Shown piece after piece: positions 1 through 64,000 of a stretch of DNA of 64,000 nucleotides. The translations under genes and the position numbers were made by a program. Below the pieces are notes generated by a model. That model saw nothing but the letters and a program-made list of their open reading frames with translations. It was not told where the DNA came from and did no database searches. The number at the start of each line of letters is the position of its first letter. Position 1 is the stretch's first letter. This DNA is from an uncultured bacterium (GTDB lineage: Bacteria > Patescibacteriota > Minisyncoccia > Moranbacterales > GWC2-37-73), in contig CAISKQ010000035.1 of NCBI GenBank assembly GCA_903885965.1, positions 3,926 through 67,925 on the forward strand, given 5' to 3'.

Positions 1-133
1 CAAAAAGGACATCCTTGCCACACTTGAGCAAATGGAAAAGTCCGGCCAAATGAACAGCCACCAAGTTTTTGAAGCCAAGAAAAGACTGGGACTATTATAG
101 TCTCGGTTTTTTTAAAAATATTTTGCTAAAATT

Positions 134-574
134 ATGAAACTTTATCATGGATCTAAAAGGGACATTATCTTAATAGAAAGAAGGCAGGCTGGAAAGGCTG
201 ATAGCGTTGTAGTTCCAGAGACGGAATTACAAAATGCAATTTACTTGACGCCAGATTATGGTTTTGCTTTAGCTTGTGGAGCAAGGCCGAATGGAGTTAC
301 AACAATAGATAATGACAATAAGACTATTAACTTTGAAAATCCCGATCTATTTGATTCTAATGCAAGAGTTTTTGTATATGAAGTTGATGCTGGTAATATT
401 TCAAAAGAAAATATAGAACAGATTGATGAACGGCAATTTGTCGTGAGCAACATGGAAAGCTTGTCGTTTGAAAATAAATTTGTTCACAAAGCTGGTGATG
501 TTCAGAAATATTATGAGTTAAATAATTGGAAAGAAAAGCCAAGGGATACTAATATGGGCTTTAAAATAAGATAA
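134..574 (+). CDS. Hypothetical protein; N-terminal 'LYHGS' motif reminiscent of DUF3990-family proteins
   Basis: 146 aa intact ORF. The motifs were read by eye from the translation; no confident family assignment. Confidence 0.35.
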   Translation: MKLYHGSKRDIILIERRQAGKADSVVVPETELQNAIYLTPDYGFALACGARPNGVTTIDNDNKTINFENPDLFDSNARVFVYEVDAGNISKENIEQIDERQFVVSNMESLSFENKFVHKAGDVQKYYELNNWKEKPRDTNMGFKIR

Positions 575-809
575 ATGGAAGCAGTTACTCCAGTCGGAAA
601 ATACACTAAAATACTCTGCTATTAATTAAAAAACAAAAAAAGGCTTGAAATAAACAAAGTTAAAAAAGAGGTCACTTTGTGAGCTGGAAATAGAAAATTT
701 TCATACCTTTAGCTTATAAATTAAGAGAAACTTTGTTAAAATATTTTTTAGTTAGCTATAATTAAATTCACACCTATAAATTAATATATGGGTGTGGAGA
801 AGAAATCAT

Positions 810-1223
810 ATGAAGTTATGTAGCGCCTGTCTGTTGGGTTTGAAGTGTCGTTATAACGCCGCATCCAAGCCCGATGAAAAAGTTTTGAAATTAGCCAAAG
901 ATGAAATCTTGATTCCAGTTTGCCCCGAGCAACTTGGCGGATTATCAACTCCACGAAAACCTGCCGAACAGCAAGGTGAGAAAGTCATGACTAAAGATAG
1001 CAAGGATGTGACTGAAAACTTCCAGCGCGGTGCTCAGCAAACCTTGGAAATTGCAAAATTATACAAAATCAAAACTGCAATTTTGAAACAAAAAAGTCCT
1101 TCTTGCGGTTGTGGGCAAATTTATGACGGAACTTTTTCGGGAACTATTATTGTTGGTGACGGAGTGACTGCCAAATTGCTCAAAGAAAATGGGATTGAAG
1201 TTTTAAGTGAAGATGATTTATGA
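810..1223 (+). CDS. DUF523 family protein (TudS-like Fe-S thiouracil desulfidase family)
   Basis: Translation has conserved Cys residues in CSACLLG...CRY...PVCPE...GGL...SPSCG, a pattern typical of DUF523/YbbK. The start at the internal ATG (MKLCSAC) is preferred over the ORF-track start at 792. Confidence 0.55.
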   Translation: MKLCSACLLGLKCRYNAASKPDEKVLKLAKDEILIPVCPEQLGGLSTPRKPAEQQGEKVMTKDSKDVTENFQRGAQQTLEIAKLYKIKTAILKQKSPSCGCGQIYDGTFSGTIIVGDGVTAKLLKENGIEVLSEDDL

Positions 1224-1242
1224 TTAACACACTTAGCTTATT

Positions 1243-1776
1243 ATGAAATATTCATATCAAAATCTTATTAACTTGAACCCAGCTGCTAAAACTTTTCTTG
1301 ACCTTGGTTGTGGGCAGGGTTTTGTTTCCCTTTATGCTTGTGCTAGAGGTCTTCAGGTTGATGCGGTAGATATTGAAAAAGTGACTCCCTTGGCAATTCA
1401 AGATTTGAAAACTGTTAACTATATTTCTGCAGATCTTAATAGTTGGCAACCTGCTGATAAATACGATATTATTGTGGCGCATCACAGTCTTCAATTTTTA
1501 TCAAAAAAGTATGCTTTGAATGAGTTTATCCCAAAACTGTGTGCCTCACTTAATCAGGGCGGACTTTTGGAAATTTTTTCTTTTACGCCAGAGGAGGAAT
1601 TGAATGTTCCGACGAAATATACCCTCGAAGAAATTTTAGCAGCGCTGAATTTTGACTTAGAAGTTATCAAGCAAGAAGTTCTCTCTTATGAAGGTTTGCA
1701 TAAGAAATTAGGAAAGCATACTTTTCATGAACTCCATGTCATTGCGAGGAAAAAAGTTTATTTTAAAAAAATATAA
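1243..1776 (+). CDS. Class I SAM-dependent methyltransferase
   Basis: Motif I 'LDLGCGQG' near the N-terminus; 177 aa small methyltransferase fold. Confidence 0.7.
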   Translation: MKYSYQNLINLNPAAKTFLDLGCGQGFVSLYACARGLQVDAVDIEKVTPLAIQDLKTVNYISADLNSWQPADKYDIIVAHHSLQFLSKKYALNEFIPKLCASLNQGGLLEIFSFTPEEELNVPTKYTLEEILAALNFDLEVIKQEVLSYEGLHKKLGKHTFHELHVIARKKVYFKKI

Positions 1777-1782
1777 AATTAT

Positions 1783-2115
1783 ATGGCAACCTATGAAGAT
1801 TTTCAAAAATTAGACATTAGGGTAGGGAAGATTATTGAAGTAGAAGATTTTCCTGAGGCGAGAAAACCATCCTTCAAACTCAAAATTGATCTTGGACCAG
1901 AAATTGGGATCAAAAAATCTTGCGCTCAGCTTCCGCAAAATTACAAAAAAGAGCAGTTGCTTGGCAAACAAGTTTTGTGTGTGGTAAATTTTCCGCCTCG
2001 CCAAATCGGCCCTGCTGTGTCTGAAGTTTTGACCCTCGGTTTGCCAGATGAAAATCACGAATGCATCTTGATAGCTCCCGACCAAGAAGTTCCCCTGGGT
2101 GGAAAGCTATACTAA
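1783..2115 (+). CDS. tRNA-binding domain protein (CsaA/YgjH/EMAP-like)
   Basis: 'DLRVGKIIEVE' signature of the Myf/tRNA-binding OB domain; 110 aa. Confidence 0.7.
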   Translation: MATYEDFQKLDIRVGKIIEVEDFPEARKPSFKLKIDLGPEIGIKKSCAQLPQNYKKEQLLGKQVLCVVNFPPRQIGPAVSEVLTLGLPDENHECILIAPDQEVPLGGKLY

Positions 2116-2143
2116 TCCTAATTAATCAATGTGGTTGTGTTAT

Positions 2144-2169
2144 ACTTCCATATATCCATTTATGGAAGT
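2144..2169. promoter_or_regulatory. Palindromic operator-like site ACTTCCATA-N8-TATGGAAGT, copy 1, upstream of the YerC/YecD-like gene
   Basis: Perfect 9 bp inverted repeat. The identical 26-28 nt sequence recurs at 2693-2720. Confidence 0.5.
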
Positions 2170-2266
2170 GGAGCTATCTTTTATAAAGAAGAAATAAATT
2201 ATATATAATAAAAAGCTCTTATCAGATAGCAGAATTATAAAAATTAAAAAAATAAAATAAAATTAT

Positions 2267-2674
2267 ATGTCGAAGGTAAAACCCCATATGATTGATCCGA
2301 ATGAAAAGTTTCAAGCAATTGATAGTTTGTTCGAGGTCATTTCAAAACTAAAAACTAAGCAGGAAATTGTTGATTTTTTTCTGGGGCTCTTTACCGCCAG
2401 TGAATCCTTGATGATGGCACGCAGAGTTCAAATTGCTAGGATGCTCTTGAGTGAAAAAAGCTATGATGAGATAATGAAAAAGTTGAGGGTTAGCAGTCAA
2501 ACTATCAATGCTACTGACAAATGGTTGCACAAGGGAGATGAAAAATATACAGCTTGGCTCAAAAGTAGAGTCTCAGCTGTTGAAAATATAAAGACTTCAA
2601 AAAAAGATTTGACCTATGCAAGTCTGCTGGATAAATATCCCTATCATAGATTTATCAAAAATCTTTTTGACTAG
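2267..2674 (+). CDS. YerC/YecD family TrpR-like DNA-binding protein
   Basis: 135 aa. Matches the Trp-repressor-like YerC/YecD family by length and a helix-turn-helix region ('SYDEIMKKLRVSSQTINATDKWL'). Confidence 0.6.
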   Translation: MSKVKPHMIDPNEKFQAIDSLFEVISKLKTKQEIVDFFLGLFTASESLMMARRVQIARMLLSEKSYDEIMKKLRVSSQTINATDKWLHKGDEKYTAWLKSRVSAVENIKTSKKDLTYASLLDKYPYHRFIKNLFD

Positions 2675-2692
2675 TAATTAGCAAGAGTCCAA

Positions 2693-2720
2693 TACTTCCA
2701 TATATCCATTTATGGAAGTA
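2693..2720. promoter_or_regulatory. Palindromic operator-like site TACTTCCATA-N8-TATGGAAGTA, copy 2, between the YerC-like gene and the NUDIX gene
   Basis: Perfect 10 bp arms. Sits 19 nt after the YerC-like stop and 27 nt before the NUDIX start. Confidence 0.5.
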
Positions 2721-2746
2721 AGGAAATAGCTTGTGAAATATAAAAT

Positions 2747-3244
2747 ATGAATGATGAAATTGTTTTGGAAAAACTTTTGCAAGAATTTTCGGAAAAGTTG
2801 CCGAAGTTTGAGGATGGAAGAATTGACTATTCAACTTCCGACAAAGCACCGGTTTTGAATTGCTTTGTCAAATTTGAAAGTCAGATTTTGATTTTGAAGC
2901 GTAGTGACAAAGTTCGTGCTTATCAGGGACTTTGGAATTCTATTGGTGGCTATTTGGATGAACCTGTTGCGCTTGAGGAAAAAGTGTTGGAAGAACTCAG
3001 GGAAGAACTTGGTATAATGCCCGACTTGATTTTGCAAATAAAAAAGGGAAAGCCTTATGAACTTTTTGATGACGAAATTCAAAAAACGTGGTTTATTTTT
3101 CCAATTTTGGCAGAACTGAAAATGCAGCCAGAAATCAAACTAGACTGGGAGCATACTGAGTTCAAATGGATTAATCTTGGGGATTTGAAAGATTTTGAAA
3201 CTGTGTCAGGATTGGAAAAGATTTTAGAGGCAGTATTAAAATAA
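2747..3244 (+). CDS. NUDIX hydrolase
   Basis: Nudix box 'GGYLDEPVALEEKVLEELREELG' (G-X5-E-X7-REUXEEXGU). Confidence 0.7.
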   Translation: MNDEIVLEKLLQEFSEKLPKFEDGRIDYSTSDKAPVLNCFVKFESQILILKRSDKVRAYQGLWNSIGGYLDEPVALEEKVLEELREELGIMPDLILQIKKGKPYELFDDEIQKTWFIFPILAELKMQPEIKLDWEHTEFKWINLGDLKDFETVSGLEKILEAVLK

Positions 3245-3289
3245 GTTAAATACAAATGATATATATGAAAGTATATTTTTTTTAAAGTT

Positions 3290-3733
3290 ATGAATGTAGA
3301 AGAATTTAGAAAAAAAATTAAAATAGATTTGAGAATAGTTGTTGATAATCAGATTTTTAAAATTGAGCAGCTAGTTAAATTTCGTTACGATGATGGTAGT
3401 TTTTATATTAAATGCTATTTACAAAACGGTTTTGTTTTGGCAGATGATTTGAATGATAATATTTTTGTATTCGTGAAAGAAATTCAAAGTGATATCCAAT
3501 TGCCTTTTTCAGAGAATTTAGAATTTGACGGAAAGAAATTTGAATTCTTGTTTGAGGCGCATGCTGTAGCTGAGGAAATCTGGGGGAAAGAACTTTTCAA
3601 AAAGAGTGAGGGAGAAAAATTTTGGGATTATAAAAGCGAGGATGAATCATATCTTAGCCTTGGTATTCACGATGAAACAGGTAAAAGGCAAGATTTTTAT
3701 GGAAAAATAATTAAGGATGTGGAGTTTTTATAA
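3290..3733 (+). CDS. Hypothetical protein
   Basis: 147 aa intact ORF; no confident family. Confidence 0.4.
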   Translation: MNVEEFRKKIKIDLRIVVDNQIFKIEQLVKFRYDDGSFYIKCYLQNGFVLADDLNDNIFVFVKEIQSDIQLPFSENLEFDGKKFEFLFEAHAVAEEIWGKELFKKSEGEKFWDYKSEDESYLSLGIHDETGKRQDFYGKIIKDVEFL

Positions 3734-3841
3734 TTTTGCTGTTTTATATTGCCATAATAGACTTAAATTGGTAAGATTGATTTATAAGAAATGTCAGCAT
3801 TAATGAATGTCATCTCGAACTCCATAGCGATGCGGCATGGT

Positions 3842-3920
3842 TGTCGTGTTTCAGGATTGAGGATGTATAAAGCTAGTTGAGATAAAAGAGGTAGATTCTG
3901 AAATAAATTCAGAATGACAC
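3842..3920 (+). repeat. Partially degenerate copy of the TGTCAT/ATGACA hairpin-pair intergenic element, ending 13 nt before the pheS ATG
   Basis: Contains 'ATTCTGAA-ataaa-TTCAGAAT-GACAC' (hairpin 2 plus terminus) and a remnant 'TGTC...TTTCAGGAT' of hairpin 1. Compare full copies at 29069-29154 and 42518-42605. Confidence 0.5.
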
Positions 3921-3933
3921 TCTAGCGAAGAAT

Positions 3934-4962
3934 ATGTTAAAAGAAAAAATTGTTAAAATCAAAGAAGAGGCACGGGTTGCAGTTGAAAACGCCAAAACTG
4001 TGGAAGATGTTTTGCAGCTCGAGATTCAGTTCTTGGGACGCAAAAGCGAGTTTGTGGGAATTTTAAGGCAACTTAAAGATGTTTCAGCGCAGGAAAAAAA
4101 AGAGGTTGGGCAACTGGCCAATTCTGTTAAGGTTGAAATTCAAAATCTGCTAGATCAAAAGAAAAAAAATCTCGCTTCAACTTTTGACGCAAAGGCGGAG
4201 AAAATTGACGTCACTGTTCCAGCCATCAAACTGCGCCAGGGACATCTCCATCCCTTGACTCAAATTCAAAATGAAATTGAAGACATTTTCACTTCGATGG
4301 GTTTTGAAATTGCCGATGGACCGGAAGTGGAAACAGAGTTCTATAATTTTGATGCTTTGAATATGCCTAAGGATCATCCAGCGCGTGATATGCAAGATAC
4401 CTTTTGGTTAAAAGCGGAAGCAGGAAAAGAAAAAATCGCACTTCGTCCAATGACTTCAGCAGTTCAAGTTCGTTATATGGAAAAACACCAACCGCCTTTT
4501 CGGATTATTGCGCCTGGAAGATGTTTTAGGAATGAAGCCACTGATACAACTCACGAGCATTCATTTAATCAATTCGAAGCTTTAGTCGTTGGTGATGATA
4601 TTAATGTTGGGAATATGAAATATATGGCCGAACAATTTTTTTCAGCTTTTTTCAAGCAAGAAGTTAAAGTTAGGTTGCGACCAAGTTATTTTCCATTCAC
4701 GGAACCAAGTTTTGAATTTGATATAAGTTGTTTAGTTTGTGGGCATAAAGGCTGTTCTTCTTGTCGAGGAGCTGGCTGGATAGAACTTGGTGGGGCTGGC
4801 ATGGTAAATCAAAATGTTTTTGTTGCTTCCGGTTATCCAAGAGGGAAATACCAAGGTTTTGCCTGGGGATTTGGACTTGAACGCTTGGCAATGATGAAAT
4901 ACAAAATTGACGACATTCGTCATTTTCACAGCGGCGATTTGAGGTTTATTAAACAATTCTAA
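3934..4962 (+). CDS. pheS: Phenylalanine--tRNA ligase alpha subunit
   Basis: Class II aaRS motifs including 'FNFDALNMPKDHPARDMQDTFW' and 'GFGLERLAMM'. Confidence 0.95.
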   Translation: MLKEKIVKIKEEARVAVENAKTVEDVLQLEIQFLGRKSEFVGILRQLKDVSAQEKKEVGQLANSVKVEIQNLLDQKKKNLASTFDAKAEKIDVTVPAIKLRQGHLHPLTQIQNEIEDIFTSMGFEIADGPEVETEFYNFDALNMPKDHPARDMQDTFWLKAEAGKEKIALRPMTSAVQVRYMEKHQPPFRIIAPGRCFRNEATDTTHEHSFNQFEALVVGDDINVGNMKYMAEQFFSAFFKQEVKVRLRPSYFPFTEPSFEFDISCLVCGHKGCSSCRGAGWIELGGAGMVNQNVFVASGYPRGKYQGFAWGFGLERLAMMKYKIDDIRHFHSGDLRFIKQF

Positions 4963-4969
4963 AAGACCC

Positions 4970-5036
4970 TACGAAAATACAAAATAAATACAAAAGTACA
5001 AAAAGTTTCTCATCGCATTTATTTCGTATTTTCGTA
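4970..5036 (+). repeat. Long intercistronic stem-loop between pheS and pheT (22 bp inverted repeat, 2 mismatches, 23 nt loop) built from TACGAA/TTCGTA units
   Basis: 4970-4991 pairs with 5015-5036. Checked base by base. Confidence 0.6.
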
Positions 5037-5041
5037 TTTTT

Positions 5042-5072
5042 GCCTGCCTCGACGGTAGGCGGGTAAAATTTT
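5042..5072 (+). terminator. Hairpin GCCTGCC-tcgac-GGTAGGC followed by TTTTGTAA; possible attenuator or partial terminator between pheS and pheT
   Basis: 7 bp stem with one G-U pair. The same stem sequence plus 'TTTTGTAA' recurs at 20583-20620. Confidence 0.35.
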
Positions 5073-5115
5073 GTAATTATGTAGGTGCTAAAGTAAATTT
5101 GTAATTTGTAGAACT

Positions 5116-7533
5116 ATGAAATATTCTTACAGTTGGCTAAAAGAAATATCAGGAACAAAATTATCACCAGAAGAATTAATCCAGGGTATCACAATGCATG
5201 CGCTTGAAATTGAAGGCGTGGAAAAAGTTGGCTCAGATTTTGAAGGTGTGGTGGTGGGAGAAATCTTGGAAATATCCAAGCATCCAAATGCTGATAAACT
5301 GCAACTTACCAAAGTCAATATCGGAGACAAAGTCTTGGATATTGTTTGTGGTGCCAAAAATATTTCAGTGGGAGAAAAGGTTCCTGTGGCGCAGATTGGT
5401 TCAGTTCTGCCAGGTGATTTCAAGATCAAAGAAGCTGAAATCCGGGGTGTCAAATCCTTTGGTATGCTTTGCGCCCCAGATGAACTGGGGCTCGGCAGTG
5501 ATCATAGCGGTATTTTACTTTTGGAAAAATCTTTGAAAATTGGAACACCTCTAAGTGCATTGTTTGATGAGAAAGATCAAATTTTGGAAATTAAAGTATT
5601 GCCCGATAGGGCTCATGATGCAGTTAGTCACGTTGGGCTTGCTCGCGAAGTTGCTGCGCTTGATGGAGATATTATTGAATATGATTATGACGGCTTGAAA
5701 CTTGCGAAAAAGAAAACCTCGAGCATCACGGTTTCTATTGAAAATAAAGATTTGTGCGAGCGATATATTGCCGCAAAATTGGATAATGTAACCATTAAGC
5801 AATCTCCACAATGGATTTCAACTCGCTTGGAGAGGTGTGGAATCAGGTCAATCAACAATGTGGTTGATGTGACAAACTATGTAATGCTAGAACTTGGTCA
5901 ACCGATGCATGCATTTGATTTTGCACAAATTTCAAGCGGTGAAGTGGCGGAGATAATCATCAGGAATGCGAAAAAGGATGAAGAAATCGTGATTTTGGAT
6001 GGCAGTGTGAAAAAAATGTCCAGTGATGATGTTGTCATAGCAAACAAAACAGACGTGCTTGCGCTGGCTGGTGTTATGGGTGGCAAAAAAAGTGGAGTTA
6101 GCGAAAAAACCACGAGTATTATGCTTGAGTCAGCAACTTTCAATCCAACCTCTATTCGTAAAACAAAAAATAAGTTCACGCTCCAGACAGACGCTGCTAT
6201 GCGCTTTGAAAAAGGACTTGATCCTAATATTGCGGAAAAAGCGATGGTGCGAGCAATTGAGCTTTTAACCCACATTACTGACGCTAAACTGGCTGGAATT
6301 GTTGATGAGTATCCAACCGTTAAAAAAACTTGGACGATTAAACTTGATTTAAAATACGTAAATTCATTGCTCGGAGAAGAGATTCCTGCAAGTGTTAGCA
6401 AAAAAATTCTCACTTCGCTTGGCTGCGAGGTAAAAAACTCTGGAAAAGACTTGATAGTAACAGTTCCAACCTTTAGGCTTGATTTGCTCACGCAGGAAGA
6501 CTTGATTGAAGAAATCGGCAGAGTTTATGGTTATGAGAAAATTGTTGCAACGCCGCAAATGGTTTCCATAAAACCTCCTGTAGCTAGTGAAAAAAGAACT
6601 TTTGTCAGGAGCGTTAAAAATGTCCTGGTTGGGCTTGGATTTTCAGAAGTATACAACTATGCCTTTTATGGACGCAAAGACGCTGAGGCAGCAAAATTAC
6701 AAACATTCAAGCACTTAGAACTCGAACTCCCAATGAATTGCGAGCAGTCTATCTTGCGCGTGAGCTTGATCCCGAATTTACTGAAAAATGTACGGGAAAA
6801 CTTGAAACACACAAAGGAGATGCATATTTTTGAAATCGGAAAAGTTTTTCTGCCAAATGATGCCAAAGCTTTGCCAGCTGAAAAAAATATGCTCTGCGGC
6901 ATCGTGGTGCTTGAAAAGAAAGCAAACAAGAAAGGTGCTCAAGAAGATTTACAGCAAACTTTGTTTTTTTCGGCCAAATCCCTGGTAAACAATTTAATGA
7001 TACAGTTTGGCATAACAGATCAATATTACGCAGCCATGGAAGATGGCTTTGCACAAATTTCAAAAACTTTTTGCCATGAAGGTCGTGCCAGTGAGATTAA
7101 AATTGACGGAAGTGACCAAGCAATTGGTTGCATTGCAGAAATAAACCCGTTAGTTTTGGCTGATTTTGACGTCAGCGGCAGGGTGGCATTTTTCGAATTT
7201 GACCTTGAATTACTGCAAAACATTTCCAATGCTCAATGTGAGTTCAAATCAATTCCAAAATACCCGAATGTTATGAGGGATATTGCGATGATTGTCTCAG
7301 GAGGCCAGAGAGTGGATGATATTTTGGCTGTTATTCAAGCAGAAGGTGGAGATTTGATTGTGGATGCCGATTTGTTCGATATTTTTGATTTTGCCGACGG
7401 GACCTCGAATTATGCGTTTCATATCATGCTAAATGCTGAAAATAGGACGCTAACAAGCGAAGAAGTCGACATTATTATGAAAAAAATAGCTTCTAAATTG
7501 GAGGAAAAACTGGAAATTAAAATCAGAAAGTAG
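5116..7533 (+). CDS. pheT: Phenylalanine--tRNA ligase beta subunit
   Basis: 805 aa. N-terminal tRNA-binding domain 'KVNIGDKVLDIVCGA', B3/4 and B5 regions, and a C-terminal FDX-ACB-like domain. Immediately downstream of pheS. Confidence 0.95.
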   Translation: MKYSYSWLKEISGTKLSPEELIQGITMHALEIEGVEKVGSDFEGVVVGEILEISKHPNADKLQLTKVNIGDKVLDIVCGAKNISVGEKVPVAQIGSVLPGDFKIKEAEIRGVKSFGMLCAPDELGLGSDHSGILLLEKSLKIGTPLSALFDEKDQILEIKVLPDRAHDAVSHVGLAREVAALDGDIIEYDYDGLKLAKKKTSSITVSIENKDLCERYIAAKLDNVTIKQSPQWISTRLERCGIRSINNVVDVTNYVMLELGQPMHAFDFAQISSGEVAEIIIRNAKKDEEIVILDGSVKKMSSDDVVIANKTDVLALAGVMGGKKSGVSEKTTSIMLESATFNPTSIRKTKNKFTLQTDAAMRFEKGLDPNIAEKAMVRAIELLTHITDAKLAGIVDEYPTVKKTWTIKLDLKYVNSLLGEEIPASVSKKILTSLGCEVKNSGKDLIVTVPTFRLDLLTQEDLIEEIGRVYGYEKIVATPQMVSIKPPVASEKRTFVRSVKNVLVGLGFSEVYNYAFYGRKDAEAAKLQTFKHLELELPMNCEQSILRVSLIPNLLKNVRENLKHTKEMHIFEIGKVFLPNDAKALPAEKNMLCGIVVLEKKANKKGAQEDLQQTLFFSAKSLVNNLMIQFGITDQYYAAMEDGFAQISKTFCHEGRASEIKIDGSDQAIGCIAEINPLVLADFDVSGRVAFFEFDLELLQNISNAQCEFKSIPKYPNVMRDIAMIVSGGQRVDDILAVIQAEGGDLIVDADLFDIFDFADGTSNYAFHIMLNAENRTLTSEEVDIIMKKIASKLEEKLEIKIRK

Positions 7534-7572
7534 GAAATTTGGATTGGTAACTTATAAATAAAATAGAGCAAG

Positions 7573-7598
7573 ACGTAATCCCCGGATTGCGTTTTTTC
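7573..7598 (+). terminator. Rho-independent terminator after pheT
   Basis: 8 bp stem (one U-G pair) with loop CCCG, followed by TTTTTTC. Confidence 0.6.
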
Positions 7599-7616
7599 AT
7601 CGATTCTTGAAAAAGA

Positions 7617-7647
7617 TTGACAAAAATTCATAATGTGTTAATATAAT
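7617..7647 (+). promoter_or_regulatory. Candidate sigma70-type promoter TTGACA-N19-TATAAT
   Basis: Consensus hexamers. The -10 overlaps the TTG codon proposed as ORF start at 7648, which argues for the ATG at 7687 as the true start. Confidence 0.4.
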
Positions 7648-7686
7648 TTGAACCTTAATATATTAAGATATTGTAATATAAGCGAT

Positions 7687-8742
7687 ATGAAAAATGTGAT
7701 TACTGAAGAAAAAAAGGCTCCAGTAGAAAAGGGATTCTTTTCTGCGGCCTTAAATGCGATTATTTGCGATTTATCAATGAGGTCGCAGGAAATAATTTTT
7801 AGTCGCTATGGTATTCATGGAGACGGAGCACTGACTCTTGAGGAAATAGGTGGGAAATATACCATCACCAGAGAACGGGTCAGGCAAGTCATTAGAGAAG
7901 CTTTGAAAAAAGTTCGAGAAAAAAACAATCATCCTGAATTTGTGAAAGTTCGAGAAATTGTTATTTTGGCTATTGCAAAAAACAGTGGTATAATTAGCAG
8001 GAAGAAACTTCTGGAGGTTCTTGGAAATGATAATCTTGCTGAACAGGCTGCCGTTCGTTTTTTTCTTGAATGTATTAATCAAATCAAGAGTCATGAAGTT
8101 AAAGGAGAATTATCTTTTTCTTATGCGCTTTCCGATTTTGATATTGAACATTGGCGCAAAACTAAAAATGCAACTTTGTCAGTCTTGAAAAAAGAGAAGA
8201 AGCCTTTGACAGCAGAAGAACTTTTTGAATTCGCAGTTGGCGAGTTGGAAAGCGATTTAAGCAAAGATCATTTTGTTTATCACCTTGAAATTTCACAAGA
8301 AATAAAGCAAAATAATTTTGGCAAATGGGGCGCTATCAAATGGAAGGAAATTTCACCTAAAGGCACGCGCGAAAAGGCCTACCTTGTTCTCAAGGAAGCA
8401 GGTAGCCCGCTTCATTTCAAAGAAATTGCAAAAAAGATAGACAAGCATCACCTCAATAAGAAAAAAACTCATCCACAGACAGTTCACAATGAACTAATTA
8501 AGGATAGTAATTTTGTTTTGGTTGGTAGGGGAATTTACGCACTTTCAGAATGGGGTTATCAAAAAGGAACCGTGAAAGATGTTATCAAAGAAATTATTCT
8601 GAAAAATTCAAAATCATTAAATAGAGATGAAATTCTGAAAAAAGTTCTCGAAATCAGACAAGTCAAGAAATCTACAATTGTAATAAACCTCAACAATTTT
8701 TTTTCCAAGTCAAAAGATGGTTTATATTGCCTCAAAAAATAG
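7687..8742 (+). CDS. DNA-binding protein with a sigma-70 region-4-like HTH (N-terminal) and a HARE-HTH-like winged helix (C-terminal)
   Basis: 'LTLEEIGGKYTITRERVRQVIREALKKVR' resembles sigma70 region 4.2. The C-terminal 'HFKEIAKKI...FVLVGRGIYALSEWGY' resembles the HARE-HTH of the RNA polymerase delta subunit. The ORF track gives a TTG start at 7648; ATG 7687 is preferred. Confidence 0.55.
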   Translation: MKNVITEEKKAPVEKGFFSAALNAIICDLSMRSQEIIFSRYGIHGDGALTLEEIGGKYTITRERVRQVIREALKKVREKNNHPEFVKVREIVILAIAKNSGIISRKKLLEVLGNDNLAEQAAVRFFLECINQIKSHEVKGELSFSYALSDFDIEHWRKTKNATLSVLKKEKKPLTAEELFEFAVGELESDLSKDHFVYHLEISQEIKQNNFGKWGAIKWKEISPKGTREKAYLVLKEAGSPLHFKEIAKKIDKHHLNKKKTHPQTVHNELIKDSNFVLVGRGIYALSEWGYQKGTVKDVIKEIILKNSKSLNRDEILKKVLEIRQVKKSTIVINLNNFFSKSKDGLYCLKK

Positions 8743-8839
8743 ATAAGTGGCGCTGGAAACTATATAATTGTTATTGAATTTGTAAACCTGAGGCGAACTT
8801 CTATTTCGCTAAACAATAAAAACAGCAAACATAAAAATC

Positions 8840-10120
8840 ATGGATATTATTTCAAGCTCACTGAATGAAATTATTGCGTCCACAAAAATGGCAGGGCAAG
8901 TTTTCGGTTATGTGTGGTTTTTTATCTTACCCCCAGTTTTCTATTTCTTGTTTAAAACTCTTTGGATGTATCATGTTCAAGAAGCTTTTTGGGCCTCAGC
9001 TAGCTGGGTAGTTTTAGAAATAATTCCTCCCAAAAATATTGAAAAAAGCCCGAAACCCATGGAATCTCTTTTTGTGGGTTTTGCTGGTGTAGAAAAAAGC
9101 TTTAACACGCTTGAGGAATTTGTCGAAGGTGGATTTCCGGATTACATGAGTTTTGAGATGGTCAGCGATCAAGGTTCGGTGCATTTTTATGTGCGCTCGA
9201 TGAAAAAATATCGTCATCTAATTGAGGCTCATCTTTATGCTCAATATCCTGACGTGGAAATCGTTGAAGTGCCAGATTATGTTGATAATGTACCTAAGCT
9301 TGTTCCTAATTCTCAATGGGACCTTTGGGGTACTGACATAGCAATGACAAGAGATCATGATGCTTACCCGATTCGAACCTATCCAAGTTATGAAGAATCA
9401 GTAAGTGGGACCATGATTGATCCTTTGGCAGGATTAATTGAAGTTATGGGAAAGCTTGGGCCAGGTCAACACAGTTGGCTACAATGGGTAATTTCACCAG
9501 CTTCTCCAAAATGGAATAGCACGGTCGGAAAAATGCTCGTAGAAAGGCTCAAGGGAAAAGAAAAAAAGAAGGTAGGTATTTTAGATACGATGTGGAAAGA
9601 TTTATTAGAAGTTTTTGGTAGCATATTTAAATATCTCAGCGCACCCGTTGAATTTGAAGGTGAGAAGAAAAAGGATGAGCAGCCACTGGACACACGTCTA
9701 TCTCCAATGGAAAGAGATGTGCTCAAAGCTGTTGAAACAAATTTGGGAAAAATTCAATTTTCTACCAAAGGCAGATTTATTTATCTTGGCAGACGTGAGA
9801 ATTATGACAAATCACTCGGCGTCTCCGCTTTTTGGGGAGCTTTAAAACAATTCGGCGACGATAATTTGAATGGTTTCAAGCCAGATGGAGATTCTAAAAC
9901 TTTTGCAAATTATATTTTTAAAGTTTCACGTTTGAGATATCGGCAACGAAAACTTTTCCGCAGATATAAGAACAGAAGTAGGGATGGGGTCACAACAGTA
10001 TTAAGCAGTGAGGAACTGGCTACAATATATCACTTGCCAGATATGAATGTTATGGCTCCATCAATTTCACGAGTTGAAGCAAAGCGTGGTGGCGCACCTT
10101 CAAATTTGCCAATTGAATAA
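8840..10120 (+). CDS. Membrane protein (N-terminal TM helices) of unknown function, immediately upstream of the TraD/TrwB-like ATPase
   Basis: Hydrophobic N-terminal segments 'VFGYVWFFILPPVFYFLF' and 'SWVVLEIIPP'. Soluble remainder with no recognised domain. Confidence 0.45.
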   Translation: MDIISSSLNEIIASTKMAGQVFGYVWFFILPPVFYFLFKTLWMYHVQEAFWASASWVVLEIIPPKNIEKSPKPMESLFVGFAGVEKSFNTLEEFVEGGFPDYMSFEMVSDQGSVHFYVRSMKKYRHLIEAHLYAQYPDVEIVEVPDYVDNVPKLVPNSQWDLWGTDIAMTRDHDAYPIRTYPSYEESVSGTMIDPLAGLIEVMGKLGPGQHSWLQWVISPASPKWNSTVGKMLVERLKGKEKKKVGILDTMWKDLLEVFGSIFKYLSAPVEFEGEKKKDEQPLDTRLSPMERDVLKAVETNLGKIQFSTKGRFIYLGRRENYDKSLGVSAFWGALKQFGDDNLNGFKPDGDSKTFANYIFKVSRLRYRQRKLFRRYKNRSRDGVTTVLSSEELATIYHLPDMNVMAPSISRVEAKRGGAPSNLPIE

Positions 10121-10135
10121 GCTAGCTGCTAGCTT
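10119..10135. repeat. Perfect palindrome AAGCTAGC-T-GCTAGCTT overlapping the stop codon of the membrane-protein gene; further TAGCT repeats follow
   Basis: Seen directly in the sequence. The short palindrome is unlikely to be an RNA hairpin (1 nt centre), so a protein-binding site is more plausible. Confidence 0.3.
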
Positions 10136-10201
10136 CATTAGCTGTTAGCTTTTAGGAAGTAAAATAATTTTTTTCAATAATTTCTAAACGACAACGATCG
10201 T

Positions 10202-12238
10202 ATGAATAATAGTGAAATTGCTTTTTTTGCAAAAACTAATTTTCGAAATCAAGAGAGGGTCTTCGGAATCAAAACCGACGATAGACGAAGGCATATGTAT
10301 ATCATCGGAAAAACCGGTATGGGAAAAACTAACCTGCTGGAAAATTTGGTGGTGCAAGACATTCGCAATGGGCATGGAATTTGTTATATCGATCCTCATG
10401 GTGACACAGCCGAGAAACTGCTCAAAGCAATTCCGACGAACAGAATAAATGATGTTATCTATTTAAATCCTTCCGATCAAAATTTTCCACTGGCTTTCAA
10501 TGTTATGGAATCAGTTGATCCAGATTACAGGCATCTTGTCTCATCTGGACTTATTGGGGTTTTCAAGAAGATTTGGGCCGATTCATGGGGACCTCGTTTG
10601 GAATATATCCTGCGAAATGCAATCTTGGCACTTTTGGAATATCCAGGCAGCACATTGCTCGGAGTGACTCGAATCTTGGTGGATAAAAAATATCGAGAAA
10701 GAGTAGTTGATAAAGTTACTGACCCAGTAATCAGACAATTTTGGGTGGATGAATTCCCGAAATGGAGCGACAAAGTTTTGCAAGAAGTCGTCTCGCCGAT
10801 CCAAAACAAAGTCGGTCAATTTCTTTCAAGTTCACTCATTCGAAACATCGTTGGTCAAACTCAGTCATCTTTTGATATTCGAGATATTATGGATTCTCGG
10901 AAGATCCTTATTTTAAACTTGTCCAAGGGGCGTATCGGAGAAGACAACAGTGCGCTTTTGGGGGCTATGATGATCACGAAAATTCAGCTAGCTGCCATGG
11001 GTCGCGTTGACATTGAAGAAGACACCCGAAATGATTTTTATCTTTATGTGGATGAGTTTCAAAACTTTGCTACAGAGTCATTCGCAAACATCTTATCGGA
11101 AGCTCGAAAATATCATCTTAATTTGATTTTAGCAAATCAATATATTACCCAGATTGATGAAAAAGTTCGCGATGCCATCTTTGGTAATGCCGGAACAATA
11201 GTTTCTTTTCGCGTTGGCGCAATGGATGCAGAATTTTTGGAAAAGGAATTCGAACCAGTTTTCATGCAAAATGATATTGTCAATTTGCCGAAATATAACG
11301 TGTATCTGAAATTGATGATTGATGGTATTGCAGGGGATGCATTTTCTGCAAAAGTTTTACCGCCGGTACGTATTGAAGATACAATAGAAAATGAGCAGAA
11401 AATAATTGCTGCCTCAAGAGAAAAATATGCCTCAAGCAAAGATGAAGTTGAGGATAAAATCTCAAGATGGTCAGGGATTATGCCAGCAGCTGGCTTTCAG
11501 ACTGTTAATAAGCCACCCGTGGCTTCATATGGCCCGAACCCAGTCATTATTCAGCAACAGCAGCGCCCTCAGCAGGCTTATGCGTCTCAAACTCAACCAG
11601 GGTCAAATCCAAGGCCCATGGCGCAACCAGTGTTTAATTCTGCCCCTGTCAGGCCTCAGCAGGCCACTGTCGCCCAGAAGGCGCCCTTAGTCAATCAGCC
11701 ACAGCAATTTCAACAAGCTCCGGCACCCGTGACTAAACCTCAAGTGCAACCCATTGAGGAAAATCAAGATTATTACGTTAAACCGATTGACACCCGGCCT
11801 AGGTTTGATGCTATTTGTGATATGTGCAATGATCATATTCAAGTGCCATTTCAACCAGACGGATCGCGTCCAACTTTTTGCAAAGATTGTTTAAAGGAAT
11901 ATCAGCGCATGACTGCCAAAGAAAAACTTATGCAGGAACAAAAAATGCAGCGACAACACGAAGATAAACAAGGGGATGAATATCAGCAACAACCAGCTGC
12001 GCAGCCAAGCAGGATTCCTCGACAGGAGGTTCCACGGGTAACGCCGCAACCCACTAGCGAACCTGCTCAAAAAAATGTGCAGCAAAAAACCTATGCGCCG
12101 CAAGAAAGACCTATGTCACTTTCGCAGATGCAATATATTGCTCCAAAAAAATTCAACTCGCAGCGTCAACGGCCGAATGTAAATTTGGATGAAGTTCGCA
12201 GTTTGATAAATTCTTCACAGCAAAGAAGGGAAGAATAG
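10202..12238 (+). CDS. TraD/TrwB/VirD4-like (type IV secretion coupling-protein family) P-loop ATPase with a Q/P-rich C-terminal region and a terminal CxxC...CxxC zinc-ribbon-like motif
   Basis: Walker A 'IIGKTGMGKT' followed by 'YIDPHGD', and a DExx-like 'LYVDEF'. Residues ~430-600 are low-complexity Q/P-rich. The C-terminal 'CDMCNDH...FCKDCL' is zinc-ribbon-like. Confidence 0.6.
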   Translation: MNNSEIAFFAKTNFRNQERVFGIKTDDRRRHMYIIGKTGMGKTNLLENLVVQDIRNGHGICYIDPHGDTAEKLLKAIPTNRINDVIYLNPSDQNFPLAFNVMESVDPDYRHLVSSGLIGVFKKIWADSWGPRLEYILRNAILALLEYPGSTLLGVTRILVDKKYRERVVDKVTDPVIRQFWVDEFPKWSDKVLQEVVSPIQNKVGQFLSSSLIRNIVGQTQSSFDIRDIMDSRKILILNLSKGRIGEDNSALLGAMMITKIQLAAMGRVDIEEDTRNDFYLYVDEFQNFATESFANILSEARKYHLNLILANQYITQIDEKVRDAIFGNAGTIVSFRVGAMDAEFLEKEFEPVFMQNDIVNLPKYNVYLKLMIDGIAGDAFSAKVLPPVRIEDTIENEQKIIAASREKYASSKDEVEDKISRWSGIMPAAGFQTVNKPPVASYGPNPVIIQQQQRPQQAYASQTQPGSNPRPMAQPVFNSAPVRPQQATVAQKAPLVNQPQQFQQAPAPVTKPQVQPIEENQDYYVKPIDTRPRFDAICDMCNDHIQVPFQPDGSRPTFCKDCLKEYQRMTAKEKLMQEQKMQRQHEDKQGDEYQQQPAAQPSRIPRQEVPRVTPQPTSEPAQKNVQQKTYAPQERPMSLSQMQYIAPKKFNSQRQRPNVNLDEVRSLINSSQQRREE

Positions 12239-12383
12239 CAAGCCATTGCTTGAAAGAATATGGAAAAAGATGCGTAGAACTGATTATGTGCAAGTATATC
12301 TATATTGAATTGAATTAAGCAACAAATTTAAGAAAATAAATCTGATTCTTTCTAAGAGACTCAAATCTTATTTAAAAGAGTGT

Positions 12384-12605
12384 ATGAAAAATAAGTTTTT
12401 AACTTTTTTGTTAATAATTGGCTTGCCAATAGTTGTTGTAGCTATTATTTATATTAACCTTTCCAAAAATTCAAGTCAGGACGCTGCAAGTCCAGCTTCC
12501 TCATCGGTCAGTAGTAGCACTTCCTCCAGTCAAAAGAGTTATGCAACATCTACACAATCAACAAAAAATTCCGCACAACCGACAAAAAGTACGCGTGTTT
12601 CCTAG
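12384..12605 (+). CDS. Small signal-anchored Ser/Thr-rich protein
   Basis: 73 aa. Hydrophobic N-terminus 'FLTFLLIIGLPIVVVAIIYI' then a low-complexity S/T-rich tail, followed by a clean terminator. Confidence 0.35.
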   Translation: MKNKFLTFLLIIGLPIVVVAIIYINLSKNSSQDAASPASSSVSSSTSSSQKSYATSTQSTKNSAQPTKSTRVS

Positions 12606-12625
12606 GAATTAGTAGACATAAGATT

Positions 12626-12668
12626 AAAACATCTCACTAATATAACAGTTGAGATGTTTTTTGTATCG
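12626..12668 (+). terminator. Rho-independent terminator (AAAACATCTCA / TGAGATGTTTT + T-run)
   Basis: 11 bp perfect stem, 13 nt loop, then TTTTTTG. Confidence 0.6.
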
Positions 12669-12721
12669 CATAACTGGCAAATCTGATATAATAAATAACA
12701 TAAATACAAATATATTAATAT

Positions 12722-13792
12722 ATGAATCGGAAAATAATCGAATTAACTTTGAGTATATTGACAATGGTTTTTGCATTTATATCTTGGTGGTCTGTTGCTC
12801 GAATCTTTGATGTTTCCGGTGCAAGTAGTTGGACGTCTTCAATGATATCTTTTATATTCTATCTTGTCTTGATTTGTTTGGATATTGCATTATTTACTGA
12901 TATTGTTTTGCTAGAACTATTGTTGACTGGTTCTCTAGTCTTGGGCGTGGTCTTTACGGGTAGCTTGTGGCATCTTTTGGGTGCAATTATTGGCAGTTAT
13001 TTTTTGTTTTTATCTTCTCGAAAAATTCGTCGAGATTTTAAATTGAACGTGAAAATTGATTTTCAAAAATCACTTCGGGCTGGAAAGGCAATGATGATTC
13101 TAGCGATTTCACTTGTTATTTCAGTTCAATATTTTTCGATTGTGAATCGGCTCGATGGTCAGATACTAATTCCGCGCATGGCGATAGGTGGTATTTCCAG
13201 TAAGATTGCTCTTAAGATTTTATCTTTAACCGATCAAAATTTTAAATCACTGGAAAATGCGAACATTACAGTCGATGACTTTATCCTGCAAACTCAAAAA
13301 AATCAAATCGCAAAGCAAAATTTGCAAACTTCTGATTCCAGTGTTTCTCAAATGGTTGAGCAGGAATTGGATAAACAAAACATATCTCCAGCTGATCGTG
13401 AGCAACTTCGAGCTCAAGCAGCTGATAAAATAAATAATTTAAATTCGCAGATTAACAGCGATGAGCAAGCACTCATATTGAAGGGTGGGAGAGATCAACT
13501 ATCAACACTTGTTGGTAGAAACGTTCAAGGATCTGAAAATGTTTCAAACGTCATGGCAGAACTTGTTAGCAAAAAAATTGAAAATACTTTCACTCCTAGC
13601 GTCACTGGGCAGCAGCGCTCATCTTCTTTTGCGGGAGTACTTGCTGGGATATTATTCTTCACTGTCCTTTCTATTGGCTCTTTGCTAAGTTTCATTTTTT
13701 TTGGTCTGAGTTGGCTAATATTTTTACTTTTAACTAAGTTTAAATTTATTGAAATCAAAACGATAACAGTCGAAAAGGAAATAATCTTGTAG
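12722..13792 (+). CDS. Membrane protein with central coiled-coil/Q-rich region, unknown function
   Basis: Multiple hydrophobic segments at both ends with a polar Q/N/S-rich middle; no recognised domain. Confidence 0.45.
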   Translation: MNRKIIELTLSILTMVFAFISWWSVARIFDVSGASSWTSSMISFIFYLVLICLDIALFTDIVLLELLLTGSLVLGVVFTGSLWHLLGAIIGSYFLFLSSRKIRRDFKLNVKIDFQKSLRAGKAMMILAISLVISVQYFSIVNRLDGQILIPRMAIGGISSKIALKILSLTDQNFKSLENANITVDDFILQTQKNQIAKQNLQTSDSSVSQMVEQELDKQNISPADREQLRAQAADKINNLNSQINSDEQALILKGGRDQLSTLVGRNVQGSENVSNVMAELVSKKIENTFTPSVTGQQRSSSFAGVLAGILFFTVLSIGSLLSFIFFGLSWLIFLLLTKFKFIEIKTITVEKEIIL

Positions 13793-13807
13793 TTGCGACG
13801 TAGAATT

Positions 13808-13847
13808 AATTAGCACTCATCATTAGGGATTGCTAATTTTTTGTTTT
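13808..13847 (+). terminator. Rho-independent terminator (AATTAGCA / TGCTAATT + TTTTTTG)
   Basis: 8 bp stem, 15 nt loop, T-run. Confidence 0.5.
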
Positions 13848-13949
13848 CAAGGTAGACTATTTTAAGTAGAGTATTATCCCTGAAAAATATGTCAAAATAG
13901 AACTTATGTGCTTGCCCTTATAAATGTAATAAAAGTATCAATAAAATAT

Positions 13950-15065
13950 ATGGCAAAAGATTTATATGAAACTCTAGGTGTCAACAAAGGCGCCAATGAT
14001 GATGAAATAAAAAAAGCATATCGGAAACTTGCGCACAAGCATCATCCAGATAAAACAGGCGGAAACGCTGATAAGTTCAAGGAGATAAATGCTGCTTATC
14101 AAGTTCTCTCAGATAAGGAAAAACGTAGCCAATATGACCAATATGGGCAGACTTTTGAACAAGGGCAGCGTGGCGGAGGCGGTCAAGGCTTCGGCGGTTT
14201 CTCCTCACAAGGTTTTGATTTTTCCGGCTTCCAGCAAGGCGGAGGTGGTCAAGGCTTTGAATTTGGTGGCGGTTTCGAAGATATTTTTTCTGATATTTTT
14301 GGAGGTGGTGGAGGTCGAGGGGGAAGTTCTCAAAAAGCTGGTCGCGACATTCAGATTGATGCTGAAATAAGTTTTGAAGAAATGGTCAAAGGCGCACATC
14401 GAGAAGTCTCATTGCTTCGCAGAGTCGTTTGCGGTCTGTGTAAGGGAAGTGGTGGCGAGCCTGGTGCAAAAGAAGAAAACTGTCATACTTGCAAGGGTTC
14501 AGGTCAAATCAAACAGACCGTGCGGAGTTTTTTTGGCACATTTGTTCAAGCCTCAACTTGTCCGACATGCTCAGGCAGCGGAAAAACTTATGCTAAAAAG
14601 TGCCATAAATGCAGTGGTGAAGGCCGAGTTCGAGAACAGCAATCAATAGCTTTTGACATTCCGGCAGGAATTTCTAATGGTCAAACTATTTCACTTCAAG
14701 GTCAGGGCGAGGCTGGAGAAAGAGGTTCTTCTAATGGAGATTTATTTGTTAACATTCACATAAAGCAGCATAACTTTTTTGAGAGAAAAGGCAACGATAT
14801 TTTGTCGACTGAGCACATCTCATATTCTCAGGCTGTCCTGGGTGACAAGATAAGCGTGCGAACAATTAATGAGAATATCAGCATTAAAATTCCTGCCGGC
14901 ACTCAAGGCGGCGAAACATTTCGCATCAAGGAGCAAGGCGTGCCGCAACTTGGCAGAAACTCTGCTCGCGGTCATCAATTAGTTAAGATTATTGTAGACG
15001 TGCCAAAAAATTTGAGTCGCGATCAAAAGAAACTCTTGGAAGAATTGAAGAAAAGTGGATTATAA
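13950..15065 (+). CDS. dnaJ: Molecular chaperone DnaJ
   Basis: J domain with 'HPDK'; G/F-rich region; four CxxCxGxG zinc-finger repeats. No adjacent dnaK/grpE in this window. Confidence 0.9.
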
Positions 15066-15098
15066 ACTATCATACGATGTTATTTTTGGGTATATAAA

Positions 15099-15124
15099 GC
15101 GAGCAAAAAATGCTCGTTTTATAC
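15099..15124 (+). terminator. Candidate rho-independent terminator after dnaJ
   Basis: AAGCGAGCA-aaaaa-TGCTCGTTT stem (one G-U pair) followed by TTTTAT. Confidence 0.45.
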
Positions 15125-15197
15125 ATTTTACGGATTTCTAAAAAAAGGGTATAATAAAAAAAATAATAAACCTTAACTTAAAATACAAATAAAAATA

Positions 15198-17267
15198 ATG
15201 AACAATGAAACACTAGGAATTTTGTTTGCTCCAAAATCAATTGCTATTGTTGGTGCTTCAAATAAAAAAGGCAAAATAGGTACCGTGCTGGCAGACAACA
15301 TAATAAAACTTGGATACAAAGGAAAGGTCTATTTTGTAAATCCTTCATACGGGATGATTGGCCTGCGAAAATGCTATGCAACGCTGGAGGAAATTCCAAA
15401 GGAAGTTGATTTGGCAATTCTAGCCATTCCGGCCAAATTCGTGCTTGAGACAATCGAGAAATCTGCAAATAAAGTTAAGAATTTTGTCATAATTTCTGCG
15501 GGTTTTTCAGAAACGGGTGCAAGTGGAAAAAAGCTTGAAGATAAAATTAATCAATTAGCACGGAGCAAAAAACTTAACATTCTTGGACCGAATTGTTTAG
15601 GCTTTATTGCTCCTACAGTTAAGCTTAACGCTTCTTTCGCTGGTGGCATGCCTGCGGTTGGGAATATTGCTTTTGTGTCACAATCTGGAGCGCTTGCAGT
15701 AGCACTGATGGATAAGGCAAAGAAAGAGAATTTGGCTTTTTCAAAAATTGTTTCAATCGGAAACAAGATGCAAATTTCAGAGTCACAATTGATCGAATAT
15801 TTGGGAAATGATGAACGTACGAAAGTTATTGGGATGTATTTAGAGGGAATTAAGGATGGGGAAGCATTTTTGAAAGCAGCTAGCAAGGTTTCAATGAAAA
15901 AACCTATCGTAATTTTGAAAGCGGGAAAAACAGCCAAAACTTTGCTCGCAATAGCCTCGCACACAGGAGCAATGGCAGGAAGTGATGAAATTACAAGTGT
16001 TGCGTTTGAAAAGGCTGGCGTGATAAGGGCAAATGATTTGGATGAATTTTTGAATTTGCTTAAATTGATTAGCAATTGCGATTCTCCGAAAAGCTCTTTA
16101 TGTGGCGTCATCACCAATGCTGGAGGCGCAGGTGTTTTAGCGACAGATGCTTTCAAAGATAAAAACTTAGTACTGGCAGATATCTCTGCTGCTGCAAGAA
16201 AGAAATTAAAAAAAATCCTCCCAGCCGAATCTTCAATTGAAAATCCGATTGACCTTTTGGGTGATGCTCAGGAAGATCGCTATCAGGATGTGTTGGAAAT
16301 TTTGCACAAAGAAAAAATCGAAAATATCTTTTGTTTACTAACCCCTCAGGGTCAAACGAGAGTTGAGCAGATTGCCATTACTGCGATGACATTTTCTCGG
16401 AAAAGAGATATAAATATCATTCCTGTTTTTATTGGAGGCGAAAAAATTGCTAAAGCGCTTAGGGGTTTCGCAACAGAAGGTTTGGTAAATTTTGCCACAC
16501 CTGAAACGGCAATCAGTTCGCTGGAAAAATATCGAATTTGGCAGCTATTTGCTGATAATAGTGCAAAAGTCTCGAATTTGAAGCTTGATGATAGCAGAAG
16601 GCGGCAGTCACAGGCAATAATCACAAAAGCTATTTCTGAAAAACGTAAAGCGCTTTCTTTTGCAGATTCTGCAAAAATAATGGAACTTTATGGCATTGGG
16701 GCGGTTGCTCACGCAACTGTAACTGATGAAAATATAGACAATTTAAAACTCGGTTTTCCCTTGGCGCTTAAGGTTGATTCGGATTTGATTTTGCATAAAA
16801 CCGATCAAGGCGGGTTGCGTTTGGGTATTAAAAATGAAGAAGAATTGCAAGAAGCTTTCGGTGAAATGCAAAAAAGTTTTCCTGGAGAAATGATTATTGC
16901 GCAAGCCCAAGTTGATAAATTTGCAGAAATAATTTTAGGCATCAAGAGAGACCCAATTTTCGGACCAGTAATTGTCTATGGCCTGGGTGGTATCTATACT
17001 GAGATTTTCAAGTTGGTAAATTTCCTGCTGACTCCCATGAATCTCAAGGAAATTGAAGCGCAAATCCTGAAAAGCAAAATAAATTTTTTGTTCAAAGGCG
17101 CCAGGGGTCAGGCCGTATGCAATAGTAAAGAGCTGGCTAAAATTTTATTTGGGCTGATGTATTTCGCTCAAGAGAACCCTCAGGTAAATGAGTTCGACAT
17201 TAATCCGCTCTTTATATATAATAATGGGCAAGATGCATGTGCTGTTGATATTAAAATTATATTTTAG
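15198..17267 (+). CDS. Acetate--CoA ligase (ADP-forming), fused alpha/beta
   Basis: N-terminal CoA-binding 'IAIVGASNKKGKIG', succinyl-CoA-synthetase-like flavodoxin domain, and C-terminal ATP-grasp. 689 aa, typical of NDP-forming acyl-CoA synthetases. Confidence 0.8.
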   Translation: MNNETLGILFAPKSIAIVGASNKKGKIGTVLADNIIKLGYKGKVYFVNPSYGMIGLRKCYATLEEIPKEVDLAILAIPAKFVLETIEKSANKVKNFVIISAGFSETGASGKKLEDKINQLARSKKLNILGPNCLGFIAPTVKLNASFAGGMPAVGNIAFVSQSGALAVALMDKAKKENLAFSKIVSIGNKMQISESQLIEYLGNDERTKVIGMYLEGIKDGEAFLKAASKVSMKKPIVILKAGKTAKTLLAIASHTGAMAGSDEITSVAFEKAGVIRANDLDEFLNLLKLISNCDSPKSSLCGVITNAGGAGVLATDAFKDKNLVLADISAAARKKLKKILPAESSIENPIDLLGDAQEDRYQDVLEILHKEKIENIFCLLTPQGQTRVEQIAITAMTFSRKRDINIIPVFIGGEKIAKALRGFATEGLVNFATPETAISSLEKYRIWQLFADNSAKVSNLKLDDSRRRQSQAIITKAISEKRKALSFADSAKIMELYGIGAVAHATVTDENIDNLKLGFPLALKVDSDLILHKTDQGGLRLGIKNEEELQEAFGEMQKSFPGEMIIAQAQVDKFAEIILGIKRDPIFGPVIVYGLGGIYTEIFKLVNFLLTPMNLKEIEAQILKSKINFLFKGARGQAVCNSKELAKILFGLMYFAQENPQVNEFDINPLFIYNNGQDACAVDIKIIF

Positions 17268-17395
17268 TTCTAAATATTAATTGGTGAGAGATTTTTGTGT
17301 GCTGAGTTGCCTTTGATTTGTTAGGGCTATGTAAATTACAGTATTTGATATATAATGCATAGATAATATACAAAAGAAACATCGCAAAAACGTTT

Positions 17396-19129
17396 ATGGC
17401 AAAATGGCTAAGCAGAGAGCTAGTTGAGATTCCTTCTGAATTTTCACTGAAATTGCATTCCCTGGTAAAGCAAATTCTATTTTCTCGAGGACTCAAATCA
17501 GAAAAGGAGCTTCAGGCGTTCATTGCGCCAGATTATCAAACGGATTGTCTTAATCCGTTTCTTTTTTGTGAGATGGAAAAACTTATTGAAAGAATCAGGC
17601 TTGCGCGCGACCTCAAAGAAAAAGTGATAATTTTTGGCGACTATGATGCAGATGGTATCACCTCAAGTGCTATCCTGAAAGAAACTTTCAGTGAGCTTGG
17701 AGTTGACGCCGATGTCTACATCCCTGACAAGCGAACCGAAGGATATGGCCTTAATTTGCTAGCTATCGATATCTTTAAAATTGCCGGCGTGAAATTGATT
17801 ATCACTGTGGACTGTGGCATTACTAGTTTTGCTGAGACTGAAAAAGCCAAGCAGTATGGGATTGATGTCATCATTACCGACCATCATCATGTTCCAGAAA
17901 AGCTGCCAAATGCACTGGCAATTATTAATCCTCATCAGAAAAATTGTGGTTATCCATTTGAAGATTTAGCGGGAGTAGGAGTAGCTTTCAAGGTTGTGCA
18001 GGCGATTTATGAAAAATTGATGCCAGAAAAGATTGGACAGACAAAATGGATGTTGGACTTAGTTTCAATTGGAACCATAGCTGATTGCGTTCCCTTGATT
18101 GGAGAAAACAGATTATTCGTGAAGTATGGCTTAGTTGTTCTTTCGAAGACTCGCCGAGTTGGTCTTTTAGAGCTGTTTACTGTGGGTAGAATAGTTATTG
18201 ATGAATCTGCTATTCCTGATACGAAAAAAGTTTCTTTTTACATAGCGCCAAGAATAAACGCTGCAGGCAGAATCAATCATGCCAACTTGGCATACAATTT
18301 GATAGTTGAAAAAGATACGGTTCGCGCTCGAGATTTTGCCTTAGAGTTGGAAGAAAATAACATTGAGCGACAAAAGATTACGGCTGAAGTTGTCAAAGAA
18401 ATCAAGTCATTGGCTGAAAATTCTTATAAAAACAAAAAAATTATTTTTGCAATTAGCGATCATTTTCCAATTGGCGTAGTTGGCTTGGTGGCTGGAAAAA
18501 TTGCGCAAATGTTTAATAAACCGACAGCTATTTTTCAAAAGGGAACTGATGAAAGCAAGGGATCTTTTCGAAGCATTCCACAGATAAACATTATTGAATC
18601 CATCGGAAAGTGTAGTCATTTGCTGCTAAAATTTGGTGGACACAGTCAAGCCGCAGGAGTATCGGTGCGAAATGACCAAATGGAAAATTTCCAGAAGGCA
18701 TTAGAGGAAATAATTGAAAAGCAACTCGAGGGAATTGAATTAGAATCAGAAATTATTATTGATGGGCAGGTGGAAACAAAGGAAATAGGTTTCGATTTAA
18801 TCGCTGATATTGAAAAGCTTAAGCCTTTCGGAATGGGCAATGCTGAACCAATAATACTAGTAAAAAATCTAGTTATTAATGAAAAAAGATTCCTTGGATC
18901 TGAAAAGAAACATGTGAAATTCTTGCTCTCCCTAGCCGAAAAAAATTCCTCAGACAATGAAAGCATGCGAGTCTTTGAAGCGATTAGCTTTAATGGCGGT
19001 GAGAAATTTGCGTCGCTGAAAGAAAATGATCAGATTGACATTCTGTGCAACATCCAAAAGGACGACTGGAACGGGAATAGCAGAATTCAGCTTAACGTAG
19101 TTGATATGAGAATTAGCAAGATAAGTTAG
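17396..19129 (+). CDS. recJ: Single-stranded-DNA-specific exonuclease RecJ
   Basis: DHH motifs ('IIFGDYDADGITS', 'IITDHHH'), DHHA1 domain ('GGHSQAAG'), C-terminal OB-like region. Confidence 0.9.
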   Translation: MAKWLSRELVEIPSEFSLKLHSLVKQILFSRGLKSEKELQAFIAPDYQTDCLNPFLFCEMEKLIERIRLARDLKEKVIIFGDYDADGITSSAILKETFSELGVDADVYIPDKRTEGYGLNLLAIDIFKIAGVKLIITVDCGITSFAETEKAKQYGIDVIITDHHHVPEKLPNALAIINPHQKNCGYPFEDLAGVGVAFKVVQAIYEKLMPEKIGQTKWMLDLVSIGTIADCVPLIGENRLFVKYGLVVLSKTRRVGLLELFTVGRIVIDESAIPDTKKVSFYIAPRINAAGRINHANLAYNLIVEKDTVRARDFALELEENNIERQKITAEVVKEIKSLAENSYKNKKIIFAISDHFPIGVVGLVAGKIAQMFNKPTAIFQKGTDESKGSFRSIPQINIIESIGKCSHLLLKFGGHSQAAGVSVRNDQMENFQKALEEIIEKQLEGIELESEIIIDGQVETKEIGFDLIADIEKLKPFGMGNAEPIILVKNLVINEKRFLGSEKKHVKFLLSLAEKNSSDNESMRVFEAISFNGGEKFASLKENDQIDILCNIQKDDWNGNSRIQLNVVDMRISKIS

Positions 19130-19134
19130 TGGCT

Positions 19135-19170
19135 AGTTGTTTGCATAAGTTTCAAAATAAACAACTTTTT
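19135..19170 (+). terminator. Candidate terminator hairpin (AGTTGTTT / AAACAACT + TTTTT) between recJ and the glycosyltransferase
   Basis: 8 bp stem, 16 nt loop, T-run ending 2 nt before the next ATG. Confidence 0.4.
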
Positions 19171-19172
19171 CT

Positions 19173-20288
19173 ATGAAAATAGCTTTTGTTCATGATTATC
19201 TAGTACAACACGGGGGAGCCGAACGCGTCCTTGAGTGTTTTTTGGAAATTTATCCATACGCCCCGATTTATACAATCGTGCATAATAAAGAAGCTATGCA
19301 TGGTGCTTTTGAGGATAAGCGAATTTACACTTCATATTTGCAAAAAATGCCTTTTGTGAAAAATTGGCATCGAATTTTTCCATTGTTGATGCCGCCAGCC
19401 ATTGAGCAGTTTGATTTTTCCAGTTATGACGTAGTTGTTTCGGATTCTTCAAGTTATGCTAAAGGCATCATTACCCGTCCGGAAACTTTGCACATTTGCT
19501 ACATGCACACTCCGATGCGTTACGCCTGGGATGATTGTCAAAAATATACGCGAGATTTTTATTTCCCGCGTTTTGTTAAAAGCGTCATTCCATTTGCGAT
19601 GAACTATCTTCGTCTTTGGGACAGGGTTAGCGCCGACAGAGTCGATGTATTTGTAGCAAACTCAAATTTTGTGGCTAATCGAATAAAAAAATATTATCGA
19701 AAAAATGCTATCGTGATTCATCCACCTGTTGATACAAAAAGATTTTCTCCAGATGCCAGCATTGAAAAAGCTAAACCATATTTCTTGATGGTTGGCAGAC
19801 TAATCGCATATAAACGTCACGACATTACCATTAAAGCTTTTAATGAACTTGGTCTGACTTTGAAAATAATCGGACGCGGCCCGGAGCTCAAAAGACTTAA
19901 AAAAATAGCCAGACCGAATATTGAATTTTTAGGTCGAGTTGATGATGCGCAATTAAAAAAATATTATCTGGGTTGCCAAGGCGTTATTTTCCCCCAGGAG
20001 GAGGACTTTGGCATTGTGGCCATGGAAGCGCTTGCATGTGGCAAACCTCTTGTGGCATTTCGAGGAGGGGACATTCCTGAACACATGGAAGACCAAACTA
20101 TGGGCGTCTATTTTCAAGTACAAACTAGTCAAGCCATCATTGAAGCTGTGAAAAAATTTCAGACCTTATCTTTTGATCCCCAATATATTTCCAGCAAAGT
20201 CCAAAAGTTTAACCGTGAAATTTTCAAGGAAAGGATGAGGGGGATTATTGAGAACAAGCTCAGGGAGCACAAAACACGTAACGCATAA
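19173..20288 (+). CDS. Glycosyltransferase family 4 (GT-B, group 1)
   Basis: 'MKIAFVHDYLVQHGGAERV' N-terminus and a C-terminal EX7E-like region typical of GT4. Confidence 0.8.
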   Translation: MKIAFVHDYLVQHGGAERVLECFLEIYPYAPIYTIVHNKEAMHGAFEDKRIYTSYLQKMPFVKNWHRIFPLLMPPAIEQFDFSSYDVVVSDSSSYAKGIITRPETLHICYMHTPMRYAWDDCQKYTRDFYFPRFVKSVIPFAMNYLRLWDRVSADRVDVFVANSNFVANRIKKYYRKNAIVIHPPVDTKRFSPDASIEKAKPYFLMVGRLIAYKRHDITIKAFNELGLTLKIIGRGPELKRLKKIARPNIEFLGRVDDAQLKKYYLGCQGVIFPQEEDFGIVAMEALACGKPLVAFRGGDIPEHMEDQTMGVYFQVQTSQAIIEAVKKFQTLSFDPQYISSKVQKFNREIFKERMRGIIENKLREHKTRNA

Positions 20289-20299
20289 TATGAAACATG

Positions 20300-20620
20300 A
20301 AGCATGAGGAATTCAATTCCTAATGTCTAATGCTGGGCAGGAATTTTATATTTTTGCATCCCTCTCCGCACATTGTGCAGTGCGTAGGCAAAAGACGAGT
20401 GATGAGCGTTAAGAAATTTTCAGCGAGCTTTTTCAGCAGAAAAAGTGCAGCGGGAATTTTAATTGGCTTTCAAAATCTTTGATTTTGTCCAGACAATATA
20501 TACCCGGAGGGTGAAGCGAAGAGTGAAGTCTTTGCCCCAGCAACGCCTGTCCGCCTTGGGCGGGAGCACGTGTCGGGATTTCCCTGCCTGCCGGTAGGCA
20601 AGTTTTGTAACTTTTCTTCT
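20300..20620 (+). ncRNA. Candidate structured non-coding RNA or long structured 3' UTR of unknown class, ending in an intrinsic terminator
   Basis: 585 bp gene-free interval. The segment 20490-20600 is about 50% GC, against about 35% for the window, and has several local hairpins. A terminator (CCTGCC-tgcc-GGTAGG + TTTTGTAACTTTTCTTCT) lies at 20583-20620 on the plus strand. No match recognised to RNase P, tmRNA, SRP or 6S consensus. Confidence 0.3.
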
Positions 20621-20799
20621 AAAAGAAAAATTAACCCTTAATTTTGGCAAATAAAAAGAGATGGGCACACAAGCGTTAAAAATTGCTTGATTGTAGCACC
20701 CTATTATACTCCTTTTCCGCCCAAAAGTCAAGACTACCGCAAAAGCGGGGGATGGTATATGGTTAACTAAAGACAAAAGGCATTGTTATATTGATACAC

Positions 20800-20863
20800 T
20801 GTTACATTGTCAGGGATACAAAATAACAATGCGCATCTATAATAACAATATAGCAATGTAACA
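20800..20863. promoter_or_regulatory. Inverted repeat TGTTACATTG (20800-20809) / CAATGTAACA (20854-20863) plus AACAAT direct repeats, just upstream of the GT4 gene
   Basis: Perfect 10 bp arms, and each arm is itself near-palindromic. The right arm ends 11 nt before the ATG at 20874. Confidence 0.4.
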
Positions 20864-20873
20864 ATTTAGCAAT

Positions 20874-22022
20874 ATGAGAGTAGGAGTAGACATCCGTTGT
20901 TTGGTGGAGGGAAAAAATACAGGCGTTGAAGAATACACGACAAACCTTTTGCATCGTCTTTTCGAGTTGGACTCGAAAAATAGCTACGTTTTGTTCATAA
21001 ATTCTTGGCGTCAGCCAAAGGCACAACTAGGACAATTTAAAAAATACAAAAATGTCAGCATCGGGCAATTTCACATTCCAAACAAACTTTTGAACCTGAG
21101 TTTGTGGTATTTTCATTGGCCTCACATCGACAAAATGCTTGGTGGCGTCGACACTTTTTGGATGCCAAATATCAATTTTGTGGCACTTTCCAACGAGGTT
21201 AAGTTTGTTTTAACTATCCATGATCTTTCGTTTGAAATTTTTTCGCAGACTTTTTCGCTCAAACGCAGACTTTGGCATCATTTCATCAATACGAGAGCTC
21301 TTTGCAAACGAGCAGACAAAATTATCGCTGTTTCTGATTCTTCCAAAAATGATATTGTTAGTTATTATGGCATTGATCAGACAAAAATTGAACGTATTTA
21401 TAATGCGGTGTCTGAAGATGTTGGACAATTGGATCGCAATGACCCACATTTAATGGCAGTGAAGGAGAAATATCATCTTCCGTTTAATTTTATTTTTTAT
21501 CTTGGTACAGTTGAACCACGCAAAAATATTCCCGCTATTGTAGCAGCCTTTGACCAGCTAAAATCTTTGCAAAATCCCCAATTAGAAAAATTCAAATTGG
21601 TAATCGCAGGGGGAAAGGGGTGGGGAGTTGAAAAAATTCTTTTCAAAATGCGCAACGCCAAGAGCACAAGCGACATAATTTTTACTAGTTGCGTTACCAA
21701 TGAGGATAAAGCGGCTGTGTATACCTTGGCGTCACTCTTTGTGTATCCTTCATTTTTTGAAGGCTTTGGTATTCCCGTTTTAGAAGCGATGCGTTGCGGG
21801 GTGCCAGTAATAACTTCAAATGTCTCCTCGCTGCCGGAAGTTGTTGGAGATGGCGCAATTATGATTAATCCTGACAATCCGAACGAGCTATTCTTAGCCA
21901 TGAAGGAGTTATTACTAGACAGGAATCTATATGAACAAGTAAAAAATAAGGGCATGCGTCAATCAATCAGGTTTAATTGGGTGACTTCAGCCCGGGAATT
22001 GTTGGTAATTTTGGGTAAATAG
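20874..22022 (+). CDS. Glycosyltransferase family 4
   Basis: GT4 GT-B fold signatures ('FYLGTVEPRKN', 'PSFFEGFGIPVLEAMRCGVPVI'). Confidence 0.8.
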   Translation: MRVGVDIRCLVEGKNTGVEEYTTNLLHRLFELDSKNSYVLFINSWRQPKAQLGQFKKYKNVSIGQFHIPNKLLNLSLWYFHWPHIDKMLGGVDTFWMPNINFVALSNEVKFVLTIHDLSFEIFSQTFSLKRRLWHHFINTRALCKRADKIIAVSDSSKNDIVSYYGIDQTKIERIYNAVSEDVGQLDRNDPHLMAVKEKYHLPFNFIFYLGTVEPRKNIPAIVAAFDQLKSLQNPQLEKFKLVIAGGKGWGVEKILFKMRNAKSTSDIIFTSCVTNEDKAAVYTLASLFVYPSFFEGFGIPVLEAMRCGVPVITSNVSSLPEVVGDGAIMINPDNPNELFLAMKELLLDRNLYEQVKNKGMRQSIRFNWVTSARELLVILGK

Positions 22023-22057
22023 ATTGATTTTTCCTATATTTGTGCTAAAGTTGAATC

Positions 22058-22597
22058 ATGCAAAAAAAGAAAATATATATTGAAATACAAATTCCAGACC
22101 CTGTTAAGCGTCGTTTGGCGAAAAAAATTGAGATGTGGGGTGATTTGCCAATCAAGTGGAACAAAGAGGATAGTCTGCATTTGACTGTTTCTTTTGTTGG
22201 CTATGTAGATGAAAGTGTCATTCCGGAAATCTGTGCAAAGGTTAGTGAAGCAGTTGAAAACATTGAATCTTTTGATTTAGAGCTGACAAAAATTGTGCTA
22301 AGTCCAGATATTAATGACCCCAGGATGGTTATTCTTAGTGGTGAGGTTAGCAATGAGCTTGGGAATTTACATGGGGCTGTTCAAGACGCACTCGGCATGA
22401 AAACGCAGCAATACAAGCAATTTAGACCAAATTTAATGCTTGGAAAAATCAGAAAAGAAAAATGGGATCAACTTGCTGAAAAACCGGTTTTTGATGAAAA
22501 AGTTCACATTATTGTCCCAGTTGACTATGTGAGTGTAATGGAAAGCAAGGGCGGTGGCGCAGCATATGTTTCACTCGAGGATTGCCCATTAGGATAG
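22058..22597 (+). CDS. 2H phosphoesterase superfamily (LigT/ThpR-like) protein
   Basis: First H-x-T-x motif 'LHLTVSFVG' is present. A canonical second HxT motif was not found by eye, so activity and family are uncertain. Confidence 0.45.
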   Translation: MQKKKIYIEIQIPDPVKRRLAKKIEMWGDLPIKWNKEDSLHLTVSFVGYVDESVIPEICAKVSEAVENIESFDLELTKIVLSPDINDPRMVILSGEVSNELGNLHGAVQDALGMKTQQYKQFRPNLMLGKIRKEKWDQLAEKPVFDEKVHIIVPVDYVSVMESKGGGAAYVSLEDCPLG

Positions 22598-22704
22598 AAC
22601 ATGTAATACCAACTTAACTTAATTAGTTGTAGTTTGCTATCCCAGAGCTTAGCTCCGTCCCAATATAACACTAATTTAGTTAATTCGGTATAACATGTAA
22701 CATA

Positions 22705-23442
22705 ATGAGAATACTTGGTGTTAGAATTGATAATCTTAGCAAAAAAGAAATTCTTGAAAAGATAGAATTTTTTTTGATTGAAGAAAAATTCCATCAAATT
22801 GCAACCGTAAATCCAGAGTTTATTTTGGCTGCGCAAGCAGATGCTGACTTTCGGAAAATATTAAATGATTGCGACTTGAATGTTGCAGATGGAGTTGGAA
22901 TTTGGTATGCATTTTTGAGATTCGGAAAATTTTTACAGGGCAGATTTGCCGGAGTTGATCTTCTGGCTGAAATTTTGCAAATTGCCAGTGAAAAAAAATT
23001 AAGTATTTTTCTAGCAATTAGCAAAGATGGTCTCAGCTCATTTGCTGAAATTAAATCTATAATTCAAAAAAAATATCCAGATTTAAAAATTGAAGGAGCT
23101 GATATTGGGATAAATAAGCAGTCATCAGTCATCAATCATCATGGCATGAAGTCCAATAGTCAATTTAAAATAAATGATTGTGACATATTAATTTGCAATT
23201 TCGGTGCACCGTGGCAAGAAAGGTTTATTAAAAACGTAAAAAGTGCTAAAATAAGATTAGCCATAGGGGTTGGCGGTAGTTTTGATTTTCTCACTGGCAA
23301 AATTGCGCGTGCTCCAATCTGGTTACGAAAAGTTGGACTTGAATGGCTGTGGCGTTTTGCTCAAGAACCAGTTTACAGAAGTAAAAGAATCTTTAAGGCA
23401 GTAATAATTTTTCCTATTAAGATATTATTTTCAAAAAAATGA
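22705..23442 (+). CDS. WecB/TagA/CpsF family glycosyltransferase (GT26)
   Basis: 'MRILGVRIDNLSKKEILEKIEFF' N-terminus and a C-terminal 'GLEWLWR' motif characteristic of TagA/WecG. Confidence 0.8.
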   Translation: MRILGVRIDNLSKKEILEKIEFFLIEEKFHQIATVNPEFILAAQADADFRKILNDCDLNVADGVGIWYAFLRFGKFLQGRFAGVDLLAEILQIASEKKLSIFLAISKDGLSSFAEIKSIIQKKYPDLKIEGADIGINKQSSVINHHGMKSNSQFKINDCDILICNFGAPWQERFIKNVKSAKIRLAIGVGGSFDFLTGKIARAPIWLRKVGLEWLWRFAQEPVYRSKRIFKAVIIFPIKILFSKK

Positions 23443-25079
23443 CAAATCAAGAAAAAAAAATTAGAGTGCGTTTTGCACCATCTCCGACTGGGTATTTGCA
23501 TATTGGTGGCCTGCGAACGGCACTTTATAACTATCTTTTTGCCAGAAAACATGAAGGAGTTTTTGCTCTTCGAATTGAAGACACGGACCAGAAAAGATTC
23601 GTTGCCGGTGCAGTTGAAAATCTCATCAAGGCACTTGAGCAAATGGGATTAAACTGGGATGAGGGCGTTTTTGAAGACGCTCAAATCCAAAATATCAAAT
23701 CAGCCAAAAAAGAAAACTCAAAAACATATCCTGGCATAATTGAAGCTGGTGAATTTGGGCCGTATGTTCAATCTGAAAGACTAGAGCTTTACAAAAAATA
23801 TGCCGAGCAATTGGTTTCAGACGGGAAGGCTTATTATTGTTTTTGCGATTCAATCAGACTGGAAGAAATGCGCGAAAAGCAGCAAAAAGAAAAACTTCCA
23901 CCGATGTACGACCGTTATTGTTTAGATACTCTAACTCCAGAGGAAGTTGCTAAGAAATTGGAAACAAAAATTCCAGTAACTATTCGTTTGAAAGTTCCCA
24001 AAAATGAAGTTATAGAATTTGAAGACATTGTACGTGGCAAGGTAAAATTTAATACTGATAACATTGACGACCAAGTTTTGTTCAAGTCTGATGGTTTTCC
24101 AACCTATCATTTGGCGAGCGTTGTTGATGATCATCTGATGGAAATTACACAGGTTATTCGTGGCGAAGAATGGCTGCCAAGCACTCCAAAGCATATCTTG
24201 CTTTATCGCGCCTTTGGTTGGCAAGAGCCTGACTTTGCCCATATTCCACTCCTGCTCAACGCTGATAAATCAAAACTTTCCAAAAGGCAAGGAGACGTGG
24301 CAGTGGAAGATTATCTTAAAAAGGGATATCTAAAAGAAGCAGTCATTAATTTCGTAGCTATGCTTGGTTGGAATGAGGGGGAGGGAAGTGTGCAAGAAAT
24401 TTTTTCAATGGAAGAGCTTATCCAAAAATTTGATTTGAAAAAAGTTCACAAGGCCGGAGCAGTTTTTGACATAAAAAAATTAGATTGGATTAATGGCCAA
24501 TATATTAAAAAAATTCCAGTCGAGCAATTATATTCAAATGTGATAGTATTTCTTGCAGAAAAGGATTATTTTAAAATATGGAGTGCTGAACATGAGGCTT
24601 GGAATGAAACAGAAAAAGAAGAATACATCAAAAGGGTATTAACCATCGAGCAGGACAGACTTCAGAATCTATCCCAAGTTGGAGATGAAAACGAGTTCTT
24701 TTTCAGGGATATAAATTTCGACAAAAAGTTGTTATATTGGAAGGAAATGTCGAAAGAGAAACTTAATTACTCGCTGGAACATTCAATGGAGATTTTAAGT
24801 GATATTGACTGGGAAAACCAAGCTCCTGATATCGCAATTAACATCATAAATACAGCTCTTAATAAGGATCTTGAAGTCAGCAATACTATTAATCTGGTAA
24901 ATCCTGAATTAGATGAAAACAACAATGAACTGCATAAATTAAGTGTTGGAGAATTGTATTGGCCATTACGTGTAGCTTTAACAGGGCAACAAAAATCGCC
25001 ATCGCCTGCTGACTGCGCCTGGGTTCTTGGAAAAAAAGAAACTCTCAGGAGAATCGAAAATGCTTTGAGTAGTTTGTAA
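23439..25079 (+). CDS. gltX: Glutamate--tRNA ligase
   Basis: 'RFAPSPTGYLHIGGLRTALYNYLFARK' HIGH motif and 'KLSKRQG' KMSKS motif; 546 aa with a long anticodon-binding C-terminus. Confidence 0.9.
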   Translation: MTNQEKKIRVRFAPSPTGYLHIGGLRTALYNYLFARKHEGVFALRIEDTDQKRFVAGAVENLIKALEQMGLNWDEGVFEDAQIQNIKSAKKENSKTYPGIIEAGEFGPYVQSERLELYKKYAEQLVSDGKAYYCFCDSIRLEEMREKQQKEKLPPMYDRYCLDTLTPEEVAKKLETKIPVTIRLKVPKNEVIEFEDIVRGKVKFNTDNIDDQVLFKSDGFPTYHLASVVDDHLMEITQVIRGEEWLPSTPKHILLYRAFGWQEPDFAHIPLLLNADKSKLSKRQGDVAVEDYLKKGYLKEAVINFVAMLGWNEGEGSVQEIFSMEELIQKFDLKKVHKAGAVFDIKKLDWINGQYIKKIPVEQLYSNVIVFLAEKDYFKIWSAEHEAWNETEKEEYIKRVLTIEQDRLQNLSQVGDENEFFFRDINFDKKLLYWKEMSKEKLNYSLEHSMEILSDIDWENQAPDIAINIINTALNKDLEVSNTINLVNPELDENNNELHKLSVGELYWPLRVALTGQQKSPSPADCAWVLGKKETLRRIENALSSL

Positions 25080-25106
25080 CTGCAGAGAATTTTTTATCAA
25101 AAAAAT

Positions 25107-26429
25107 ATGTCAAGCGCAAAAAATAAAAAAACAAAAAATAACATCACTAAACTTGCTTTTCGAGGTAGTATTTTTTTGGCGATTGTATTTTTTGCAGTAA
25201 TCTCAAAAGAAAGAGCCGCTGCTACGGACACGACCATTCCTGTCACCAGCGATGCACAAGCAAAAATTAATGAACTTAACAGTCGAGCTGCTATCTATCG
25301 TCAAATTATTGACATCAAGAAAAAACAAAGCGAAACATTGGGAACCAAGATTTCTTCAATGAATTCAACTATTCAAGATGTGAAAGCTCAAATACGAGAT
25401 ACTGGAAGCCAAATTGATGATCTTAATGCTCAAATTGCAAAGCTTGAAAGCCAAATCAATGAAAAAAAAGCACTCATAGTCTCAAATAAGGAAGTGCTGA
25501 CTCAAATGATTCAGTCATATTATCAAATTAGTCAAACAAGTCCTGTTGCAATATATCTTTCAGATGACACTCTGGCATCATTCATGGTTAACGAGGATCG
25601 CATTTCTCAAACTGGAGACAAGATAAATCAAATGATTGAAACACTTAAAGATTTGAAAGCCAAAATTCAAGTTCAGAGCGATGAATTAGCAGGCAGAAAA
25701 GCTGACGTAGTCAGTGCTCATCAGGATTTACAAAGCAAAAGTGATAACTTTGAATCAATAAAGAAGCAGCAAACAGCGCTTTTAGTGCAAACACAAGGTG
25801 AGCAAGCTCAGTATTCGCAACTACTCAAAAATATCCAAGAACAGAAAGCTCAATTGTTGGATATTGACCAATTTTTTGCAGCTAGCGGTTTATCAGCATC
25901 ATCATATCCGAAACCAGATTCAAAATATTTCGCATCTACTAGCTGGTATTTTTCACAGTGGGATTCTAAGTGGGGAAATATGACAATTGGAAAAACAAAA
26001 ACATTGATGAAAAGTTATGGATGCGCCGTCACCGCAGTAGCTATGGTTTTCAAAGAACACGGTGGCTCAATTACTCCTGGCATGCTTGCAAAGGAATCAA
26101 TATTTTCAGGAGATCTTATTAATTGGCCAGCCACCTGGAATAGCCCTAAGTTAAGCTTGAGTAATGACGGAAAATCACACAAAAATATTGATTGGTCAAT
26201 TATCGATACTCAAATTGCTAAAAATATTCCTGTGATTGTATATATCGGGAAATCAAACGGATCAGGTGGTCATTATGTGGTGATTCATCATAAGGATTCA
26301 AATGGAAAATATGTTGTCCATGATCCATATTTTGGAGCTAATATTTTCCTGGACACCTCCAGAGCTCTTATTGGCGCTATGGGCTCAAGTGGTTCTACCT
26401 ATGTCGATCAGATGATTATTTATAACTAG
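25107..26429 (+). CDS. Secreted coiled-coil protein with a C-terminal C39-like (YvpB-type) cysteine peptidase domain; PcsB-like putative cell-wall hydrolase architecture
   Basis: N-terminal signal anchor, long heptad-like coiled coil, and a C-terminal 'SYGCAVTAVAMVF...GGHYVVIHH' Cys/His pair as in Peptidase_C39_2. Confidence 0.55.
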   Translation: MSSAKNKKTKNNITKLAFRGSIFLAIVFFAVISKERAAATDTTIPVTSDAQAKINELNSRAAIYRQIIDIKKKQSETLGTKISSMNSTIQDVKAQIRDTGSQIDDLNAQIAKLESQINEKKALIVSNKEVLTQMIQSYYQISQTSPVAIYLSDDTLASFMVNEDRISQTGDKINQMIETLKDLKAKIQVQSDELAGRKADVVSAHQDLQSKSDNFESIKKQQTALLVQTQGEQAQYSQLLKNIQEQKAQLLDIDQFFAASGLSASSYPKPDSKYFASTSWYFSQWDSKWGNMTIGKTKTLMKSYGCAVTAVAMVFKEHGGSITPGMLAKESIFSGDLINWPATWNSPKLSLSNDGKSHKNIDWSIIDTQIAKNIPVIVYIGKSNGSGGHYVVIHHKDSNGKYVVHDPYFGANIFLDTSRALIGAMGSSGSTYVDQMIIYN

Positions 26430-26480
26430 GCGGATGGTACTTTATATATATGACAGTCTTTTGATAATTAGTTATTTTAA

Positions 26481-26508
26481 AATACCCAATATGCTTGGGT
26501 ATTTTTTG
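26481..26508 (+). terminator. Rho-independent terminator (AATACCCAA-tatgc-TTGGGTATT + TTTTTT)
   Basis: 9 bp perfect stem, 5 nt loop, T-run. Confidence 0.65.
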
Positions 26509-27323
26509 TTGTCACATTTTTAGATGTAAAAGGTTGTGCGACACTAAAGTGGGTAAGTCATTGAGAAGAGGTGGTTGTATTTTCTGAATCCTAATCATGG
26601 CCGTAAGTTGCATTTGAAAGCGGTATTAATTTGAGATTTCCAATTGCTTTGATATGTGCTTAATTAAATCTATCATGCGCATATGTAAATTGGATTTTGT
26701 CGAAAAATATTTTTTTTAAAAATAATTATAAATATAATTACAAATTTGAATTTCATTGGCAAAATTTTAGATGATCCAAATCATTGAATTAGCTATATAT
26801 TTATCCTTAGAATAGCTTTTGCATAAAATGTGATACTTGAGTACCAAAAATGAATTATATGTCAGCAAAGGGTCAATATTTGGACCAAAAATAGCTAAAA
26901 ATCACCCAAAAAGACGCTCAAAATAATGGCTTATCTGAGCCAAAAAACGACGCTCAAAATTGACCTGCAAGGGGCCTTGGATTGAGAAGTGATACACTTA
27001 TACCACTACATATGGCTTATTTAAAGCTCAATTTTGGCCTAGGCATAATATTGATAAAAATATAAAAAGAAAGGGATATAGGTTAAGGAAATAAATAGAA
27101 AGCGAGCTAAATCTGAACTATTAATGGGTATGTAGGTGAGTGGGTAGTTACTGATGTATAAGTAGCTATATTATTGTAAACAGTTAAAGCTTCGAAGATG
27201 TGGTAGCATCTGTAAAATTGAATAATGCTTAGTAGGGACGCAGTTAAATTAATACTATGTCGTGAAAGATATATTGTGCGACGTTGTCTATAAAAACAAA
27301 ATAACAGTCACCTAACCCATTAG

Positions 27324-27710
27324 TTATTTTTTGTCTTGATAATTTTTAATGGCGGCATGCAAAGCATCAGCGGCAAGGTTACTGCAATGCATTTTTGCCG
27401 ACGGAAGACCACCCAACTCTTCAGCAACGCTTTTATTGGTGATGGCAAGTGCTTGCGAAATTGTCTTTCCTTTTGCTAGATCAGTAGTCATTGAGGAGGT
27501 TGAAATTGCTGCTCCACAGCCTAGTGTTTCAAATTTAACATCTTTAATTATTTCTTGCCCTTTTTTGTCTTTTTTAACCTTAATATAAAGACGCATAATG
27601 TCTCCACATTTTGGATTACCGACGGTTCCAATGCCATCAGCATTTTTAATTTTTCCCTGATTGTGAGGACGCGTAAAGTGCTCCATCACTTTTTTGGTGT
27701 ATTTTTGCAT
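27324..27710 (-). CDS. Fe-S cluster assembly scaffold protein (IscU/NifU N-terminal domain family)
   Basis: Three conserved Cys in 'NPKCGD', 'LGCGAAI' and 'HCS'. Confidence 0.85.
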   Translation of the reverse strand: MQKYTKKVMEHFTRPHNQGKIKNADGIGTVGNPKCGDIMRLYIKVKKDKKGQEIIKDVKFETLGCGAAISTSSMTTDLAKGKTISQALAITNKSVAEELGGLPSAKMHCSNLAADALHAAIKNYQDKK

Positions 27711-27716
27711 ATGTTT

Positions 27717-27825
27717 CTACGAATTACGAATTTTTACGAATGTACTAAGATGAAATAAATTATAGATTATTTTTTAACTGAAAACGAATCGAATTCGTAC
27801 ATTCGTACTCATTCGTAATTCGTAG
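27717..27825 (-). repeat. Long intercistronic hairpin filling the whole nifS-nifU gap (29 bp arms, 3 nt internal mismatch, 51 nt loop) built from TACGAA/TTCGTA units
   Basis: 27717-27745 pairs with 27797-27825, checked base by base. The 3' arm ends 6 nt before the nifU start codon. Confidence 0.6.
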
Positions 27826-27828
27826 TGA

Positions 27829-29052
27829 TTACCTAAAGTCTGCTAATACGTTACCGGATATTTTTCGAAGACGTTTTACGACTTCCTTAGTTTTAGTGAT
27901 AACGATATCCAACTCTTTCTTTGTGGTGTGCTTGCCAATTGTCAGTCTTAAACTTCCATGAGCTTGTTCATGTTTGAGTCCGAGTGAAAGCAGGACGTGT
28001 GATGGATCGAGCGCTCCAGATGAGCAAGCAGAGCCTGTGGATGCTGCAATTCCATCCAAATCAAGTGAGAGGATTAAGCCTTCGCCTTCAACATCGTCAA
28101 AACGAAAGTTAGCATTATTGGGAGATCTTTTCTCGGCAGAGCCATTAAGATATGACTTAGGAATTTCTTTCAAGACCTTCTTGATAAGATAATCCCGCAA
28201 TGCGGTTATTTCTTTGATATCTTTTTGCGTGGCTGGCGTTTTGATGGCGTTAATTGCTTGTCCCAAACCAACGATTCCTGGCACATTATGGGTTCCGGCG
28301 CGCATTTTGTATTCCTGGTCTCCACCATCCTGAATGCGCTTAATTGGAGTTCCTTTGCGAACATACAAAAGACCAACTCCTTTGGGTCCATAAATCTTGT
28401 GCGCTGACATTGAAAGCAAGTCGACTCCGATTTCATCAACATCGCAATTAAAATAATTGATTGCCTGTGTGGCATCAGTATGAAAAGAAATCCTTGGTAA
28501 TTTTTCCGTCGCTCGCTCAATGTTAATTTTTTTGAGTAATTTTCCGATTTCAGCAATTGGTTGAACAGTGCCAATTTCATTATTTACATACATCACGGAA
28601 ATCAAGATGGTATTGGCAGTAATAGCTGCCTTGATGTCTTTAACTGAGATAAGTCCTTCTTTGTTAGGAGAAATAAAGGTAACATCGGCAAGTCCATCTT
28701 TTTGGGCAAATTTGCATGCATCAAGTACGCAGTGATGTTCAAAAGCGGTAGTGATAATGTGAGGTTTCTCAGTTACCTTTCTAGTAATAGAATTATACGA
28801 ACGCAAACTCCCCTTTACAACTAAATTATTACTTTCAGTTGCGCCTGAAGTGAAAATAATTTCAGAAGGACTGGAGCGAAAAAATAAAGCTGCTTTTGCT
28901 CGAGCGTCATCTACTGCCTCCAGCGCCTCTTGCCCAAAACCATGCACACTCATAGCGTTACCAAAATTTTCGGAAAAATATGGCAGCATAGCCTCTAAAA
29001 CTTTTTTATCCACTGGTGTGGTGGCAGCGTAGTCTAAATATATTTTTTTCAT
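27829..29052 (-). CDS. Cysteine desulfurase (class V aminotransferase, NifS/IscS family)
   Basis: PLP-lysine motif 'SMSAHKIYGPKGVG' and active-site 'GSACSSG' loop. Confidence 0.9.
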   Translation of the reverse strand: MKKIYLDYAATTPVDKKVLEAMLPYFSENFGNAMSVHGFGQEALEAVDDARAKAALFFRSSPSEIIFTSGATESNNLVVKGSLRSYNSITRKVTEKPHIITTAFEHHCVLDACKFAQKDGLADVTFISPNKEGLISVKDIKAAITANTILISVMYVNNEIGTVQPIAEIGKLLKKINIERATEKLPRISFHTDATQAINYFNCDVDEIGVDLLSMSAHKIYGPKGVGLLYVRKGTPIKRIQDGGDQEYKMRAGTHNVPGIVGLGQAINAIKTPATQKDIKEITALRDYLIKKVLKEIPKSYLNGSAEKRSPNNANFRFDDVEGEGLILSLDLDGIAASTGSACSSGALDPSHVLLSLGLKHEQAHGSLRLTIGKHTTKKELDIVITKTKEVVKRLRKISGNVLADFR

Positions 29053-29068
29053 ATATGAAGATATTATA

Positions 29069-29154
29069 TGTCATCCTGAACTTGTTTCAGGATCTTCTTC
29101 ATTTAACACTGGATGCGCTAAATTTCTGGATTCCGGATCAAGTCCGGAATGACA
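29069..29154. repeat. Complete copy of the roughly 88 bp composite TGTCAT-hairpin1-spacer-hairpin2-ATGACA intergenic element, 16 nt upstream of the nifS start
   Basis: TGTCAT + ATCCTGAA-cttgt-TTCAGGAT ... ATTCCGGA-tcaag-TCCGGAAT + GACAC. The terminal inverted repeats TGTCATCC/GGATGACA are perfect. Confidence 0.6.
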
Positions 29155-29164
29155 CATGTTTATT

Positions 29165-29554
29165 TTATTTAATTAAATCACTCAACTTAATCCCATATAG
29201 CGTTTTTTGAATTTGCATTCCGAGCTTGTTCCAAACGATGCTTGATGGACATTTTTTTTCCATAGCGCAGAATTTTCCAACACATCTCATTGGAGAGATT
29301 GGACCATCAAGAATTTCAATAATTTCTCCTGCAGTAATCTTTCTCGGCTCTCTGGCAAGGATGTATCCCCCATTCTTACCCTTAATAGAATCAATTACGT
29401 CTCCATCCCTGAGTGTTCCCAATAGTCGTTCTAAATATTTCTGAGAAACACTTTCTTCCTTTGCAATTTCTTTAATGGTTTTTTGATTCGGATAACACTT
29501 AGCTAAGTTTACAATAGCCTTAAGACCGTACTCAGCTTTTGTTGAAAATTTCAT
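29165..29554 (-). CDS. Rrf2 family transcriptional regulator (IscR-like)
   Basis: 'MKFSTKAEYGLKAIVNLA...' winged HTH plus a C-terminal Cys cluster (C..C....C). The ORF track's TTG start at 29587 is rejected in favour of the ATG at 29554. Confidence 0.8.
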   Translation of the reverse strand: MKFSTKAEYGLKAIVNLAKCYPNQKTIKEIAKEESVSQKYLERLLGTLRDGDVIDSIKGKNGGYILAREPRKITAGEIIEILDGPISPMRCVGKFCAMEKKCPSSIVWNKLGMQIQKTLYGIKLSDLIK

Positions 29555-29691
29555 CCCGTAGTAGAAATTCCAGTGGGCTTTGCCCAAAAGATTTCATGCT
29601 TAAACTAATTATTAATTTTATAGTTGTTTTTGGATTTTGTAATCCAGTTTTATATTTAAACTGGAATTCTCACTACGGGATTGTCAATCCC
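29554..29691. promoter_or_regulatory. 5' region of the Rrf2 gene: inverted repeat 29554-29574 / 29660-29680 (9+9 bp with a 3x3 internal loop) abutting the start codon, and perfect palindrome GGGATTG-T-CAATCCC at 29677-29691
   Basis: Seen directly in the sequence. The palindrome is a candidate Rrf2 operator in the divergent region between the Rrf2 gene and the PD-(D/E)XK nuclease gene. Confidence 0.4.
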
Positions 29692-29839
29692 CACTAATTT
29701 AGTATACATTCATAATATCATCTTGATAATTTTCGTCAAGTCCTAATTTTTCTTGCCTCAAATCCCTCGTTTGGTATAATGTAATATACGATAATTGATA
29801 TTTATAGACTTTTAACATTATAACTATTAAACCATTATT

Positions 29840-30964
29840 ATGCGTATTTCGTACTCAGCTTTTGACACCTATCAAAATTGCAGCTTGAAATATAAATTTC
29901 AAAATATTGATAAATTAAAAGAGCCAAAATCAAAAGAGGCGGTTTTCGGAACCCTTGTGCATAGCACAATGAAATATATTCATTCCCCAGCATTAATCCC
30001 ACCAAAACTTGAAGAAGCTTTAGCATATTTTTCTAAAGATTGGAATAGTGACGTATTTGAAAATGAACTTGAAGAGCGAAGTGCATTTTCTCAAGGCGTA
30101 GCAATGATTCAAGATTATTATAAAAAAAATGATCCTGCTCAATCCATTGTAGTTGATTTGGAAAGTCGTTTTGCCATCGAGATAGGCACTGATAAAAATA
30201 AACACATCATTTCTGGCATCATTGACCGCATCGACAAAACTGAAGATGGCTATGAAATCATTGACTATAAAACCACCAAGAAAATGCCTTCACAGGAAAA
30301 AGTCGATAATGACTTGCAACTCTCTGTTTATTTAAACGCATTTTTGGCTCGTTATCCCAAAGAAATTGATCGCCTCGATAAAATCACTGTCAGTCTTTAT
30401 TATCTCAAACATGGGGTCAAACTTTCTTCAACCAGAACTCGCGAGCAACTGGAAAATTCCAAAAAACTTTTCTTGGATGTGATTGCTTTAATTGAGGAGG
30501 GAAAATTTGAGCCAAACGTAACTCCGCTTTGCGACTGGTGTGGCTTTCAAAAATTTTGTCCGATGTGGAAACATAAATTCAAGGAAGAAAGAAGAATTGA
30601 TAGTCAAGAAGTGGAAGCTGCTATCAGTGACTACATAAACCTTAAATCAGCAATCACTTCAACTAAATATCAATTAGCAGAACTTCAAGAAAAAATTTCG
30701 CAATATATGCAGCAAGAAGGTGTTGATCGAGTTTTCTCCGATGAAGGAATTATCGCCCAGACTCTTCGCAAGACCTATAAGTATGACAGTGCTCAACTTC
30801 GTGACATCCTGGAACCGCTCGACAAATGGGAGGCAGTTCTGAAAGTTGATGGCATAGCTCTTCGAAGCGTCATGAGTGTCCTCTCCCCTTCCGCCCGCAA
30901 GGATGTCGAAGCTGCCAAGATTTTGGACAAAGAAACGAAGGGTTTTAGCGTGAAAAAGAAATAA
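29840..30964 (+). CDS. PD-(D/E)XK nuclease family protein (RecB-nuclease/Cas4-like, with Cys cluster)
   Basis: 'IIDYKT' (D/E)xK motif. One N-terminal Cys plus a C-terminal 'CDWCGFQKFC' cluster, as in AddB/Cas4 iron-sulfur nucleases. Confidence 0.65.
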   Translation: MRISYSAFDTYQNCSLKYKFQNIDKLKEPKSKEAVFGTLVHSTMKYIHSPALIPPKLEEALAYFSKDWNSDVFENELEERSAFSQGVAMIQDYYKKNDPAQSIVVDLESRFAIEIGTDKNKHIISGIIDRIDKTEDGYEIIDYKTTKKMPSQEKVDNDLQLSVYLNAFLARYPKEIDRLDKITVSLYYLKHGVKLSSTRTREQLENSKKLFLDVIALIEEGKFEPNVTPLCDWCGFQKFCPMWKHKFKEERRIDSQEVEAAISDYINLKSAITSTKYQLAELQEKISQYMQQEGVDRVFSDEGIIAQTLRKTYKYDSAQLRDILEPLDKWEAVLKVDGIALRSVMSVLSPSARKDVEAAKILDKETKGFSVKKK

Positions 30965-30966
30965 AT

Positions 30967-31701
30967 TTAAAATTTCACAAACTTTTCCCACTTCTCAAAA
31001 AGTTTTTTAGTGGCCAGCAGATCACCAACGTTATATCTGGCAATGTCGAAAAATCTTTTTTCCAGGAAAAGTTGGCCAACTTGATCGCCAGAAACTCCAT
31101 TTGCCTTGGGACTTTCAATGCCAAAGGCTCGAGAGAAAAGATGCAGGCTTCCCTTTCGACGAACTGCGCCGTAAAAAGTCAATTGATCAAGCAAATCAAC
31201 ATGCTTGGCATTTTTTGGCTGGCTCGAGAGGTAGCGGTTGGCCATCAGATTTTTAGTTGGTCTGACGCCGAGAATAGCACTTCGCAGAAATAAGTATGGC
31301 ACATCAAATGTTCGGCCATTGAAACTAATGAATTCCTCATATTTTTGAGCTAAATTCCAAAACTGCTCAAGCATTTCTTTTTCACCTAGAACCCTGAATT
31401 TTATGTTATCTTCTTCACTATCAGTGATATCGGCATCTGGCGCTTGAAAATAAACAGCTCCCTTGTCTTTTTCAACATCATAAACTCCAATTGCCGCAAT
31501 TTGTCCCGTCAATGGAGAAAAACAAAGTCCATTTTTGATCTCCAGAAGCTGTTTTTCAGCTTCTTCTTCTGATTGCGTCAGCTTTTTAACCCAACGCGTC
31601 AAAGACTCTTGCGTAGTCTCGTCCAGACTATCAAAATCTTCCCCTATTGTCTCAATGTCAAATACTAGTTTACTCATATGCTTTTTGTATAGCATACTCA
31701 C
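30967..31701 (-). CDS. RNase H-like 3'-5' exonuclease related to the PolB exonuclease domain (DEDD type)
   Basis: 'VFDIETIG' Exo I motif, 'FNGRTFDVPYL' Exo II-like and 'YNVGDL' Exo III-like motifs. Confidence 0.55.
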   Translation of the reverse strand: MSMLYKKHMSKLVFDIETIGEDFDSLDETTQESLTRWVKKLTQSEEEAEKQLLEIKNGLCFSPLTGQIAAIGVYDVEKDKGAVYFQAPDADITDSEEDNIKFRVLGEKEMLEQFWNLAQKYEEFISFNGRTFDVPYLFLRSAILGVRPTKNLMANRYLSSQPKNAKHVDLLDQLTFYGAVRRKGSLHLFSRAFGIESPKANGVSGDQVGQLFLEKRFFDIARYNVGDLLATKKLFEKWEKFVKF

Positions 31702-31741
31702 AACTATTGTTCAAGGTCCGCAAATACGGTATGATTCATTA

Positions 31742-32200
31742 ATGAAAAAATCATTACAAAAAATTAAAAAGTTTTTCGTCCGATTCTTCACCTTGAAAGA
31801 TAGCGCACACAATATCGCTGGTGGCATTTCCCTTGGTGTTTTCTTTGGTATTCTTCCCGGAGAAGGTGTCGGTACAACCCTAGTCTTAGCTTCTATTCTG
31901 AGGCTCAATCGGGCAGCAGCTACGATGGGAATCTTGGCTAGCAATATGTGGACCACTTTCTTGACTTTGCCATTGGCCGTTTTTATTGGCGGTTCTCTTT
32001 TTGGCCAAACCAAGAAATCTCTATACGATCATTTCTATCAAACTTACAATCTCGGATGGAGATATTTCCTTAGTAAGGTAATTTTTTTTGATCTTGCTTT
32101 GCCACTCATTGTTGGCTATTTGATTGTTTCTATTGTTATCGCTCTGGTTTTTTATCTTACCATTTTCGTGTTGCTAAAATATTTTAAAGTGCAACAATAA
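31742..32200 (+). CDS. DUF2062-like small membrane protein
   Basis: 'HNIAGGISLGVFFGILP' motif and three hydrophobic helices. The upstream 69 codons of the ORF-track ORF overlap the convergent gene and are rejected. Confidence 0.5.
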   Translation: MKKSLQKIKKFFVRFFTLKDSAHNIAGGISLGVFFGILPGEGVGTTLVLASILRLNRAAATMGILASNMWTTFLTLPLAVFIGGSLFGQTKKSLYDHFYQTYNLGWRYFLSKVIFFDLALPLIVGYLIVSIVIALVFYLTIFVLLKYFKVQQ

Positions 32201-32205
32201 AGCGA

Positions 32206-32898
32206 TTATTTTATCACGGTTCCAACAAATTTTTCACCATTAAGATACTTTTCAAAATTTGCAATTTTATTGCCGTTAAGGATTGCAACTTCGATTCCTT
32301 CCTTGGCTGCTAACTTCGAAGCAATCGGGTCAAATGGCACATTGGCGCCCGGATCCCAAGTCTCACCAACTATCTTCTGAAAATCATCCCAACTAATTTC
32401 CTTGATTCTTTTAGCATCGGAATATTTTTGCGGATTCTTATCACAGACATAGTCAATATTAGAAAGATTGGCAATTTTTTTCACGCCGAATTGCTTTGCT
32501 AAAAGCACCGCAATGTAGTCCGTCGAATTTCCTGGTTTATATCCAGCTGCAATCAGAATAGACTCCTTCGCTTTCAAGAAACTCTCAAGATCGTAAGGAT
32601 TTTTATTGATAATAGGATGTGCATATTTCTTGAAAACGGTTCGCATGAAGTGGGCGTTAAGGCGCGTTGCATGAATTCCAAGCCAATCTTTGTCTTCGCC
32701 GTCTATGCCTTCAATTTTCGAACTTGCTTCAATATATTTTCGCGCCGTTTTTCCGCCACCAGTAATAATAATAAAGCGATAATCTTTTGCAATATTTTTT
32801 TCAATAACTTTTTTGAATTTCTTTACAAATTGCCAATCAATGTCTTGTGGCACAATTAGCGATCCTCCCAATGAAATTATGATAGTATTTTTGTTCAT
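32206..32898 (-). CDS. pyrH: UMP kinase (archaeal-type amino-acid-kinase family)
   Basis: 'IISLGGSLIV' and 'IITGGGKTARKY' nucleotide-binding motifs; 230 aa. Confidence 0.7.
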   Translation of the reverse strand: MNKNTIIISLGGSLIVPQDIDWQFVKKFKKVIEKNIAKDYRFIIITGGGKTARKYIEASSKIEGIDGEDKDWLGIHATRLNAHFMRTVFKKYAHPIINKNPYDLESFLKAKESILIAAGYKPGNSTDYIAVLLAKQFGVKKIANLSNIDYVCDKNPQKYSDAKRIKEISWDDFQKIVGETWDPGANVPFDPIASKLAAKEGIEVAILNGNKIANFEKYLNGEKFVGTVIK

Positions 32899-32936
32899 GT
32901 TTGTTAGTTCTTAAGATTTATGCATCTCCAGATTTT

Positions 32937-33272
32937 TTATTTTATATATTCATCGGCTTTCGACTTCGTCTGATGAAGCTTGGCCAGCGTATTTTCCATT
33001 TCCTCCTTAATGCTTAGAAACATTTCCAAACCTTGCTGTAACTTTGCAATGTCATTTTTATATTTGGCAATTATTTCTTCATCTTTTTTCTCACTTCCCT
33101 CTTGCAACCTCCTTTCTTTCTCTAAAAGCTCCTCTCCGAGCTTCAAAAAATTTTCAATTTCAGTAATTTCCATTCCAATCTGAATCAAATTAGTTTGCAG
33201 GTGTTCTTCGATTTGTTCAAATGATTTTACTTCACTAGCCATTGCTTCGTCGATCATAGTTTTCTTGTTCAT
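32937..33272 (-). CDS. Hypothetical coiled-coil protein
   Basis: 111 aa, charged heptad-like sequence; no domain recognised. Confidence 0.4.
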   Translation of the reverse strand: MNKKTMIDEAMASEVKSFEQIEEHLQTNLIQIGMEITEIENFLKLGEELLEKERRLQEGSEKKDEEIIAKYKNDIAKLQQGLEMFLSIKEEMENTLAKLHQTKSKADEYIK

Positions 33273-33302
33273 CTAATGATTATTTTTTTAATTCGATAAT
33301 AA

Positions 33303-33344
33303 TGACATTCACTTTGATACTTTCGAGTATCAAAGTGAATGTCA
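33303..33344. promoter_or_regulatory. Perfect 18 bp-arm palindrome TGACATTCACTTTGATAC-tttcga-GTATCAAAGTGAATGTCA, between the second YerC/YecD gene and the downstream gene
   Basis: Checked base by base. A related half-conserved copy lies at 33943-33982, upstream of the same regulator gene. Confidence 0.55.
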
Positions 33345-33356
33345 CATTCTTCTTGC

Positions 33357-33887
33357 TTAATGAATAAGTTTTTTGAGTTTGTGATATAGCTCAGTTTTTT
33401 CCTTAGACTTTTCAAGCTCAGCTATGACATTTTTGATTTTTTCTTTTTGCCTGCGACTTGAATTAGCAACAATATTTTCAAGCAAAAGTTCTGGCCAATA
33501 ATAAGCCGGGAATCTTTTTTTGATTGACCCCCAATTCTCACCAATACCGACTTGCTGTTTGTCATTATTTTGATTAATTTTTTTCTTAGTGCGGGCAATA
33601 GCCTTCTGATAGCCCTCACCTGAAATCTTTAGCCACTCTTGCACGCGAGCAATGGTTGAGGAGCTAACAAGCAATTGCTCCTCAATTTCGCCATAGGTAC
33701 TGCCGCCGATCAAATACTCCGCAATCTTTAGTCTTTTGGCGATCATTTCTGATTCTTGATATGAAAGCAAATCTCGCAGGAGCTCCGCAGCCTCGTTAGG
33801 ATCTTTGATTTCAGAAATTGCTAAGCAAAGTTGGTATAAAATTTTATCAATTTCCTTTTTTGAAAGTTTTGAATTGAATTTAGCCAT
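33357..33887 (-). CDS. YerC/YecD family TrpR-like DNA-binding protein (second paralog)
   Basis: TrpR-like helix-turn-helix 'STYGEIEEQLLVSSSTIARVQEWL'; 176 aa with a longer C-terminal tail. Confidence 0.6.
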   Translation of the reverse strand: MAKFNSKLSKKEIDKILYQLCLAISEIKDPNEAAELLRDLLSYQESEMIAKRLKIAEYLIGGSTYGEIEEQLLVSSSTIARVQEWLKISGEGYQKAIARTKKKINQNNDKQQVGIGENWGSIKKRFPAYYWPELLLENIVANSSRRQKEKIKNVIAELEKSKEKTELYHKLKKLIH

Positions 33888-33942
33888 TATCTTTTTATTT
33901 AAAATTTTATTTCCTCAATTTTATCTCTGATTTATTTTTTTA

Positions 33943-33982
33943 GCAAACGCTTTGATACTTTCGAGTATCGAAGTAAGTGTCA
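33943..33982. promoter_or_regulatory. Second, partly degenerate copy of the GATAC-TTTCGA-GTATC palindromic site, about 60 nt upstream of the YerC/YecD paralog start
   Basis: Core CTTTGATAC-TTTCGA-GTATCGAAG with a conserved right flank AGTaAGTGTCA. Confidence 0.45.
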
Positions 33983-34021
33983 TTTTTAACTTGGCTAAAT
34001 TTCTCGTTTCTTTACGTTGTG

Positions 34022-34450
34022 TCATTTGGTTGAGGCTGCACATTTGCTCTCCGTCCTTCCTTGCCCAATAGCCTGCGCTGCACTATTAAAGCATACCACA
34101 TTCTCAGGCTTGATGCGTTTGGCATAGGAACAAGTCGGCAGATAAAATTTATTAGAGTTCTTGCTGCCCACAAATGCACAATTGGCTGTTTTGGTTTGAT
34201 CGGCAGAACCTTGGGTACTGGCCTTTTGAACTAGTGCTGCGGCTTCAGAATTGGGCTTGTTTTGATTTTCTTGGCCGTTTGGCACATCAGTAGGTTTTTC
34301 AACAATAAGTGGCTTTTGCTGCCATTTTTGACCTTGAAGAACTCCAAATTCAAAGGAAACGGCTGAAATAAGGCAAAAAGCGACAACCAGCACGATTTTT
34401 TGCTCATTTTTGAGGAAAAAATCCTTAATTTTAAGAAATATTTGAGACAT
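34022..34450 (-). CDS. Membrane-anchored hypothetical protein with a C-terminal Cys-containing (metal-binding-like) motif
   Basis: N-terminal TM 'IVLVVAFCLISAV'. C-terminal 'CAFVGSKNSNKFYLPTCSYAKRIKPENVVCF..AAQAIGQG' resembles small C-terminal Cys modules common in CPR proteins. Confidence 0.4.
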   Translation of the reverse strand: MSQIFLKIKDFFLKNEQKIVLVVAFCLISAVSFEFGVLQGQKWQQKPLIVEKPTDVPNGQENQNKPNSEAAALVQKASTQGSADQTKTANCAFVGSKNSNKFYLPTCSYAKRIKPENVVCFNSAAQAIGQGRTESKCAASTK

Positions 34451-34502
34451 AAAAATAGCCTACATGTTTATACTTGATCAATTAAATTACTGCCAGCTGC
34501 AA

Positions 34503-34537
34503 GGAGGTTGAGCCTCCATTGGGGAGGCTCAACCTCC
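34503..34537. repeat. GC-rich perfect 15 bp-arm hairpin GGAGGTTGAGCCTCC-attgg-GGAGGCTCAACCTCC in a divergent promoter region
   Basis: Checked base by base; no flanking T-run on either strand. Confidence 0.5.
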
Positions 34538-34615
34538 AACGATTAGCTAATATGAATTAAATTGACTTAGTATCAAATGTTTACATGCTTAAATGTTTGT
34601 ATGCTTATAAAGTTA

Positions 34616-34643
34616 TTGACATTCCCGCTAATTCTGTTAGAAT
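34616..34643 (+). promoter_or_regulatory. Candidate sigma70-type promoter TTGACA-N16-TAGAAT, about 270 nt upstream of rpmA
   Basis: Hexamers read directly from the sequence. Confidence 0.35.
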
Positions 34644-34915
34644 AAATCCTGTAACACTGAGTGGCCTTTAAATTCAAATTGAGTGTCCGTGCGCGTGACA
34701 CACTTTATTGCCAAATAAAATCAATTATAATTTCAACTGCCACAACGACCCCGTAACCTTTTTCTCATTATATTATATTTATGGATATAATAAAAATGAA
34801 AAAAGTGTTTGCGGAAAGATATATTTAAAATTTAACTACTTTAATAATAATTACGAACTATTTCAATCCCCTACTCGGTTATTGATTATTGGTTATTGAT
34901 TATTGTTTGTTGCTT

Positions 34916-35374
34916 ATGGCACATCGTAAAGCCGGTGGATCTACCTCACTGGGCCGAGATTCAATCTCGAAAAGACTGGGCGTCAAGATCTTTGGAAATC
35001 AAAAAGTAAAAACTGGAAACATTATCATCAGACAACGTGGAACCAAATGGCACTCAGGAGAGAATGTGAAGCGCTGCAATGATGACACTCTAATGTCATT
35101 GGTAGATGGAACTGTAAGGTTTTCATCCAAGAAAGTCAGAAGTTTTACTGGACAATTGGTTCTTCGAAAATATGTTAGCGTTGTAAAATCTGACACTCCA
35201 GTCGTACTTAAACCTAAAAAAGTTGTTCTTAACAGAGTAACCTCTGCTCGTAAACTTCACCCAGGCAACAAACCTGGCAAAAGAAGTGGAGCCAAGAAAG
35301 TTGCTCGCAAGCCAAACATGCGCAAGACTGTCAGAAAGCATTTGGTTGCCCGAGAAGCAAAGAAGAACAAATAA
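34916..35374 (+). CDS. rpmA: 50S ribosomal protein L27 with a roughly 65 aa Lys/Arg-rich C-terminal extension
   Basis: '[27 protein letters not shown]...[11 protein letters not shown]' matches the L27 core. The ORF-track start at 34889 is rejected. No rplU upstream. Confidence 0.85.
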
Positions 35375-35464
35375 TTTTTCTGCGGATATGCACGGATTGA
35401 TGACGGATTTTCACAAATCACGGATCAATACAAAAAAAGAAACCTCTTGAGGTTTCTTTTTTTG

Positions 35465-36028
35465 TTAGCTTATTTTGCTGAGAAGATCTTTCTTTATCAA
35501 TCGTAAATTGTCCAACTTAGTGCTCCAAATATTTTGAGTGCTATTAACAGCATTTTCAATCTCATCAAAACTTCTCCATCTAACTTGCTGAACTTCACCG
35601 TCATTAAAAGATAATTCTTTGGTGTCTCTCATGTATCTCAAATAAAAAACATAGAAATACTCGCGGTTAGTAATTCCATCATGTTTCTTGCTAAAACCGA
35701 GAATTAAATCATCAAACTTGATATCCAGGCCAATTTCCTCTCTAATCTCAATCAGGGTTGTTTCTTTTATGGTGCTTCCACTTTCCACATGTCCTCCAAA
35801 TGAGGAAGACCATTTTCCAGGATTAGCATCTTTTGTCAGCGATCGCTGATGTGTTAGCAATTCTATTTGACCACAATCTTCTCTGAATAAATAGATATGG
35901 ACTGTTTGGTGCCACAGACCTTTGGCATGACAAACACTGCGAAGCTCTTTTTCGCCTGTAAGATTTCCATTTTCATCAATAATGTCAAGATATTCTTCGG
36001 ACATAAAATCATTTGAACATTTAATCAT
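35465..36028 (-). CDS. NUDIX hydrolase (second)
   Basis: Nudix box 'GGHVESGSTIKETTLIEIREEIGL'. Confidence 0.7.
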   Translation of the reverse strand: MIKCSNDFMSEEYLDIIDENGNLTGEKELRSVCHAKGLWHQTVHIYLFREDCGQIELLTHQRSLTKDANPGKWSSSFGGHVESGSTIKETTLIEIREEIGLDIKFDDLILGFSKKHDGITNREYFYVFYLRYMRDTKELSFNDGEVQQVRWRSFDEIENAVNSTQNIWSTKLDNLRLIKKDLLSKIS

Positions 36029-36085
36029 CTAAGCATCGAAACAAATACAACATTTACAACAGCTAGAACAATTAGAACGTATCTG

Positions 36086-37732
36086 CTATTTATTTTCCTG
36101 ATTTCGTTTTTTCGCAGCGCTGACAAAACCGAAGAAAAGTGGATGGGCTTTGAGTGGAGTTGATTTGAACTCTGGGTGAAATTGCGAGGCGACGAAGAAA
36201 GGATGCTTCTCACCTGGCAATTCAATAATTTCCATCAATTTTCCATCAGGAGACTTTCCAGAAAAAACGAGACCGGCAGTTTCAATTTTTGAGATATATT
36301 GCGGACTGACTTCCCAGCGATGTCTGTGACGCTCTGAAATTTCTGCTTGCTTATACAAAGTTGCAGCAATCGTTCCGGCTTCGAGCTTGGCTGGATAGGC
36401 GCCCAATCTCATGGTCGCACCGTAGTTTCCATCTTCCAGGTTTTTTTTCTGTTCGGGCATAATGTCAATAACGGGATTTTTTGTATCACGATTGACTTCT
36501 GTAGTGTTAGCATCTTCTAGCCCCAGAACGTTACGAGCATATTCAATTACAGCTAGTTGCATGCCATAGCAAATTCCCAAAAATGGAATTTTATTTTCTC
36601 TACAAAACTGAATAGCTTTAATTTTGCCTTCAATTCCTCTGCCGCCAAAGCCACCTGGCACCAAAACTCCGTCATACTGGGAAAGTGAACCAGTTTTTTC
36701 TGGCTCTTTTTCAAAAAGTTCACTGTTGATCCAATCTATTTTAGTTTTAACGCCTGCTTGATAGCCAGCGTGTTTAATAGCTTCAATCACTGACATATAG
36801 GCATCAGACAAAACAAAATCTCCCGTGCCAAAATATTTTCCCACAATTCCAATGGTAACGCTGTCTTTAGTAGCTTTGATTTTTTCCACTAAATTTTTCC
36901 AGGCTGAAAGATCCGAAGTTCTGGTTTCAAGACGCAATTTTTTCAAAATTGTTTCCGAGAGATTATCTCTTTCAAAATTAAGCAAAACTTCGTAAACATT
37001 ATCCACATCTGGAGCACTGATAACAAACTCTTCCCCAACATTGCAAAACATGGAAATTTTTTCTTTGCGTTTTTGATCCATGGGAACTTCACTGCGAGCA
37101 ATGATGAACTCTGGTTGGACGCCAGCGCTGTTGACTGTGCGCACAGCATATTGCGTTGGCTTGGTTTTCATTTCGCCGATTTTGTTGGGCATTGGCACAT
37201 AGCTGACCAAAACTGAAAGCACATCGTCTGGATTTTTGATTTTCATCATGCGTATTGTTTCCAAAAATAACACATTTTGATATTCACCCACGGTTCCGCC
37301 AATTTCAATCAAGGTTATTTCAGAGCCATCTTTCTCAGAGGCTTTCACGATTCGATCAATCACTTCCAGGGGAATGTGCGGCACTACTTCCACGCATTTT
37401 CCGCCATATTCAAGATTTCTTTCTCGATGAATAACCGATTCATATACTCTGCCCGTAGTCATGTAGTTTTCACGTGAAAGCTGGATGTCCATAAAGCGTT
37501 CATAGTTTCCCATATCTTGATCAGTCTCATCGCCGTCATTAAGCACAAAAACCTCTCCATGTTCAGTTGGATTCATTGTCCCGGCGTCCACATTGACATA
37601 AGGGTCAATTTTCAGAGCCGTTACCTTGTATCCCCTAGCCTTCAGAATTGCACCAATGGAAGAAGTCGTAATTCCTTTTCCGACCCCACTCATAACCCCA
37701 CCCATAACAAAAATGTATTTTCTGTTTTCCAT
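36086..37732 (-). CDS. pyrG: CTP synthase
   Basis: 'KYIFVMGGVMSGVGKGIT' N-terminus and a glutamine amidotransferase domain with 'GICYGMQ'. The start is taken at MENRKYIF. Confidence 0.95.
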   Translation of the reverse strand: MENRKYIFVMGGVMSGVGKGITTSSIGAILKARGYKVTALKIDPYVNVDAGTMNPTEHGEVFVLNDGDETDQDMGNYERFMDIQLSRENYMTTGRVYESVIHRERNLEYGGKCVEVVPHIPLEVIDRIVKASEKDGSEITLIEIGGTVGEYQNVLFLETIRMMKIKNPDDVLSVLVSYVPMPNKIGEMKTKPTQYAVRTVNSAGVQPEFIIARSEVPMDQKRKEKISMFCNVGEEFVISAPDVDNVYEVLLNFERDNLSETILKKLRLETRTSDLSAWKNLVEKIKATKDSVTIGIVGKYFGTGDFVLSDAYMSVIEAIKHAGYQAGVKTKIDWINSELFEKEPEKTGSLSQYDGVLVPGGFGGRGIEGKIKAIQFCRENKIPFLGICYGMQLAVIEYARNVLGLEDANTTEVNRDTKNPVIDIMPEQKKNLEDGNYGATMRLGAYPAKLEAGTIAATLYKQAEISERHRHRWEVSPQYISKIETAGLVFSGKSPDGKLMEIIELPGEKHPFFVASQFHPEFKSTPLKAHPLFFGFVSAAKKRNQENK

Positions 37733-37831
37733 GTGGAAATATTTCACAAATTAACTCTTGTTATTTCTCAAAGCTTCTCAAAAAAATACTAGAGCTAATT
37801 AATGATCAAATTTGTGTTAATTAGTTGTTTT

Positions 37832-37860
37832 ATCTAAGCAAAAAGTCGCTAAAAGCGACC
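37832..37860 (-). terminator. Candidate rho-independent terminator downstream of rplI (GTCGC-tttta-GCGAC + TTTTTGCTT on the minus strand)
   Basis: 5 bp GC stem plus T-run, about 95 nt after the rplI stop. Confidence 0.4.
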
Positions 37861-37952
37861 CCCTAACCCCATTATTACACAAAACGTTGCGGGCGGGCTT
37901 TTTTAATATCAATAAAAAGATGCTGCCCCTATTTGTCATTATATACTTTTTT

Positions 37953-38390
37953 TTAAGCTTGTTCAACTAGTACATTTATGGAAACCACAATGTCGTGATC
38001 AAGCGTAATTTTCACCTCGTGTGATCCAAGGTCTCTAATATGTCCGGCAGAGATTGCCTTTTCCGGAACTTCCAATTTTAATTTTTTGATTTCAGCTGAA
38101 ATATCCTTTGCCGTTATTGACCCAAAAAGTTTCCCGTCTTTGGAACGTGCTTTTACAATAATTTGTTTCTTATTAAGTGATTCAGCCAGGCTCCTGGTTT
38201 GCGCTCGCTGCTGATTCAAAAGTGCTTGTTTTTTCTCATCTTCTTTCTGAACAATTGCAATTCCGCCTGGCGTTGCAACTGCTGCCATTTTTTTTGCCAA
38301 CAAGAAATTTCGACCATAACCATCTGGTACTTCCTTTATTTGTCCCTTTTTGCCAATATTTTTAACATCCTGCAGAAGAATAATTTTCAT
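37953..38390 (-). CDS. rplI: 50S ribosomal protein L9
   Basis: 'MKIILLQDVKNIGKKGQIKEVPDGYGRNFL' is the canonical L9 N-domain. Confidence 0.85.
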   Translation of the reverse strand: MKIILLQDVKNIGKKGQIKEVPDGYGRNFLLAKKMAAVATPGGIAIVQKEDEKKQALLNQQRAQTRSLAESLNKKQIIVKARSKDGKLFGSITAKDISAEIKKLKLEVPEKAISAGHIRDLGSHEVKITLDHDIVVSINVLVEQA

Positions 38391-38449
38391 AAATAGTAGT
38401 CTTATAATTTTTAACCTTTTATTTAATATACATCAAGCCGATATAATTT

Positions 38450-39163
38450 TCAAGCGATACTTCCTTTGTCATTCATCCCGTCATGTTCGCGCTCTTTTTT
38501 ACTTATGAGCACAAAAAGAAGCAACGCTTGCATCGCAATGACTTTCATGGTCTCCAGATCGCTGCTACTTTGCTGGGGGGGTTTCTTTTTTAGGATTATG
38601 CACGAATATACATTGTCCATAGTTTTTGGTGATGGTATAGCGAAAAATTGATCATTTTCAAAAATTTGGACATCTGGATTGCAATTTTTTTGAGTAAAAT
38701 TTATAGCAACATCAGAATTACTTTTAACCTCTTTCAGAACATCTCCGCTGCGCAAATCTGCAAAGCGAATCACGAATTCATCTGATTTTCCAAACAGCTG
38801 GACAGCCTCCATAATTGAGTTATAAAATTCTCTTTGTTTTTTTGGGGTAAGTTGTGAACTCTCTGGAAACCCAAGCGCTATGTCCATCATTATATCAAGC
38901 TTTCTATTAACTTCCCCAATGTAGGAATACGAATGAGTCAAGTCCTTATTAGTTTGATTCATCTGCCTAATCATTTTAAATTTCTCTTCCCGTTCTTGTA
39001 ACATTTTTCTTTCTAAAGTGGTGAAAAGAATGAATCCGAATATTCCTAGACATAAAATCGCAAATTCCTGCGCTTGAACAACACTAAAACCCAACACGCC
39101 TTTTGAGACAATGGTTGGAATAAAAACTATAAAGGTGAAGATAATGAAATATATCCAATACAC
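38450..39163 (-). CDS. Hypothetical membrane protein
   Basis: Two N-terminal TM helices, a soluble middle region and a C-terminal hydrophobic helix; no domain recognised. Confidence 0.4.
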   Translation of the reverse strand: MYWIYFIIFTFIVFIPTIVSKGVLGFSVVQAQEFAILCLGIFGFILFTTLERKMLQEREEKFKMIRQMNQTNKDLTHSYSYIGEVNRKLDIMMDIALGFPESSQLTPKKQREFYNSIMEAVQLFGKSDEFVIRFADLRSGDVLKEVKSNSDVAINFTQKNCNPDVQIFENDQFFAIPSPKTMDNVYSCIILKKKPPQQSSSDLETMKVIAMQALLLFVLISKKEREHDGMNDKGSIA

Positions 39164-39300
39164 AATTTTGCAAGTAATAGTTTGATATATTTTATGCTTA
39201 CATGTTCATGTTTGATAGCGACGCAGTATTTACACGCAGCCCCAGTATAATTGTTTCGATTAATACAAAACTGCTGCTGCATATATTCTTAATGTAATTC

Positions 39301-39330
39301 AAATAAAAAACCCACCAAGTGGCGGGCTTT
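39301..39330 (-). terminator. Rho-independent terminator after galU (CCCGCCA-ctt-GGTGGG + TTTTTTATTT on the minus strand); also T-rich on the plus strand
   Basis: 7 bp stem with one G-U pair when read on the minus strand. Confidence 0.55.
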
Positions 39331-39336
39331 TCATTT

Positions 39337-40206
39337 TCATTTTTTGCAATAAAGCTTGTTTATATATTGATCCAAGTCCTCTCTTAATTCTTCTCTGTCG
39401 AAAGCATATGCAAGTGTAGCTTTCAAATAATTCAATGGATCTCCAGTAGTGAGCCAATCTCCATCCTTAAGCTCCTTGGCCAGAAAAATTCCTCCACTCT
39501 TAACGTACGTTTTAATTGCGTCAGTGACCCAAAGCTCATTTCCCTTTCCTAGCGCTGTTTCTCTTAAGATGTTTATAAAATTTTGGTCAAGAATCATGCG
39601 TCCAAAATCAGCGAGTTGAGAAGGCGCTTCTTCGATAGAAGGTTTTTCAATAATGTCTTCAATTTCATTGGTTCCTTCTCTCAACTTTACGATACCATAA
39701 CGGCTAACGACTTCCTTTGGTACTTGCTGAACGCCAATCATAAGTTTTCCATTTTTTTCATAATCCTCAATCATCTGCTTAGTAAATGATACTTTAGATT
39801 TAACCAAATCGTCGCCCCACACGAAAACAAATGGCTCGTTGTCAACAATAGAAGCAGCTGATAAAACAGGCGTACCATTTCCGTAGGGACCTTTTTGCCG
39901 CACATAAATAAAATTAGCCATATCTGCAATGCCCTCAATCATGCTGGCGTATGTTTCTTTGCCATTTTTCCGTAAATCATCTTCAAGTGCTGTACTGTGA
40001 TCAAAATGATCTTCAAGTGGTTTTTTGTCCCAACGAGTCACAAAAATAATATCCTTGATTCCAGCCTCAACCAACTCTTCCACCACCAGCTGAATAATTG
40101 GCTTGTCTACAATCGGAAGCATTTCCTTCGGCATGGACTTAGTGGCTGGCAAAAGTCTCGTTCCTGATCCTGCAACTGCAATAACTGCTTTTGTTATTTT
40201 ACTCAT
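39337..40206 (-). CDS. galU: UTP--glucose-1-phosphate uridylyltransferase
   Basis: 'KAVIAVAGSGTRLLPATKSMPKEMLPIVDKPIIQ'. Confidence 0.85.
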   Translation of the reverse strand: MSKITKAVIAVAGSGTRLLPATKSMPKEMLPIVDKPIIQLVVEELVEAGIKDIIFVTRWDKKPLEDHFDHSTALEDDLRKNGKETYASMIEGIADMANFIYVRQKGPYGNGTPVLSAASIVDNEPFVFVWGDDLVKSKVSFTKQMIEDYEKNGKLMIGVQQVPKEVVSRYGIVKLREGTNEIEDIIEKPSIEEAPSQLADFGRMILDQNFINILRETALGKGNELWVTDAIKTYVKSGGIFLAKELKDGDWLTTGDPLNYLKATLAYAFDREELREDLDQYINKLYCKK

Positions 40207-40224
40207 TTTTTTATGTATGAATAA

Positions 40225-41019
40225 TTAATTTAGTTTTTTCTTGCTAAGGATTTTTAATTCTTCGTTAAATTCGTTAATCGCTTGATCCAAAATTGGATGA
40301 AAATTTTTGCTAATGCCTTTTTCTTTGACTATTAGTCCTGCTTCCAAGAGTGAATCCGGAGTTCCAGCATCAAGCCATTGTCCCTCAAAAATGGTAACTT
40401 CTAAACTTTTCTTTTTTAAATATGCCTTATTAACCTCAGTAATTTCAACTTCGCCTCTCTCAGAAGGTTTAATGTTTTTAGCAATGTTAACACAATCATT
40501 ATCATAAAGGTAAAGACCTGTTACCGCATAGTCGCTAATCCATGCCTTTGGCTTTTCAACGATCTCAATTGCTCGATTATTTTTGTTAAACTTCACCACG
40601 CCAAATCTCTCAGGATCGGGAACCTTTTTAGCAAAAATATGTCCTCCGCTGCGAAAATCTTTTATTTGTTTAACGAAATCATCCTCGAAAATATTGTCGC
40701 CTAGGATAAGTGCCACATTGTCATCGCCAACATGGTTTTCTCCGAGTGTTAATGCTTCCGCAAGTCCTTTAGGCGTTGATTGAACTTCGAAAGTAATATG
40801 GATGCCGTGTTTTTTCAAAAGCGAACCAAGTAGATTCAAAAATTGACCAGAATGTTCAGGAGCAACAATAATCAAAATATTTTTAATTCCAGCTTTAATA
40901 AGCGTGTTTAGTGGATAAAAAATCATCTGTCTGTCATAAACCGGCAAAAGTTGCTTTGACGTTGTGGCAGTCATTGGGAAAAGTCTTGTTGCTGTTCCAC
41001 CGGCCAACACAATTCCCTT
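40225..41019 (-). CDS. rmlA: Glucose-1-phosphate thymidylyltransferase
   Basis: 'MKGIVLAGGTATRLFPMTATTSKQLLPVYD'. The start is taken at MKGIV rather than the upstream in-frame ATGs. Confidence 0.85.
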   Translation of the reverse strand, partial: KGIVLAGGTATRLFPMTATTSKQLLPVYDRQMIFYPLNTLIKAGIKNILIIVAPEHSGQFLNLLGSLLKKHGIHITFEVQSTPKGLAEALTLGENHVGDDNVALILGDNIFEDDFVKQIKDFRSGGHIFAKKVPDPERFGVVKFNKNNRAIEIVEKPKAWISDYAVTGLYLYDNDCVNIAKNIKPSERGEVEITEVNKAYLKKKSLEVTIFEGQWLDAGTPDSLLEAGLIVKEKGISKNFHPILDQAINEFNEELKILSKKKLN

Positions 41020-41062
41020 CATTTTTCTTCTTTTTGGCTTTATAATTTCTTCCCCCATATGA

Positions 41063-41176
41063 ACTAAATCACCAAGATACAAGAAACAATAACCAAATAA
41101 TTTTTCAAATTAAAACAATTTTGATTATTGAATTTTGTGATTTGTTTGTATCTTGCTTCTTGATTATTGGTTATTT
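41063..41176 (-). promoter_or_regulatory. Conserved leader/intercistronic element upstream of rmlA, with inverted repeats built from CAAGATACAA / TTGTATCTTG and AATAACCAA / TTGGTTATT
   Basis: Shares these word blocks with 48096-48240 (upstream of rmlB) and 34865-34915 (upstream of rpmA). Confidence 0.4.
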
Positions 41177-42418
41177 TTAAACAGTTGGATATATCGGATA
41201 TTTTTTGCAAAATATTGTTACCTCTTTTTTAATTTGAGCAAGAATTTTTTTATCATCGTGTGCAATAATAATCTCTTCAATCCAGCCAGCAATCATTTTG
41301 ATTTCTTTTTCTTTCATGCCTCGACTTGTGATTGCTTGGACTCCAATTCTAATTCCGCTTGGATCCATCGGAGAGCGAGGATCATCTGGAATCATATTTT
41401 TGTTAACGGTAATACCTGACTCGTCCAGCGCATGCTCTGCTTGTTTGCCAGTAATTCCCTTGCTACCCATCACGTCAACTAGGATCATATGATAATCGGT
41501 TCCGCCAAACATAATTTTAAAATCTCTTTTCGTAAGTTCAATTTCAAGCACTTTCGCATTTTTAATTACTTGTTTGGCATATGATTTAAACGCGGGCCTC
41601 AAGGCTTCGCCAAATGCTACAGCTTTAGCGGCAACATTATTCATGTGCGGGCCTCCTTGAAAACCAGGAAAAGCAGACTTATCAATAGCTTTAGCAAACG
41701 CTTGTTTACACATAATCATTCCACCGCGAGGACCTCGAAGCGTCTTATGTGTTGTGGTCGTCACGATATCAAAATATGGAACTGGATTTTCAATTGCTTT
41801 TCCAGCAATCAAGCCTGCAATATGCGCAATATCAAACATAGAAATTGCGCCAACTTTTTTGGCAATCGCTTGGAATTTTTTGTAATCAAACTGTCGAGTG
41901 TAGGCCGAAAAACCAGCTAAAATAAGTTTTGGCTTGTGCTCGAGGGCCAATTTCTCAAGCTGCTTATAATCAATTTCTCCGGCCTGGTTCGTTTTGTAAC
42001 CGATGAAATTATATATTTGAGCTGAAAGTGTGAGCGGATGACCATGCGTCAAGTGTCCTCCATGAGAAAGGTCCATACCAAGAACCGTATCGCCCGGTTT
42101 CAAAATCGCATTGTAGGCAATCATATTAGCTGGCGCTCCAGAATGAGGCTGCACATTGACATGCTCGGCGCCGAAAATTTTCTTTGCTCGCTCAATAGCC
42201 AAGGATTCAACTTGATCGGTAAATTGCTGGCCTCCGTAATATCTTTTGCCAGGATAACCCTCGGAATATTTATTCGTGAAAACACTGCCAAGCGCTTCAA
42301 GCACGGCCTTGGAAACATAGTTCTCACTGGCAATAAGTTCCATCCCCTCTTGTTGGCGTTTGATTTCGCCAGTAATGGCAGCGTATATTTGTTTGTCTTG
42401 TTTTTTCAAATTTTGCAT
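41177..42418 (-). CDS. glyA: Serine hydroxymethyltransferase
   Basis: PLP-lysine motif 'TTTTHKTLRGPRGG'; 413 aa. Confidence 0.95.
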   Translation of the reverse strand: MQNLKKQDKQIYAAITGEIKRQQEGMELIASENYVSKAVLEALGSVFTNKYSEGYPGKRYYGGQQFTDQVESLAIERAKKIFGAEHVNVQPHSGAPANMIAYNAILKPGDTVLGMDLSHGGHLTHGHPLTLSAQIYNFIGYKTNQAGEIDYKQLEKLALEHKPKLILAGFSAYTRQFDYKKFQAIAKKVGAISMFDIAHIAGLIAGKAIENPVPYFDIVTTTTHKTLRGPRGGMIMCKQAFAKAIDKSAFPGFQGGPHMNNVAAKAVAFGEALRPAFKSYAKQVIKNAKVLEIELTKRDFKIMFGGTDYHMILVDVMGSKGITGKQAEHALDESGITVNKNMIPDDPRSPMDPSGIRIGVQAITSRGMKEKEIKMIAGWIEEIIIAHDDKKILAQIKKEVTIFCKKYPIYPTV

Positions 42419-42517
42419 ATCTATAAAATTTGCTTAAGTTAATTAAGAATAAAAACGATATTTAGAATACTTAAGCCAGGCGATTAGATCATAGTATTGG
42501 TAAAATTAAAATAATCA

Positions 42518-42605
42518 TGTCATGCTGAACTTGTTTCAGCATCTTTATTATAGAGAACTTTATAAAACAAAGAAAATAGATCCTGAAATAAATTCAGGAT
42601 GACAC
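42518..42605. repeat. Second complete copy of the composite TGTCAT-hairpin-spacer-hairpin-ATGACA element, between glyA and rmlD
   Basis: TGTCAT + ATGCTGAA-cttgt-TTCAGCAT ... ATCCTGAA-ataaa-TTCAGGAT + GACAC. Relative to copy A, hairpin 1 carries compensatory changes C-G to G-C. On the minus strand, hairpin 2 plus a T-rich spacer look like the rmlD terminator. Confidence 0.6.
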
Positions 42606-42610
42606 GGGAA

Positions 42611-43543
42611 CTATTTTATGCCTTTTAAATATTCCCTGAGCGCAAGTTTATAACTTCGCATTGGGTTAAGCCGAGTGTTAATCAAAGTTGAAACATAGGG
42701 CCTCTGAGCAGGACGCGGAAACTCATCACTGTTAACCGGAATCACCTTAGTTTTAAGTTTAGCCATCTTATATAATTCTACAACTGCCTCAAACCAAGTG
42801 CAAGCACCTTCATTGACAACATGATAAATTCCAAAGGGTTTATTAGCTTCAATGATTTCCTTGGTTTTCTTGGCCAAATCAGGAGCATAGGTGAAACAAG
42901 ATGTTTCTTCATCTACAACTTTTACTTCTGCGTTCTTTTTCCCCACCTCCAGCATAACATCAAAGAAACTTTTTTTGGCCGTTTTTGATTTGGCAGGCTT
43001 ACCAAAAAGTTTTGAAAGTCTGATAATGTAATATTTTTCTCCGCTTTTTTGCACCGCCTGCTCCCCCATCAATTTTGTTTTGCCATATTTTTGAACTGGC
43101 TTCGTAATCGCATCTTCATCGAACCCGATTTGAGGCACGAAACCCTCATGTAAGCTACAAGAACTGCAAGAACCTCCGCAACCAGCTGGCTCTGGAAGCT
43201 CTGGCATACCAGAGAAGACATAGTCTGTTGAATAATGTACCAAAGTAGCATCAAGCTTCTTAGCGACCTTTGCAAGGTATCCTGGAGCTTTTCCGTTAAG
43301 CTTCTTGGCTTTTTCAAATTCAGCCTTATCTTTTTCACACAAATCAACTGCATTATAGGCGGCTGCATTTAGGATGATATTTGGCGCAAGTTTGTTAATT
43401 TTTTCTTTAGTTTGATTTTCATCAGTGATGTCAATTTTATCGAAATCCCAAGCTGTCACCTTGTACTGCTCATCACTTTTGAAAATTGAAACTAGCTCTT
43501 GCCCAAGCATTCCCTTAGCACCGATTATTAGAACTTTTTGCAT
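42611..43543 (-). CDS. rmlD: dTDP-4-dehydrorhamnose reductase
   Basis: 'KVLIIGAKGMLGQEL' Rossmann motif, 'HYSTDYVF' and 'YGKTK' catalytic motifs. Has an unusual Cys-rich insert 'PEPAGCGGSCSSCSLHEG'. Confidence 0.8.
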   Translation of the reverse strand: MQKVLIIGAKGMLGQELVSIFKSDEQYKVTAWDFDKIDITDENQTKEKINKLAPNIILNAAAYNAVDLCEKDKAEFEKAKKLNGKAPGYLAKVAKKLDATLVHYSTDYVFSGMPELPEPAGCGGSCSSCSLHEGFVPQIGFDEDAITKPVQKYGKTKLMGEQAVQKSGEKYYIIRLSKLFGKPAKSKTAKKSFFDVMLEVGKKNAEVKVVDEETSCFTYAPDLAKKTKEIIEANKPFGIYHVVNEGACTWFEAVVELYKMAKLKTKVIPVNSDEFPRPAQRPYVSTLINTRLNPMRSYKLALREYLKGIK

Positions 43544-43607
43544 ATATTTAAATCTTAAAATTTTATCATTAAGTTCCTGTATTGTTGCAAATTCTGAGCA
43601 AATTGTC

Positions 43608-43653
43608 CACTAGAAAGAAAAAATGGCAACCTCTCCAAGATTAAGAGGTTGCC
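43608..43653 (-). terminator. Rho-independent terminator on the minus strand (GGCAACCTCT / AGAGGTTGCC perfect 10 bp stem + ATTTTTTTCTTTCT), about 500 nt downstream of the GNAT gene
   Basis: Perfect inverted repeat with a 9 nt loop; T-run on the minus strand only. Confidence 0.55.
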
Positions 43654-44156
43654 AAGTGATATACATAGATATTCCAGTTCATTAATAATAAATGTCTGGA
43701 TTTAAAAAGTTTAAATCACCAAGGGTTCGGTATTTTCTCCATAAATAAACTACGCAGCCGCAAATAACAAAAGCAATCAGGGCGATTATATTCATAATAC
43801 TCCATAATTATTTCGTTACGATATTGAACACCATACAAGAAAGAACAATAGGAGCGGTCAATAGCATCTGAAATTGCCTTAAGCAAAAAATTAATGACTT
43901 CAAAGGCAGCTAAAAATTCATTCGTCGAGGTTGGCATAGGTCCTCCATGGAAAAAACGTTTAAAAAAAAGAAAGAACAAATCATGGCTTTATTAAAACAG
44001 AATCTGGGGAAAAGTCCAGCAAGAAAATTTTCCCTAAATTTACCTAAAGAAAAAAAGTAATCCGATTTCGCCTGCATAAAGAACAATTTCCAGAATTGCA
44101 GCTAAGTCAAGACTGAAGTATCGCGTTTTAAACAGTATTGATAATATCTTGCGTTA

Positions 44157-44666
44157 TCATAAGAACATTTCCATAACATGCTCATCAAAATATTGGGTAC
44201 CTATTTTTAATTCATTGTGGAGTGTACCAACAAGTTTGAAGCCGAGCTTTTCATAAAGCCAGACAGCAGAAAGCTGCGAAGTATTAACATTAAGATCAAT
44301 TTTTTCAATCCCTTTAAATGTTTTAATTTCTTCAATAAGTTCCACTAATATTTTTTTGCCAATGCCTTTTCCACGATAAGCTTTTTTCACATATACTCCC
44401 CAAACATAAGCAATATGGCGCATTTTTTCGCCTTCTTCCTGATAAGCTGCAGCAAGTGCAACTGTCTTGACACCATCGCGAGCAACCAACATTAAACTTC
44501 GTGGATTTTCAAATTCCTCTTGCCAGTGGCTATCATTAAATTGCAGTGATTCCCCATAGGAATCTCCGAAAGCTTCGCCATCCTCGCGAAGTGCTTCTAG
44601 TCTAATGTCTTTGTATTGTTCCCACTCAAGAGAAGAAAGCTTATACGTCTGAATGTTTGAGAGCAT
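44157..44666 (-). CDS. GNAT family N-acetyltransferase
   Basis: Acetyl-CoA binding motif 'RGKGIGKKIL' (Q/RxxGxG/A). Confidence 0.7.
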   Translation of the reverse strand: MLSNIQTYKLSSLEWEQYKDIRLEALREDGEAFGDSYGESLQFNDSHWQEEFENPRSLMLVARDGVKTVALAAAYQEEGEKMRHIAYVWGVYVKKAYRGKGIGKKILVELIEEIKTFKGIEKIDLNVNTSQLSAVWLYEKLGFKLVGTLHNELKIGTQYFDEHVMEMFL

Positions 44667-44684
44667 GTTTGTTTAACTTAAAAA

Positions 44685-46403
44685 TTACCAACCACCTCCA
44701 CCTCCACCTCCGCCACCTCCGCCAGAACTACCTGCACCACCGCTACCAGATGGAGCTGAAGTTGAGGAAGATATATCAGAAGAAAGATCATTGATGGTGC
44801 TGGCAAAACTATCAGCATTAAATGATGTTAAGTTGCCCACATACCAAAGGGGTGTATAATTTGTGAAATATTCAGAGCCATAAATTTCTTGAATTTTTTT
44901 GATCCAAAGCTTTGTCATGCCAAACAAAATCGCATATGGCAAACATTTTTCAAAAATGTTCTCCTTTTCATAAAATGCCGCTCTGTCCTTGTCGACCGTT
45001 TCCATAAAAAGTTTGAAACCTTTAATCTGCCAATCAAGCTCAGCTCCTCGGACTGTTTTTTGAGGCATGAATACGCCGAAGATAAGCATTATCAGCCCGC
45101 TAAGAAGTAAGTTAACACCCAGGAAAGTATAATTATTTAAAGCAATGATTGCAAAAGCAAATGAAAACATACTCAGGACATATAGACCCACGCAAATATT
45201 AATTCCCGTAATCATTATCAAGCCTTTGTTTTGTAAGTTATTTTTACCTACCTTCCAAATTGATTTTATTTTTGTGTAAAAATATTCTTTTAAATTCGAA
45301 ATCAAAACTGAATCTAATCCGCTAAATACGCTTTCCAGGATTAACTTTTGTGGATCATTAAGCAAAGCTTCAATTTCAGGCTTTCTATTTCTAATTAACT
45401 CATAGTCTTTACTTGAAAAAAATAGGATTTTGTTCTCTATTTCCTTGATTGTAATTAAACCTCTGCTAGCTAACCAAATTATTTCAGCCGTAATGAATGA
45501 CTTGTTATAACCACCACCCTTCATAAGCATTCCAGCTTCAATAGGTGAAAGGTTCTCTGGGATTTCATACTGTGCAATGATAGTTTTATTCACAACAGGA
45601 TCCTTGCCGTATTTTCGCCAAAGTGAAAAAACAATTACGAAAACAAAAACTGGAATTAAAAAGAAAAAATACTCGCCATACGATTCCCAAAAATTTGGCA
45701 CATAGGCAGTAAGAATATTTTTAGGAAAAATTATTGAGGCCGTAATGCCCTGTTTTTGAAACAACGTTTTCGTCGAATCAAACTCTAGGACATTAGACGC
45801 ATTCCATTTGTAGGCAGCCAAACTGTTCTCTTTGGAACCGGTACTGCCAGTATAATAATCAACCGTTGCATTCTGCTGCGTTATTTCCTCTGGAAACTTG
45901 ATAGTTGCGTGAAATTTATCAATTTGCAAATCCCAAAAATTTCCATTGAGATTCCAATAAAGTTCGTCGAAATTTTGGTTAGCAAAGCGAATTGCATTTT
46001 TTACTCGATAGTGAATAATGTAGACATTTACTCCATGCACTGAAGTCTTCGCATCTCCGATTTTCCATGTCACTGTGCCATTAGCTGAGTTTTTTGTGGT
46101 GCTATATTGATAGCCTTGTCCTTTTTCATTTGCAATACTTAATAGCTGAACGGGGGTTTGCACTTTTTTGCCGGCAATATCAAGCTGAGTTGGCAAAATT
46201 CTAAATATACCATGTTTATCAATTCCTGTTCCACAATCAGCAGTGATAGTTTCCGTAATGTCCAGCGAAGAATTTTTATTGACAACTATTTGAGAATCAA
46301 AATTTTTGATATACCAATCTGTGACATTCTCACGTGCCAAAGAGGTTTTCGGAAAAAGAAACATTATCACTGCAAACATTATCAAAAAGATTTTTTTAGA
46401 CAT
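44685..46403 (-). CDS. DUF2207 domain-containing membrane protein
   Basis: Signal peptide, extracellular N-domain, TM cluster, and a C-terminal poly-Gly tail 'GGGGGGGGGGGW' characteristic of DUF2207. Confidence 0.65.
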   Translation of the reverse strand: MSKKIFLIMFAVIMFLFPKTSLARENVTDWYIKNFDSQIVVNKNSSLDITETITADCGTGIDKHGIFRILPTQLDIAGKKVQTPVQLLSIANEKGQGYQYSTTKNSANGTVTWKIGDAKTSVHGVNVYIIHYRVKNAIRFANQNFDELYWNLNGNFWDLQIDKFHATIKFPEEITQQNATVDYYTGSTGSKENSLAAYKWNASNVLEFDSTKTLFQKQGITASIIFPKNILTAYVPNFWESYGEYFFFLIPVFVFVIVFSLWRKYGKDPVVNKTIIAQYEIPENLSPIEAGMLMKGGGYNKSFITAEIIWLASRGLITIKEIENKILFFSSKDYELIRNRKPEIEALLNDPQKLILESVFSGLDSVLISNLKEYFYTKIKSIWKVGKNNLQNKGLIMITGINICVGLYVLSMFSFAFAIIALNNYTFLGVNLLLSGLIMLIFGVFMPQKTVRGAELDWQIKGFKLFMETVDKDRAAFYEKENIFEKCLPYAILFGMTKLWIKKIQEIYGSEYFTNYTPLWYVGNLTSFNADSFASTINDLSSDISSSTSAPSGSGGAGSSGGGGGGGGGGGW

Positions 46404-46413
46404 AACTTTAAAT

Positions 46414-47094
46414 TTATTTTTTTAAAATGTTTTCTAAATATGTTTTGACTTCTAGTTGCTGCTCGAAGCTGTTTTCCATTTCAATGCTGATGTATTCTGG
46501 CAAATATTGCAGAAATTTTTCAATATAGTCCACTTCATCCATACTTATCAGATAATGAGAACCTGCTTTTTTTAAAAAACGAAACAAGGTGTTCTTAAGT
46601 TTTGGCAGGGGTGAAACATGACAGCATCCGATTGCAAATGCCTTAGCGCATTTTTCTGTTTTTTCTGCCACACTAGGCCTGAACTTTTTAGCCAGTTGCC
46701 AATGTTGAAAGTCTAAGCACATTCCAGCAACCTCATTTAGTTGATTTTCCGGAATTGCTCTATGTGGATGATTTTCAATATATACTTTATTGTTATATTT
46801 ATCCAAGAGCTCGATGTGACGTTCACCCATGTGAATATTATAAACCTGTGCTTTGTGCTTTTCAAACCACTGCATTTCCCATTCTTCCATATCCTCACCT
46901 CTCAAATGTACATGCGGAATAATCAGTCCTTCTATTTCATCAAGCATGGCATATAATTTTCTGCGTTGTGTAATTTTTAGAAAAGTCGGAAAAAGCGCAA
47001 TCCGAGTAATTCCAAATTTTTTCATTTCTTCAACTTTCGCATGCCAGTCAGACCCTGGCGTTGTCGTTAGCCCTAAGAGAATTTCATGTTTCAT
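46414..47094 (-). CDS. Hypothetical protein
   Basis: 226 aa intact ORF overlapping rmlB by 4 nt; no domain recognised. Confidence 0.4.
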   Translation of the reverse strand: MKHEILLGLTTTPGSDWHAKVEEMKKFGITRIALFPTFLKITQRRKLYAMLDEIEGLIIPHVHLRGEDMEEWEMQWFEKHKAQVYNIHMGERHIELLDKYNNKVYIENHPHRAIPENQLNEVAGMCLDFQHWQLAKKFRPSVAEKTEKCAKAFAIGCCHVSPLPKLKNTLFRFLKKAGSHYLISMDEVDYIEKFLQYLPEYISIEMENSFEQQLEVKTYLENILKK

Positions 47095-48095
47095 TTTTTG
47101 TATTGCTTATTATAATATTCTTGATATTGCCCACTCTTAACCCGCTTCCACCAAGCTTCATTTTCCAAAAACCAAGCGACGGTTTTTTGCATGCCTTCCT
47201 GAAAAGTCACTTGAGGCTCCCAGTCAAGCTCGTTTTTGATTTTGGAAAAATCAATCGCATAGCGACGGTCATGTCCCTTACGATCTTCGACATATTTAAT
47301 TGAACCTTCATTCTTTCCTAGCATTGATAAAATGGTTGTAGCAATTTCAAGATTTGGTTTTTCACTATTGCCTCCAATGCAATAAGTTTGTCCAATTTTT
47401 CCCTGATGAATAATCAGGTCAATGGCTTTGCAGTGATCTTCCACATAGAGCCAATCGCGAACTTGCAAACCGTCGCCATAAATTGGAATTTCTTTGCCCT
47501 CAATTAAGTTGGTAATAATAAGAGGAATGAGCTTTTCTGGAAAATGATATGGTCCATAGTTGTTGGAGCAATTGGAAATCGTGATTGGCAAATTGTGGGT
47601 GTGGAAATAGGCTCGCACGAGGTGGTCACTGCCAGCTTTGGAAGCACTATATGGACTGCGAGGATCATAGGGGGTGGTTTCGGAAAAGGGTGCCTCGTCG
47701 GCAGCTAAAGACCCAAAAACTTCATCTGTGGAAACATGGTGAAAACGCTTATTTCCTGCCTGCCTGGCCGCTTCCAAGAGGGTGTGGGTTCCAATCACAT
47801 TTGTGCGCACAAAAGCCTCTGAGTCCAAAATAGAGCGGTCTACGTGCGATTCGGCCGCAAAATGGACGACGACGTCAACTTTTGTCACTAATTCCTCAAC
47901 CAGGGCTTTGTCGCAAATATCGCCTTTTACAAAGGTATACCTAGGGTCAGCTTCAAACTCCTTAAGATTTTCTAAATTTCCAGCATAAGTCAACGCATCG
48001 AGATTGACAATTTCATAGTTTGGATAAGTTTTGAGAATGTGATGGACAAAATTGGATCCAATGAATCCTGCCCCACCGGTAACTAAAATTTTCAT
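47091..48095 (-). CDS. rmlB: dTDP-glucose 4,6-dehydratase
   Basis: 'MKILVTGGAGFIGSNFV' and the 'YSASKAGSD' YxxxK motif. Confidence 0.9.
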   Translation of the reverse strand: MKILVTGGAGFIGSNFVHHILKTYPNYEIVNLDALTYAGNLENLKEFEADPRYTFVKGDICDKALVEELVTKVDVVVHFAAESHVDRSILDSEAFVRTNVIGTHTLLEAARQAGNKRFHHVSTDEVFGSLAADEAPFSETTPYDPRSPYSASKAGSDHLVRAYFHTHNLPITISNCSNNYGPYHFPEKLIPLIITNLIEGKEIPIYGDGLQVRDWLYVEDHCKAIDLIIHQGKIGQTYCIGGNSEKPNLEIATTILSMLGKNEGSIKYVEDRKGHDRRYAIDFSKIKNELDWEPQVTFQEGMQKTVAWFLENEAWWKRVKSGQYQEYYNKQYKK

Positions 48096-48240
48096 AAAAA
48101 TTTTATCAAAGACACAATAACCAAGATACAAACACCAAACAAGATTTAATAATCAATTTTCAAATATTCAAACAGTTTGTATTTTTGGATCTTGAAATTT
48201 GGAATTTGTTTGGTTATTGCTTCTTGTGTCTTGGTTATTA
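48096..48240 (-). promoter_or_regulatory. Leader element upstream of rmlB sharing AATAACCAA / CAAGAAGCAA / ACAAACAAAT ... TTGTATCTTGGTTATTG blocks with the rmlA leader
   Basis: Minus-strand words 'ACCAAGATACAAAC' and 'TTGGTTATTGCTTCTTG' recur at 41063-41176. Confidence 0.4.
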
Positions 48241-48786
48241 TTAAAATGGTGAATTAAATCCTTCGAACGTCTGCGCTTTGGAATCTTTGTCTGATAAAAT
48301 CGGATTTTCAAGTGGCCAATAAATTTTCAGGGTTGGGTCGTTCCAAGCAATTGAGTGTTCGCTTTCAGGGGCGTAATAGCTGTCACATTTGTATTGAAAT
48401 TCGGTGTAGTCTTCTAATGTGCAAAAGCCATGCGCAAAACCGCGCGGCACAAAAAGCATCAAATGATTGTCGTCAGTCAGTTCAAAACTTTCCCATTGTC
48501 CGAAAGTTGGCGAATCTTTGCGCAAGTCCACAATCACGTCGTAGGCGGCTCCTTTCGTCACTCGAACAAGTTTGGCTTGAGTGTGTGGCGGATTTTGAAA
48601 ATGGAGTCCGCGCAGTACACCTTTGGTGACTGACATGGAATGATTGTCTTGCACAAAATCGGTTATGATGCCGATTTCTTCAAACTTCTTCTTTGAGTAG
48701 GTTTCTTCAAAAAAACCTCTTTCATCCTGAGAGACCTTGGGTTTAATAAGGTATGCACCGTTTAAGCTCTTTTTTATAATTTCCAT
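48241..48786 (-). CDS. rmlC: dTDP-4-dehydrorhamnose 3,5-epimerase
   Basis: 'YLIKPKVSQDERGFFEETY' and 'GVLRGLHFQ' cupin motifs. Confidence 0.9.
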   Translation of the reverse strand: MEIIKKSLNGAYLIKPKVSQDERGFFEETYSKKKFEEIGIITDFVQDNHSMSVTKGVLRGLHFQNPPHTQAKLVRVTKGAAYDVIVDLRKDSPTFGQWESFELTDDNHLMLFVPRGFAHGFCTLEDYTEFQYKCDSYYAPESEHSIAWNDPTLKIYWPLENPILSDKDSKAQTFEGFNSPF

Positions 48787-48913
48787 GTATATTAGTTTTT
48801 AGCAAATATTGATACGATAAACCACGTATTTATCATAATATATTTTAGAGAAAATAAAAAGAGGCAGCCACTTCCCCATAAGTAGCCACCTCTTTAAAAA
48901 ATGCCTAAGAATC

Positions 48914-50296
48914 TTATTTAAAAACTACATCACTATTTAGTGCTTTTGAAAATCCATCAGTTGAAGCATCTGGCTTTATTAAATGAAAAGTTACTGGAAC
49001 TTCATTCAGGCCTGCTTGTTTTTGAACTTTCAAATTATAATTTTCACCAATAGATTCTGGTAAGGTGTAATTGATTTCGACAGTTTTAGTCGTTCCAATT
49101 GGTACACGAACAATTGCGCCAAAATATTTTTTGCCTAATTCATAGCCAAATTTTGCACTCTCAAAGTTTTTCTGACTTACGAGCCATGAACCCTTCGGCA
49201 CATATACTCGAAGATAGTCGGTGTAATCCCGCGTCATCCAATCTTTAAGTTTAGCAGTATGTTCATATGTTATTTTCAAATGTGCCTCGGGAATTTTTTT
49301 AGACAAATCAACAGTATAGTCAATTGAGCGTTTAACGTAGTAATCACTTTTAAATGAACCAAGATTTGCGTCCACGGTCATGAGATAGTCACTGCTCCAA
49401 CTCTGGTCAAGATTTCCAGCCCAAGAAGCGTCCTGCGCTTTCTTTTGCAAATTAGAATCATGAAAATATAACTGAATGTCCTTTTTATCTAAATCCTCAA
49501 TCAAAACTTTTGCCAATTGAACTTTTTGAGAAGCAGAAAAAGAAAAAACTCTTTTTTCAATTTCCTTGCCCAGGTCATTCATTACTGATTTTCGATCTCC
49601 TCGAGAAATCCCTTGCTCTTCAAAAGCTTTTTCAACTTGATATTCAAGGGCAACAATAGCATTTGAACTTTCGTATGTTCCCGGATAGCCTTCAATTTGA
49701 ATCGGTCCGGTAATTTTCAAAATTGAGGTAAACATATTAGCCGTAACACCAACAACACCATCAAATTGCTCTTGCCCGCCTCCGAGGTAATAAAATGCTT
49801 CTGCTTTTTTAGCGTTAGTTTCAAAGTCTGGAGAATAGTTTGAATCACGAAGTTTCCAAGCATTAATATGCAGCGTTTCTTTCATTGGATATGGCGGCTC
49901 AAACGTGTCAGGGATGCGACCATCAAAATTTGAAAGGTCGTGCGTTTCCATTGACGAAATTTTTCCATCCTTCAACTTTACAACAGCAAAAGCACCGATA
50001 AAACCACCGCCTGGACGAATCTCTAAATTATTTTGAAACAAAACTAGCAAAGTTCGCTGTTTTCCGTCAGTAGAAAGAAAATACTCGCCAAATGTTGCCA
50101 GTGCTTTATATTCTTTTTTTTGCATTTCGCTTATTGGAAAAAATCCAACAACCTGAGAAATCGTTTCCCCAACTCCCTTATTCTTATAATTCCAAAATAG
50201 ATACCAACCGATCAAAAAGAGGCCAGCACATGTCCAAAAAATTATCCAAAATTTTAGTGAGTATTTTTTAATCATAAAAAATGAAGCATAGAACAT
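48914..50296 (-). CDS. DUF4012 domain-containing protein
   Basis: N-terminal TM and the 'FQNNLEIRPGGGFIGAFAVVK' motif typical of DUF4012 proteins found in polysaccharide loci. Confidence 0.65.
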   Translation of the reverse strand: MFYASFFMIKKYSLKFWIIFWTCAGLFLIGWYLFWNYKNKGVGETISQVVGFFPISEMQKKEYKALATFGEYFLSTDGKQRTLLVLFQNNLEIRPGGGFIGAFAVVKLKDGKISSMETHDLSNFDGRIPDTFEPPYPMKETLHINAWKLRDSNYSPDFETNAKKAEAFYYLGGGQEQFDGVVGVTANMFTSILKITGPIQIEGYPGTYESSNAIVALEYQVEKAFEEQGISRGDRKSVMNDLGKEIEKRVFSFSASQKVQLAKVLIEDLDKKDIQLYFHDSNLQKKAQDASWAGNLDQSWSSDYLMTVDANLGSFKSDYYVKRSIDYTVDLSKKIPEAHLKITYEHTAKLKDWMTRDYTDYLRVYVPKGSWLVSQKNFESAKFGYELGKKYFGAIVRVPIGTTKTVEINYTLPESIGENYNLKVQKQAGLNEVPVTFHLIKPDASTDGFSKALNSDVVFK

Positions 50297-50353
50297 GAAG
50301 CAGAAATATGAGATACATTTTTGCTGTATGTTCTATGTTTTATACTGTGGATT

Positions 50354-51427
50354 TTATAGTTCACCTTGCAGCAATTGATTAAGTCTTTTCTTTAGTTCCT
50401 CGGTAGTTGGTTCGTGAATTTTCTCTTTTGGAGTAGCATCATTTTCGAGCGCCTCAGCGCTTGGGCTTGGCGTCTCAGCATTTGATAGGCCAGTCTCCAT
50501 TGAAAAATCAGCAATTGGAAGATTATCCGGAGCAGCCGATTTTACCTGGCTATGAATTGGCATCTCTGGAAAATTTGGATATACCCCACGATTTGCTATT
50601 TCTTGCAAATGCACGATTTCCTCTGCTGCCACATTTTCCTGATGGGAAACAGTTTTGGTCAATACTTGATCAGCTACAGGCAAATCATTTTCAGTATAAG
50701 CACTTTGATTGTGCTCTTCTTCTTTGTACAAATTTTCTAAAGCCTCAATTGGCATTGGTTGATTGTTTTTTCTCGAAAAACTAAGATCTCGTAGTGGATT
50801 GTTCTTGTTAAGCATGTCTTGAAAATCAGTAGCTTTTTTTCTAATTATGGAAATTTGCCCAAGTGCTGCCGAAATTAAGCTTCCCAAAATAATACTAACT
50901 AATAGCATCAATGGCCATCCAACCACAACAACTCTTGTGATTGGTCCATCAATTATCCTCAAATCAACGTCTTCCTTAACATTGTAATATAAGCTTGTAG
51001 TGTCAAAAAGTGTCCGCACCGTCTTTGAAGCAATAAGATTTGAACTCGCCTCATTTTCACTGGACGCTGAAACTAAAATAGCAGAACTACCGCTGTCTGA
51101 TTGCTCAACTGAAAGCATACTATTCCAGATTTTTTTTCGCTGATCGGAATTTTTCCCGGAGGTAACATCTTTGATTGAATGATTTTCTCTCAACATTTTA
51201 TCATAGAATGAAAGCAGTCTTGGCAGTTGAATAAGGTTATTTAAAATCTGATTTTGCTGATTGATTGCATTTGCAGATTTTGCAATGACTAAAATAGTTA
51301 CCTCGCTTTGATATACCTTAAACTTTTCTACGCCAAGCAAGAAGAATGTCACACTCAAAACAACTGCCAAGACAACGGCCTGAAAGGAGAAGTGAATTTT
51401 TTTGAGTAGTTCTTTCATTATTTTCAT
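50354..51427 (-). CDS. Wzz-like (polysaccharide chain-length-determinant-like) bitopic membrane protein
   Basis: N-terminal TM, large extracytoplasmic segment, second TM with 'GWPLMLLVSIILGSLISAALG', C-terminal tail. The assignment rests on topology only. Confidence 0.35.
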   Translation of the reverse strand: MKIMKELLKKIHFSFQAVVLAVVLSVTFFLLGVEKFKVYQSEVTILVIAKSANAINQQNQILNNLIQLPRLLSFYDKMLRENHSIKDVTSGKNSDQRKKIWNSMLSVEQSDSGSSAILVSASSENEASSNLIASKTVRTLFDTTSLYYNVKEDVDLRIIDGPITRVVVVGWPLMLLVSIILGSLISAALGQISIIRKKATDFQDMLNKNNPLRDLSFSRKNNQPMPIEALENLYKEEEHNQSAYTENDLPVADQVLTKTVSHQENVAAEEIVHLQEIANRGVYPNFPEMPIHSQVKSAAPDNLPIADFSMETGLSNAETPSPSAEALENDATPKEKIHEPTTEELKKRLNQLLQGEL

Positions 51428-51439
51428 TTATATTGAATG

Positions 51440-52558
51440 TTAAGCCTCTTGATAAACCTCGATTGTTTTTTTCGCGATTGAATCCCAGCTATAATTTTCT
51501 TCAATTCTTTTCTTTGCACGCTCACCCATTTTTTTTACTTCATCATTGCGACTGAGTAGAAATGCCAATTGATCGCGCAAATCAATTATTGATTTTGAAG
51601 CGAATGTGAAACCCTCTTCCCCAATAGCTTCCTTGTTTTCTTTGATATCGCTCACGAGTGGCGTAAGTCCATACCCCATGGCTTCAAGAAGTGCAATTGA
51701 CATCCCTTCGGATTCTGATGGTTGCGCAAAGAGATATGCATGAGAGAACAATTGCTCCAATGATTCACCTGTTTGCGCGCCAGTAAAAATTATGTTATCG
51801 CGTCCTTCGCTAATAGTATGGAGATATTTGACATAATCATCAGTATAAAAACCATCTCCAACAATAACTAATTTAAAATTATTTAATATTTTTGCAGTAT
51901 CTTCAAGTTGTTTAAAGGCTTCAATCAGATAGTGCACACCTTTGTGTTTAATAAGTCTTCCAACCGAAAGAATATACTTCTTATCCTTAAGCCCCCATTG
52001 AGAAATGGAATCTACTTGGCTGCTATAACGAATATCTGCACCATTTGGGATTACAGTTGTTTTGCTGCCATATTTATCCTTTGCCAATTGTGACAATGAC
52101 TTACTCACAGCAATAGTCTTGTGCGGAACTTTGCATGTGATAATTTCACCAAAACGTAAGCTTGCGCGAGCAAATACGCCCCATTTCTGATGGTAATAAT
52201 CTTGACAGTGAAATGTTGCAATGACCTTAGTCCCTGGCTTTAGGATTCTTGGAATTATGCTTAAAATCGTCGGTCCGATGCCGTGATAATGAATAACATC
52301 ATAACGACACAGCAAAGCGTGCATACTTGCAAAGAAAGTATGGCTGATAGCTTCAAGATGCTTTGTTTGAATGCTAGGCAAATGAATAAGCTTGATACCT
52401 TTGTATTGCATCAATTCTTTTTCTGTATAGTTATTTCTAACATAAACAGAAACATCATGTCCTTGCTGCACCATTCGCACGGCAACTTCTTCGACATGCT
52501 TTTCAATGCCGCCTGATTTTGCTGGCAGACCTTTTTGTCCAATAAGTGCTATTTTCAT
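51440..52558 (-). CDS. Glycosyltransferase family 4
   Basis: 'MKIALIGQKGLPAKSGGIEKHV' N-terminus and a C-terminal 'ESEGMSIALLEAMGYGL' motif. Confidence 0.8.
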   Translation of the reverse strand: MKIALIGQKGLPAKSGGIEKHVEEVAVRMVQQGHDVSVYVRNNYTEKELMQYKGIKLIHLPSIQTKHLEAISHTFFASMHALLCRYDVIHYHGIGPTILSIIPRILKPGTKVIATFHCQDYYHQKWGVFARASLRFGEIITCKVPHKTIAVSKSLSQLAKDKYGSKTTVIPNGADIRYSSQVDSISQWGLKDKKYILSVGRLIKHKGVHYLIEAFKQLEDTAKILNNFKLVIVGDGFYTDDYVKYLHTISEGRDNIIFTGAQTGESLEQLFSHAYLFAQPSESEGMSIALLEAMGYGLTPLVSDIKENKEAIGEEGFTFASKSIIDLRDQLAFLLSRNDEVKKMGERAKKRIEENYSWDSIAKKTIEVYQEA

Positions 52559-52610
52559 ATAACTGCAAACTACATACGAATTTATAAGTAAACACCTCTC
52601 AATCCTAGCG

Positions 52611-53564
52611 TTAGTTGATTCTTAGAATACTTGAAATATTTCCCTGTTTTGTTTGATCGAAAGTATTGTTTTTCTGAGAAGTCAATCCATTCCAAATGCT
52701 GGCGCTTACATTGCCACGAGAGATACGAGCAATGGCATATTTGTCGTTGTTGATAAACTTTGATTTATTAACATCGATGCGACCTGTGCCACCGTAAGCA
52801 TTTATTTCAATTCCACTGTGTCCATTGCTTCGATAGGTGTTAGATTTTGTCCAAATGTCACTGTTATCCAATGTCGCGGAAATACCACTTCCGTTGTTAC
52901 CTTTAATTGTATTCTTTTCTATCCAAGCGCTTGATCCCGCAACCATGCTAATTCCATCACTATCATTGTTGGTGATTTCATTATTCATAATTACCAAACG
53001 ATGTTTTTGAGAAAAAATTCCTGAACGACCATTGTCCTTTATGATGCTATCCGTAATGTTGATGGCACTATTTTTCTTGGTCGATCCACTTTCAATTTTG
53101 ATTCCGTCTTTTTCATTATTCTTGATAACGCAGTCAATTATGGAAGCTTTGGCATTTTTCTTAATCCAAATTCCCTCATGACCATCTTTAATTGTAACCT
53201 TATTTATTTCAGTGTTGCTCTTCATACTCACCACAACTTTTCTATGGCTTTTGGCCTGAATCACAACTTCATCAGCGCTGGTACCAAATATTTTCACGCC
53301 GCTTGGGATCTCAATATTATCTTCATAAGTTCCCTTAGCTACGTGCACATCACTTCGATCATTCGCGTGAACCAATGCTTCAGAGATTGTGTGATATGGC
53401 CTGCTTACAGAACCATCTTCAACGCCTGATTTAGAGCCATCCACGTAAATATCATTTCGGGACGAAGCGAATATTAAAAAAGGAGCCACAAAAACAGCTA
53501 TCATGAGAAATCCTCCGATAAATTCAATTGTTGGCTTTTTAAAAGCATTTGTAAATTTTTCCAT
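52611..53564 (-). CDS. Secreted right-handed parallel beta-helix repeat protein
   Basis: Repeated 'N..I..N...GI' units ('ITNNDSDGISMV', 'IKGNNGSGISAT', 'IKDNGRSGIF') after an N-terminal signal/TM. Confidence 0.6.
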   Translation of the reverse strand: MEKFTNAFKKPTIEFIGGFLMIAVFVAPFLIFASSRNDIYVDGSKSGVEDGSVSRPYHTISEALVHANDRSDVHVAKGTYEDNIEIPSGVKIFGTSADEVVIQAKSHRKVVVSMKSNTEINKVTIKDGHEGIWIKKNAKASIIDCVIKNNEKDGIKIESGSTKKNSAINITDSIIKDNGRSGIFSQKHRLVIMNNEITNNDSDGISMVAGSSAWIEKNTIKGNNGSGISATLDNSDIWTKSNTYRSNGHSGIEINAYGGTGRIDVNKSKFINNDKYAIARISRGNVSASIWNGLTSQKNNTFDQTKQGNISSILRIN

Positions 53565-53630
53565 ACTTAATATTTTTTAGTAATTATTATCTAGAAAGCG
53601 ACTATAATAAAGGCTTTTTAACGGCATTTA

Positions 53631-54911
53631 TCATGACTTGATATCATAGCAAATTTCAACTGATGTGTCAACCCCAGAAGGGTCTTTTAATATTTGCTGG
53701 TATTTTTCTTTATCTGTCTGCGCGGTAAGAATATTCATCATCTTCTTCAAATACTGCGTTTCGCTATATTTTTCTGCATGACTTTTGATGTCATTTTGAT
53801 TGAAAATTTTCTTGTCTTGAGCAATTTCTTCAATCGCACTGATAAATTCAGTTTGATTTTCAACGATTGCCCCATCCACACTGTTTTCAATAATTTCTCC
53901 ATATGCCCCAACATTAAACCCAATAAATGGTTTTCCATTACTGAGAGCTTCCAGCGCAATCAGTCCAAATGTTTCTGGCAACTGTGAACCGGAAACAACG
54001 CATTTTGCAGATTCAAGGTATCTGCGCAATTGAGCTGCATTGAGAAAACCAAGATGTCTAATATTGGCGTTAGTTGGAATTTCAAAACCTTCTTCAATTT
54101 CACCGGCAAGATAAAGTTTCATCCCTTTAATATCTTTGAAAACATCACAGAGCAAGTCAACGCCTTTTTCTTTAGAAATTTTTCCCGGATAAATAGCAAA
54201 CTTTTCGGTTGCGAAATATATATTTTGCTTTTCGTCCTCATTATTGCTGGTTGAAATAAAATGTGGTAAGACAAATATTTTTCCCTCTTCAATTCCCCAC
54301 TTAATTAGTATACTTTTCGTAAACTGACTTGGCGCAATATACAAATCAATATTTTTTTCATAAGTTCCAAGCCAACCGTGCCAATACATCTCAGCACTGG
54401 CTAGAAAACTCTTCGCATATGAGTTCTTAATAGCCTTGTCCAAAAAGCATTGATAATATTTCTTATTAGCGCATCTTTCATATGCCTTTCCATTGAGCCT
54501 CAATGAATGATTAGGGTTGATGATCTTAAAATCATGCACAGTCATGACAATCGGAATATTTCTTTTTTTAATTTCAAACAAAATTGCCGGAGACATTTGA
54601 TGATAAATATTATGAATATGGACTATTTCAGGTTTAAAGTCATCCATAATTGCATTGATTTTTCTTTTAGCCTCAAGGGAATAAAACATTCGAAAAACGC
54701 CACCAATCTTTTGCCAAAATGAAAAAGCATCGCCATATCCAACCGATGAAAGGAAGTACTTGCTCCAAATCGATGGCTTATTGTCCGTTTGCCACATTGA
54801 AAAAGCTGCCACCTGATGGCCATCCTTTTCAAGCAGGTCAATCACATCCAAGAATTGCTTGTCTGCGCCACGCTTGGCATTGTAAAATTTATTGATTTCT
54901 AAAATTCGCAT
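53631..54911 (-). CDS. Glycosyltransferase family 4
   Basis: GT-B fold with 'ETFGLIALEALSNGKPFI'. Confidence 0.75.
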   Translation of the reverse strand: MRILEINKFYNAKRGADKQFLDVIDLLEKDGHQVAAFSMWQTDNKPSIWSKYFLSSVGYGDAFSFWQKIGGVFRMFYSLEAKRKINAIMDDFKPEIVHIHNIYHQMSPAILFEIKKRNIPIVMTVHDFKIINPNHSLRLNGKAYERCANKKYYQCFLDKAIKNSYAKSFLASAEMYWHGWLGTYEKNIDLYIAPSQFTKSILIKWGIEEGKIFVLPHFISTSNNEDEKQNIYFATEKFAIYPGKISKEKGVDLLCDVFKDIKGMKLYLAGEIEEGFEIPTNANIRHLGFLNAAQLRRYLESAKCVVSGSQLPETFGLIALEALSNGKPFIGFNVGAYGEIIENSVDGAIVENQTEFISAIEEIAQDKKIFNQNDIKSHAEKYSETQYLKKMMNILTAQTDKEKYQQILKDPSGVDTSVEICYDIKS

Positions 54912-54927
54912 AATTTGTAGGTTTAGC

Positions 54928-56373
54928 TTAAGCTATTTTTTCTCCATATAATCTTCGTAGCACTGCCAAATTTATCCAGAAAAATATTCCCAGCAGGTTG
55001 GCTTCCAAATATGGTTGAAACATGAAAGCCACAAATTGAAAGACTAAGATACCAAGACTCGCATATGCCGCAATTTGAAAAGTCTCATCTTTGAAACTAT
55101 ATTTAAAGACATTCCAACTCAAAAACACTAAGATTGTCAGGATCATTGAAAGTCCAAAAATACCCATCTGTACAAGTAGTACCAAAAATGAATTATGAAT
55201 ATTGCGAACCTCAACAAAATCCCGATAAGACCCAATCTCTACCGACACACTTTGACCAAAACCAATTCCGAGAACTGGGCTTTCTGCATATTTTTTGATA
55301 GCTGACTGCCATACTGCTCCTCTCCAAAAGATGCTTTCGTCACCGTTAGTGTTGGTAATTGATGTTACTCGTTTGCTAAGCATATTTGCTCCGCTACTAA
55401 GATTTTCATAAAAAGAAGATCGAGGAAACAAAAGCACCACGTACGTCACGATGATGGCAAGGATAATGAGAATTACGCCATACGAATATGCATAACGTTT
55501 CAGTTTCTCTTTTTGCGTTGATCCAAAAAGCACAATTACGCCAATGACTGAAACAAGTAAGCTAATCCAGAGATGTCTCATCATGGAGCCAATAATGCCG
55601 ATTGTCCAGATTGGCATCAGCACCAGCAGCCATCTTGAGAATGTGTCCTTCTTATGCGCAAGATAAATAAGCGCCAAGATAAGTGTCATTGAGAGATAGA
55701 ATCCATGCGTAAAGGCAAGCGTTCTGATTCCATCGGTAGAAAGTGGCGTAAAATCTGACCAAAGACCGTGCCTGACCGCTATGCCATAGACCACAAACCA
55801 AATTATTGCGATTGCTCCAGCAAAAATTGCACTGCCAAGTTCAACTAGGCGCTGCCTTGAATCAATTAAGATGAACACCACAAAATACAGCAATGAGTAA
55901 AAGGCATAATTTTTTGCACTACTGAAAGCCAGGGAAATATTCCCACTACTAAATAGAAGATTTCCAACAAAGTATGCCATCGAAAGAAAAATAAACAGCC
56001 CGGCAACAATATCAATCTTTTTCCAAACAATTTTTAGGTTGCCAGTAGCTATTTGAAAAATCATCCCAGCTATCACCCCGCAAAAAAGTACATCAATTGG
56101 ATAAAGCTTATATTCACTTCTTCCCATCGCAACGGGAACCAATGTGTAAAATCTTTCAAAAACGAAGGTCAAAAATATCATCGCATATAGCCCTGCTCGC
56201 GGATAAGCCAAAGCAACACCTGCCCCAACCAACATAGTAATCACATAGAGTGGCAAATTGAACCCGAAAAAATAATTCACGATTGCAAAAAGTGAAGAAA
56301 ACGCAACAACAAATATCGCGTAAATTATGTCTAGTGGAATTTTGTCAGTTAAGTGATTTTTCATATAGGTCAT
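54928..56373 (-). CDS. O-antigen ligase / Wzy-like polymerase family membrane protein
   Basis: At least 10 predicted TM helices with a central periplasmic loop, typical of the WaaL/Wzy family. Confidence 0.6.
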   Translation of the reverse strand: MTYMKNHLTDKIPLDIIYAIFVVAFSSLFAIVNYFFGFNLPLYVITMLVGAGVALAYPRAGLYAMIFLTFVFERFYTLVPVAMGRSEYKLYPIDVLFCGVIAGMIFQIATGNLKIVWKKIDIVAGLFIFLSMAYFVGNLLFSSGNISLAFSSAKNYAFYSLLYFVVFILIDSRQRLVELGSAIFAGAIAIIWFVVYGIAVRHGLWSDFTPLSTDGIRTLAFTHGFYLSMTLILALIYLAHKKDTFSRWLLVLMPIWTIGIIGSMMRHLWISLLVSVIGVIVLFGSTQKEKLKRYAYSYGVILIILAIIVTYVVLLFPRSSFYENLSSGANMLSKRVTSITNTNGDESIFWRGAVWQSAIKKYAESPVLGIGFGQSVSVEIGSYRDFVEVRNIHNSFLVLLVQMGIFGLSMILTILVFLSWNVFKYSFKDETFQIAAYASLGILVFQFVAFMFQPYLEANLLGIFFWINLAVLRRLYGEKIA

Positions 56374-56589
56374 ACACTATTAATATATAATTTCTAATTT
56401 TCAATCATATCCCAATGTCAACATTTTAAATTGTTGAACTATTAGAAGCTCATTGCAAATTATTAATCCATTATCAGCTGATAAATGGAAATTTATCAAT
56501 CTGGCAACCCTAGAATTTGAGTCATCTTAGGCATATTTGCCTAAACATAGCAAATATCAGAATATTTGAGATGACCATCAATTATAGCA

Positions 56590-56642
56590 TAGTTTAATAA
56601 AAATGTAAAGCCCCCAAGTCACTAGTGTGATTCGGGGGCTTT
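56590..56642 (-). terminator. Rho-independent terminator after the first island gene (AGCCCCC / GGGGGCT stem + TTTACATTTTTATT on the minus strand)
   Basis: 7 bp GC stem, 18 nt loop, T-rich tail on the minus strand. Confidence 0.5.
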
Positions 56643-56675
56643 GTTGTGGCGATTTACGCCGGGTTAGCAAAGAAC

Positions 56676-57545
56676 TTACTTTTTAGCAGGCGGAACTGAT
56701 GCACTAGACTTAGTATCAATTTTTTTCTCGATACTGTCGAGCTTGTCATGCACCGTTGATCTGCCATCTTTTGGATCACTAAGGGATTTGTGAACTTTCT
56801 TCACAACAAGGTGTGCCTCCTTGACAATCACCAATGTTTTCCTTGCTTTCTGATGCAAGGTTTTTTCATCCGCAGGGTCATCCTCACTTGGACGACCGAT
56901 TGAATTCATAACCTCCTCACAAGGTCCATCCTTCTTGATCACTTTAGGATAATGCGCTGGGACAACCGAATGACGAGAATCTTCAATGTTGGCTCTCTGT
57001 CTCTTTAAATGCACTGCCCGCTCATCGTCGCAATCACTATTGTCAATAGGTGACTCTGGTGAGTCGCCTGTGCCAGTGTAAACAAACATCGCACCACCAG
57101 AATTGGCGATGCTAGATGTTTTAAAACTCATGCCCATTTTAATTTTACCTGCAGTCCTGATTTTGCAATCAGGAACCCCTAGCCAGGCACTGGAGTTTTC
57201 CTCCTTTGTAAAATTAAGGCATGTGGCCCCATTCTGCAAGCCAAACTCATCCAGCTTGAATTTCAAGACGGCGCTATTTGTGCCGTCGGTTACTTCGAAT
57301 GGCATCACTGTTATTATTCGTTGCGCCGTGCTTCTCAGCCTATCCGGGCAATACTGCTGCAAGACAAGCCGGTCAATCGGTGACGAGCAATTCGTTTTGT
57401 CAACCAAAATGGTGACATCCCCGTGTCCTTCAGACGTAACCACCATCTTGTGTAATGTCGGAAATGGCACTGCGAGGGCCGCCGAACTTATCAATGTTAA
57501 TGCAAATAATGCAATCATCGATAATGACTTTGTAGACTTTCTCAT
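56676..57545 (-). CDS. Secreted hypothetical protein (compositional island gene 3 of 3)
   Basis: Signal peptide 'MIALFALTLISSAALA'. Cys-containing and no domain recognised. The local GC content is clearly higher (about 46%) than the window average (about 35%). Confidence 0.4.
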   Translation of the reverse strand: MRKSTKSLSMIALFALTLISSAALAVPFPTLHKMVVTSEGHGDVTILVDKTNCSSPIDRLVLQQYCPDRLRSTAQRIITVMPFEVTDGTNSAVLKFKLDEFGLQNGATCLNFTKEENSSAWLGVPDCKIRTAGKIKMGMSFKTSSIANSGGAMFVYTGTGDSPESPIDNSDCDDERAVHLKRQRANIEDSRHSVVPAHYPKVIKKDGPCEEVMNSIGRPSEDDPADEKTLHQKARKTLVIVKEAHLVVKKVHKSLSDPKDGRSTVHDKLDSIEKKIDTKSSASVPPAKK

Positions 57546-57625
57546 TTTTTCTCTCCTTGTTTTTGTTTAGTGCTTGATTTTTTGTTACAAGCACTAAACG
57601 GTTAACGTTACCTTTCCTTAATTCT

Positions 57626-58807
57626 CTACTCTTGATCAAGTGGCATTTTTGCAATCGTGACCACATCTTCTTTTGCACCAGGCAAAGTCCGATAAGATCC
57701 ATCACTGGATTTTTCAACCTTTAATTCCTCTGATGCAGAAGCAGTTGTGATTCCTCCTTTCCACTTAACTGCTTCTTCTCTTCTGTCAGCGTCAAACTTG
57801 CGAAGGTTGTCACTAACGTTGTAACCAAGACATATTCCGATAAATGGCCCACCAGCTGCAAATATTGAGCTAGCGCTTAAGCTAAAATTTCTATAGCCAA
57901 GAACAATTTGTGGCCCAACCCCGATAATAGGTTTACCATCAGAAATATTAAATGATAATACGCCACCACCCTTACCTAGGAAGTCAGGCGTGAAACGATG
58001 TTCGCCCATCGCTGCAAATGCTAAGTATGAATCCTTTGGAAAATACTGCCCATCAGCAGTAATAATGATTACATCTCGGCTATTCAACGAATGAGTAAAC
58101 TGCAGGTATGCGCCAGGCATAAAGCCACTCCGACTATTGTCAGTTATCCCAAACCGATAGAGCATTCTCATTTTAACAAGAATGTCATCTGATGGAGTGA
58201 AAGCTCGATAATAATCAAGGTTGACTCCTGGGGCAACATATCCCCAATGCCATGTGCCGCCTTTAGTTCCTCCGTAGTCAGTTCGCACCGTTGGACCATA
58301 CCCAAGGTTTTCAGCGTCTTCAAGACGCGTCAACCAATGAGTCATCTCTGAAAGAGTCCAAAAGCCACTAGACCCAGCTCCCATAGCATGCCATGCACCT
58401 GTGTAAACACTGTACTCGTTAAAGGATGCCTTAAACGAGTGATCAGGCCTTTCGGAAGGCGGAATTCCAGCTGGATGCTGGCTAACGATTGCATGTGCTA
58501 ACTCAGCCTCAACCGTTGGCACCCTTAGCTTCTTAACCGCCTCGGGTTGAGCTACAGTTGTTTGAACATTCTGCTCGCGAAATTTTTCTGGCAGAACCTT
58601 TACAGTGGCGGTAGCACATGGAACCTCAGCTTTTCCAAAAGCCGCTTCTCTGCGAGCTTTCAAAATGCGATACGTATACTCCGTATCTGAGTTGACCGTC
58701 CCAACTCCTGAGATGGTCGCCTTATTTTCCCTAGCATTTGCAGGCAAATTGCCAGCACACACCAGGAGCAAAAGCAATGAAATAGTTGTTATCCTGATGT
58801 TTTTCAT
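57626..58807 (-). CDS. Secreted hypothetical protein with amphipathic beta-strand-like C-terminal segments (island gene 2 of 3)
   Basis: Signal peptide 'LLLLLVCAGNLPANA'. Alternating hydrophobic patterns such as 'IIGVGPQIVLGY' and 'FIGICLGYNV'. Overlaps the upstream gene by 4 nt (ATGA). Confidence 0.4.
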   Translation of the reverse strand: MKNIRITTISLLLLLVCAGNLPANARENKATISGVGTVNSDTEYTYRILKARREAAFGKAEVPCATATVKVLPEKFREQNVQTTVAQPEAVKKLRVPTVEAELAHAIVSQHPAGIPPSERPDHSFKASFNEYSVYTGAWHAMGAGSSGFWTLSEMTHWLTRLEDAENLGYGPTVRTDYGGTKGGTWHWGYVAPGVNLDYYRAFTPSDDILVKMRMLYRFGITDNSRSGFMPGAYLQFTHSLNSRDVIIITADGQYFPKDSYLAFAAMGEHRFTPDFLGKGGGVLSFNISDGKPIIGVGPQIVLGYRNFSLSASSIFAAGGPFIGICLGYNVSDNLRKFDADRREEAVKWKGGITTASASEELKVEKSSDGSYRTLPGAKEDVVTIAKMPLDQE

Positions 58808-59715
58808 TTTTCTCCTTGTTTTCTTGATTGTTGTGCAATAACATTTTCTTCATTGAGTTGACGAATCACTTCGAGACGAAGTGCGCCAGTAAAACCACTA
58901 ATCTCACCCATCATGGCGCGATTAGGAATTTCTGAAAGATAATCCCACCCCTGAGATTTTGAAAAACCACCCTCAAGAATTGCCATGCCGATGCTCCAAA
59001 GAGTTGCCGGACTAGCACTAATTGTGATGTTGTTCTTCAGAATAATTTTGCCAAGCAAACCATAGCCGGGATTAATCCTAGCGATACGCTTGATAAAATC
59101 ATCACCGTAGGGCGTGAGGATGTCACCCTCATCTGTCCCGCACGGATGCCACTTGAGAATGCTATTCGCGAAACCAATCAGTTGCCTGCGGCTTCCAACT
59201 CGGCTGCCGTATTGCGCAATGATTTCGTTTTGATATTGCTCATCATTCTTAAACTTGGCAGTATCAATTTGAAAACATCCCCCTTCCAAGTTTCCAACAT
59301 AACCTCCAACGGATGAGAGGAATATAACCTTAGCATCCTTGACAATTTTTTTGTCGCCTTCAACTATGATGGCAAACATATACTCACCGGTTTTGTACAT
59401 CCCAATGAGCACAAACTGTGCGAAGATTTTTTGTCCATTTGGAAGCATCGCCAAACCGTTCCAGCGCAATCTTCCCGGATACATTTCGGCATTGACGCAC
59501 CGATCCGCAATTGGACCTTCCACAACTGTCACATTTCCAGAGGAAATATTTTCAGTCGCTTGAACACCAATTGATTGGACTGGTTTGACCAACAAGTCCA
59601 TTGGCTCTCCTTTTGAATTGAGAACACCTTTTACAACCAAGTTCTGCTTAGCCATTCCAGATGCTGGAAGCATCAGGAGGCCTAGCAAAAAGATAAAGAA
59701 AAATGAATTTCTCAT
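58804..59715 (-). CDS. Secreted hypothetical protein (island gene 1 of 3)
   Basis: Signal peptide 'FFFIFLLGLLMLPASGMA'; no domain recognised. Confidence 0.4.
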   Translation of the reverse strand: MRNSFFFIFLLGLLMLPASGMAKQNLVVKGVLNSKGEPMDLLVKPVQSIGVQATENISSGNVTVVEGPIADRCVNAEMYPGRLRWNGLAMLPNGQKIFAQFVLIGMYKTGEYMFAIIVEGDKKIVKDAKVIFLSSVGGYVGNLEGGCFQIDTAKFKNDEQYQNEIIAQYGSRVGSRRQLIGFANSILKWHPCGTDEGDILTPYGDDFIKRIARINPGYGLLGKIILKNNITISASPATLWSIGMAILEGGFSKSQGWDYLSEIPNRAMMGEISGFTGALRLEVIRQLNEENVIAQQSRKQGEK

Positions 59716-59885
59716 CGTATAACTCCCTTAATTTAATCCTAATTAATTTTTCAAGATAACAATTAAACCCAAAACAATTTCGAGTTTATTTGGGAGCTTA
59801 TGCTGTATTACCAGGATAAGCTCCTCGATCTACTCAAAAATTCAAATATATTTAATGCTCGTCTTTTGACAGAAGCAAGACTCCC

Positions 59886-60611
59886 TTAATACTCTTCGTC
59901 ATTCATAAAATTTCCAGATAATTCCATTCGATTCGGTGTAGAATAATTTTTCTGAACTTCCGGCTTGATAGTCAGTGTATTGCTCGAAAAAATATCTTTC
60001 TTTCTTCGGTTTTCTTTTGTCACAATCCAAAGCACACTCAGCATTGCACCCAGAATAAATCCACCAGCTGAAACTGCAAAGATATTTCCGACTGTTGGAT
60101 TCTTTTCAAGCACGGGACCTGAAAGAACCTTCACATCGATACTTTGTCCTTCCCCACGAAACAAACTATTTTTAGTAGTAAGTACTTGCTCCACAGCCTG
60201 TGAAGTAGCTAAAGATGTTTGTTGATTATTATCAAAGACTTCAACGGTTATGATTCCCAAATCTGGATTACGCCTGACTTGAATCATATCACTCCATTGT
60301 TTAAGTTTTTCCTTTTTGTCAAAGGGTAGAAATTCCGAATTGACTTTTCCAGTTTTCACCATCTCATTGATGAAGAGTTCACTGTAAATTCCCTCATTTA
60401 AAATGCGTCCAATATATTCTGCTGATTTTGAAAGGGTATAAAAATCCTGTGATCCGCTTTGATTTTGAACAATTAAATAATCCGAGCTCACCTTAAAACT
60501 TTTCTCCTTTGTTATAAGCGCGAAAAATGAAAGCGCACCTACAAGAAGACCGGCCAAAACAATGGTTCCGGCTTTTTTCTTTATTAAAGCCAATATTTGG
60601 TTATTTTTCAT
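59886..60611 (-). CDS. Wzz-like chain-length-determinant-like bitopic membrane protein (second)
   Basis: N-terminal TM 'IVLAGLLVGALSFFALI', periplasmic segment, C-terminal TM 'GGFILGAMLSVLWIV' then 'KENRRKKD'. Confidence 0.4.
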   Translation of the reverse strand: MKNNQILALIKKKAGTIVLAGLLVGALSFFALITKEKSFKVSSDYLIVQNQSGSQDFYTLSKSAEYIGRILNEGIYSELFINEMVKTGKVNSEFLPFDKKEKLKQWSDMIQVRRNPDLGIITVEVFDNNQQTSLATSQAVEQVLTTKNSLFRGEGQSIDVKVLSGPVLEKNPTVGNIFAVSAGGFILGAMLSVLWIVTKENRRKKDIFSSNTLTIKPEVQKNYSTPNRMELSGNFMNDEEY

Positions 60612-60805
60612 GCATTTTTATCTAAATAATAATCAACTTATTATATTAGCGCAAAAATCAATTTTTGTCAAGCTACATCTTAACAGGTCGACTTATGGCA
60701 GATTCATTGTGGCAATTCAACTAGCAATTAATCTCCTCAAAATAATATCAATGAACAAATATATAAACTTACCTTTGCTAAAGTTGTAACTTTGGTGGTT
60801 ATCAT

Positions 60806-60845
60806 AATTAATTAATTTAAAAAAATCCCGCATCGCAGGATTTTT
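60806..60845 (-). terminator. Terminator hairpin after the HtrA-like gene (AATCCTGC-gat-GCGGGATT + TTTTTTAAATT on the minus strand)
   Basis: 8 bp stem with one G-U pair when read on the minus strand. Confidence 0.45.
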
Positions 60846-60866
60846 GTAGGTAACTTTTCTTGGTTC

Positions 60867-62036
60867 CTATAACTTTACGGGAATTTTAATTTCATTTCCC
60901 GCTCTTTGTATGGTCAATTCAATGTTGTCACCTTTTTGATATTGATTGATCAGGTTTGAAAGTGGATTATTGATATCAACTTCTTTGCCATTAACTGCTG
61001 TAATAATATCGTTTATCTTAAGTCCTGCATTTTCGGCTGGAGAATTTGCAATGATTGCTAATCCTTGTTTTCCGGATGGAGAATAAATAAGCGCGCCACG
61101 ATCACGACTAAGACTGTTGACCAGTGCATACTCCTTAGATATTGAAACATAATAAAATCCGGTAAATGGCCTAGCATCGAATTTCCCATCAAGCGCAAAC
61201 TTGATGGATTCCTGGACTTCATTTGCAGGAATTTGGAAAAAATGATCTTGACCATCCATTGTAACTTTGCCAACAATGCCAATTAGCTCGCCATTATAGT
61301 TGATGATTGGCCCTCCTAAATATTTACTTTGATTATTGAAATCCATCTCGAAAACACCTTCATATTTTTCAGTAGAAGCAACAGCCAGACCATCAAGATT
61401 GAATGTTTTATTGATATTACTCAATAGACCAATCGCGAAACGATTCTGATATTCTCCGAAAGTATTGCCAATTGCAACTAATTTTTTCCCTGGCTGCACC
61501 GACGATGAATCACCAAAAGAGATTGCTGTCAGATTTGGAGCACTAACCTTCAGATAAGCAAGGTCAGTGAAACTATCTATTCCAAGCAAGGTAGCATCGT
61601 AGTAACTTCCGTCATATGTAGATATTTTGTAAGTCGCATCTTTTTCAATAATAGCTCCTCGATAAGTAACAATTGTTCCATCACTAGTAATAATTACACC
61701 GGTCCCGGTCTTATCTACCTGTTTTGTCAATTTAGACACGGAATCTTTTTGACTTGCCAGTGAAACGATGTTAACAGTAGCATTTGAGGCTTGCGAAGAA
61801 ATTTCATTTACCGATTCACCATCCTTTATTGTTATTTGCTCTGTTGTTTTAATTACCGTCACATTTTCGCCAATATGTTTGAGGAAGTCAATTTTTGAAA
61901 GATATCTATTAGTGCGCATGAATGGTAATACTTTTTGATCAAAATATACACCACCAGCACCCCCTATAATAAAAATGACAAACACAATCATTATCACCTT
62001 TAATACTTTCCCCGCCTTTATTTGGCTTATTTTCAT
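60867..62036 (-). CDS. HtrA/DegP-family (S1C) trypsin-like fold protein with PDZ domain; His and Ser of the catalytic triad substituted, so likely a pseudoprotease
   Basis: Aligned by eye to E. coli DegP. 'GTIVTYRGAI' replaces the His-containing 'GYVVTNNHVV'. 'DLAYLKV' retains the Asp. 'KYLGGPIINYNGELIGIV' replaces the Ser-containing 'GNSGGALVNLNGELIGI'. The PDZ domain is 'GLKINDIITAVNGKEV'. Confidence 0.6.
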   Translation of the reverse strand: MKISQIKAGKVLKVIMIVFVIFIIGGAGGVYFDQKVLPFMRTNRYLSKIDFLKHIGENVTVIKTTEQITIKDGESVNEISSQASNATVNIVSLASQKDSVSKLTKQVDKTGTGVIITSDGTIVTYRGAIIEKDATYKISTYDGSYYDATLLGIDSFTDLAYLKVSAPNLTAISFGDSSSVQPGKKLVAIGNTFGEYQNRFAIGLLSNINKTFNLDGLAVASTEKYEGVFEMDFNNQSKYLGGPIINYNGELIGIVGKVTMDGQDHFFQIPANEVQESIKFALDGKFDARPFTGFYYVSISKEYALVNSLSRDRGALIYSPSGKQGLAIIANSPAENAGLKINDIITAVNGKEVDINNPLSNLINQYQKGDNIELTIQRAGNEIKIPVKL

Positions 62037-62071
62037 ATATTTTACTATCTAAGAAGATTAAATTGCTTAAA

Positions 62072-62848
62072 TTATACAGCTGGAAACCATCTAGTGCTTG
62101 ACAATACCATCATCACGATAATACCCAAGAAGACCATATTAGCAACAATTCGTCTTTTTGACAATTTTTGCAGAAAATGGCATTGGATGATATCCCAAAA
62201 AACAAAGTACAAAACAAGCCCCGCAACACTAGTTGTTAAATATCCGAAAGGCCAAAAGCTTAGCACCCAGAAAATTTCCGTCATAATAAATCCCAAAATC
62301 AAACCGTAACTCAGAACCAGCATCTTATTTTCACAAACAAACAAAAGGTATTGAAAACTAATTAATGTCGTAATTACCATAATAGTTGCCATCAGAAACC
62401 ACAACGAAATTGCAAAGTTCAAATATATTCCATATGCTACACTATACAACAAAAAGATTGTAGCAATGCTCCCGGCGCTCATAACCCCGAGAGCGGTTTG
62501 ATCTTTCTTGCATGAACGCAAGCGATAAATGGCCAAGTGTATCAAATAATAAACAAAAGTACAAATTACGATAAAGCAATTTTGTTGCCAATGTGTTTGA
62601 ATAAAGTATAGTAATCCAAATGATCCCACTACAAACAAAACTGGTATCAGGGTCATATTGGAATTTCTGGATATTTTCTTTGAAACTTGATAGAAATACA
62701 CGAGCAATCCCAGAAAAATCAACACCGTAAAAAAGATGCTTTTATCTGACAAAAAAGCTAATTCGGAGCTAATGAAATCAATTGAGACAAATTCCAGTAC
62801 TCCTAAAAATATCAAGCTGTATAAGAATATCCTTACGTGAAAAAACAT
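62072..62848 (-). CDS. Hypothetical polytopic membrane protein
   Basis: About 8 hydrophobic helices; no domain recognised. Confidence 0.4.
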   Translation of the reverse strand: MFFHVRIFLYSLIFLGVLEFVSIDFISSELAFLSDKSIFFTVLIFLGLLVYFYQVSKKISRNSNMTLIPVLFVVGSFGLLYFIQTHWQQNCFIVICTFVYYLIHLAIYRLRSCKKDQTALGVMSAGSIATIFLLYSVAYGIYLNFAISLWFLMATIMVITTLISFQYLLFVCENKMLVLSYGLILGFIMTEIFWVLSFWPFGYLTTSVAGLVLYFVFWDIIQCHFLQKLSKRRIVANMVFLGIIVMMVLSSTRWFPAV

Positions 62849-62909
62849 TTTGCATTTTTAACTAAATTTAATTTAACACTGCTACCTTGATAATATAGCA
62901 GAAATTTAG

Positions 62910-64000
62910 TTAATTTGAAACTAAAACAATCTTATCTTCTTCAAGTTGGACCTTCACCGTGTCACCAGCTGTAATCTTTTTCTCAATTATTTCAAGCGCT
63001 AGCTCATCCAGTATTTCATTTTGGATAACTCTTTTTAACGGTCTAGCGCCATAAATACTGTCAAAACCCTTATTCGAGATGTATTCCTTAACATCTTTTG
63101 ATATCTTTAGTTTGATATTTTTTTCCGTGAGTCGTTTTTGAACGATGTCCAATTGTAACTGCACAATTTTTTCCAAGATTTTCTTACTAAGGGGATGAAA
63201 AATAATCAATTCATCAATACGATTCAAAAATTCTGGTTTGAAGTGCTCCTTAAGGCTTGCTTGAACTTTTGATCTCATCTCAGTTTCGCTCATACCATCC
63301 TCGTTCCTTTCTCCTTGAAAACCAAAGCCTTGGGCTTTGTATATTATATCCGAACCCACGTTGGATGTCATCACGATAACGGTATTTTTAAAATTAACTT
63401 CCCTTCCTTTAGCATCAGTCAATCTTCCATCATCGAGAATCTGCAATAAAATATTGAAAACTTGCGGATGAGCTTTTTCGATTTCATCAAACAAAATCAC
63501 GCTATACGGTCTTCTTCGAATTATCTCAGTCAATTGTCCACCCTCCTCATAACCGACATATCCCGGGGGCGAACCAACTAGCTTTGCAGTCGAATGAGAT
63601 TCCATATATTCGCTCATGTCCAATCGCACCAAAGACTTGGCATCATTAAACAAAAACTCAGCCAAAGTTTTTGCTAGCTCTGTTTTTCCAACCCCGGTTG
63701 GCCCAAGAAAAATAAATGAGCCAATTGGCTTGTTCTCTTCTGAAATTCCAGCCCTCGACCTGCGAACAGCATTTGAGACTGATTTAATTGCCTCATCTTG
63801 GCCAATAACTTTTTTAGCCAGTTCCTTTTCCATGTAAGCTAGCTTTTCAATTTCGCTGGCTAGCATCTTCGAAACTGGAATTCCCGTCCAACGAGAAACA
63901 ACTTGGGCGATATCTTCCTCAGTGATTTCTTCTTTAAGAATTGAATTTTCGCGCTGAATTTTTCCGAGTTTCTTTTCTTCCTCAGCAATCTTTTTTTCAA
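62910..64000 (-). CDS. clpB: ATP-dependent chaperone ClpB (C-terminal part; gene runs off the window end)
   Basis: AAA+ D2 module with 'GPTGVGKTELAKTLAEFLF' Walker A, 'ILFDEIEKAH' Walker B and sensor 'GARPLKR'. The reading frame stays open to position 64000, so the internal M at 63866 is not the start. Confidence 0.85.
   Translation of the reverse strand, partial: EKKIAEEEKKLGKIQRENSILKEEITEEDIAQVVSRWTGIPVSKMLASEIEKLAYMEKELAKKVIGQDEAIKSVSNAVRRSRAGISEENKPIGSFIFLGPTGVGKTELAKTLAEFLFNDAKSLVRLDMSEYMESHSTAKLVGSPPGYVGYEEGGQLTEIIRRRPYSVILFDEIEKAHPQVFNILLQILDDGRLTDAKGREVNFKNTVIVMTSNVGSDIIYKAQGFGFQGERNEDGMSETEMRSKVQASLKEHFKPEFLNRIDELIIFHPLSKKILEKIVQLQLDIVQKRLTEKNIKLKISKDVKEYISNKGFDSIYGARPLKRVIQNEILDELALEIIEKKITAGDTVKVQLEEDKIVLVSN

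Follow-up and report, generated by a model that had tools for sequence, protein, structure and literature searches.

The three palindromic intergenic elements that lie in the window analysed here, a 64-kb stretch of DNA from a candidate-phylum Moranbacteria genome, are very probably heads-out dimers of CGTC/TGTC-tagged REPs of the CGTC-2 type, that is, hairpin motifs that flank the genes of the ~90-aa single-domain GIY-YIG Ssn single-strand DNA endonucleases and, in the species tested, serve as their binding and cleavage sites. They belong to a known class of widespread bacterial hairpin repeats; what is new is the host lineage, the candidate-phylum Moranbacteria. Because the heads point outward and the layout is that found in SRM-ssn-SRM cassettes, we propose that the window copies are the gene-less, non-autonomous form of such a cassette, by analogy with REPINs or MITEs.

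What is the anatomy of these elements? The window holds exactly five intact units composed of YGTCAT, an 8-bp stem, and a 5-nt loop. A script that searched the whole window for GTCA followed by a hairpin, with the unit defined as GTCAT plus a 5-nt loop on an 8-bp stem whose first base is the A of GTCAT, placed perfect units at 29070(+), 29153(-), 42519(+), 42603(-), and 3918(-). The five units make up two complete heads-out dimers and one dimer whose left arm is disrupted (Table 1). All five carry a TGTC head, and in five of five the stem has 8 bp, its first two pairs are A-T and then T-A, and the loop has 5 nt; the tails are CTT, CTT, CCA, CTA, and CTA. The TGTC heads of the intact dimers face outward, and all three dimers are heterodimers. 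In the left arm of copy 3, TGTCATCTCGAACT is followed by ~25 nt and then by TGTTTCAGGAT, so that the arm is split. Folded as single-stranded DNA, copy 1 forms two separate hairpins (z -3.5 and -4.7), the near-complementary arms of copy 2 can form one long hairpin, and copy 3 forms the right hairpin only.

Table 1. Coordinates of the three hairpin dimers and their units in the window, with bit scores from covariance model R1.
Feature	Coordinates	Strand	Structure	R1 score	Gene context
Copy 1, complete heads-out heterodimer, 86 bp	29069..29154				Between Rrf2 stop (29165) and nifS start (29052), both minus strand
Copy 1, left unit	29069..29097	+	TGTC head, stem ATCCTGAA/TTCAGGAT, loop CTTGT, tail CTTC	44.8 bits, E 4.6e-10	
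Copy 1, right unit	29126..29154	-	TGTC head, stem ATTCCGGA/TCCGGAAT, loop CTTGA, tail CCAG	44.0 bits	
Copy 2, complete heads-out heterodimer, 87 bp	42518..42604				Between RmlD stop codon (42611-42613, minus strand) and SHMT start (42418)
Copy 2, left unit	42518..42546	+	Stem ATGCTGAA/TTCAGCAT, loop CTTGT	43.7 bits	
Copy 2, right unit	42576..42604	-	Stem ATCCTGAA/TTCAGGAT, loop TTTAT	40.9 bits	
Copy 3, dimer with disrupted left arm, 112 bp	3808..3919				Between unknown ORF (3290-3733) and pheS (3934), both plus strand
Copy 3, right unit, intact	3891..3919	-	Stem ATTCTGAA/TTCAGAAT, loop TTTAT	40.3 bits	

Five units are far more than composition would produce: block-shuffled windows contained 0.34 units on average and at most 2, and the 24-nt pattern GTCATSCTGAACTTGTTTCAGSAT, with three mismatches allowed, had no match in 100 shuffles. 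Likewise, a covariance model built from YGTCAT-type hairpins (R1) and run over the whole window with filters off returned only these five units, at 40-45 bits (E<=8e-9), the next match scoring 11 bits; the left arm of copy 3 gave no match in that search. On the strand opposite to the one that scores 40-45 bits, the same units reach only ~10 bits with R1, and the hairpin motif in the window is thus directional.

An initial annotation of this DNA had described three copies of a REP/MITE-like palindromic intergenic element with compensatory stem changes, and this was the correct reading: the copies are present at the loci that it gave. The limits that it set for copy 1 hold, whereas copy 2 ends at 42604 (not 42605) and copy 3 at 3919 (not 3920). 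Copy 3 is indeed partly decayed, but it starts at 3808 (TGTCATCTCGAAC...) and not at 3842, its left hairpin being split by ~25 nt. The spacer, estimated at roughly 35 nt, measures 36 and 37 nt in the intact copies. The terminal inverted repeats, called perfect, are so over the 6 bp of TGTCAT/ATGACA, but over the 8 nt quoted they match at seven of eight positions. Finally, the pairing-preserving changes between copies are real: stem ATCCTGAA/TTCAGGAT differs from ATGCTGAA/TTCAGCAT by one compensated pair, and ATTCCGGA/TCCGGAAT differs from ATCCTGAA/TTCAGGAT by three.

How far does the hairpin reach beyond the window? A lack of further copies had been set beforehand as a possible refutation, and copies are abundant in other genomes. 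The exact pattern GTCATNCTGAANTTNTTTCAGNAT, in which 20 of the 24 nt are fixed, was matched by 96 stretches of viral contigs in IMG/VR; in the species-representative genome collection, the matches listed come to more than 120 stretches. The genome matches listed include Gracilibacteria, Saccharibacteria, Nomurabacteria, Peribacteria, Bacteroidota (many of them Pedobacter), and Sphingomonadaceae, as well as Treponema, Nitrospirota, Melainabacteria, Endomicrobium, Ignavibacterium, a Rickettsia endosymbiont, and a Nanoarchaeota MAG, bearing in mind that MAG labels such as Nanoarchaeota may include binning errors. The CTGAA-type unit is nearly identical across more than 10 bacterial phyla, a DPANN-labelled MAG, and viral contigs; its hosts include genomes of 65-70% G+C as well as reduced CPR genomes in which no ssn gene came to light. 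Duplication of flanking genes, which had been put forward as another possible origin of the similarity, is ruled out as its source. Many of the GTCATNCTGAANTTNTTTCAGNAT matches are heads-out dimers like those of the window. Pair orientation in hairpin-selected loci is heads-out in 124 cases, heads-in in 37, and tandem in 24, with a median spacer of 32 nt, and the base before GTC in 137 dimers is C in 56% and T in 37%.

The stems covary well beyond the three copies of the window. In an alignment of 31 distinct 5-nt-loop units (A3), 30 open with an A-T pair and 27 have T-A as their second pair, and C is invariant at the first tail position. Paired cells amount to 98.8%, a figure that is partly built in since the units were pre-selected for at least seven of eight pairs, and we place the weight on the count of compensatory changes: seven of the eight stem pairs change on both sides (53 cells). 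The observed covariation values were reached in none of 500 shuffles, and sliding the partner columns drops pairing to 19-51%. Stem sequence varies by locus (CTGAA/TTCAG, TCCGGA, TCCCGCG, TGCGGG, CCCGGCG, and others), and the head, the stem length, the first two pairs, and the loop length are constant across loci. Generalised over loci, the unit begins with an unpaired YGTC head, continues with an 8-bp stem that encloses a loop of 4-5 nt, and ends in a short C-rich tail. A full-text literature search for the CTGAA hairpin sequence found no paper.

Which described repeats does this unit resemble? Di Nocera, De Gregorio, and Rocco sorted REPs into GTAG- and CGTC-tagged superfamilies (BMC Genomics 2013, 14:522; PMC3733652). 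The CGTC repeats, which include Neisseria dRS3 and Rickettsia RPE-4 and RPE-6, have a CGTC head that is "changed to TGTC" in many of them, form dimers in most cases, with spacers of 20-100 bp, are located where the neighbouring ORFs are unidirectional or convergent, and "apparently lack a dedicated transposase" (PMC3733652). According to the supplement of that paper, a Sulfurovum CGTC-2 unit encodes RHSELVSGS (PMC3733652), and RHSELVSGS is the translation of CGTCATTCTGAACTTGTTTCAGGATC, the window's hairpin type; the window hairpin is therefore assigned to the CGTC-2 type by a match made via the encoded peptide. Like the window units, CGTC-2 REPs have an unpaired CGTC (often TGTC) head, an 8-bp stem opening with A-T and T-A, and a 5-nt loop; a short C-rich tail is shared less clearly, being near CCA in CGTC-2 REPs. 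Similarly, they mostly form inverted dimers, often heterodimers, with 20-100-bp spacers, and these are intergenic between unidirectional ORFs. The heads-out dimer would correspond to the "HH" type of PMC3733652. The window units differ from CGTC-2 REPs in that their heads are all TGTC and in that the tails of four of the five are CTN, not CCA. Neisseria dRS3/NIME, Rickettsia RPE-4/RPE-6, and the Rfam family RF02625 belong to the same YGTCAT-hairpin superfamily, but their stems differ (TCCCGCG type).

The second body of work that bears on these hairpins concerns the nuclease Ssn. Chenal et al. (Nat Commun 2025, 16:2388; PMC11893778) described SsnA, a 94-aa single-domain GIY-YIG protein (cd10448), and found NTS/SRM hairpins flanking 71% of SsnA homologs, with 42% of the homologs flanked on both sides; the NTS-ssnA-NTS layout is insertion-sequence-like. 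Ssn binds the hairpin on just one of the two strands, and only when the DNA is single-stranded; its cut falls a few nucleotides upstream of the hairpin head, and it acts on neither double-stranded DNA nor RNA (PMC11893778). SsnA reduces transformation by NTS-bearing DNA in N. meningitidis, a role shown only in Neisseria (PMC11893778). Like the window units, NTS/SRM motifs are directional hairpins with a conserved GTCAT upstream part, and some of their hosts have hundreds of copies per genome. Cleavage by Ssn has been shown biochemically for NTS/SRM, whereas the CTGAA-type hairpins are described here from sequence. A further difference is that the window units miss the published SRM string: HGTCWYN(0-2)YYVSBRHN(0-5)WNVSBRGN(0-2)RNCYNB matches none of the five and does match the Neisseria NTS. 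The string was built from G+C-rich stems, and the window stems are A/T-richer. Nor is there an ssn gene in the 64-kb window; neither the window nor ~165 kb of related Moranbacteria contigs contains an ssn or other GIY-YIG ORF of this family. A 96-aa ORF that adjoins a hairpin in one of these relatives (L305) was considered as an ssn candidate and proved not to be GIY-YIG. The elements are not a new kind, since they fit both the superfamily of CGTC/TGTC-tagged REPs (PMC3733652) and the hairpin motifs related to Ssn (PMC11893778). The remark of the initial annotation that no such element is known for this kind of genome may be narrowly true, in that we found no report of these repeats from CPR genomes in the literature.

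The physical link between hairpin and ssn emerged from our loci in both directions. When the ORFs of ~200 hairpin-selected loci were clustered, the main clusters around the hairpins were a prophage/GTA-like gene set (from viral contigs) and ABC transporters, which were set aside as unrelated, and the sole recurrent small family besides these was a ~95-aa GIY-YIG protein (PF01541), encoded ~100 nt or less from the hairpins in five of six loci. For the reverse test, the GIY-YIG proteins were aligned (A1) and metagenome contigs were scanned for the gene alone. A GTCAY hairpin is present in 56 of the 80 loci so obtained and, in 50, lies within 250 nt of the GIY-YIG gene. In the usual layout a (+) hairpin precedes the start codon (median distance 34 nt) and a (-) hairpin follows the stop (median 33 nt); the heads point outward as they do in the window dimers, and the gene takes the place of the spacer. 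Correctly oriented GTCAY heads 20-130 nt from the gene form at least seven of eight pairs in 75 of 154 cases, as against 15 of 668 for heads more than 400 nt away, and hairpin density in the gene-selected loci is ~100-fold over shuffles. Most of 19 viral loci selected by the GIY-YIG gene show the same flanking matches with R1. This co-location independently replicates the association reported in PMC11893778.

The very hairpins of the window take part in this association. Identical copies of the copy 1 left-unit 24-mer flank Ssn ORFs in L230, L247, and other loci, identical copies of the copy 1 right-unit 24-mer flank them in L233 and L252, and the copy 2 left-unit hairpin is the commonest type flanking Ssn ORFs. 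Hairpins of the CTGAA and TCCGGA types flank Ssn ORFs in L220, L230, L233, L236, L247, L252, L261, L263, L269, L270, L280, L283, L284, L299, and others, and in the gene-selected loci the CTGAA and TCCGGA stem types flank ssn genes as often as the described motifs do. It is on this co-location analysis that the Ssn link of these two stem types rests.

Could a different enzyme move the repeats, with the GIY-YIG gene a mere passenger? The main rival to our reading is that these are REPINs mobilised by RAYT (HUH/Y1) and not by Ssn, and that the GIY-YIG gene, inserted between paired REPs, is only carried along. REPIN-RAYT systems (Bertels and Rainey 2011; Nunvar et al. 2010) do resemble the present elements in outline: the hairpin is short and tagged, what replicates is the inverted doublet, target-site duplications are lacking, and a small nuclease gene has copies of its own repeat on either side. 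The inverted-dimer architecture without target-site duplication would fit single-strand HUH transposition, and a Neisseria hairpin of the same superfamily, ATTCCCGCGCAGGCGGGAATC, has been treated as a Group-2 RAYT REPIN (Bertels et al., bioRxiv 10.1101/2021.07.10.451892). However, the head here is YGTC and not the GTAG of REPIN-RAYT, and the associated enzyme is a GIY-YIG nuclease in place of an HUH/Y1 transposase. RAYT and IS200 genes exist in CGTC-bearing species, yet none is flanked by CGTC units (PMC3733652), and an unbiased screen singled out ssnA (PMC11893778). In our ~200 hairpin-selected loci no transposase family recurs beside the hairpins, only the GIY-YIG family does, and no transposase, Y1 or other, was present among the window ORFs scanned. 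We consider mobilisation by RAYT improbable, and favour Ssn as the partner of the hairpins.

A second alternative would make the copies classical MITEs that descend from an insertion sequence with a DDE transposase and have TGTCAT as their terminal inverted repeats. Such MITEs would likewise be short, end in inverted repeats, be dispersed between genes, and be present in some relatives and missing from others. In 137 dimers, however, we found no target-site duplication at any offset: there was no excess of 3-5-nt direct repeats at offsets 0-3, and a roughly twofold excess of 2-nt flank matches appeared at one offset only. This outcome speaks against a MITE of the DDE type and is in keeping with a single-strand mechanism. 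Moreover, conservation resides in a hairpin that is strand-specific and has covarying stems, not in a linear inverted repeat; such ends enclose a gene for a 90-aa GIY-YIG nuclease and not one for a DDE transposase; and no DDE insertion sequence with these ends and target-site duplications was seen. An origin from a DDE element appears extremely improbable.

Are the elements stable residents of their sites? The initial annotation had proposed a look for empty sites in relatives, and these were found. The copy 1 site is empty in L304 (NifS 93% identical), where the Rrf2-nifS spacer is 32 nt, and in L305-L307 (89%), where it is 8 nt; in L308-L310 (NifS 93% identical) the spacer is 186 nt and holds an unrelated palindromic element. 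Similarly, L300, with ~87% DNA identity around pheS, is without copy 3 and has at the orthologous site only TGTCATCATGACA, that is, TGTCAT-C-ATGACA with the termini abutted. We tentatively read this mini-palindrome as an internal deletion of an old copy; as a general footprint such mini-palindromes were rejected, since those like TGTCATCATGACA are not enriched in general (30 observed versus 44 in shuffles). One 93-nt intergenic dimer sets L305 and L306 apart although their NifS sequences are identical, and relatives carry other dimers at other sites, including the TCCGGA + CCTGAA pairing seen in copy 1. Because close Moranbacteria relatives are without the elements at the same sites, we conclude that the elements are gained and lost.

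Such turnover also bears on the idea that the elements act as RNA. The window ORFs are housekeeping and cell-envelope genes, and Pfam bears out the neighbours originally named for the copies (nifS for copy 1, pheS for copy 3, and rmlD for copy 2). Homologs of the window's NifS are labelled Candidatus Moranbacteria or Moraniibacteriota, which places the window in a CPR/Patescibacteria genome. With reference to the minus strand, copy 1 follows the Rrf2 stop and leaves 16 nt up to the nifS start; copy 2, also with reference to the minus strand, begins 6 nt past the RmlD stop codon and lies 99 nt upstream of the SHMT start; and copy 3 ends 14 nt before the pheS start on the plus strand (13 nt if its end is put at 3920). 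One might suppose that these are cis-acting RNA structures (terminators, stabilisers, or leaders) kept to regulate nifS, pheS, and rmlD/glyA, and all three copies do lie between co-directional genes, near a stop or start codon. In copy 2, which was scanned for this purpose, the right arm, a stem of 8 pairs of which 3 are G-C, together with the T-rich CTATTTTCTT that follows it passes a simple terminator scan on the transcribed minus strand, and REPs are often transcribed (PMC3733652). In addition, the Rfam family RF02625 (Wolbachia sRNA 46), whose consensus begins GUGUCAU and ends AUGACAC as the window dimers do, gives a sub-threshold match (17.9 bits versus 65.3); because it shares these ends, Wolbachia sRNA 46 is probably itself transcribed from a repeat of the YGTCAT-hairpin superfamily.

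Against regulation in cis, relatives with 89-93% identical NifS have the same junction without the element or with an unrelated palindrome, the motif is identical across phyla in unrelated contexts, and the dimers are symmetric and hence have no orientation to transcription. The reading as a small structured RNA, one of those that the initial annotation had offered, found no support in the comparison with Rfam. At gathering thresholds the whole window gave no match, and permissive E-values around copy 1 yielded nothing credible, the best sub-threshold scores being 17-18 bits against thresholds of 65-90. Furthermore, the published partner, Ssn, binds single-stranded DNA and not RNA (PMC11893778). 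We regard retention as cis-regulatory RNA as quite improbable, and a dedicated regulatory RNA is unlikely because the element is missing at the same junctions in close relatives and no Rfam family scores at its threshold. Copy 2, which to the initial annotation looked like the rmlD terminator, might have a side effect on rmlD termination. Any RNA effect of the elements is probably secondary, and an influence on neighbouring operons, for example via hairpins in the Rrf2-nifS and rmlD-glyA transcripts, would be a by-product.

How might the dimers move? If Ssn acts on the window hairpins as it does on NTS, then a heads-out dimer would have two Ssn cleavage sites, one just outside each end and on opposite strands. 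We propose that such cleavage would suit excision or copying of the unit while the DNA is single-stranded, during replication or DNA uptake. For the window copies this would mean either reliance on an Ssn gene located elsewhere in the genome or a spread that dates from a time when an Ssn was present. That Ssn moves the hairpin repeats, and that the Moranbacteria lineage has or had an Ssn partner, is our inference.

What do these elements mean for the family and for its hosts? The host range of Ssn-type hairpin repeats is extended to a CPR (Moranbacteria) genome. A/T-rich hairpins of the CTGAA type flank ssn as the described motifs do, yet escape the published SRM string; since the string misses A/T-rich stem types, published counts of the motifs and of Ssn-motif pairs are probably underestimates. 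For annotation, the elements are to be masked as repeats, as they break assemblies and yield spurious ORFs. Differences in occupancy between near-identical strains provide a natural system for asking whether Ssn moves hairpins.

CPR bacteria live by taking up foreign DNA. Speculatively, and we think this unlikely, a ~400-bp Ssn cassette and its gene-less dimers may now be spreading between phyla, possibly on phage DNA, and in CPR bacteria the hairpins might tag or gate incoming single-stranded DNA by analogy with NTS and Ssn in Neisseria transformation.

What occupies the pheS and nifS sites in relatives of the window? Upstream of pheS, at the position orthologous to window copy 3 (the GTCAT hairpin dimer with a disrupted left arm), the Moranbacteria relative L300 carries TGTCAT-C-ATGACA alone, that is, both copy 3 termini joined directly, with the interior absent. 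Similar mini-palindromes show no general enrichment (30 observed versus 44 in shuffles). The L300 sequence looks like the remnant of a local deletion, or else a proto-site. The gene ssn, which encodes a GIY-YIG single-strand DNA nuclease of ~90 aa, lies immediately upstream of pheS in two G+C-rich metagenome loci (L248 and L251), a position that it shares with copy 3; this may be coincidence or may reflect a preferred site. Heterodimers in Moranbacteria relatives (three in L308) combine a long-looped left arm, its loop including TGCCTGTC(C/A)GCCTTTGGAG, with a canonical right unit. The layout is like that of the disrupted left arm of copy 3, but the sequence is not.

In another Moranbacteria relative (L308, L310), the Rrf2-nifS spacer is occupied by a different palindromic element, CCCCTTTTAGAAAAAGGGG ... 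CCTCCCTTTTCCAAAGGGAGG, and G/C-tract hairpins similar to it adjoin GTCAT hairpins in the viral loci L004, L029, and L032. The Rrf2-nifS spacer appears to be a hot spot where small palindromes insert. Between nifS and nifU, the window contains two 32-nt arms, 88% complementary and composed of TACGAAT-like units; similar TACGAAT-type sequence borders a hairpin dimer in the viral locus L011.

The window contains other repeats as well. One is a perfect palindrome, TGACATTCACTTTGATACT-TTCG-AGTATCAAAGTGAATGTCA, whose stem measures 19 bp; it lies 12 nt past the stop of a Trp-repressor-like ORF and has a partial copy on the opposite side of that ORF. This palindrome is a second hairpin repeat, unrelated to the GTCAT units. 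Intergenic regions also contain low-complexity repeats, of type TTGATTATTG / TTGGTTATTG, which recur in both direct and inverted orientation.

Coordinates of the sites and repeats in the window and comparison loci
Feature	Window	Comparison locus
Copy 3 site, pheS	3808-3919	L300:13765-13777
ssn-pheS		L248:815-2238; L251:2712-4140
Long-loop heterodimers		L308:3676-3785, 4241-4350, 6942-7049
Rrf2-nifS palindromic element		L308:9815-10000; L310:5932-6117
Arms, nifS stop to nifU start	27717-27825	
19-bp-stem palindrome	33304-33345	
Partial copy	33950-33990	
Trp-repressor-like ORF (minus strand)	33357-33887	
Low-complexity repeats	34868-34915, 41067-41190, 48104-48254	
Logan contig overlap	42419-42547	L303:1-129
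Nested elements		L161, around 600-720

In the same strain, a Logan contig terminates within copy 2; short-read assemblies are broken by this repeat. Among IMG/VR contigs from G+C-rich hosts (L016-L052), ~15-20 hairpin-bearing contigs have in common a set of capsid or portal-like genes in synteny. The set is probably a prophage or GTA-like region from Sphingomonadales and has dimers between its genes, and the A/T-rich hairpin is unchanged within DNA of 65-70% G+C. Finally, in a Rickettsia endosymbiont (L161), a TCCCGCG-type hairpin element (GAAGGCGGGAATCCAG ... CTGGATTCCCGCCTTCGCGGGAATGACA) encloses a CTGAA-type dimer; different stem types of this superfamily insert into each other.

Follow-up and report, generated by a model that had tools for sequence, protein, structure and literature searches.

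The palindromes that bracket the gene of a TrpR-like protein in the genome of an uncultured member of the Moranbacterales are, judging from their sequence, probably cognate operators of the protein encoded between them, through which it would repress both its own gene and the next one. The window, i.e., the whole stretch of 64 kb that was analysed, holds two paralogs of this regulator, each bracketed by its own type of site, and the operator reading accounts for both palindrome pairs. In the most likely scheme, each paralog would bind as two dimers to the operators of its own pair, repressing its own gene and, in most cases, the following one.

The regulator on which this study focuses, the second paralog, is a 176-aa ORF on the reverse strand (33357..33887). 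It matches Trp_repressor (Pfam PF01371) over residues 17-100 with 58.2 bits (cut-off 27; E = 8.9e-16), and its AlphaFold2 model is an all-helical TrpR fold with a helix-turn-helix (pLDDT 82-87 for residues 11-90). Foldseek comparison of this model yielded target-normalised TM values of 0.7-0.85 with the YerC/HisR-type structures 3FRW, 3KOR, and 3G1C, and a probability of 1.0 with a target-normalised TM of about 0.6 with TrpR (1TRR and 1TRO). Its score for NCBIfam TIGR02531 (YerC/YecD), 42.0 bits, is just under the cut-off of 42.2, and its close homologs carry the YerC/YecD name in the source databases; for TIGR01321, the equivalog of E. coli-type TrpR, it scored 25.3 bits, below the cut-off of 67.25. 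The protein consists of a helical, TrpR-like domain (residues about 10-104) with a recognition helix around S75-V82, a linker of low confidence (105-116), and a conserved C-terminal domain of four helices (119-175) with the motif KKR(Y/F)PxYYWPE. A search of the PDB and Pfam for sequence or fold relatives of this C-terminal domain found none; it may serve in oligomerisation or ligand binding.

The downstream (D) site of this gene is a perfect 42-bp palindrome at 33303..33344 (TGACATTCACTTTGATACT-TTCG-AGTATCAAAGTGAATGTCA), centred between 33323 and 33324, with arms of 19 nt that are 100% complementary and a centre of 4 nt; the earlier note had described the same object as 18-nt arms around a 6-nt centre. 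It begins 12 nt past the stop codon of the regulator, leaves 30 nt to the ATG of the next gene, and, as the note had also claimed, lies between the regulator gene (33357-33887) and that of a coiled-coil protein (32937-33272). The upstream (U) site occupies 33941..33982 in the same 42-nt frame, with its centre between 33961 and 33962, but is conserved only over 33950-33982 (CTTTGATACTTTCGAGTATCGAAGTAAGTGTCA), where it has 3 mismatches in 33 positions relative to 33312-33344; its outer arm nearest the regulator gene (33941-33949) has decayed. A second copy, which had been placed at 33943-33982, is indeed present, although its conserved part starts 7 nt later, and its reported distance of about 60 nt from the regulator start agrees with the 62 nt measured between its gene-proximal conserved edge (33950) and the ATG at 33887. 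The direct repeat that relates the U and D sites runs on to 33998, for a total of 49 nt with 80% identity, and its two copies start 638 nt apart. When the 24-nt core pattern was searched with up to 3 mismatches, exactly the U and D sites were recovered from the 64 kb (0.00 expected; 100 shuffles), and the pattern ACT-N5-ACT-N4-AGT-N5-AGT with at most 1 mismatch recovered both sites and one unrelated match in the window (0.03 expected).

The first paralog (2267..2674, forward strand; 135 aa) belongs to the YerC/YecD family, scoring 53.9 bits against TIGR02531, above the cut-off of 42.2, and is 37% identical to the second. Its upstream site at 2142..2169 (ATACTTCCATATATCCATTTATGGAAGT) is repeated without change over its 28 nt at 2692..2719, beginning 18 nt past the stop codon and leaving 27 nt to the ATG of a gene of the Nudix family (2747-3244). 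The same two-sided layout thus exists at both paralogs, as had been noticed before, and each site type is present twice within the window. The accompanying proposal of two separate regulatory circuits is supported, since the sites of the two paralogs differ in sequence, which makes separate circuits the natural reading; because the first paralog combines the same design with another site sequence, the two circuits should not cross-talk. A third, weak tblastn match (35234-35407; E = 0.009), antisense to the L27 gene, was treated as spurious.

Homologs from 80 species-level genomes provided 82 loci (80 from Patescibacteria and the two window paralogs), in which a site was called when its score was above the 99.9th percentile of the background. 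An upstream site occurs in 79 of these 82 loci and a downstream site in 80. The centre of the upstream site precedes the ATG by a median of 43 nt, that of the downstream site follows the stop codon by a median of 20 nt, and paired sites have a centre-to-centre distance of 542-915 (median 604). The U and D copies resemble each other beyond the 95th percentile of a null of mismatched loci in 62 out of 80 loci. The downstream copy is not systematically the better palindrome, both copies having on average 14.4-14.5 of 19 positions paired, and neither is more often the better one within the family. There are 2-3 paralogs of the regulator family per genome. Orthologs with 35-45% identity share their synteny, e.g., the order ATP-grasp / regulator / glycerate kinase (neighbour functions assigned by eye) in L043, L057, L064, L076, and L079, which argues for vertical inheritance of the regulator loci, and no relatives of the regulator were found in 2.9 million viral contigs. 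Extra site copies are few (about five in 473 kb of related flanks), and the two that were checked (in L001 and L009) each precede the start of a neighbouring gene with the same direction, the one in L001 coming together with an inserted gene. Palindromes occurring independently of YerC/YecD genes had been named beforehand as an observation that would speak against the operator reading. This applies in part to one related metagenome population, which carries the same core, with TTGG at its centre, at no fewer than 19 intergenic places, mostly after gene ends, including 5 convergent and 0 divergent intergenic regions. Since a YerC-like gene with this core on both sides is present in that population too, the pattern looks like a larger regulon rather than independence.

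Across the family the sites follow the consensus AAATACT-aCC-ATACT-acat-AGTAT-gGT-AGTATTT, the common frame of which consists of four ATACT-type pentamers with an 8-bp period, symmetric to +/-20. The pentamers, (A/G)(T/C)ACT, are located at -15..-11 and -7..-3 and mirrored at +3..+7 and +11..+15; in the D site they read TCACT (33309-33313), ATACT (33317-33321), AGTAT (33326-33330), and AGTGA (33334-33338). Information content peaks in the four pentamers and drops in the intervening triplets. The site sequence itself is conserved, beyond mere pairing, and the pentamers keep their sequence even where the proteins are only 35% identical. Co-variation between the two arms extends over positions 2-20 (z = 5 to 12) and was not found beyond position 21. 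The outer arms differ between the 90%-identical orthologs of the window and L099, yet they remain palindromic, which may be due to self-correction of long palindromes. This divergence of the outer arms is poorly explained by protein contact.

Co-variation between operator and regulator, which the earlier note had suggested looking for, was found in the 82 loci: residue 76 of the protein tracks the variable positions of the site. This residue, with which the recognition helix begins, exceeds all other protein columns in its summed excess mutual information with the site, in a statistic without phylogenetic correction, and aligns with Ile79 of E. coli TrpR, which is a DNA contact (PMC9413887). 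Loci with Q, R, or K at residue 76 have ACTAT/ACT in place of AGTAT/AGT (L033, L038, L048, L052, and L053), and in L075 this switch from G to C is limited to the outer pentamers. Even a single synteny group is split by the switch, with L048 and L052 on one side and L044 and L045 on the other.

The analysis shows that the sites exist, are conserved, belong with the gene, and co-vary with the residue aligned to the TrpR DNA contact, whereas binding, its stoichiometry, the sign of regulation, a ligand, and the action of the downstream site are inferred. The dimeric binding of the regulator to a palindromic operator is putative and supported only indirectly, i.e., because the palindromes are conserved and co-vary with the recognition helix. 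The operator would be a symmetric array of 40 bp in which two of the four pentamers point inward from each side. Four pentamers suffice for four helix-turn-helix units, and the protein would therefore probably bind as two dimers side by side, by analogy with E. coli TrpR, which can bind GNACT half-sites. Protein on the upstream site would overlap the promoter of the regulator and thereby cause negative autoregulation. At the downstream site, next to the stop codon, bound protein would regulate or obstruct the passage of transcription into the following gene (here that of the coiled-coil protein) and would also close the transcription unit of the regulator itself.

The next gene in the window (32937..33272, reverse strand) encodes a predicted coiled-coil protein of 111 aa without a family match; it is kept beside the regulator in the orthologous loci L001, L003, and L005 and is likely the second target of the D site. 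On the other side, a gene for a 142-aa protein with a weak, sub-threshold Ada Zn-binding match (34022..34450, reverse strand) is conserved beside the regulator in related loci, and no site copy upstream of it was found in the 64-kb window. Two promoter-like sequences on the reverse strand, both consensus matches only, involve the sites. In the first, TTGCTA-17-TAAAAT (33918..33946), the -35 element coincides with the outer arm of the U site that faces the gene and has diverged, and in the second, ATGTCA-18-AATAAT (33279..33308), with the gene-proximal one of the D site; this second match has a -10 hexamer ending 6 nt before the ATG at 33272, and its transcript would be leaderless. The number of promoter-like matches in the region (9 vs. 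5.8 +/- 2.7 in shuffles) is without significance. Two promoter architectures fit the consensus, neither of them significant alone. Both window sites fit the one that has the proximal outer arm as its -35 element, but half of the loci in the family have an ATG too near the site for it. The distal outer arm is no better match to TTGACA than the proximal one, and both read TTGnCA because TTTGnCAAA is itself symmetric. When hexamers resembling a -10 element were mapped by position across the family, no more than a weak peak emerged, at +38/+39.

The orientation of the neighbouring genes bears on the role of the downstream site. This site persists with a convergent next gene in up to 8 loci, some of these calls being based on ORFs of only about 110 codons, and it is therefore not simply the operator of the next gene. 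The upstream site, in turn, is kept in up to 12 loci with a divergent upstream gene. Since the bracket persists with oppositely facing neighbours, the downstream site must have a function for the regulator's own gene, for which looping or a roadblock are candidates. It is even conceivable, though in our view rather unlikely, that the two sites act jointly on the regulator's own gene and not on its neighbours at all, either through protein that is bound at both ends and closes a loop of about 600 bp, making autorepression stronger, or as bound roadblocks that insulate the gene, within a compact genome, from incoming or outgoing transcription. Such a scheme would refine the operator explanation rather than replace it. 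It would suit the regulators of L010, L041, and L077, which are alone on their strand and yet have both sites, and the downstream sites of L012 and L032, which are perfect palindromes (arms of 23 and 21 nt) without a co-directional gene after them; the tight placement of the sites at the gene ends, with the centre-to-centre distances given above, and the convergent regions occupied by the core in the metagenome population point in the same direction. However, a co-directional next gene at a promoter-compatible distance is present in 67 out of 80 loci, the extra copies in L001 and L009 precede further genes like ordinary operators, and the convergent cases include the short ORFs mentioned above. 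Helical phasing of the distance between the U and D sites was also not found (Rayleigh p about 0.9), phasing being weak at 600 bp anyway.

We regard it as doubtful that the protein and its 40-bp sites together form sequence-specific boundary elements of transcription, which stop or insulate it at gene ends. If so, each member of the family would fence its own gene, and some lineages would have adopted the elements at numerous intergenic positions, convergent gene ends among them, which would constitute a protein-dependent terminator or insulator system in very small bacterial genomes.

It is very unlikely that the palindromes function as RNA hairpins that terminate or stabilise the transcripts of the preceding gene, their sequence similarity being a by-product of duplication. 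The sites do lie directly after stop codons, and the D site of the window folds at -29.7 kcal/mol (z = -8.9), is followed by a UUAUUAUC tail with 5 U in 8, and is listed as terminator-like by the scan. However, a structural hairpin does not need the conservation of pentamer sequence described above, and mismatches in the arms show no strand bias, with G:T mismatches numbering 66 and 76 vs. 63 and 71 for A:C. The family consensus after the palindrome is A-rich without a T run, whereas genuine terminators in these genomes are canonical, with GC stems followed by T runs (e.g., 35430-35465 in the window). Upstream sites also occur in divergent regions, where there is nothing to terminate, and the U copy of the window, lacking one arm, is a poor hairpin that has nevertheless kept its pentamers. 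In the Rfam scan the palindrome matched only miRNA-hairpin models below threshold, and no match in the whole window reached the gathering score. Because there is no G:U bias and real terminators look different, the evidence points to protein-bound DNA rather than an RNA hairpin. A general role as RNA hairpin or terminator was consequently rejected, with no wobble bias, no family-wide T run, and canonical terminators elsewhere; a terminator side-function of the D site in the window is possible, because this site folds at the energy given above and is then followed by UUAUUAU.

REP sequences flank the genes of RAYT transposases, and a gene bracketed by its own palindrome type, with a type for each paralog, the numerous core copies in the metagenome population, and the inserted gene of L001 are all reminiscent of repeats maintained or spread by the protein they flank. 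This origin is most improbable, however, since the protein has no catalytic domain, only a helix-turn-helix and a small helical domain (a Y1 (HUH) transposase was not found in the flanked gene, which has Trp_repressor only and an all-helical model), copy numbers in the window and in the related flanks are low, and orthologs are syntenic over deep divergence; with no relatives in the viral contigs either, a mobile or phage origin was rejected.

The closest known system is HisR (B. subtilis YerC and its orthologs), a histidine repressor of the TrpR family (PMC9413887). HisR and TrpR are ligand-dependent, palindrome-binding repressors that are often autoregulated; about half of the hisR genes are preceded by their own site, and the motifs are lineage-specific (PMC9413887). 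HisR proteins have under 100 aa, are usually encoded in single copy, and bind a 20-bp site, cacTTTAnnnnnnTAAAgtg, before his or histidine transporter genes (PMC9413887). The regulator of the window shares with them the Pfam family, the fold (its best PDB matches are 3FRW, 3KOR, and 3G1C, the last of which has been cited as HisR; PMC9413887), and a palindromic operator, but it is a longer protein of 176 aa with an extra conserved C-terminal domain and occurs as 2-3 paralogs. Its site is a 40-bp array of four pentamers that brackets its own gene, and not the 20-bp cacTTTAnnnnnnTAAAgtg or a TrpR-like variant. The resemblance of the window site to the HisR operator in CACTTTG...CAAAGTG concerns positions that vary within the family, and the spacing differs. 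The neighbouring genes in the window encode the coiled-coil protein and a member of the amino-acid-kinase family rather than histidine biosynthesis or transport, and in related loci the neighbours, as assigned by eye, look like unrelated housekeeping genes and not like histidine metabolism. E. coli TrpR, whose GNACT half-sites are repeated every 8 bp (PMC9413887), is similar in its fold, in the aligned recognition helix, in half-sites that end in ACT every 8 bp, and in an operator holding more half-sites than one dimer needs. In the trp operator, however, half-sites interleave as ACTAGT units, whereas the family described here has four separate pentamers, with 4 bp between the inner two; E. 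coli TrpR is also not known to have a second operator past its own stop codon.

Auxiliary operators with DNA looping are known from lac (O1/O2/O3), gal (OE/OI), and deo. As in these systems, a second operator copy is found some hundreds of bp away, downstream of the promoter, but there the auxiliary site is in or near the regulated operon and not at both ends of the regulator gene, and looping is putative in the present case. In CPR bacteria, a trp-repressor gene has been reported ahead of the TrpRS operon (PMC5370408). Our literature search found no paper that describes the present regulator family or its sites.

Hardly anything is known, to our knowledge, of how bacteria of the candidate phyla radiation (CPR) regulate their genes. 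These bacteria mostly cannot be grown alone and encode few regulators. The family supplies dozens of predicted pairs of protein and operator with a visible specificity position, for example proline vs. glutamine or arginine at residue 76 going with G vs. C in every pentamer. CPR regulation thus becomes directly testable in E. coli or in vitro, and the family amounts to a naturally occurring collection of repressor/operator pairs that may be orthogonal to each other. A further question that it poses is why a regulator would have its operator at both ends of its own gene.

The perfect palindrome that had been noticed between the gene of the second YerC/YecD paralog (hereafter the regulator) and the coiled-coil gene is indeed present at 33303-33344 (TGACATTCACTTTGATACT-TTCG-AGTATCAAAGTGAATGTCA, with 19-nt arms; hereafter the downstream site). 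It starts 12 nt past the regulator stop codon, and 30 nt separate its other end from the ATG of the 111-aa coiled-coil gene (32937-33272), which is itself followed by an amino-acid-kinase-family gene. The earlier note also claimed a second copy near 33943-33982. Such a copy of the 42-nt frame occurs at 33941-33982, 638 bp from the downstream site, but only 33950-33982 is conserved (3 mismatches in 33 with the downstream site), so that its start had been placed 7 nt too early, the one correction that the earlier description needs; the direct repeat formed by the two copies extends to 33998. The regulator, a 176-aa ORF on the reverse strand (33357-33887) between both copies, carries the Pfam Trp_repressor domain (E = 8.9e-16) and scores 42.0 bits on the YerC/YecD model, for which the cut-off is 42.2. 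Its closest homologs are encoded by metagenome-assembled genomes of Moranbacteria and Parcubacteria. The 24-nt core pattern, at up to three mismatches, was found at the upstream and downstream sites only in the 64 kb scanned (shuffles: 0). The first paralog (2267-2674), 37% identical to the second, lies between two identical, palindromic 28-nt copies of a different sequence (2142-2169 and 2692-2719), the latter with a Nudix-family gene 27 nt further on. Each site type occurs only twice in the 64-kb window, which has a G+C content of 37.5%.

The homolog search yielded 137 proteins of ~175 aa, in all of which the C-terminal extension is conserved. For 80 loci from species-representative genomes (nearly all Patescibacteria by their record titles, and several with two or three paralogs), the 250 nt upstream of the gene were compared with the 150 nt downstream, mismatched locus pairs serving as the null. 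Most loci contain a long near-identical segment common to both flanks, and this segment is the palindrome; flank similarity exceeded the 95th percentile of the null in 62 of the 80 loci and the 99th in 48. With a common-frame scorer and a site threshold above the 99.9th percentile of background, an upstream site was detected in 79 and a downstream site in 80 of 82 loci (the 80 plus the two window paralogs), which supports the earlier interpretation of regulators with their own pair of sites. The centre of the upstream site lies at a median of 43 nt before the ATG and that of the downstream site at a median of 20 nt past the stop, so that the outer edge of the latter touches the stop codon; the centres are 542-915 nt apart (median 604). 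The two-sided layout is a trait of the whole family.

In gene orientation, the consensus site reads AAA..ttg.cAAATACT-aCC-ATACT-acat-AGTAT-gGT-AGTATTTg, i.e., four ATACT-type pentamers, with two direct repeats 8 bp apart on the left mirrored by two on the right. Information content is concentrated in the pentamers, being low in the intervening triplets as well as in the outer arms. Counted from the centre, the arms co-vary significantly at positions 2-20 (z = 5 to 12), with no co-variation at all past position 21, which indicates a functional unit of ~40 bp, in agreement with the 42-bp perfect palindrome of the window. This putative operator is twice the usual size of a dimer operator. The non-palindromic 4-nt centre has the same orientation in the upstream and downstream sites of 38 loci, is flipped in 10 and differs in 14; its conservation between copies shows that the element is directional. 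The outer arms of a 90%-identical ortholog (L099, 1780-1831) differ from those at 33303-33344 (GTCAGTTA...TAACTGAC against TGACATTC...GAATGTCA) and yet are perfectly complementary. This fast but compensated change may be due to long palindromes correcting themselves and not to protein contacts.

Of all alignment columns, that of residue 76 had the most mutual information with the half-site positions (summed excess 1.99, calculated with kinship among the loci ignored); the top pairs of residue and site position were 76-12, 76-10, 75-8, and 77-9. In a profile alignment to E. coli TrpR, residues S76, S77, T78, A80, and R81 stand opposite Ile79, Ala80, Thr81, Thr83, and Arg84, all of which contact DNA (PMC9413887). 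When recognition helices were tabulated against half-sites, Q, R, or K at position 76 went together with ACTAT/ACT replacing AGTAT/AGT; the co-variation of operator and regulator that had been proposed as a comparative check is thus found, with residue 76 tracking the pentamer change. The switch affects inner and outer pentamers in five loci (L033, L038, L048, L052, and L053) and only the outer ones in L075. Within one synteny group, where the regulator lies between the same two neighbours, L044 and L045 have Pro at position 76 and G in the pentamers, while L048 and L052 have Arg or Gln and C, the inner pentamers changing from ATACT/AGTAT to ATAGT/ACTAT at both flanking sites. This probably represents a natural specificity switch within orthologs. 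Since inner and outer pentamers usually switch together, one helix type would read all four, which argues for two dimers per site. Pentamers ending in ACT with an 8-bp period recall the GNACT half-sites of TrpR, which E. coli TrpR dimers can bind in tandem (PMC9413887), and PDB 1TRR is among the fold matches of the regulator model.

The next long ORF past the downstream site is co-directional in 67 of the 80 loci, with its first start codon at a median of 71 nt from the site centre, and the additional copies of L001 and L009 likewise precede adjacent genes. This suggests an ordinary reading, in which one operator would act at the regulator's own promoter and another at that of the next gene. 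The upstream site is, however, kept despite a divergent upstream gene in up to 12 loci and the downstream site despite a convergent next gene in up to 8, and both sites are also present in L010, L041, and L077, where no neighbour shares the strand of the regulator. Their retention irrespective of neighbours indicates that the downstream site serves the regulator gene itself; the likeliest options are that it loops to the upstream site for repression or that it closes the transcription unit as a roadblock. The distance between the sites has no helical phasing. Promoter-like matches on the reverse strand of the window at 33946-33918 (TTGCTA-17-TAAAAT) and 33308-33279 (ATGTCA-18-AATAAT) have their -35 in the gene-proximal outer arm of the upstream and downstream site, respectively. 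This arrangement fits both window sites, but not half of the family loci, whose ATG lies too near the site. The only option fitting all loci would be an internal promoter that has its -35 within the distal outer arm and nAGTAT for its -10.

As RNA, the downstream site of the window has a predicted fold of -29.7 kcal/mol and a U-rich tail, and it may act as a terminator as a local side-effect, not as a general function. Across the family, palindrome mismatches are without strand bias (G:T 66 and 76 vs. A:C 63 and 71), which argues against a sense-strand RNA hairpin, where selection would favour G:U pairs. Conservation extends to the sequence of the pentamers even among proteins only 35% identical, which a structural hairpin does not need. 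The consensus 3' of the palindrome is A-rich without a T run, and genuine terminators in these genomes appear to be canonical, e.g., that at 35430-35465 (AAAAAAAGAAACCTC...GAGGTTTCTTTTTTT, with perfect 17-nt arms ACAAAAAAAGAAACCTC/GAGGTTTCTTTTTTTGT), which is flanked by the L27 gene and a convergent Nudix-like gene and has a nearly identical counterpart in the orthologous loci L001, L002, L004, and L008. An RNA hairpin or terminator as the general function is therefore rejected. An Rfam search with the sites gave no match, and neither a tRNA gene nor any Rfam family reaching its gathering score was found in the whole 64-kb window.

About five extra copies of the site were counted in a total of 473 kb of related flanks. 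In L001 (2179-2220 and 2322-2831), an ortholog locus with 89% identity, a further gene (hydrolase-like, 169 aa) has been inserted between the regulator and the 142-aa gene, and a third perfect copy of the 42-nt palindrome accompanies the insert, so that this gene is bracketed too. Metagenome contigs scanned for the window core ACTTTGATACT-N4-AGTATCAAAGT yielded 51 stretches; for most of these, the available DNA contains no YerC-like gene. Many stem from one population of ~40% G+C (contigs L081, L083, L098, L100, L101, L108, L122, L131, and others), where the core ACTTTGATACT-TTGG-AGTATCAAAGT occurs at at least 19 distinct intergenic places, in constant orientation relative to the left-hand gene (14/14) and in five convergent and no divergent regions. 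Palindromes independent of YerC/YecD genes, which the earlier note had named as evidence against its reading, are in part what this population contains, but a 114-aa YerC-like gene there (L083, 4841-5200) is bracketed by the TTGG-centred core as well. The multi-copy core appears to be either a larger regulon or a use of this system for boundary elements. By eye, its adjoining genes include several PEP-utilising-enzyme-like paralogs, HD-domain proteins, a Sua5/YrdC-like gene, and a radical-SAM-like gene.

Other elements were observed in the window. A perfect palindrome at 34503-34537 (GGAGGTTGAGCCTCC-attgg-GGAGGCTCAACCTCC, 15-nt arms) precedes the start of the 142-aa gene (34022-34450, reverse strand) by ~50 nt; its G+C content is high for this genome, and it has no relation to the YerC sites. 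The best promoter-like match of region 34616-34900, TTGACA-16-TAGAAT with an upstream TG (11/12), is followed by ~250 nt without ORF or Rfam match, which may be an undescribed leader, and then by the L27 gene (34889-35374; 161 aa, with a long basic C-terminal tail). Inverted repeats of TACGAA(T) units at 27717-27825 and 4970-5036 (e.g., CTACGAATTACGAATTTTTACGAATG) may form a site array of another regulator.

In the AlphaFold2 model of the regulator (mean pLDDT 76), residues 10-104 form a TrpR-like helical domain and residues 119-175 a C-terminal domain of four helices, with a linker of low confidence (105-116) in between. Only the N-terminal domain had matches in Foldseek and in a PDB profile search, namely 3FRW, 3KOR, 3G1C, and, less strongly, E. 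coli TrpR; the C-terminal domain had none and could serve higher-order assembly or ligand binding. No relatives were found in 2.9 million viral contigs. Genes adjoining family members are diverse and, by eye, resemble those of isoleucyl-tRNA synthetase, enolase, serine hydroxymethyltransferase, glycerate kinase, and glycosyltransferases. YerC of B. subtilis is HisR, a histidine-dependent repressor of <100 aa whose 20-bp palindromic binding site lies in front of his genes and frequently also of hisR itself (PMC9413887). The window protein resembles it in fold and, as far as predicted binding goes, in the logic of an autoregulated palindrome-binding repressor, but differs in size, motif, and regulon, all HisR-defining features; it also falls below the TrpR equivalog score. 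In a study of tRNA identity in the CPR, a trp-repressor gene was noted at the head of a TrpRS operon (PMC5370408). Our literature search found no description of this family, of the four-pentamer operator, or of the bracketing layout. The family is a CPR-wide long form of the TrpR/HisR type, with a predicted 40-bp operator before and after its own gene.

Follow-up and report, generated by a model that had tools for sequence, protein, structure and literature searches.

The DNA analysed here, referred to as the window, is a 64,000-nt (64 kb) stretch of chromosome from Candidatus Moranbacteria (CPR/Patescibacteria). It includes a rhamnose-type surface-polysaccharide locus, and within this locus sits a cassette of three genes, which we designated A, B and C. 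The cassette and its borders comprise the following features.

54928-56373, minus strand: downstream flank, Wzy_C-domain membrane protein (PF04932, 3.1e-14, 53.5 bits against a cut-off of 31.7)
56581-56609, minus strand: strong promoter-like sequence for the Wzy_C gene, a TG-extended TTTACA-17-TATAAT (11 of 12 consensus positions)
56590-56642, minus strand: intrinsic terminator at the end of the A-B-C transcription unit, stem at 56607-56642 (-30.7 kcal/mol, z = -5.6)
56676-57545, minus strand: gene C, secreted; N-terminal domain conserved, C-terminal region charged and variable (family of 19 clusters)
57626-58807, minus strand: gene B, with a signal peptide, small domain, linker, barrel, helix and tail (AlphaFold2 prediction)
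58804-59715, minus strand: gene A, secreted, from a lipoprotein family specific to the clade; alpha/beta core followed by a long C-terminal helix (AlphaFold2 model)
59778-59839, minus strand: conserved leader stem-loop 5' of gene A (folding z = -3.3)
59845-59872, minus strand: candidate cassette promoter CTGTCA-16-TATATT (9 of 12 consensus positions, a weak match)
59886-60611, minus strand: upstream flank, a membrane protein resembling CpsC-type (Gram-positive type) polysaccharide co-polymerases (TIGR01006 match)

Genes A (303 aa) and B (393 aa) overlap by ATGA at 58804-58807, B and C (289 aa) are separated by 80 nt, and the ribosome-binding context AAAACAAGGAGA is common to B and C; the Shine-Dalgarno sites of the cassette are strong. 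Each protein starts with a signal peptide that is clear by eye (n-region, hydrophobic region and small-x-small cleavage site), with predicted cleavage between LPASGMA and KQ in A, LPANA and RE in B, and SAALA and VPF in C. Searches of Pfam, NCBIfam, PHROGs and PADLOC with the three proteins returned no family match. Our results agree with the initial annotation of this DNA, which had described three packed minus-strand genes with an ATGA overlap, a signal peptide on each product and no recognisable family, and had placed these secreted or surface proteins in a cell-envelope locus. The terminator that it reported at 56590-56642 is likewise borne out: the stem is followed by the U-rich tail UUUACAUUUUUAUU, and each of the 8 related loci has an equivalent GC-rich hairpin 3' of gene C. 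The upstream hairpin with 9-bp arms, originally placed at 59793-59826, is the inner stem (perfect arms at 59793-59824) of the longer leader stem-loop, for which a consensus across five diverged lineages has 24 pairs, eight of which are backed by two-sided compensatory changes; a search of Rfam with the stem-loop matched no family. A, B and C thus form an operon with its own leader stem-loop and terminator. The site at 59845-59872 may act as the cassette promoter, to judge from its sequence. A transcript from this candidate promoter would start at the 5' foot of the leader stem-loop.

The upstream flank gave no match in Pfam, and matched TIGR01006 (polys_exp_MPA1) at 1.8e-5 over residues 5-200, the full length, under the curated cut-off; all 11 orthologues of this cpsC-like gene also match TIGR01006 (best 2.7e-9), and it adjoins the cassette in all loci examined. 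This is the gene that was earlier described as Wzz-like, and TIGR01006 represents chain-length determinants of the CpsC type. The description of the other neighbour as O-antigen-ligase-like is upheld by its Wzy_C domain, which belongs to the superfamily of O-antigen polymerases, ligases and O-oligosaccharyltransferases. The promoter-like site at 56581-56609 is the best promoter match of the region and overlaps the terminator tail; its motif CTTTACATTTT...GTGCTATAAT recurs 3' of the terminator in loci L003, L008 and L015, and partially in L007 and L022. Past the Wzy_C gene lie genes for GT4 glycosyltransferases, a beta-helix protein, a DUF4012 protein and RmlABCD, and TagA/WecG is likewise encoded among the genes surrounding the cassette.

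The cassette is a clade-specific resident of this position. At least 10 genomes carry a homologous cassette in this slot, with the cpsC-like gene on one side and the Wzy_C gene on the other, and A, B and C homologues were found there in all related Moranbacteria loci long enough to tell. The order cpsC-like, A, B, C, Wzy_C, GT4 is kept in L003, L004, L007, L008, L013, L014 and L015, and variants of the order occur in L016-L018, L020 and L022. In a survey of 24 metagenomic loci, for which a flank gene and not the cassette itself was the query seed, a slot of 2.1-4.3 kb was present in 22. Homologues of A, B and C were detected in this clade only (Candidatus Moranbacteria, Moraniibacteriota or Parcubacteria), with 26-59% protein identity between related lineages and the window, and the cassette flanks carry no tRNA, direct repeats, integrase, transposase or other mobility genes. 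Identities within the cassette disagree with those of the flanks. L003 and the window share 67-77% identity in the flanks, and 59% in A, 47% in B and 34% in C; L013 and L014 are 82% identical in the flanks, yet only 52% in A and 42% in B, whereas L014 and L007 are 63% identical in the flanks, yet 69% in A and 67% in B. Because of this disagreement, the comparisons point to the swapping of cassette alleles between related lineages, and this is the part of the originally proposed horizontal transfer that survives. The high variability of the cassette is fast divergence together with such exchange, as expected of exposed surface components.

The elevated GC content noted initially is real, although the quoted 46% versus 35% exaggerated the contrast by about 2 points on each side: A+B+C have 44.3% GC against 37.1% for the remaining window. 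The top 3-kb window for GC (44.5%, ~4 sd over the mean) coincides with the cassette, and the three genes rank 1-3 in GC among 48 ORFs (z-scores 2.3-3.2). The excess in B lies mainly at codon positions 1 and 2, reflecting amino-acid composition, and in A and C it extends to codon position 3 too. Across 8 of 8 genomes the cassette genes exceed their flanks by ~2-18 points, and in 22 of the 24 metagenomic loci slot GC is higher than flank GC, with a slope of slot on flank GC of 0.49. NNC and NNG codon use is raised in all six loci compared (6/6), NNC being roughly doubled in most lineages. GC richness is a property of the cassette genes themselves, arising from a high content of Gly, Ala, Pro, Arg, Thr and Ser and from a shift in synonymous codon use. 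Since it persists in nearly all lineages while the cassette has diverged to 26-59% protein identity, it is maintained, and is no relic of foreign origin. The codon shift involves both C-ending and G-ending codons, and so is compatible with selection for expression as well as with GC-biased gene conversion.

The middle protein, in which beta-strand-like segments had been pointed out earlier, is predicted to be a 12-stranded beta-barrel of outer-membrane type. In the AlphaFold2 model an N-terminal domain (aa 29-57) is followed by a disordered Ala/Pro/Val/Glu-rich linker of ~60 residues (aa 58-120), the predicted barrel (aa 125-332, nt 57812-58435), a C-terminal helix and a tail of ~50 aa; the two peptides previously singled out, IIGVGPQIVLGY and FIGICLGYNV, fall in predicted strands 10 and 12. 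The model was built on a shallow alignment of 32 sequences, and in the best model pLDDT is >90 over all 12 strands; five models are in close agreement (mean pLDDT 71.7-76.2). A Foldseek search of the PDB gave 72 matches at E <= 1e-3, and the best 50 are all integral outer-membrane barrels, including the 12-stranded NanC, KdgM, COG4313 and FapF as well as autotransporter beta-domains; the probability is 1.00 for dozens of such barrels, with moderate target-normalised TM-scores of about 0.45-0.62 against solved structures. Across the B family (34 representatives among 1.84 billion proteins), the strands have one hydrophobic face, where charged residues make up 0-12% in strands 5-12, and one polar face. 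The conservation of this two-residue alternation supports the barrel independently of AlphaFold. One family member matched Pfam OMP_b-brl (1.8e-4). An N-terminal peptidoglycan-binding LysM domain is present on 5 of the 32 aligned members, on B of L020 and on the longer B' forms of L016 and L017; B of the window has none.

Among 5.8 billion proteins the A family has 20 clusters, every one from Moranbacteria or Parcubacteria, and 17 of its 18 full-length members carry a lipobox, of which the window's A lacks the cysteine (SGMA, versus SGCA in relatives). Its AlphaFold2 model has a pLDDT of 73 overall and >85 in the core (residues 40-215), and searches of the PDB and BFVD found no structural analogue. 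In C, the conserved domain spans aa 28-172 (nt 57030-57464) with Cys127 and Cys172 invariant, the tail is of low complexity, and a search against PDB sequences gave no match. A CxxCH motif near the C-terminus occurs in 15 of 19 family members and is missing from the window's C and three others; one relative (L022) bears a lipobox and an OmpA_C peptidoglycan-binding domain, the latter also absent from the window's C. The copies in the window are therefore stripped versions, and the argument for anchoring comes from relatives. On this evidence, all of it computational, we consider it somewhat better than an even bet that this clade-specific operon encodes a cell-wall-tethered surface complex built around the beta-barrel.

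How the cassette came to lie here and what it encodes can be read in other ways. The initial annotation favoured horizontal acquisition, that is, a recently acquired foreign island with an adhesin, S-layer or toxin module inserted into an envelope locus, and proposed a check for its presence or absence in relatives. The genes do have the highest GC in the window, match no known family and form a unit with its own terminator and upstream hairpin; against this, homologues fill the same slot clade-wide (22 of 24 surveyed loci), the GC excess recurs in nearly all lineages, the flanks are devoid of tRNA, repeats and mobility genes, and every homologue detected comes from this clade, which makes recent insertion highly improbable. 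An adhesin, S-layer or toxin-like function of the three proteins is conceivable all the same. A reading of the proteins as abundant S-layer-like glycoproteins, with the Wzy_C protein as an O-oligosaccharyltransferase decorating their Ser/Thr/Ala/Pro-rich linkers, is possible though not probable. The setting among RmlABCD, GT4 glycosyltransferases, TagA/WecG and Wzy_C suits it and resembles Gram-positive slg clusters, where the S-layer gene adjoins rml, glycosyltransferase and WsaB genes; so do the long disordered low-complexity linker of B and the low-complexity tail of C, the candidate promoter, terminator and strong Shine-Dalgarno sites, a 5' stem-loop like those that stabilise abundant mRNAs, the rough doubling of NNC codons in most lineages, and fast divergence such as surface antigens show. 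However, domain searches found no SLH or other known S-layer domain, a protein lattice leaves the lipid-facing pattern of the barrel unexplained, and the rise in NNG codons is no classical mark of high expression. This reading is compatible with the barrel-centred complex rather than exclusive of it. That B is instead a soluble or wall-bound beta-rich protein and the barrel a modelling artefact seems very doubtful: the alignment is shallow (32 sequences), the TM-scores are moderate and the Pfam outer-membrane-protein match is weak and confined to one family member, but pLDDT >90 across 12 strands in closely agreeing models, Foldseek probabilities of 1.00 to dozens of outer-membrane barrels and the conserved hydrophobic/polar columns all argue for the barrel.

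Three further alternatives accept the barrel and assign it another role. In diderm Wzx/Wzy systems, composite OPX/beta-barrel translocons have been described in which the polymer travels from the co-polymerase by way of a lipoprotein to a barrel (PMC9601211, PMC9603273, PMC12819527). The cassette could be an analogue of these, a terminal export or anchoring device for the locus polysaccharide, as its fixed place between co-polymerase-like and Wzy_C genes in all loci, the pairing of a lipoprotein with a predicted barrel, and the oligosaccharide channels NanC, KdgM and VhGalP among the closest 12-stranded matches would suggest. We regard this as unlikely, given that A lacks Poly_export and SLBB domains and did not match Wza or GfcC in structure, known OPX partner barrels are larger (16-18 strands), a monoderm needs no outer translocon, and the transcription unit is separate from the biosynthesis genes. 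It is also fairly improbable that the organism delivers B as a pore into a host bacterium's membrane, with A and C serving attachment, to give this presumed episymbiont a channel or grip. In favour of such a pore, the barrel has a hydrophobic belt although no outer membrane is known in the organism itself, an epibiont way of life is widely inferred for CPR bacteria (PMC12102498), the long flexible linker could span the intercellular gap, and the cassette shows the very fast divergence and allele swapping of host-interaction or arms-race loci; yet no signature of a toxin or a secretion system is present, insertion of a single-chain barrel normally takes a BAM-type machinery, LysM and OmpA_C suggest anchoring in the wall of the producer itself, and placement in a polysaccharide locus goes unexplained. 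Finally, C-x-x-C-H in 15 of 19 C members, always encoded beside the barrel, could hint at a small porin-cytochrome-like conduit of B and C for extracellular electron transfer or metal handling. There is very little to recommend this, as the motif is single and missing from the window's C and three other members, and the lumen of a 12-stranded barrel leaves no room for a haem domain. The window showed no cytochrome c maturation genes, nor are such genes expected in CPR bacteria.

Several known systems share parts of this architecture. Inverse autotransporters (type Ve: intimin, invasin, YeeJ) have, like B, a signal peptide, linker, 12-stranded barrel and C-terminal extension and, like several B relatives, an N-terminal peptidoglycan-binding LysM (PMC4943183, PMC5595812), and the best structural matches of B include classical autotransporter beta-domains. 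In contrast to them, no B-family member matches the Pfam model of the invasin/intimin beta-domain, the best 50 structural matches include neither intimin nor invasin barrels, the C-terminal 'passenger' is ~60 residues without Big or lectin domains, and B of the window lacks LysM, has two dedicated partner genes and belongs to a presumed monoderm. Tethers of the OmpM/SlpA and OmpA/Pal kind also join a barrel to a wall-binding module, either in the same chain (SLH-barrel OmpM, barrel-OmpA_C OmpA) or on a partner lipoprotein (Pal) (10.1101/2021.05.31.446380), the equivalents here being LysM-B and the lipoprotein that combines the C domain with OmpA_C; but the cassette has no SLH, B has 12 strands against the eight of OmpA, and the wall modules vary by lineage and are absent from the window copies. 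Moreover, such tethers are a defining feature of diderms, whereas CPR bacteria are classed as monoderm. OPX translocons of Myxococcus and others resemble the cassette in having a lipoprotein and a barrel beside co-polymerase and Wzy genes (PMC9601211, PMC9603273, PMC12819527), and differ in the OPX-defining PES and SLBB domains that A lacks, in 16-18 rather than 12 strands, in the extra protein C and in the separate transcription unit. FapF, a functional amyloid secretion channel that is repeatedly among the top matches of B (target-normalised TM-scores 0.44-0.51), likewise has an N-terminal module, in its case helical, a long disordered linker and a 12-stranded barrel; however, it has no sequence relationship with B, no amyloid subunit genes lie near the cassette, and it is an outer-membrane protein of Proteobacteria. 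At the level of the locus, conserved flanks around a hypervariable centre of differing base composition, with flank-discordant identities indicating allele exchange, recall O-antigen and capsule variable loci, but the centre here encodes exported proteins rather than glycosyltransferases, and its GC lies above that of the flanks rather than below.

In the wall-tethered, barrel-centred complex that we favour, A, B and C would assemble at the cell surface and be held there, depending on the lineage, by the lipid of A, a LysM fused to B or OmpA_C on C. The barrel would sit in a hydrophobic outer layer, and the complex may cooperate with the surface glycan that the neighbouring genes produce, or serve cell contact. 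Against this reading, Patescibacteria are regarded as lacking an outer membrane (PMC12102498), and the 64 kb window contains no outer-membrane biogenesis genes. A barrel of outer-membrane type, as predicted for B, is unexpected in ultra-small CPR bacteria, which are thought to be without an outer membrane.

Three minus-strand open reading frames, A, B and C (together, the cassette), occupy positions 56676-59715 of the window. The interval holding them, hereafter the slot, lies between a cpsC-like gene upstream (59886-60611, minus strand) and a Wzy_C gene downstream (54928-56373, minus strand), and its features are listed here in the direction of transcription.

59778-59839, minus strand: extended leader stem-loop of about 62 nt, upstream of A
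58804-59715, minus strand: gene A, ORF of 303 aa
57626-58807, minus strand: gene B, ORF of 393 aa
56676-57545, minus strand: gene C, ORF of 289 aa
56607-56642, minus strand: stem of the cassette terminator, followed by a U-rich tail
56581-56609, minus strand: near-consensus extended -10 promoter, TTTACA-17-TGcTATAAT (11/12 positions), overlapping the terminator tail ahead of the Wzy_C gene

As the initial annotation had described, the genes are tightly packed, two of them (A and B) joined by an ATGA overlap, and all three proteins start with a typical signal peptide, as judged by eye. B and C are separated by 80 nt and have the ribosome-binding context AAAACAAGGAGA in common. Folding also recovered the terminator that had been assigned to the cassette (-30.7 kcal/mol, z = -5.6), which our pattern scan missed because its interior is longer than the 3-8 nt loop limit of that scan. 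The promoter motif that overlaps it is kept in the related loci L003, L008 and L015, and in part in L007 and L022, and terminator and promoter appear from this conservation to be one compact fused unit. At the upstream edge, a hairpin with 9-bp arms noted previously proved real on folding and is contained in the longer leader stem-loop, whose consensus comprises 24 pairs, with compensatory changes in 8 (five diverged lineages). Its equivalents lie at 8864-9008 in L003, 7864-8000 in L008, 5854-6000 in L015 and 7812-8000 in L020, and the conserved sequence GATAAACTCGAAATTGGTTCGGGTTTG comes after it. No Rfam family was matched by the leader or terminator region. Possible roles of the leader stem-loop are to stabilise the mRNA at its 5' terminus, to act in regulation, or to serve the cpsC-like gene as an unusual terminator. 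A 155-aa ORF antisense within C (57103-57570, plus strand) is in all likelihood no gene but a consequence of the high local GC. The arrangement of genes and signals argues that A-B-C is a self-contained operon of exported proteins.

The flanks likewise agree with the earlier description, the upstream one tentatively. The Wzy_C protein scores above the Pfam cut-off (PF04932, 53.5 bits against a gathering score of 31.7). The cpsC-like protein, previously called Wzz-like, has two hydrophobic segments visible in its sequence and no match to Pfam Wzz; its match to the CpsC-type model TIGR01006 is weak (24 bits, the cut-off being 296), yet nearly full length in 11/11 orthologues. Beyond Wzy_C, downstream, are GT4 glycosyltransferases, a beta-helix protein, DUF4012 and RmlA-D, and the surrounding genes are a rhamnose-type surface-polysaccharide locus. 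Two ORFs of this locus, at 50354-51427 (minus strand, 357 aa) and 46414-47094 (minus strand, 226 aa), have no Pfam match; the 357-aa protein matches the cpsC-like profile very weakly (8e-5), and for this reason may be a second, divergent co-polymerase-type protein. The remaining window is ordinary chromosome, with genes for aminoacyl-tRNA synthetases, DnaJ, RecJ, ClpB and HtrA. The second most GC-rich stretch of the window (8840-12238, plus strand, 41%) encodes a 426-aa ORF without a family match followed by a TrwB/VirD4-like type IV coupling protein with a treble-clef zinc finger, and may be part of a monoderm-type type IV secretion system, a kind of system reported for Patescibacteria.

Searches of Pfam, NCBIfam, PHROGs and PADLOC gave no family for A, B or C, in keeping with the earlier impression that they belong to none that is recognisable. 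With B as a single sequence we found 2 relatives among 5.8 billion clusters, and its profile found 34 representatives among 1.84 billion proteins; profile searches yielded 20 clusters for A and 19 for C. Homologues with names are Candidatus Moranbacteria, Moraniibacteriota or Parcubacteria, which identifies the window as CPR/Patescibacteria chromosome. One 3.3 kb contig with A, B and C, L012 (DYDH01000349.1), is filed as Herpetosiphon sp.; its genes are identical to those of the Moranbacteria-type contigs L004-L006, which points to a probable binning error in the public record.

The initial annotation had proposed that the three genes are an inserted island, probably acquired horizontally. We found that the order cpsC-like, A, B, C, Wzy_C, GT4 is common to every sufficiently long related contig. 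To avoid picking loci by the cassette itself, a metagenome survey was seeded on the flank gene, giving a set of 24 non-redundant loci with both cpsC-like and Wzy_C genes; the slot spans 2.1-4.3 kb (median 3.36 kb) in 22 of these and is short in the other two. In the metagenomic loci L073 and L080 the slot, of 1062 and 750 bp respectively, has room for one small gene alone (encoding 251 and 173 aa), and here the cassette may be reduced to a minimum or degraded. The slot is therefore not empty in relatives, homologous cassettes being present in all sufficiently long related loci, and this refutes the insertion on the ground that the annotation itself had named, the presence of homologues at the same place in relatives. 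No integrase, transposase or other mobility gene was found in the cassette neighbourhood and no tRNA in the 64-kb window, and direct repeats bordering the slot are only short and at chance level. One relative, L008/L009, carries three extra genes between htrA and the cpsC-like gene (4905-7019: a 160-aa ORF, a DUF1294 protein and a GIY-YIG/DNA_alkylation protein), indicating that small insertions happen beside the locus and not inside the slot. In L003 (GCA_041736215.1) clpB is called as two overlapping ORFs of 448 and 429 aa (3261-5875), a frameshift or assembly error in this metagenome-assembled genome. By this comparison of loci, the cassette is resident throughout the clade.

The compositional anomaly that had prompted the island proposal is real, but 46% GC against 35% somewhat overstated it: A+B+C have 44.3% GC and the rest of the window 37.1%. 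The cassette position is the highest-GC 3-kb window of the 64 kb, about 4 sd over the mean, and A, B and C hold ranks 1-3 in GC among 48 ORFs. The same deviation occurs in nearly all lineages and so gives no sign of recent arrival; cassette GC exceeds flank GC in 8/8 genomes compared gene by gene, and slot GC exceeds flank GC in 22/24 survey loci (mean excess 6 points, maximum 15). This excess falls and then reverses as the flanks approach about 55% GC, with a regression slope of 0.49, which suggests that cassette GC is buffered at about 42-55% irrespective of genome GC. Gly, Ala, Pro, Arg, Thr and Ser are increased in the cassette proteins, and Lys, Ile, Glu and Gln decreased. At synonymous positions, the cassette has NNC/(NNC+NNT) of 0.34-0.49 and NNG/(NNG+NNA) of 0.37-0.56, where the flanks have 0.15-0.25 and 0.23-0.30 respectively (6/6 loci each). 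The anomaly is intrinsic to the cassette, amino-acid composition and synonymous usage both contributing. Because the lineages are far past synonymous saturation, the difference is maintained and not inherited from a donor, with selection and, in a recombining region, GC-biased gene conversion as the two candidate causes. Codon usage was also considered as proof of high expression and is not decisive, since C-ending and G-ending codons both rise. The locus is a cautionary case, in which a sharp GC step marks resident genes with actively maintained composition and not foreign DNA.

The cassette diverges out of step with its flanks. Between the window and L003, its closest distinct relative, identity is 67-77% for the flank proteins and 59%, 47% and 34% for A, B and C respectively. 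The related loci L013 and L014 have flanks 82% identical, with A at 52% and B at 42%, whereas L014 and L007 have flanks only 63% identical, with A at 69% and B at 67%; the C identities follow a pattern different again from both A/B and the flanks. Identity matrices so at odds with the flanks indicate that cassette alleles, or parts of them, have been exchanged between lineages across conserved flanks, and such exchange is all that remains of the horizontal-transfer idea. The cassette of L014 appears to be a mosaic, with A and B nearest L007 (67-69%) and flanks (82%) and C (56%) nearest L013, a pattern that points to recombination with its breakpoint between B and C.

To B we could assign a predicted architecture. 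In an AlphaFold2 model built on a 32-sequence alignment, the signal peptide is followed by a small beta-beta-alpha module over residues 29-57 and a disordered linker over 58-120. Twelve long antiparallel strands then span 125-332 (pLDDT > 90), and a helix (333-346) and a floppy tail end the chain. Foldseek comparison with the PDB gave 72 matches at E <= 1e-3, of which the best 50 are all integral outer-membrane barrels (probability 1.00). The matches include FadL, FapF, the COG4313 channel, OmpG, NanC, KdgM and LpxR, and the autotransporter beta-domains of Hbp, EspP, BrkA, EstA and NalP; the best target-normalised TM-scores, 0.55-0.62, are to 12-stranded NanC, KdgM and COG4313. We infer that the modelled barrel would be closed, with an even strand number, its closure being drawn from the Foldseek matches. 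Across the columns of the B family, mean hydropathy is +0.92 on one strand face and -0.97 on the other; the hydrophobic face has 0-12% charged residues in strands 5-12 and is enriched in aromatics, and the polar face has up to 51% charged residues. This alternation is independent of the model and fits a membrane barrel. As regards a C-terminal beta-signal, the motif conserved in the last strand is G-x-x-x-G-Y-x-[FLV]-N, and the chain, instead of ending there with an aromatic residue, runs on for another 10-60 residues.

No curated outer-membrane-protein family in Pfam or NCBIfam matched the window's B, and OMP_b-brl (Pfam) was matched by 1/32 of its relatives (1.8e-4). Sequence searches of the PDB gave chance matches only, whether with the profile of A, B, C or the cpsC-like protein, and no genes for outer-membrane biogenesis, BAM and Omp85 included, were seen in the 64-kb window. 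Patescibacteria have been proposed to be without an outer membrane (PMC12102498). Inverse autotransporters are built of LysM, a 12-stranded barrel and then a C-terminal passenger (PMC4943183), and B resembles them in its order of parts; it also resembles the OmpM/OmpA/Pal class of outer membrane-to-wall tethers (10.1101/2021.05.31.446380). Unlike inverse autotransporters (type Ve), neither B nor any of the 32 family members has IAT_beta, the invasin/intimin beta-domain, and the window's B has no LysM and no Ig-like passenger, its tail of about 60 residues containing no recognised domain. Unlike OmpM, no B family member has an SLH domain, and some relatives have LysM in the corresponding place. 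On these computational comparisons, B would work like a wall-tethered outer-membrane barrel and falls outside every described family; we found no paper describing the A-B-C system, and neither a FeGenie report on iron genes of CPR bacteria nor a preprint on their pili proved relevant.

The partners of B carry conserved features of their own. A lipobox, L-x-G-C, is present in 17/18 full-length relatives of A. The window's copy reads ...LPASGMAKQ (59640-59660, minus strand, residues 18-24), and this replacement of the lipidated Cys by Met (SGMA for SGCA), unique to this copy, suggests that the window's A is probably released or signal-anchored, and not lipid-anchored. In the model of A, the alpha/beta core is confident, a hydrophobic segment (224-264) is conserved but unmodelled, and a long helix lies at the C-terminus; no structural analogue of the model was found in the PDB or BFVD (viral structures); A and 19 relatives have no Pfam match except the lipoprotein attachment site. 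A was considered as an OPX (Wza-like) export lipoprotein and rejected, being without Poly_export (PES) and SLBB and without a structural match to Wza or GfcC. In C, an N-terminal domain of about 145 residues is conserved and includes two invariant cysteines, and the tail that follows is variable. Near the C-terminus, 15/19 C-family proteins have CxxCH, among them those encoded at L003 11131-12111, L004 2567-3697, L008 10199-11341, L015 8144-9064, L020 9251-10204 and L022 6784-8241. The motif takes the form C-x-[KAS]-C-H-[NH], often with Trp a few residues on, and resembles a site for haem c or a metal; the Patescibacteria are, to our knowledge, not a phylum known for cytochromes. The window's C was rejected as a c-type cytochrome because this haem-binding motif is missing from it.

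The slot occurs in four versions.

Version 1 (the window): A, B, C
Version 2 (related loci L016-L018 and many survey loci): A, a longer LysM-bearing form of B, B' (480-580 aa), and a small C-domain-only protein (130-210 aa)
Version 3 (L020): LysM-B and C, without A
Version 4 (L022): barrel-only B and a lipoprotein joining the C domain, an OmpA_C peptidoglycan-binding domain and CxxCH

LysM was found in 5/32 aligned B relatives and in L016, L017 and L020. The constant element appears to be the barrel plus the C domain, and the variable elements the anchors (lipid, LysM or OmpA_C); evidently the module is attached to either the cell wall or the membrane. The presence of LysM-B without A in L020 had raised LysM as a stand-in for A; L016-L018 carry both, so that A and LysM are not mutually exclusive.

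The comparisons thus give the family a predicted outer-membrane-type barrel, putative wall- or lipid-binding anchor domains in relatives, a fixed position in the polysaccharide locus and rapid diversification. A, B and C would form one surface complex around the barrel, which the linker and anchors would hold to the wall and which would be placed in some hydrophobic layer. In its fullest form the proposal is that Moranbacteria, a CPR clade regarded as monoderm, make a peptidoglycan-tethered, single-chain outer-membrane-type barrel with two dedicated partners and, if that barrel is in lipid, have either an unrecognised outer lipid layer or a barrel planted in a host membrane. We consider this unlikely as it stands.

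Several readings are rivals of this proposal or complementary to it. A, B and C may be abundant surface glycoproteins, glycosylated by the neighbouring Wzy_C-type enzyme. The cassette may act at the end of the pathway, exporting or anchoring the polysaccharide, by analogy with composite OPX/barrel translocons (PMC9601211, PMC9603273); this reading is to be set beside the place of the cassette in a polysaccharide locus and the lack of OPX domains in A. B may be a pore planted in a host membrane, or half of a porin-cytochrome-like pair, which bears comparison with the CxxCH of most C-family proteins and with its absence from the window's C. The barrel may also be a modelling artefact, a reading to be weighed against the model-independent alternation of the strands.

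As far as computation goes, the cassette is a surface operon, at once conserved and hypervariable, that belongs to a CPR clade; it encodes a predicted outer-membrane-type barrel in a lineage thought to be single-membraned, and A, B and C define three new protein families. How CPR/Patescibacteria build their envelopes and attach to hosts is a largely unknown field, and an operon with a barrel and interchangeable peptidoglycan anchors offers a concrete, testable handle on that envelope. As the most variable surface locus of the clade, the cassette is usable as a strain or serotype marker and may determine specificity for phages or hosts. The monoderm assignment of CPR/Patescibacteria underlies current scenarios of outer-membrane loss in Terrabacteria. 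If the barrel were to lie in the cell's own lipid, that outer layer would be a remnant or re-invention of a diderm envelope, and if it were to lie in a host membrane, it would be a physical basis of episymbiosis.
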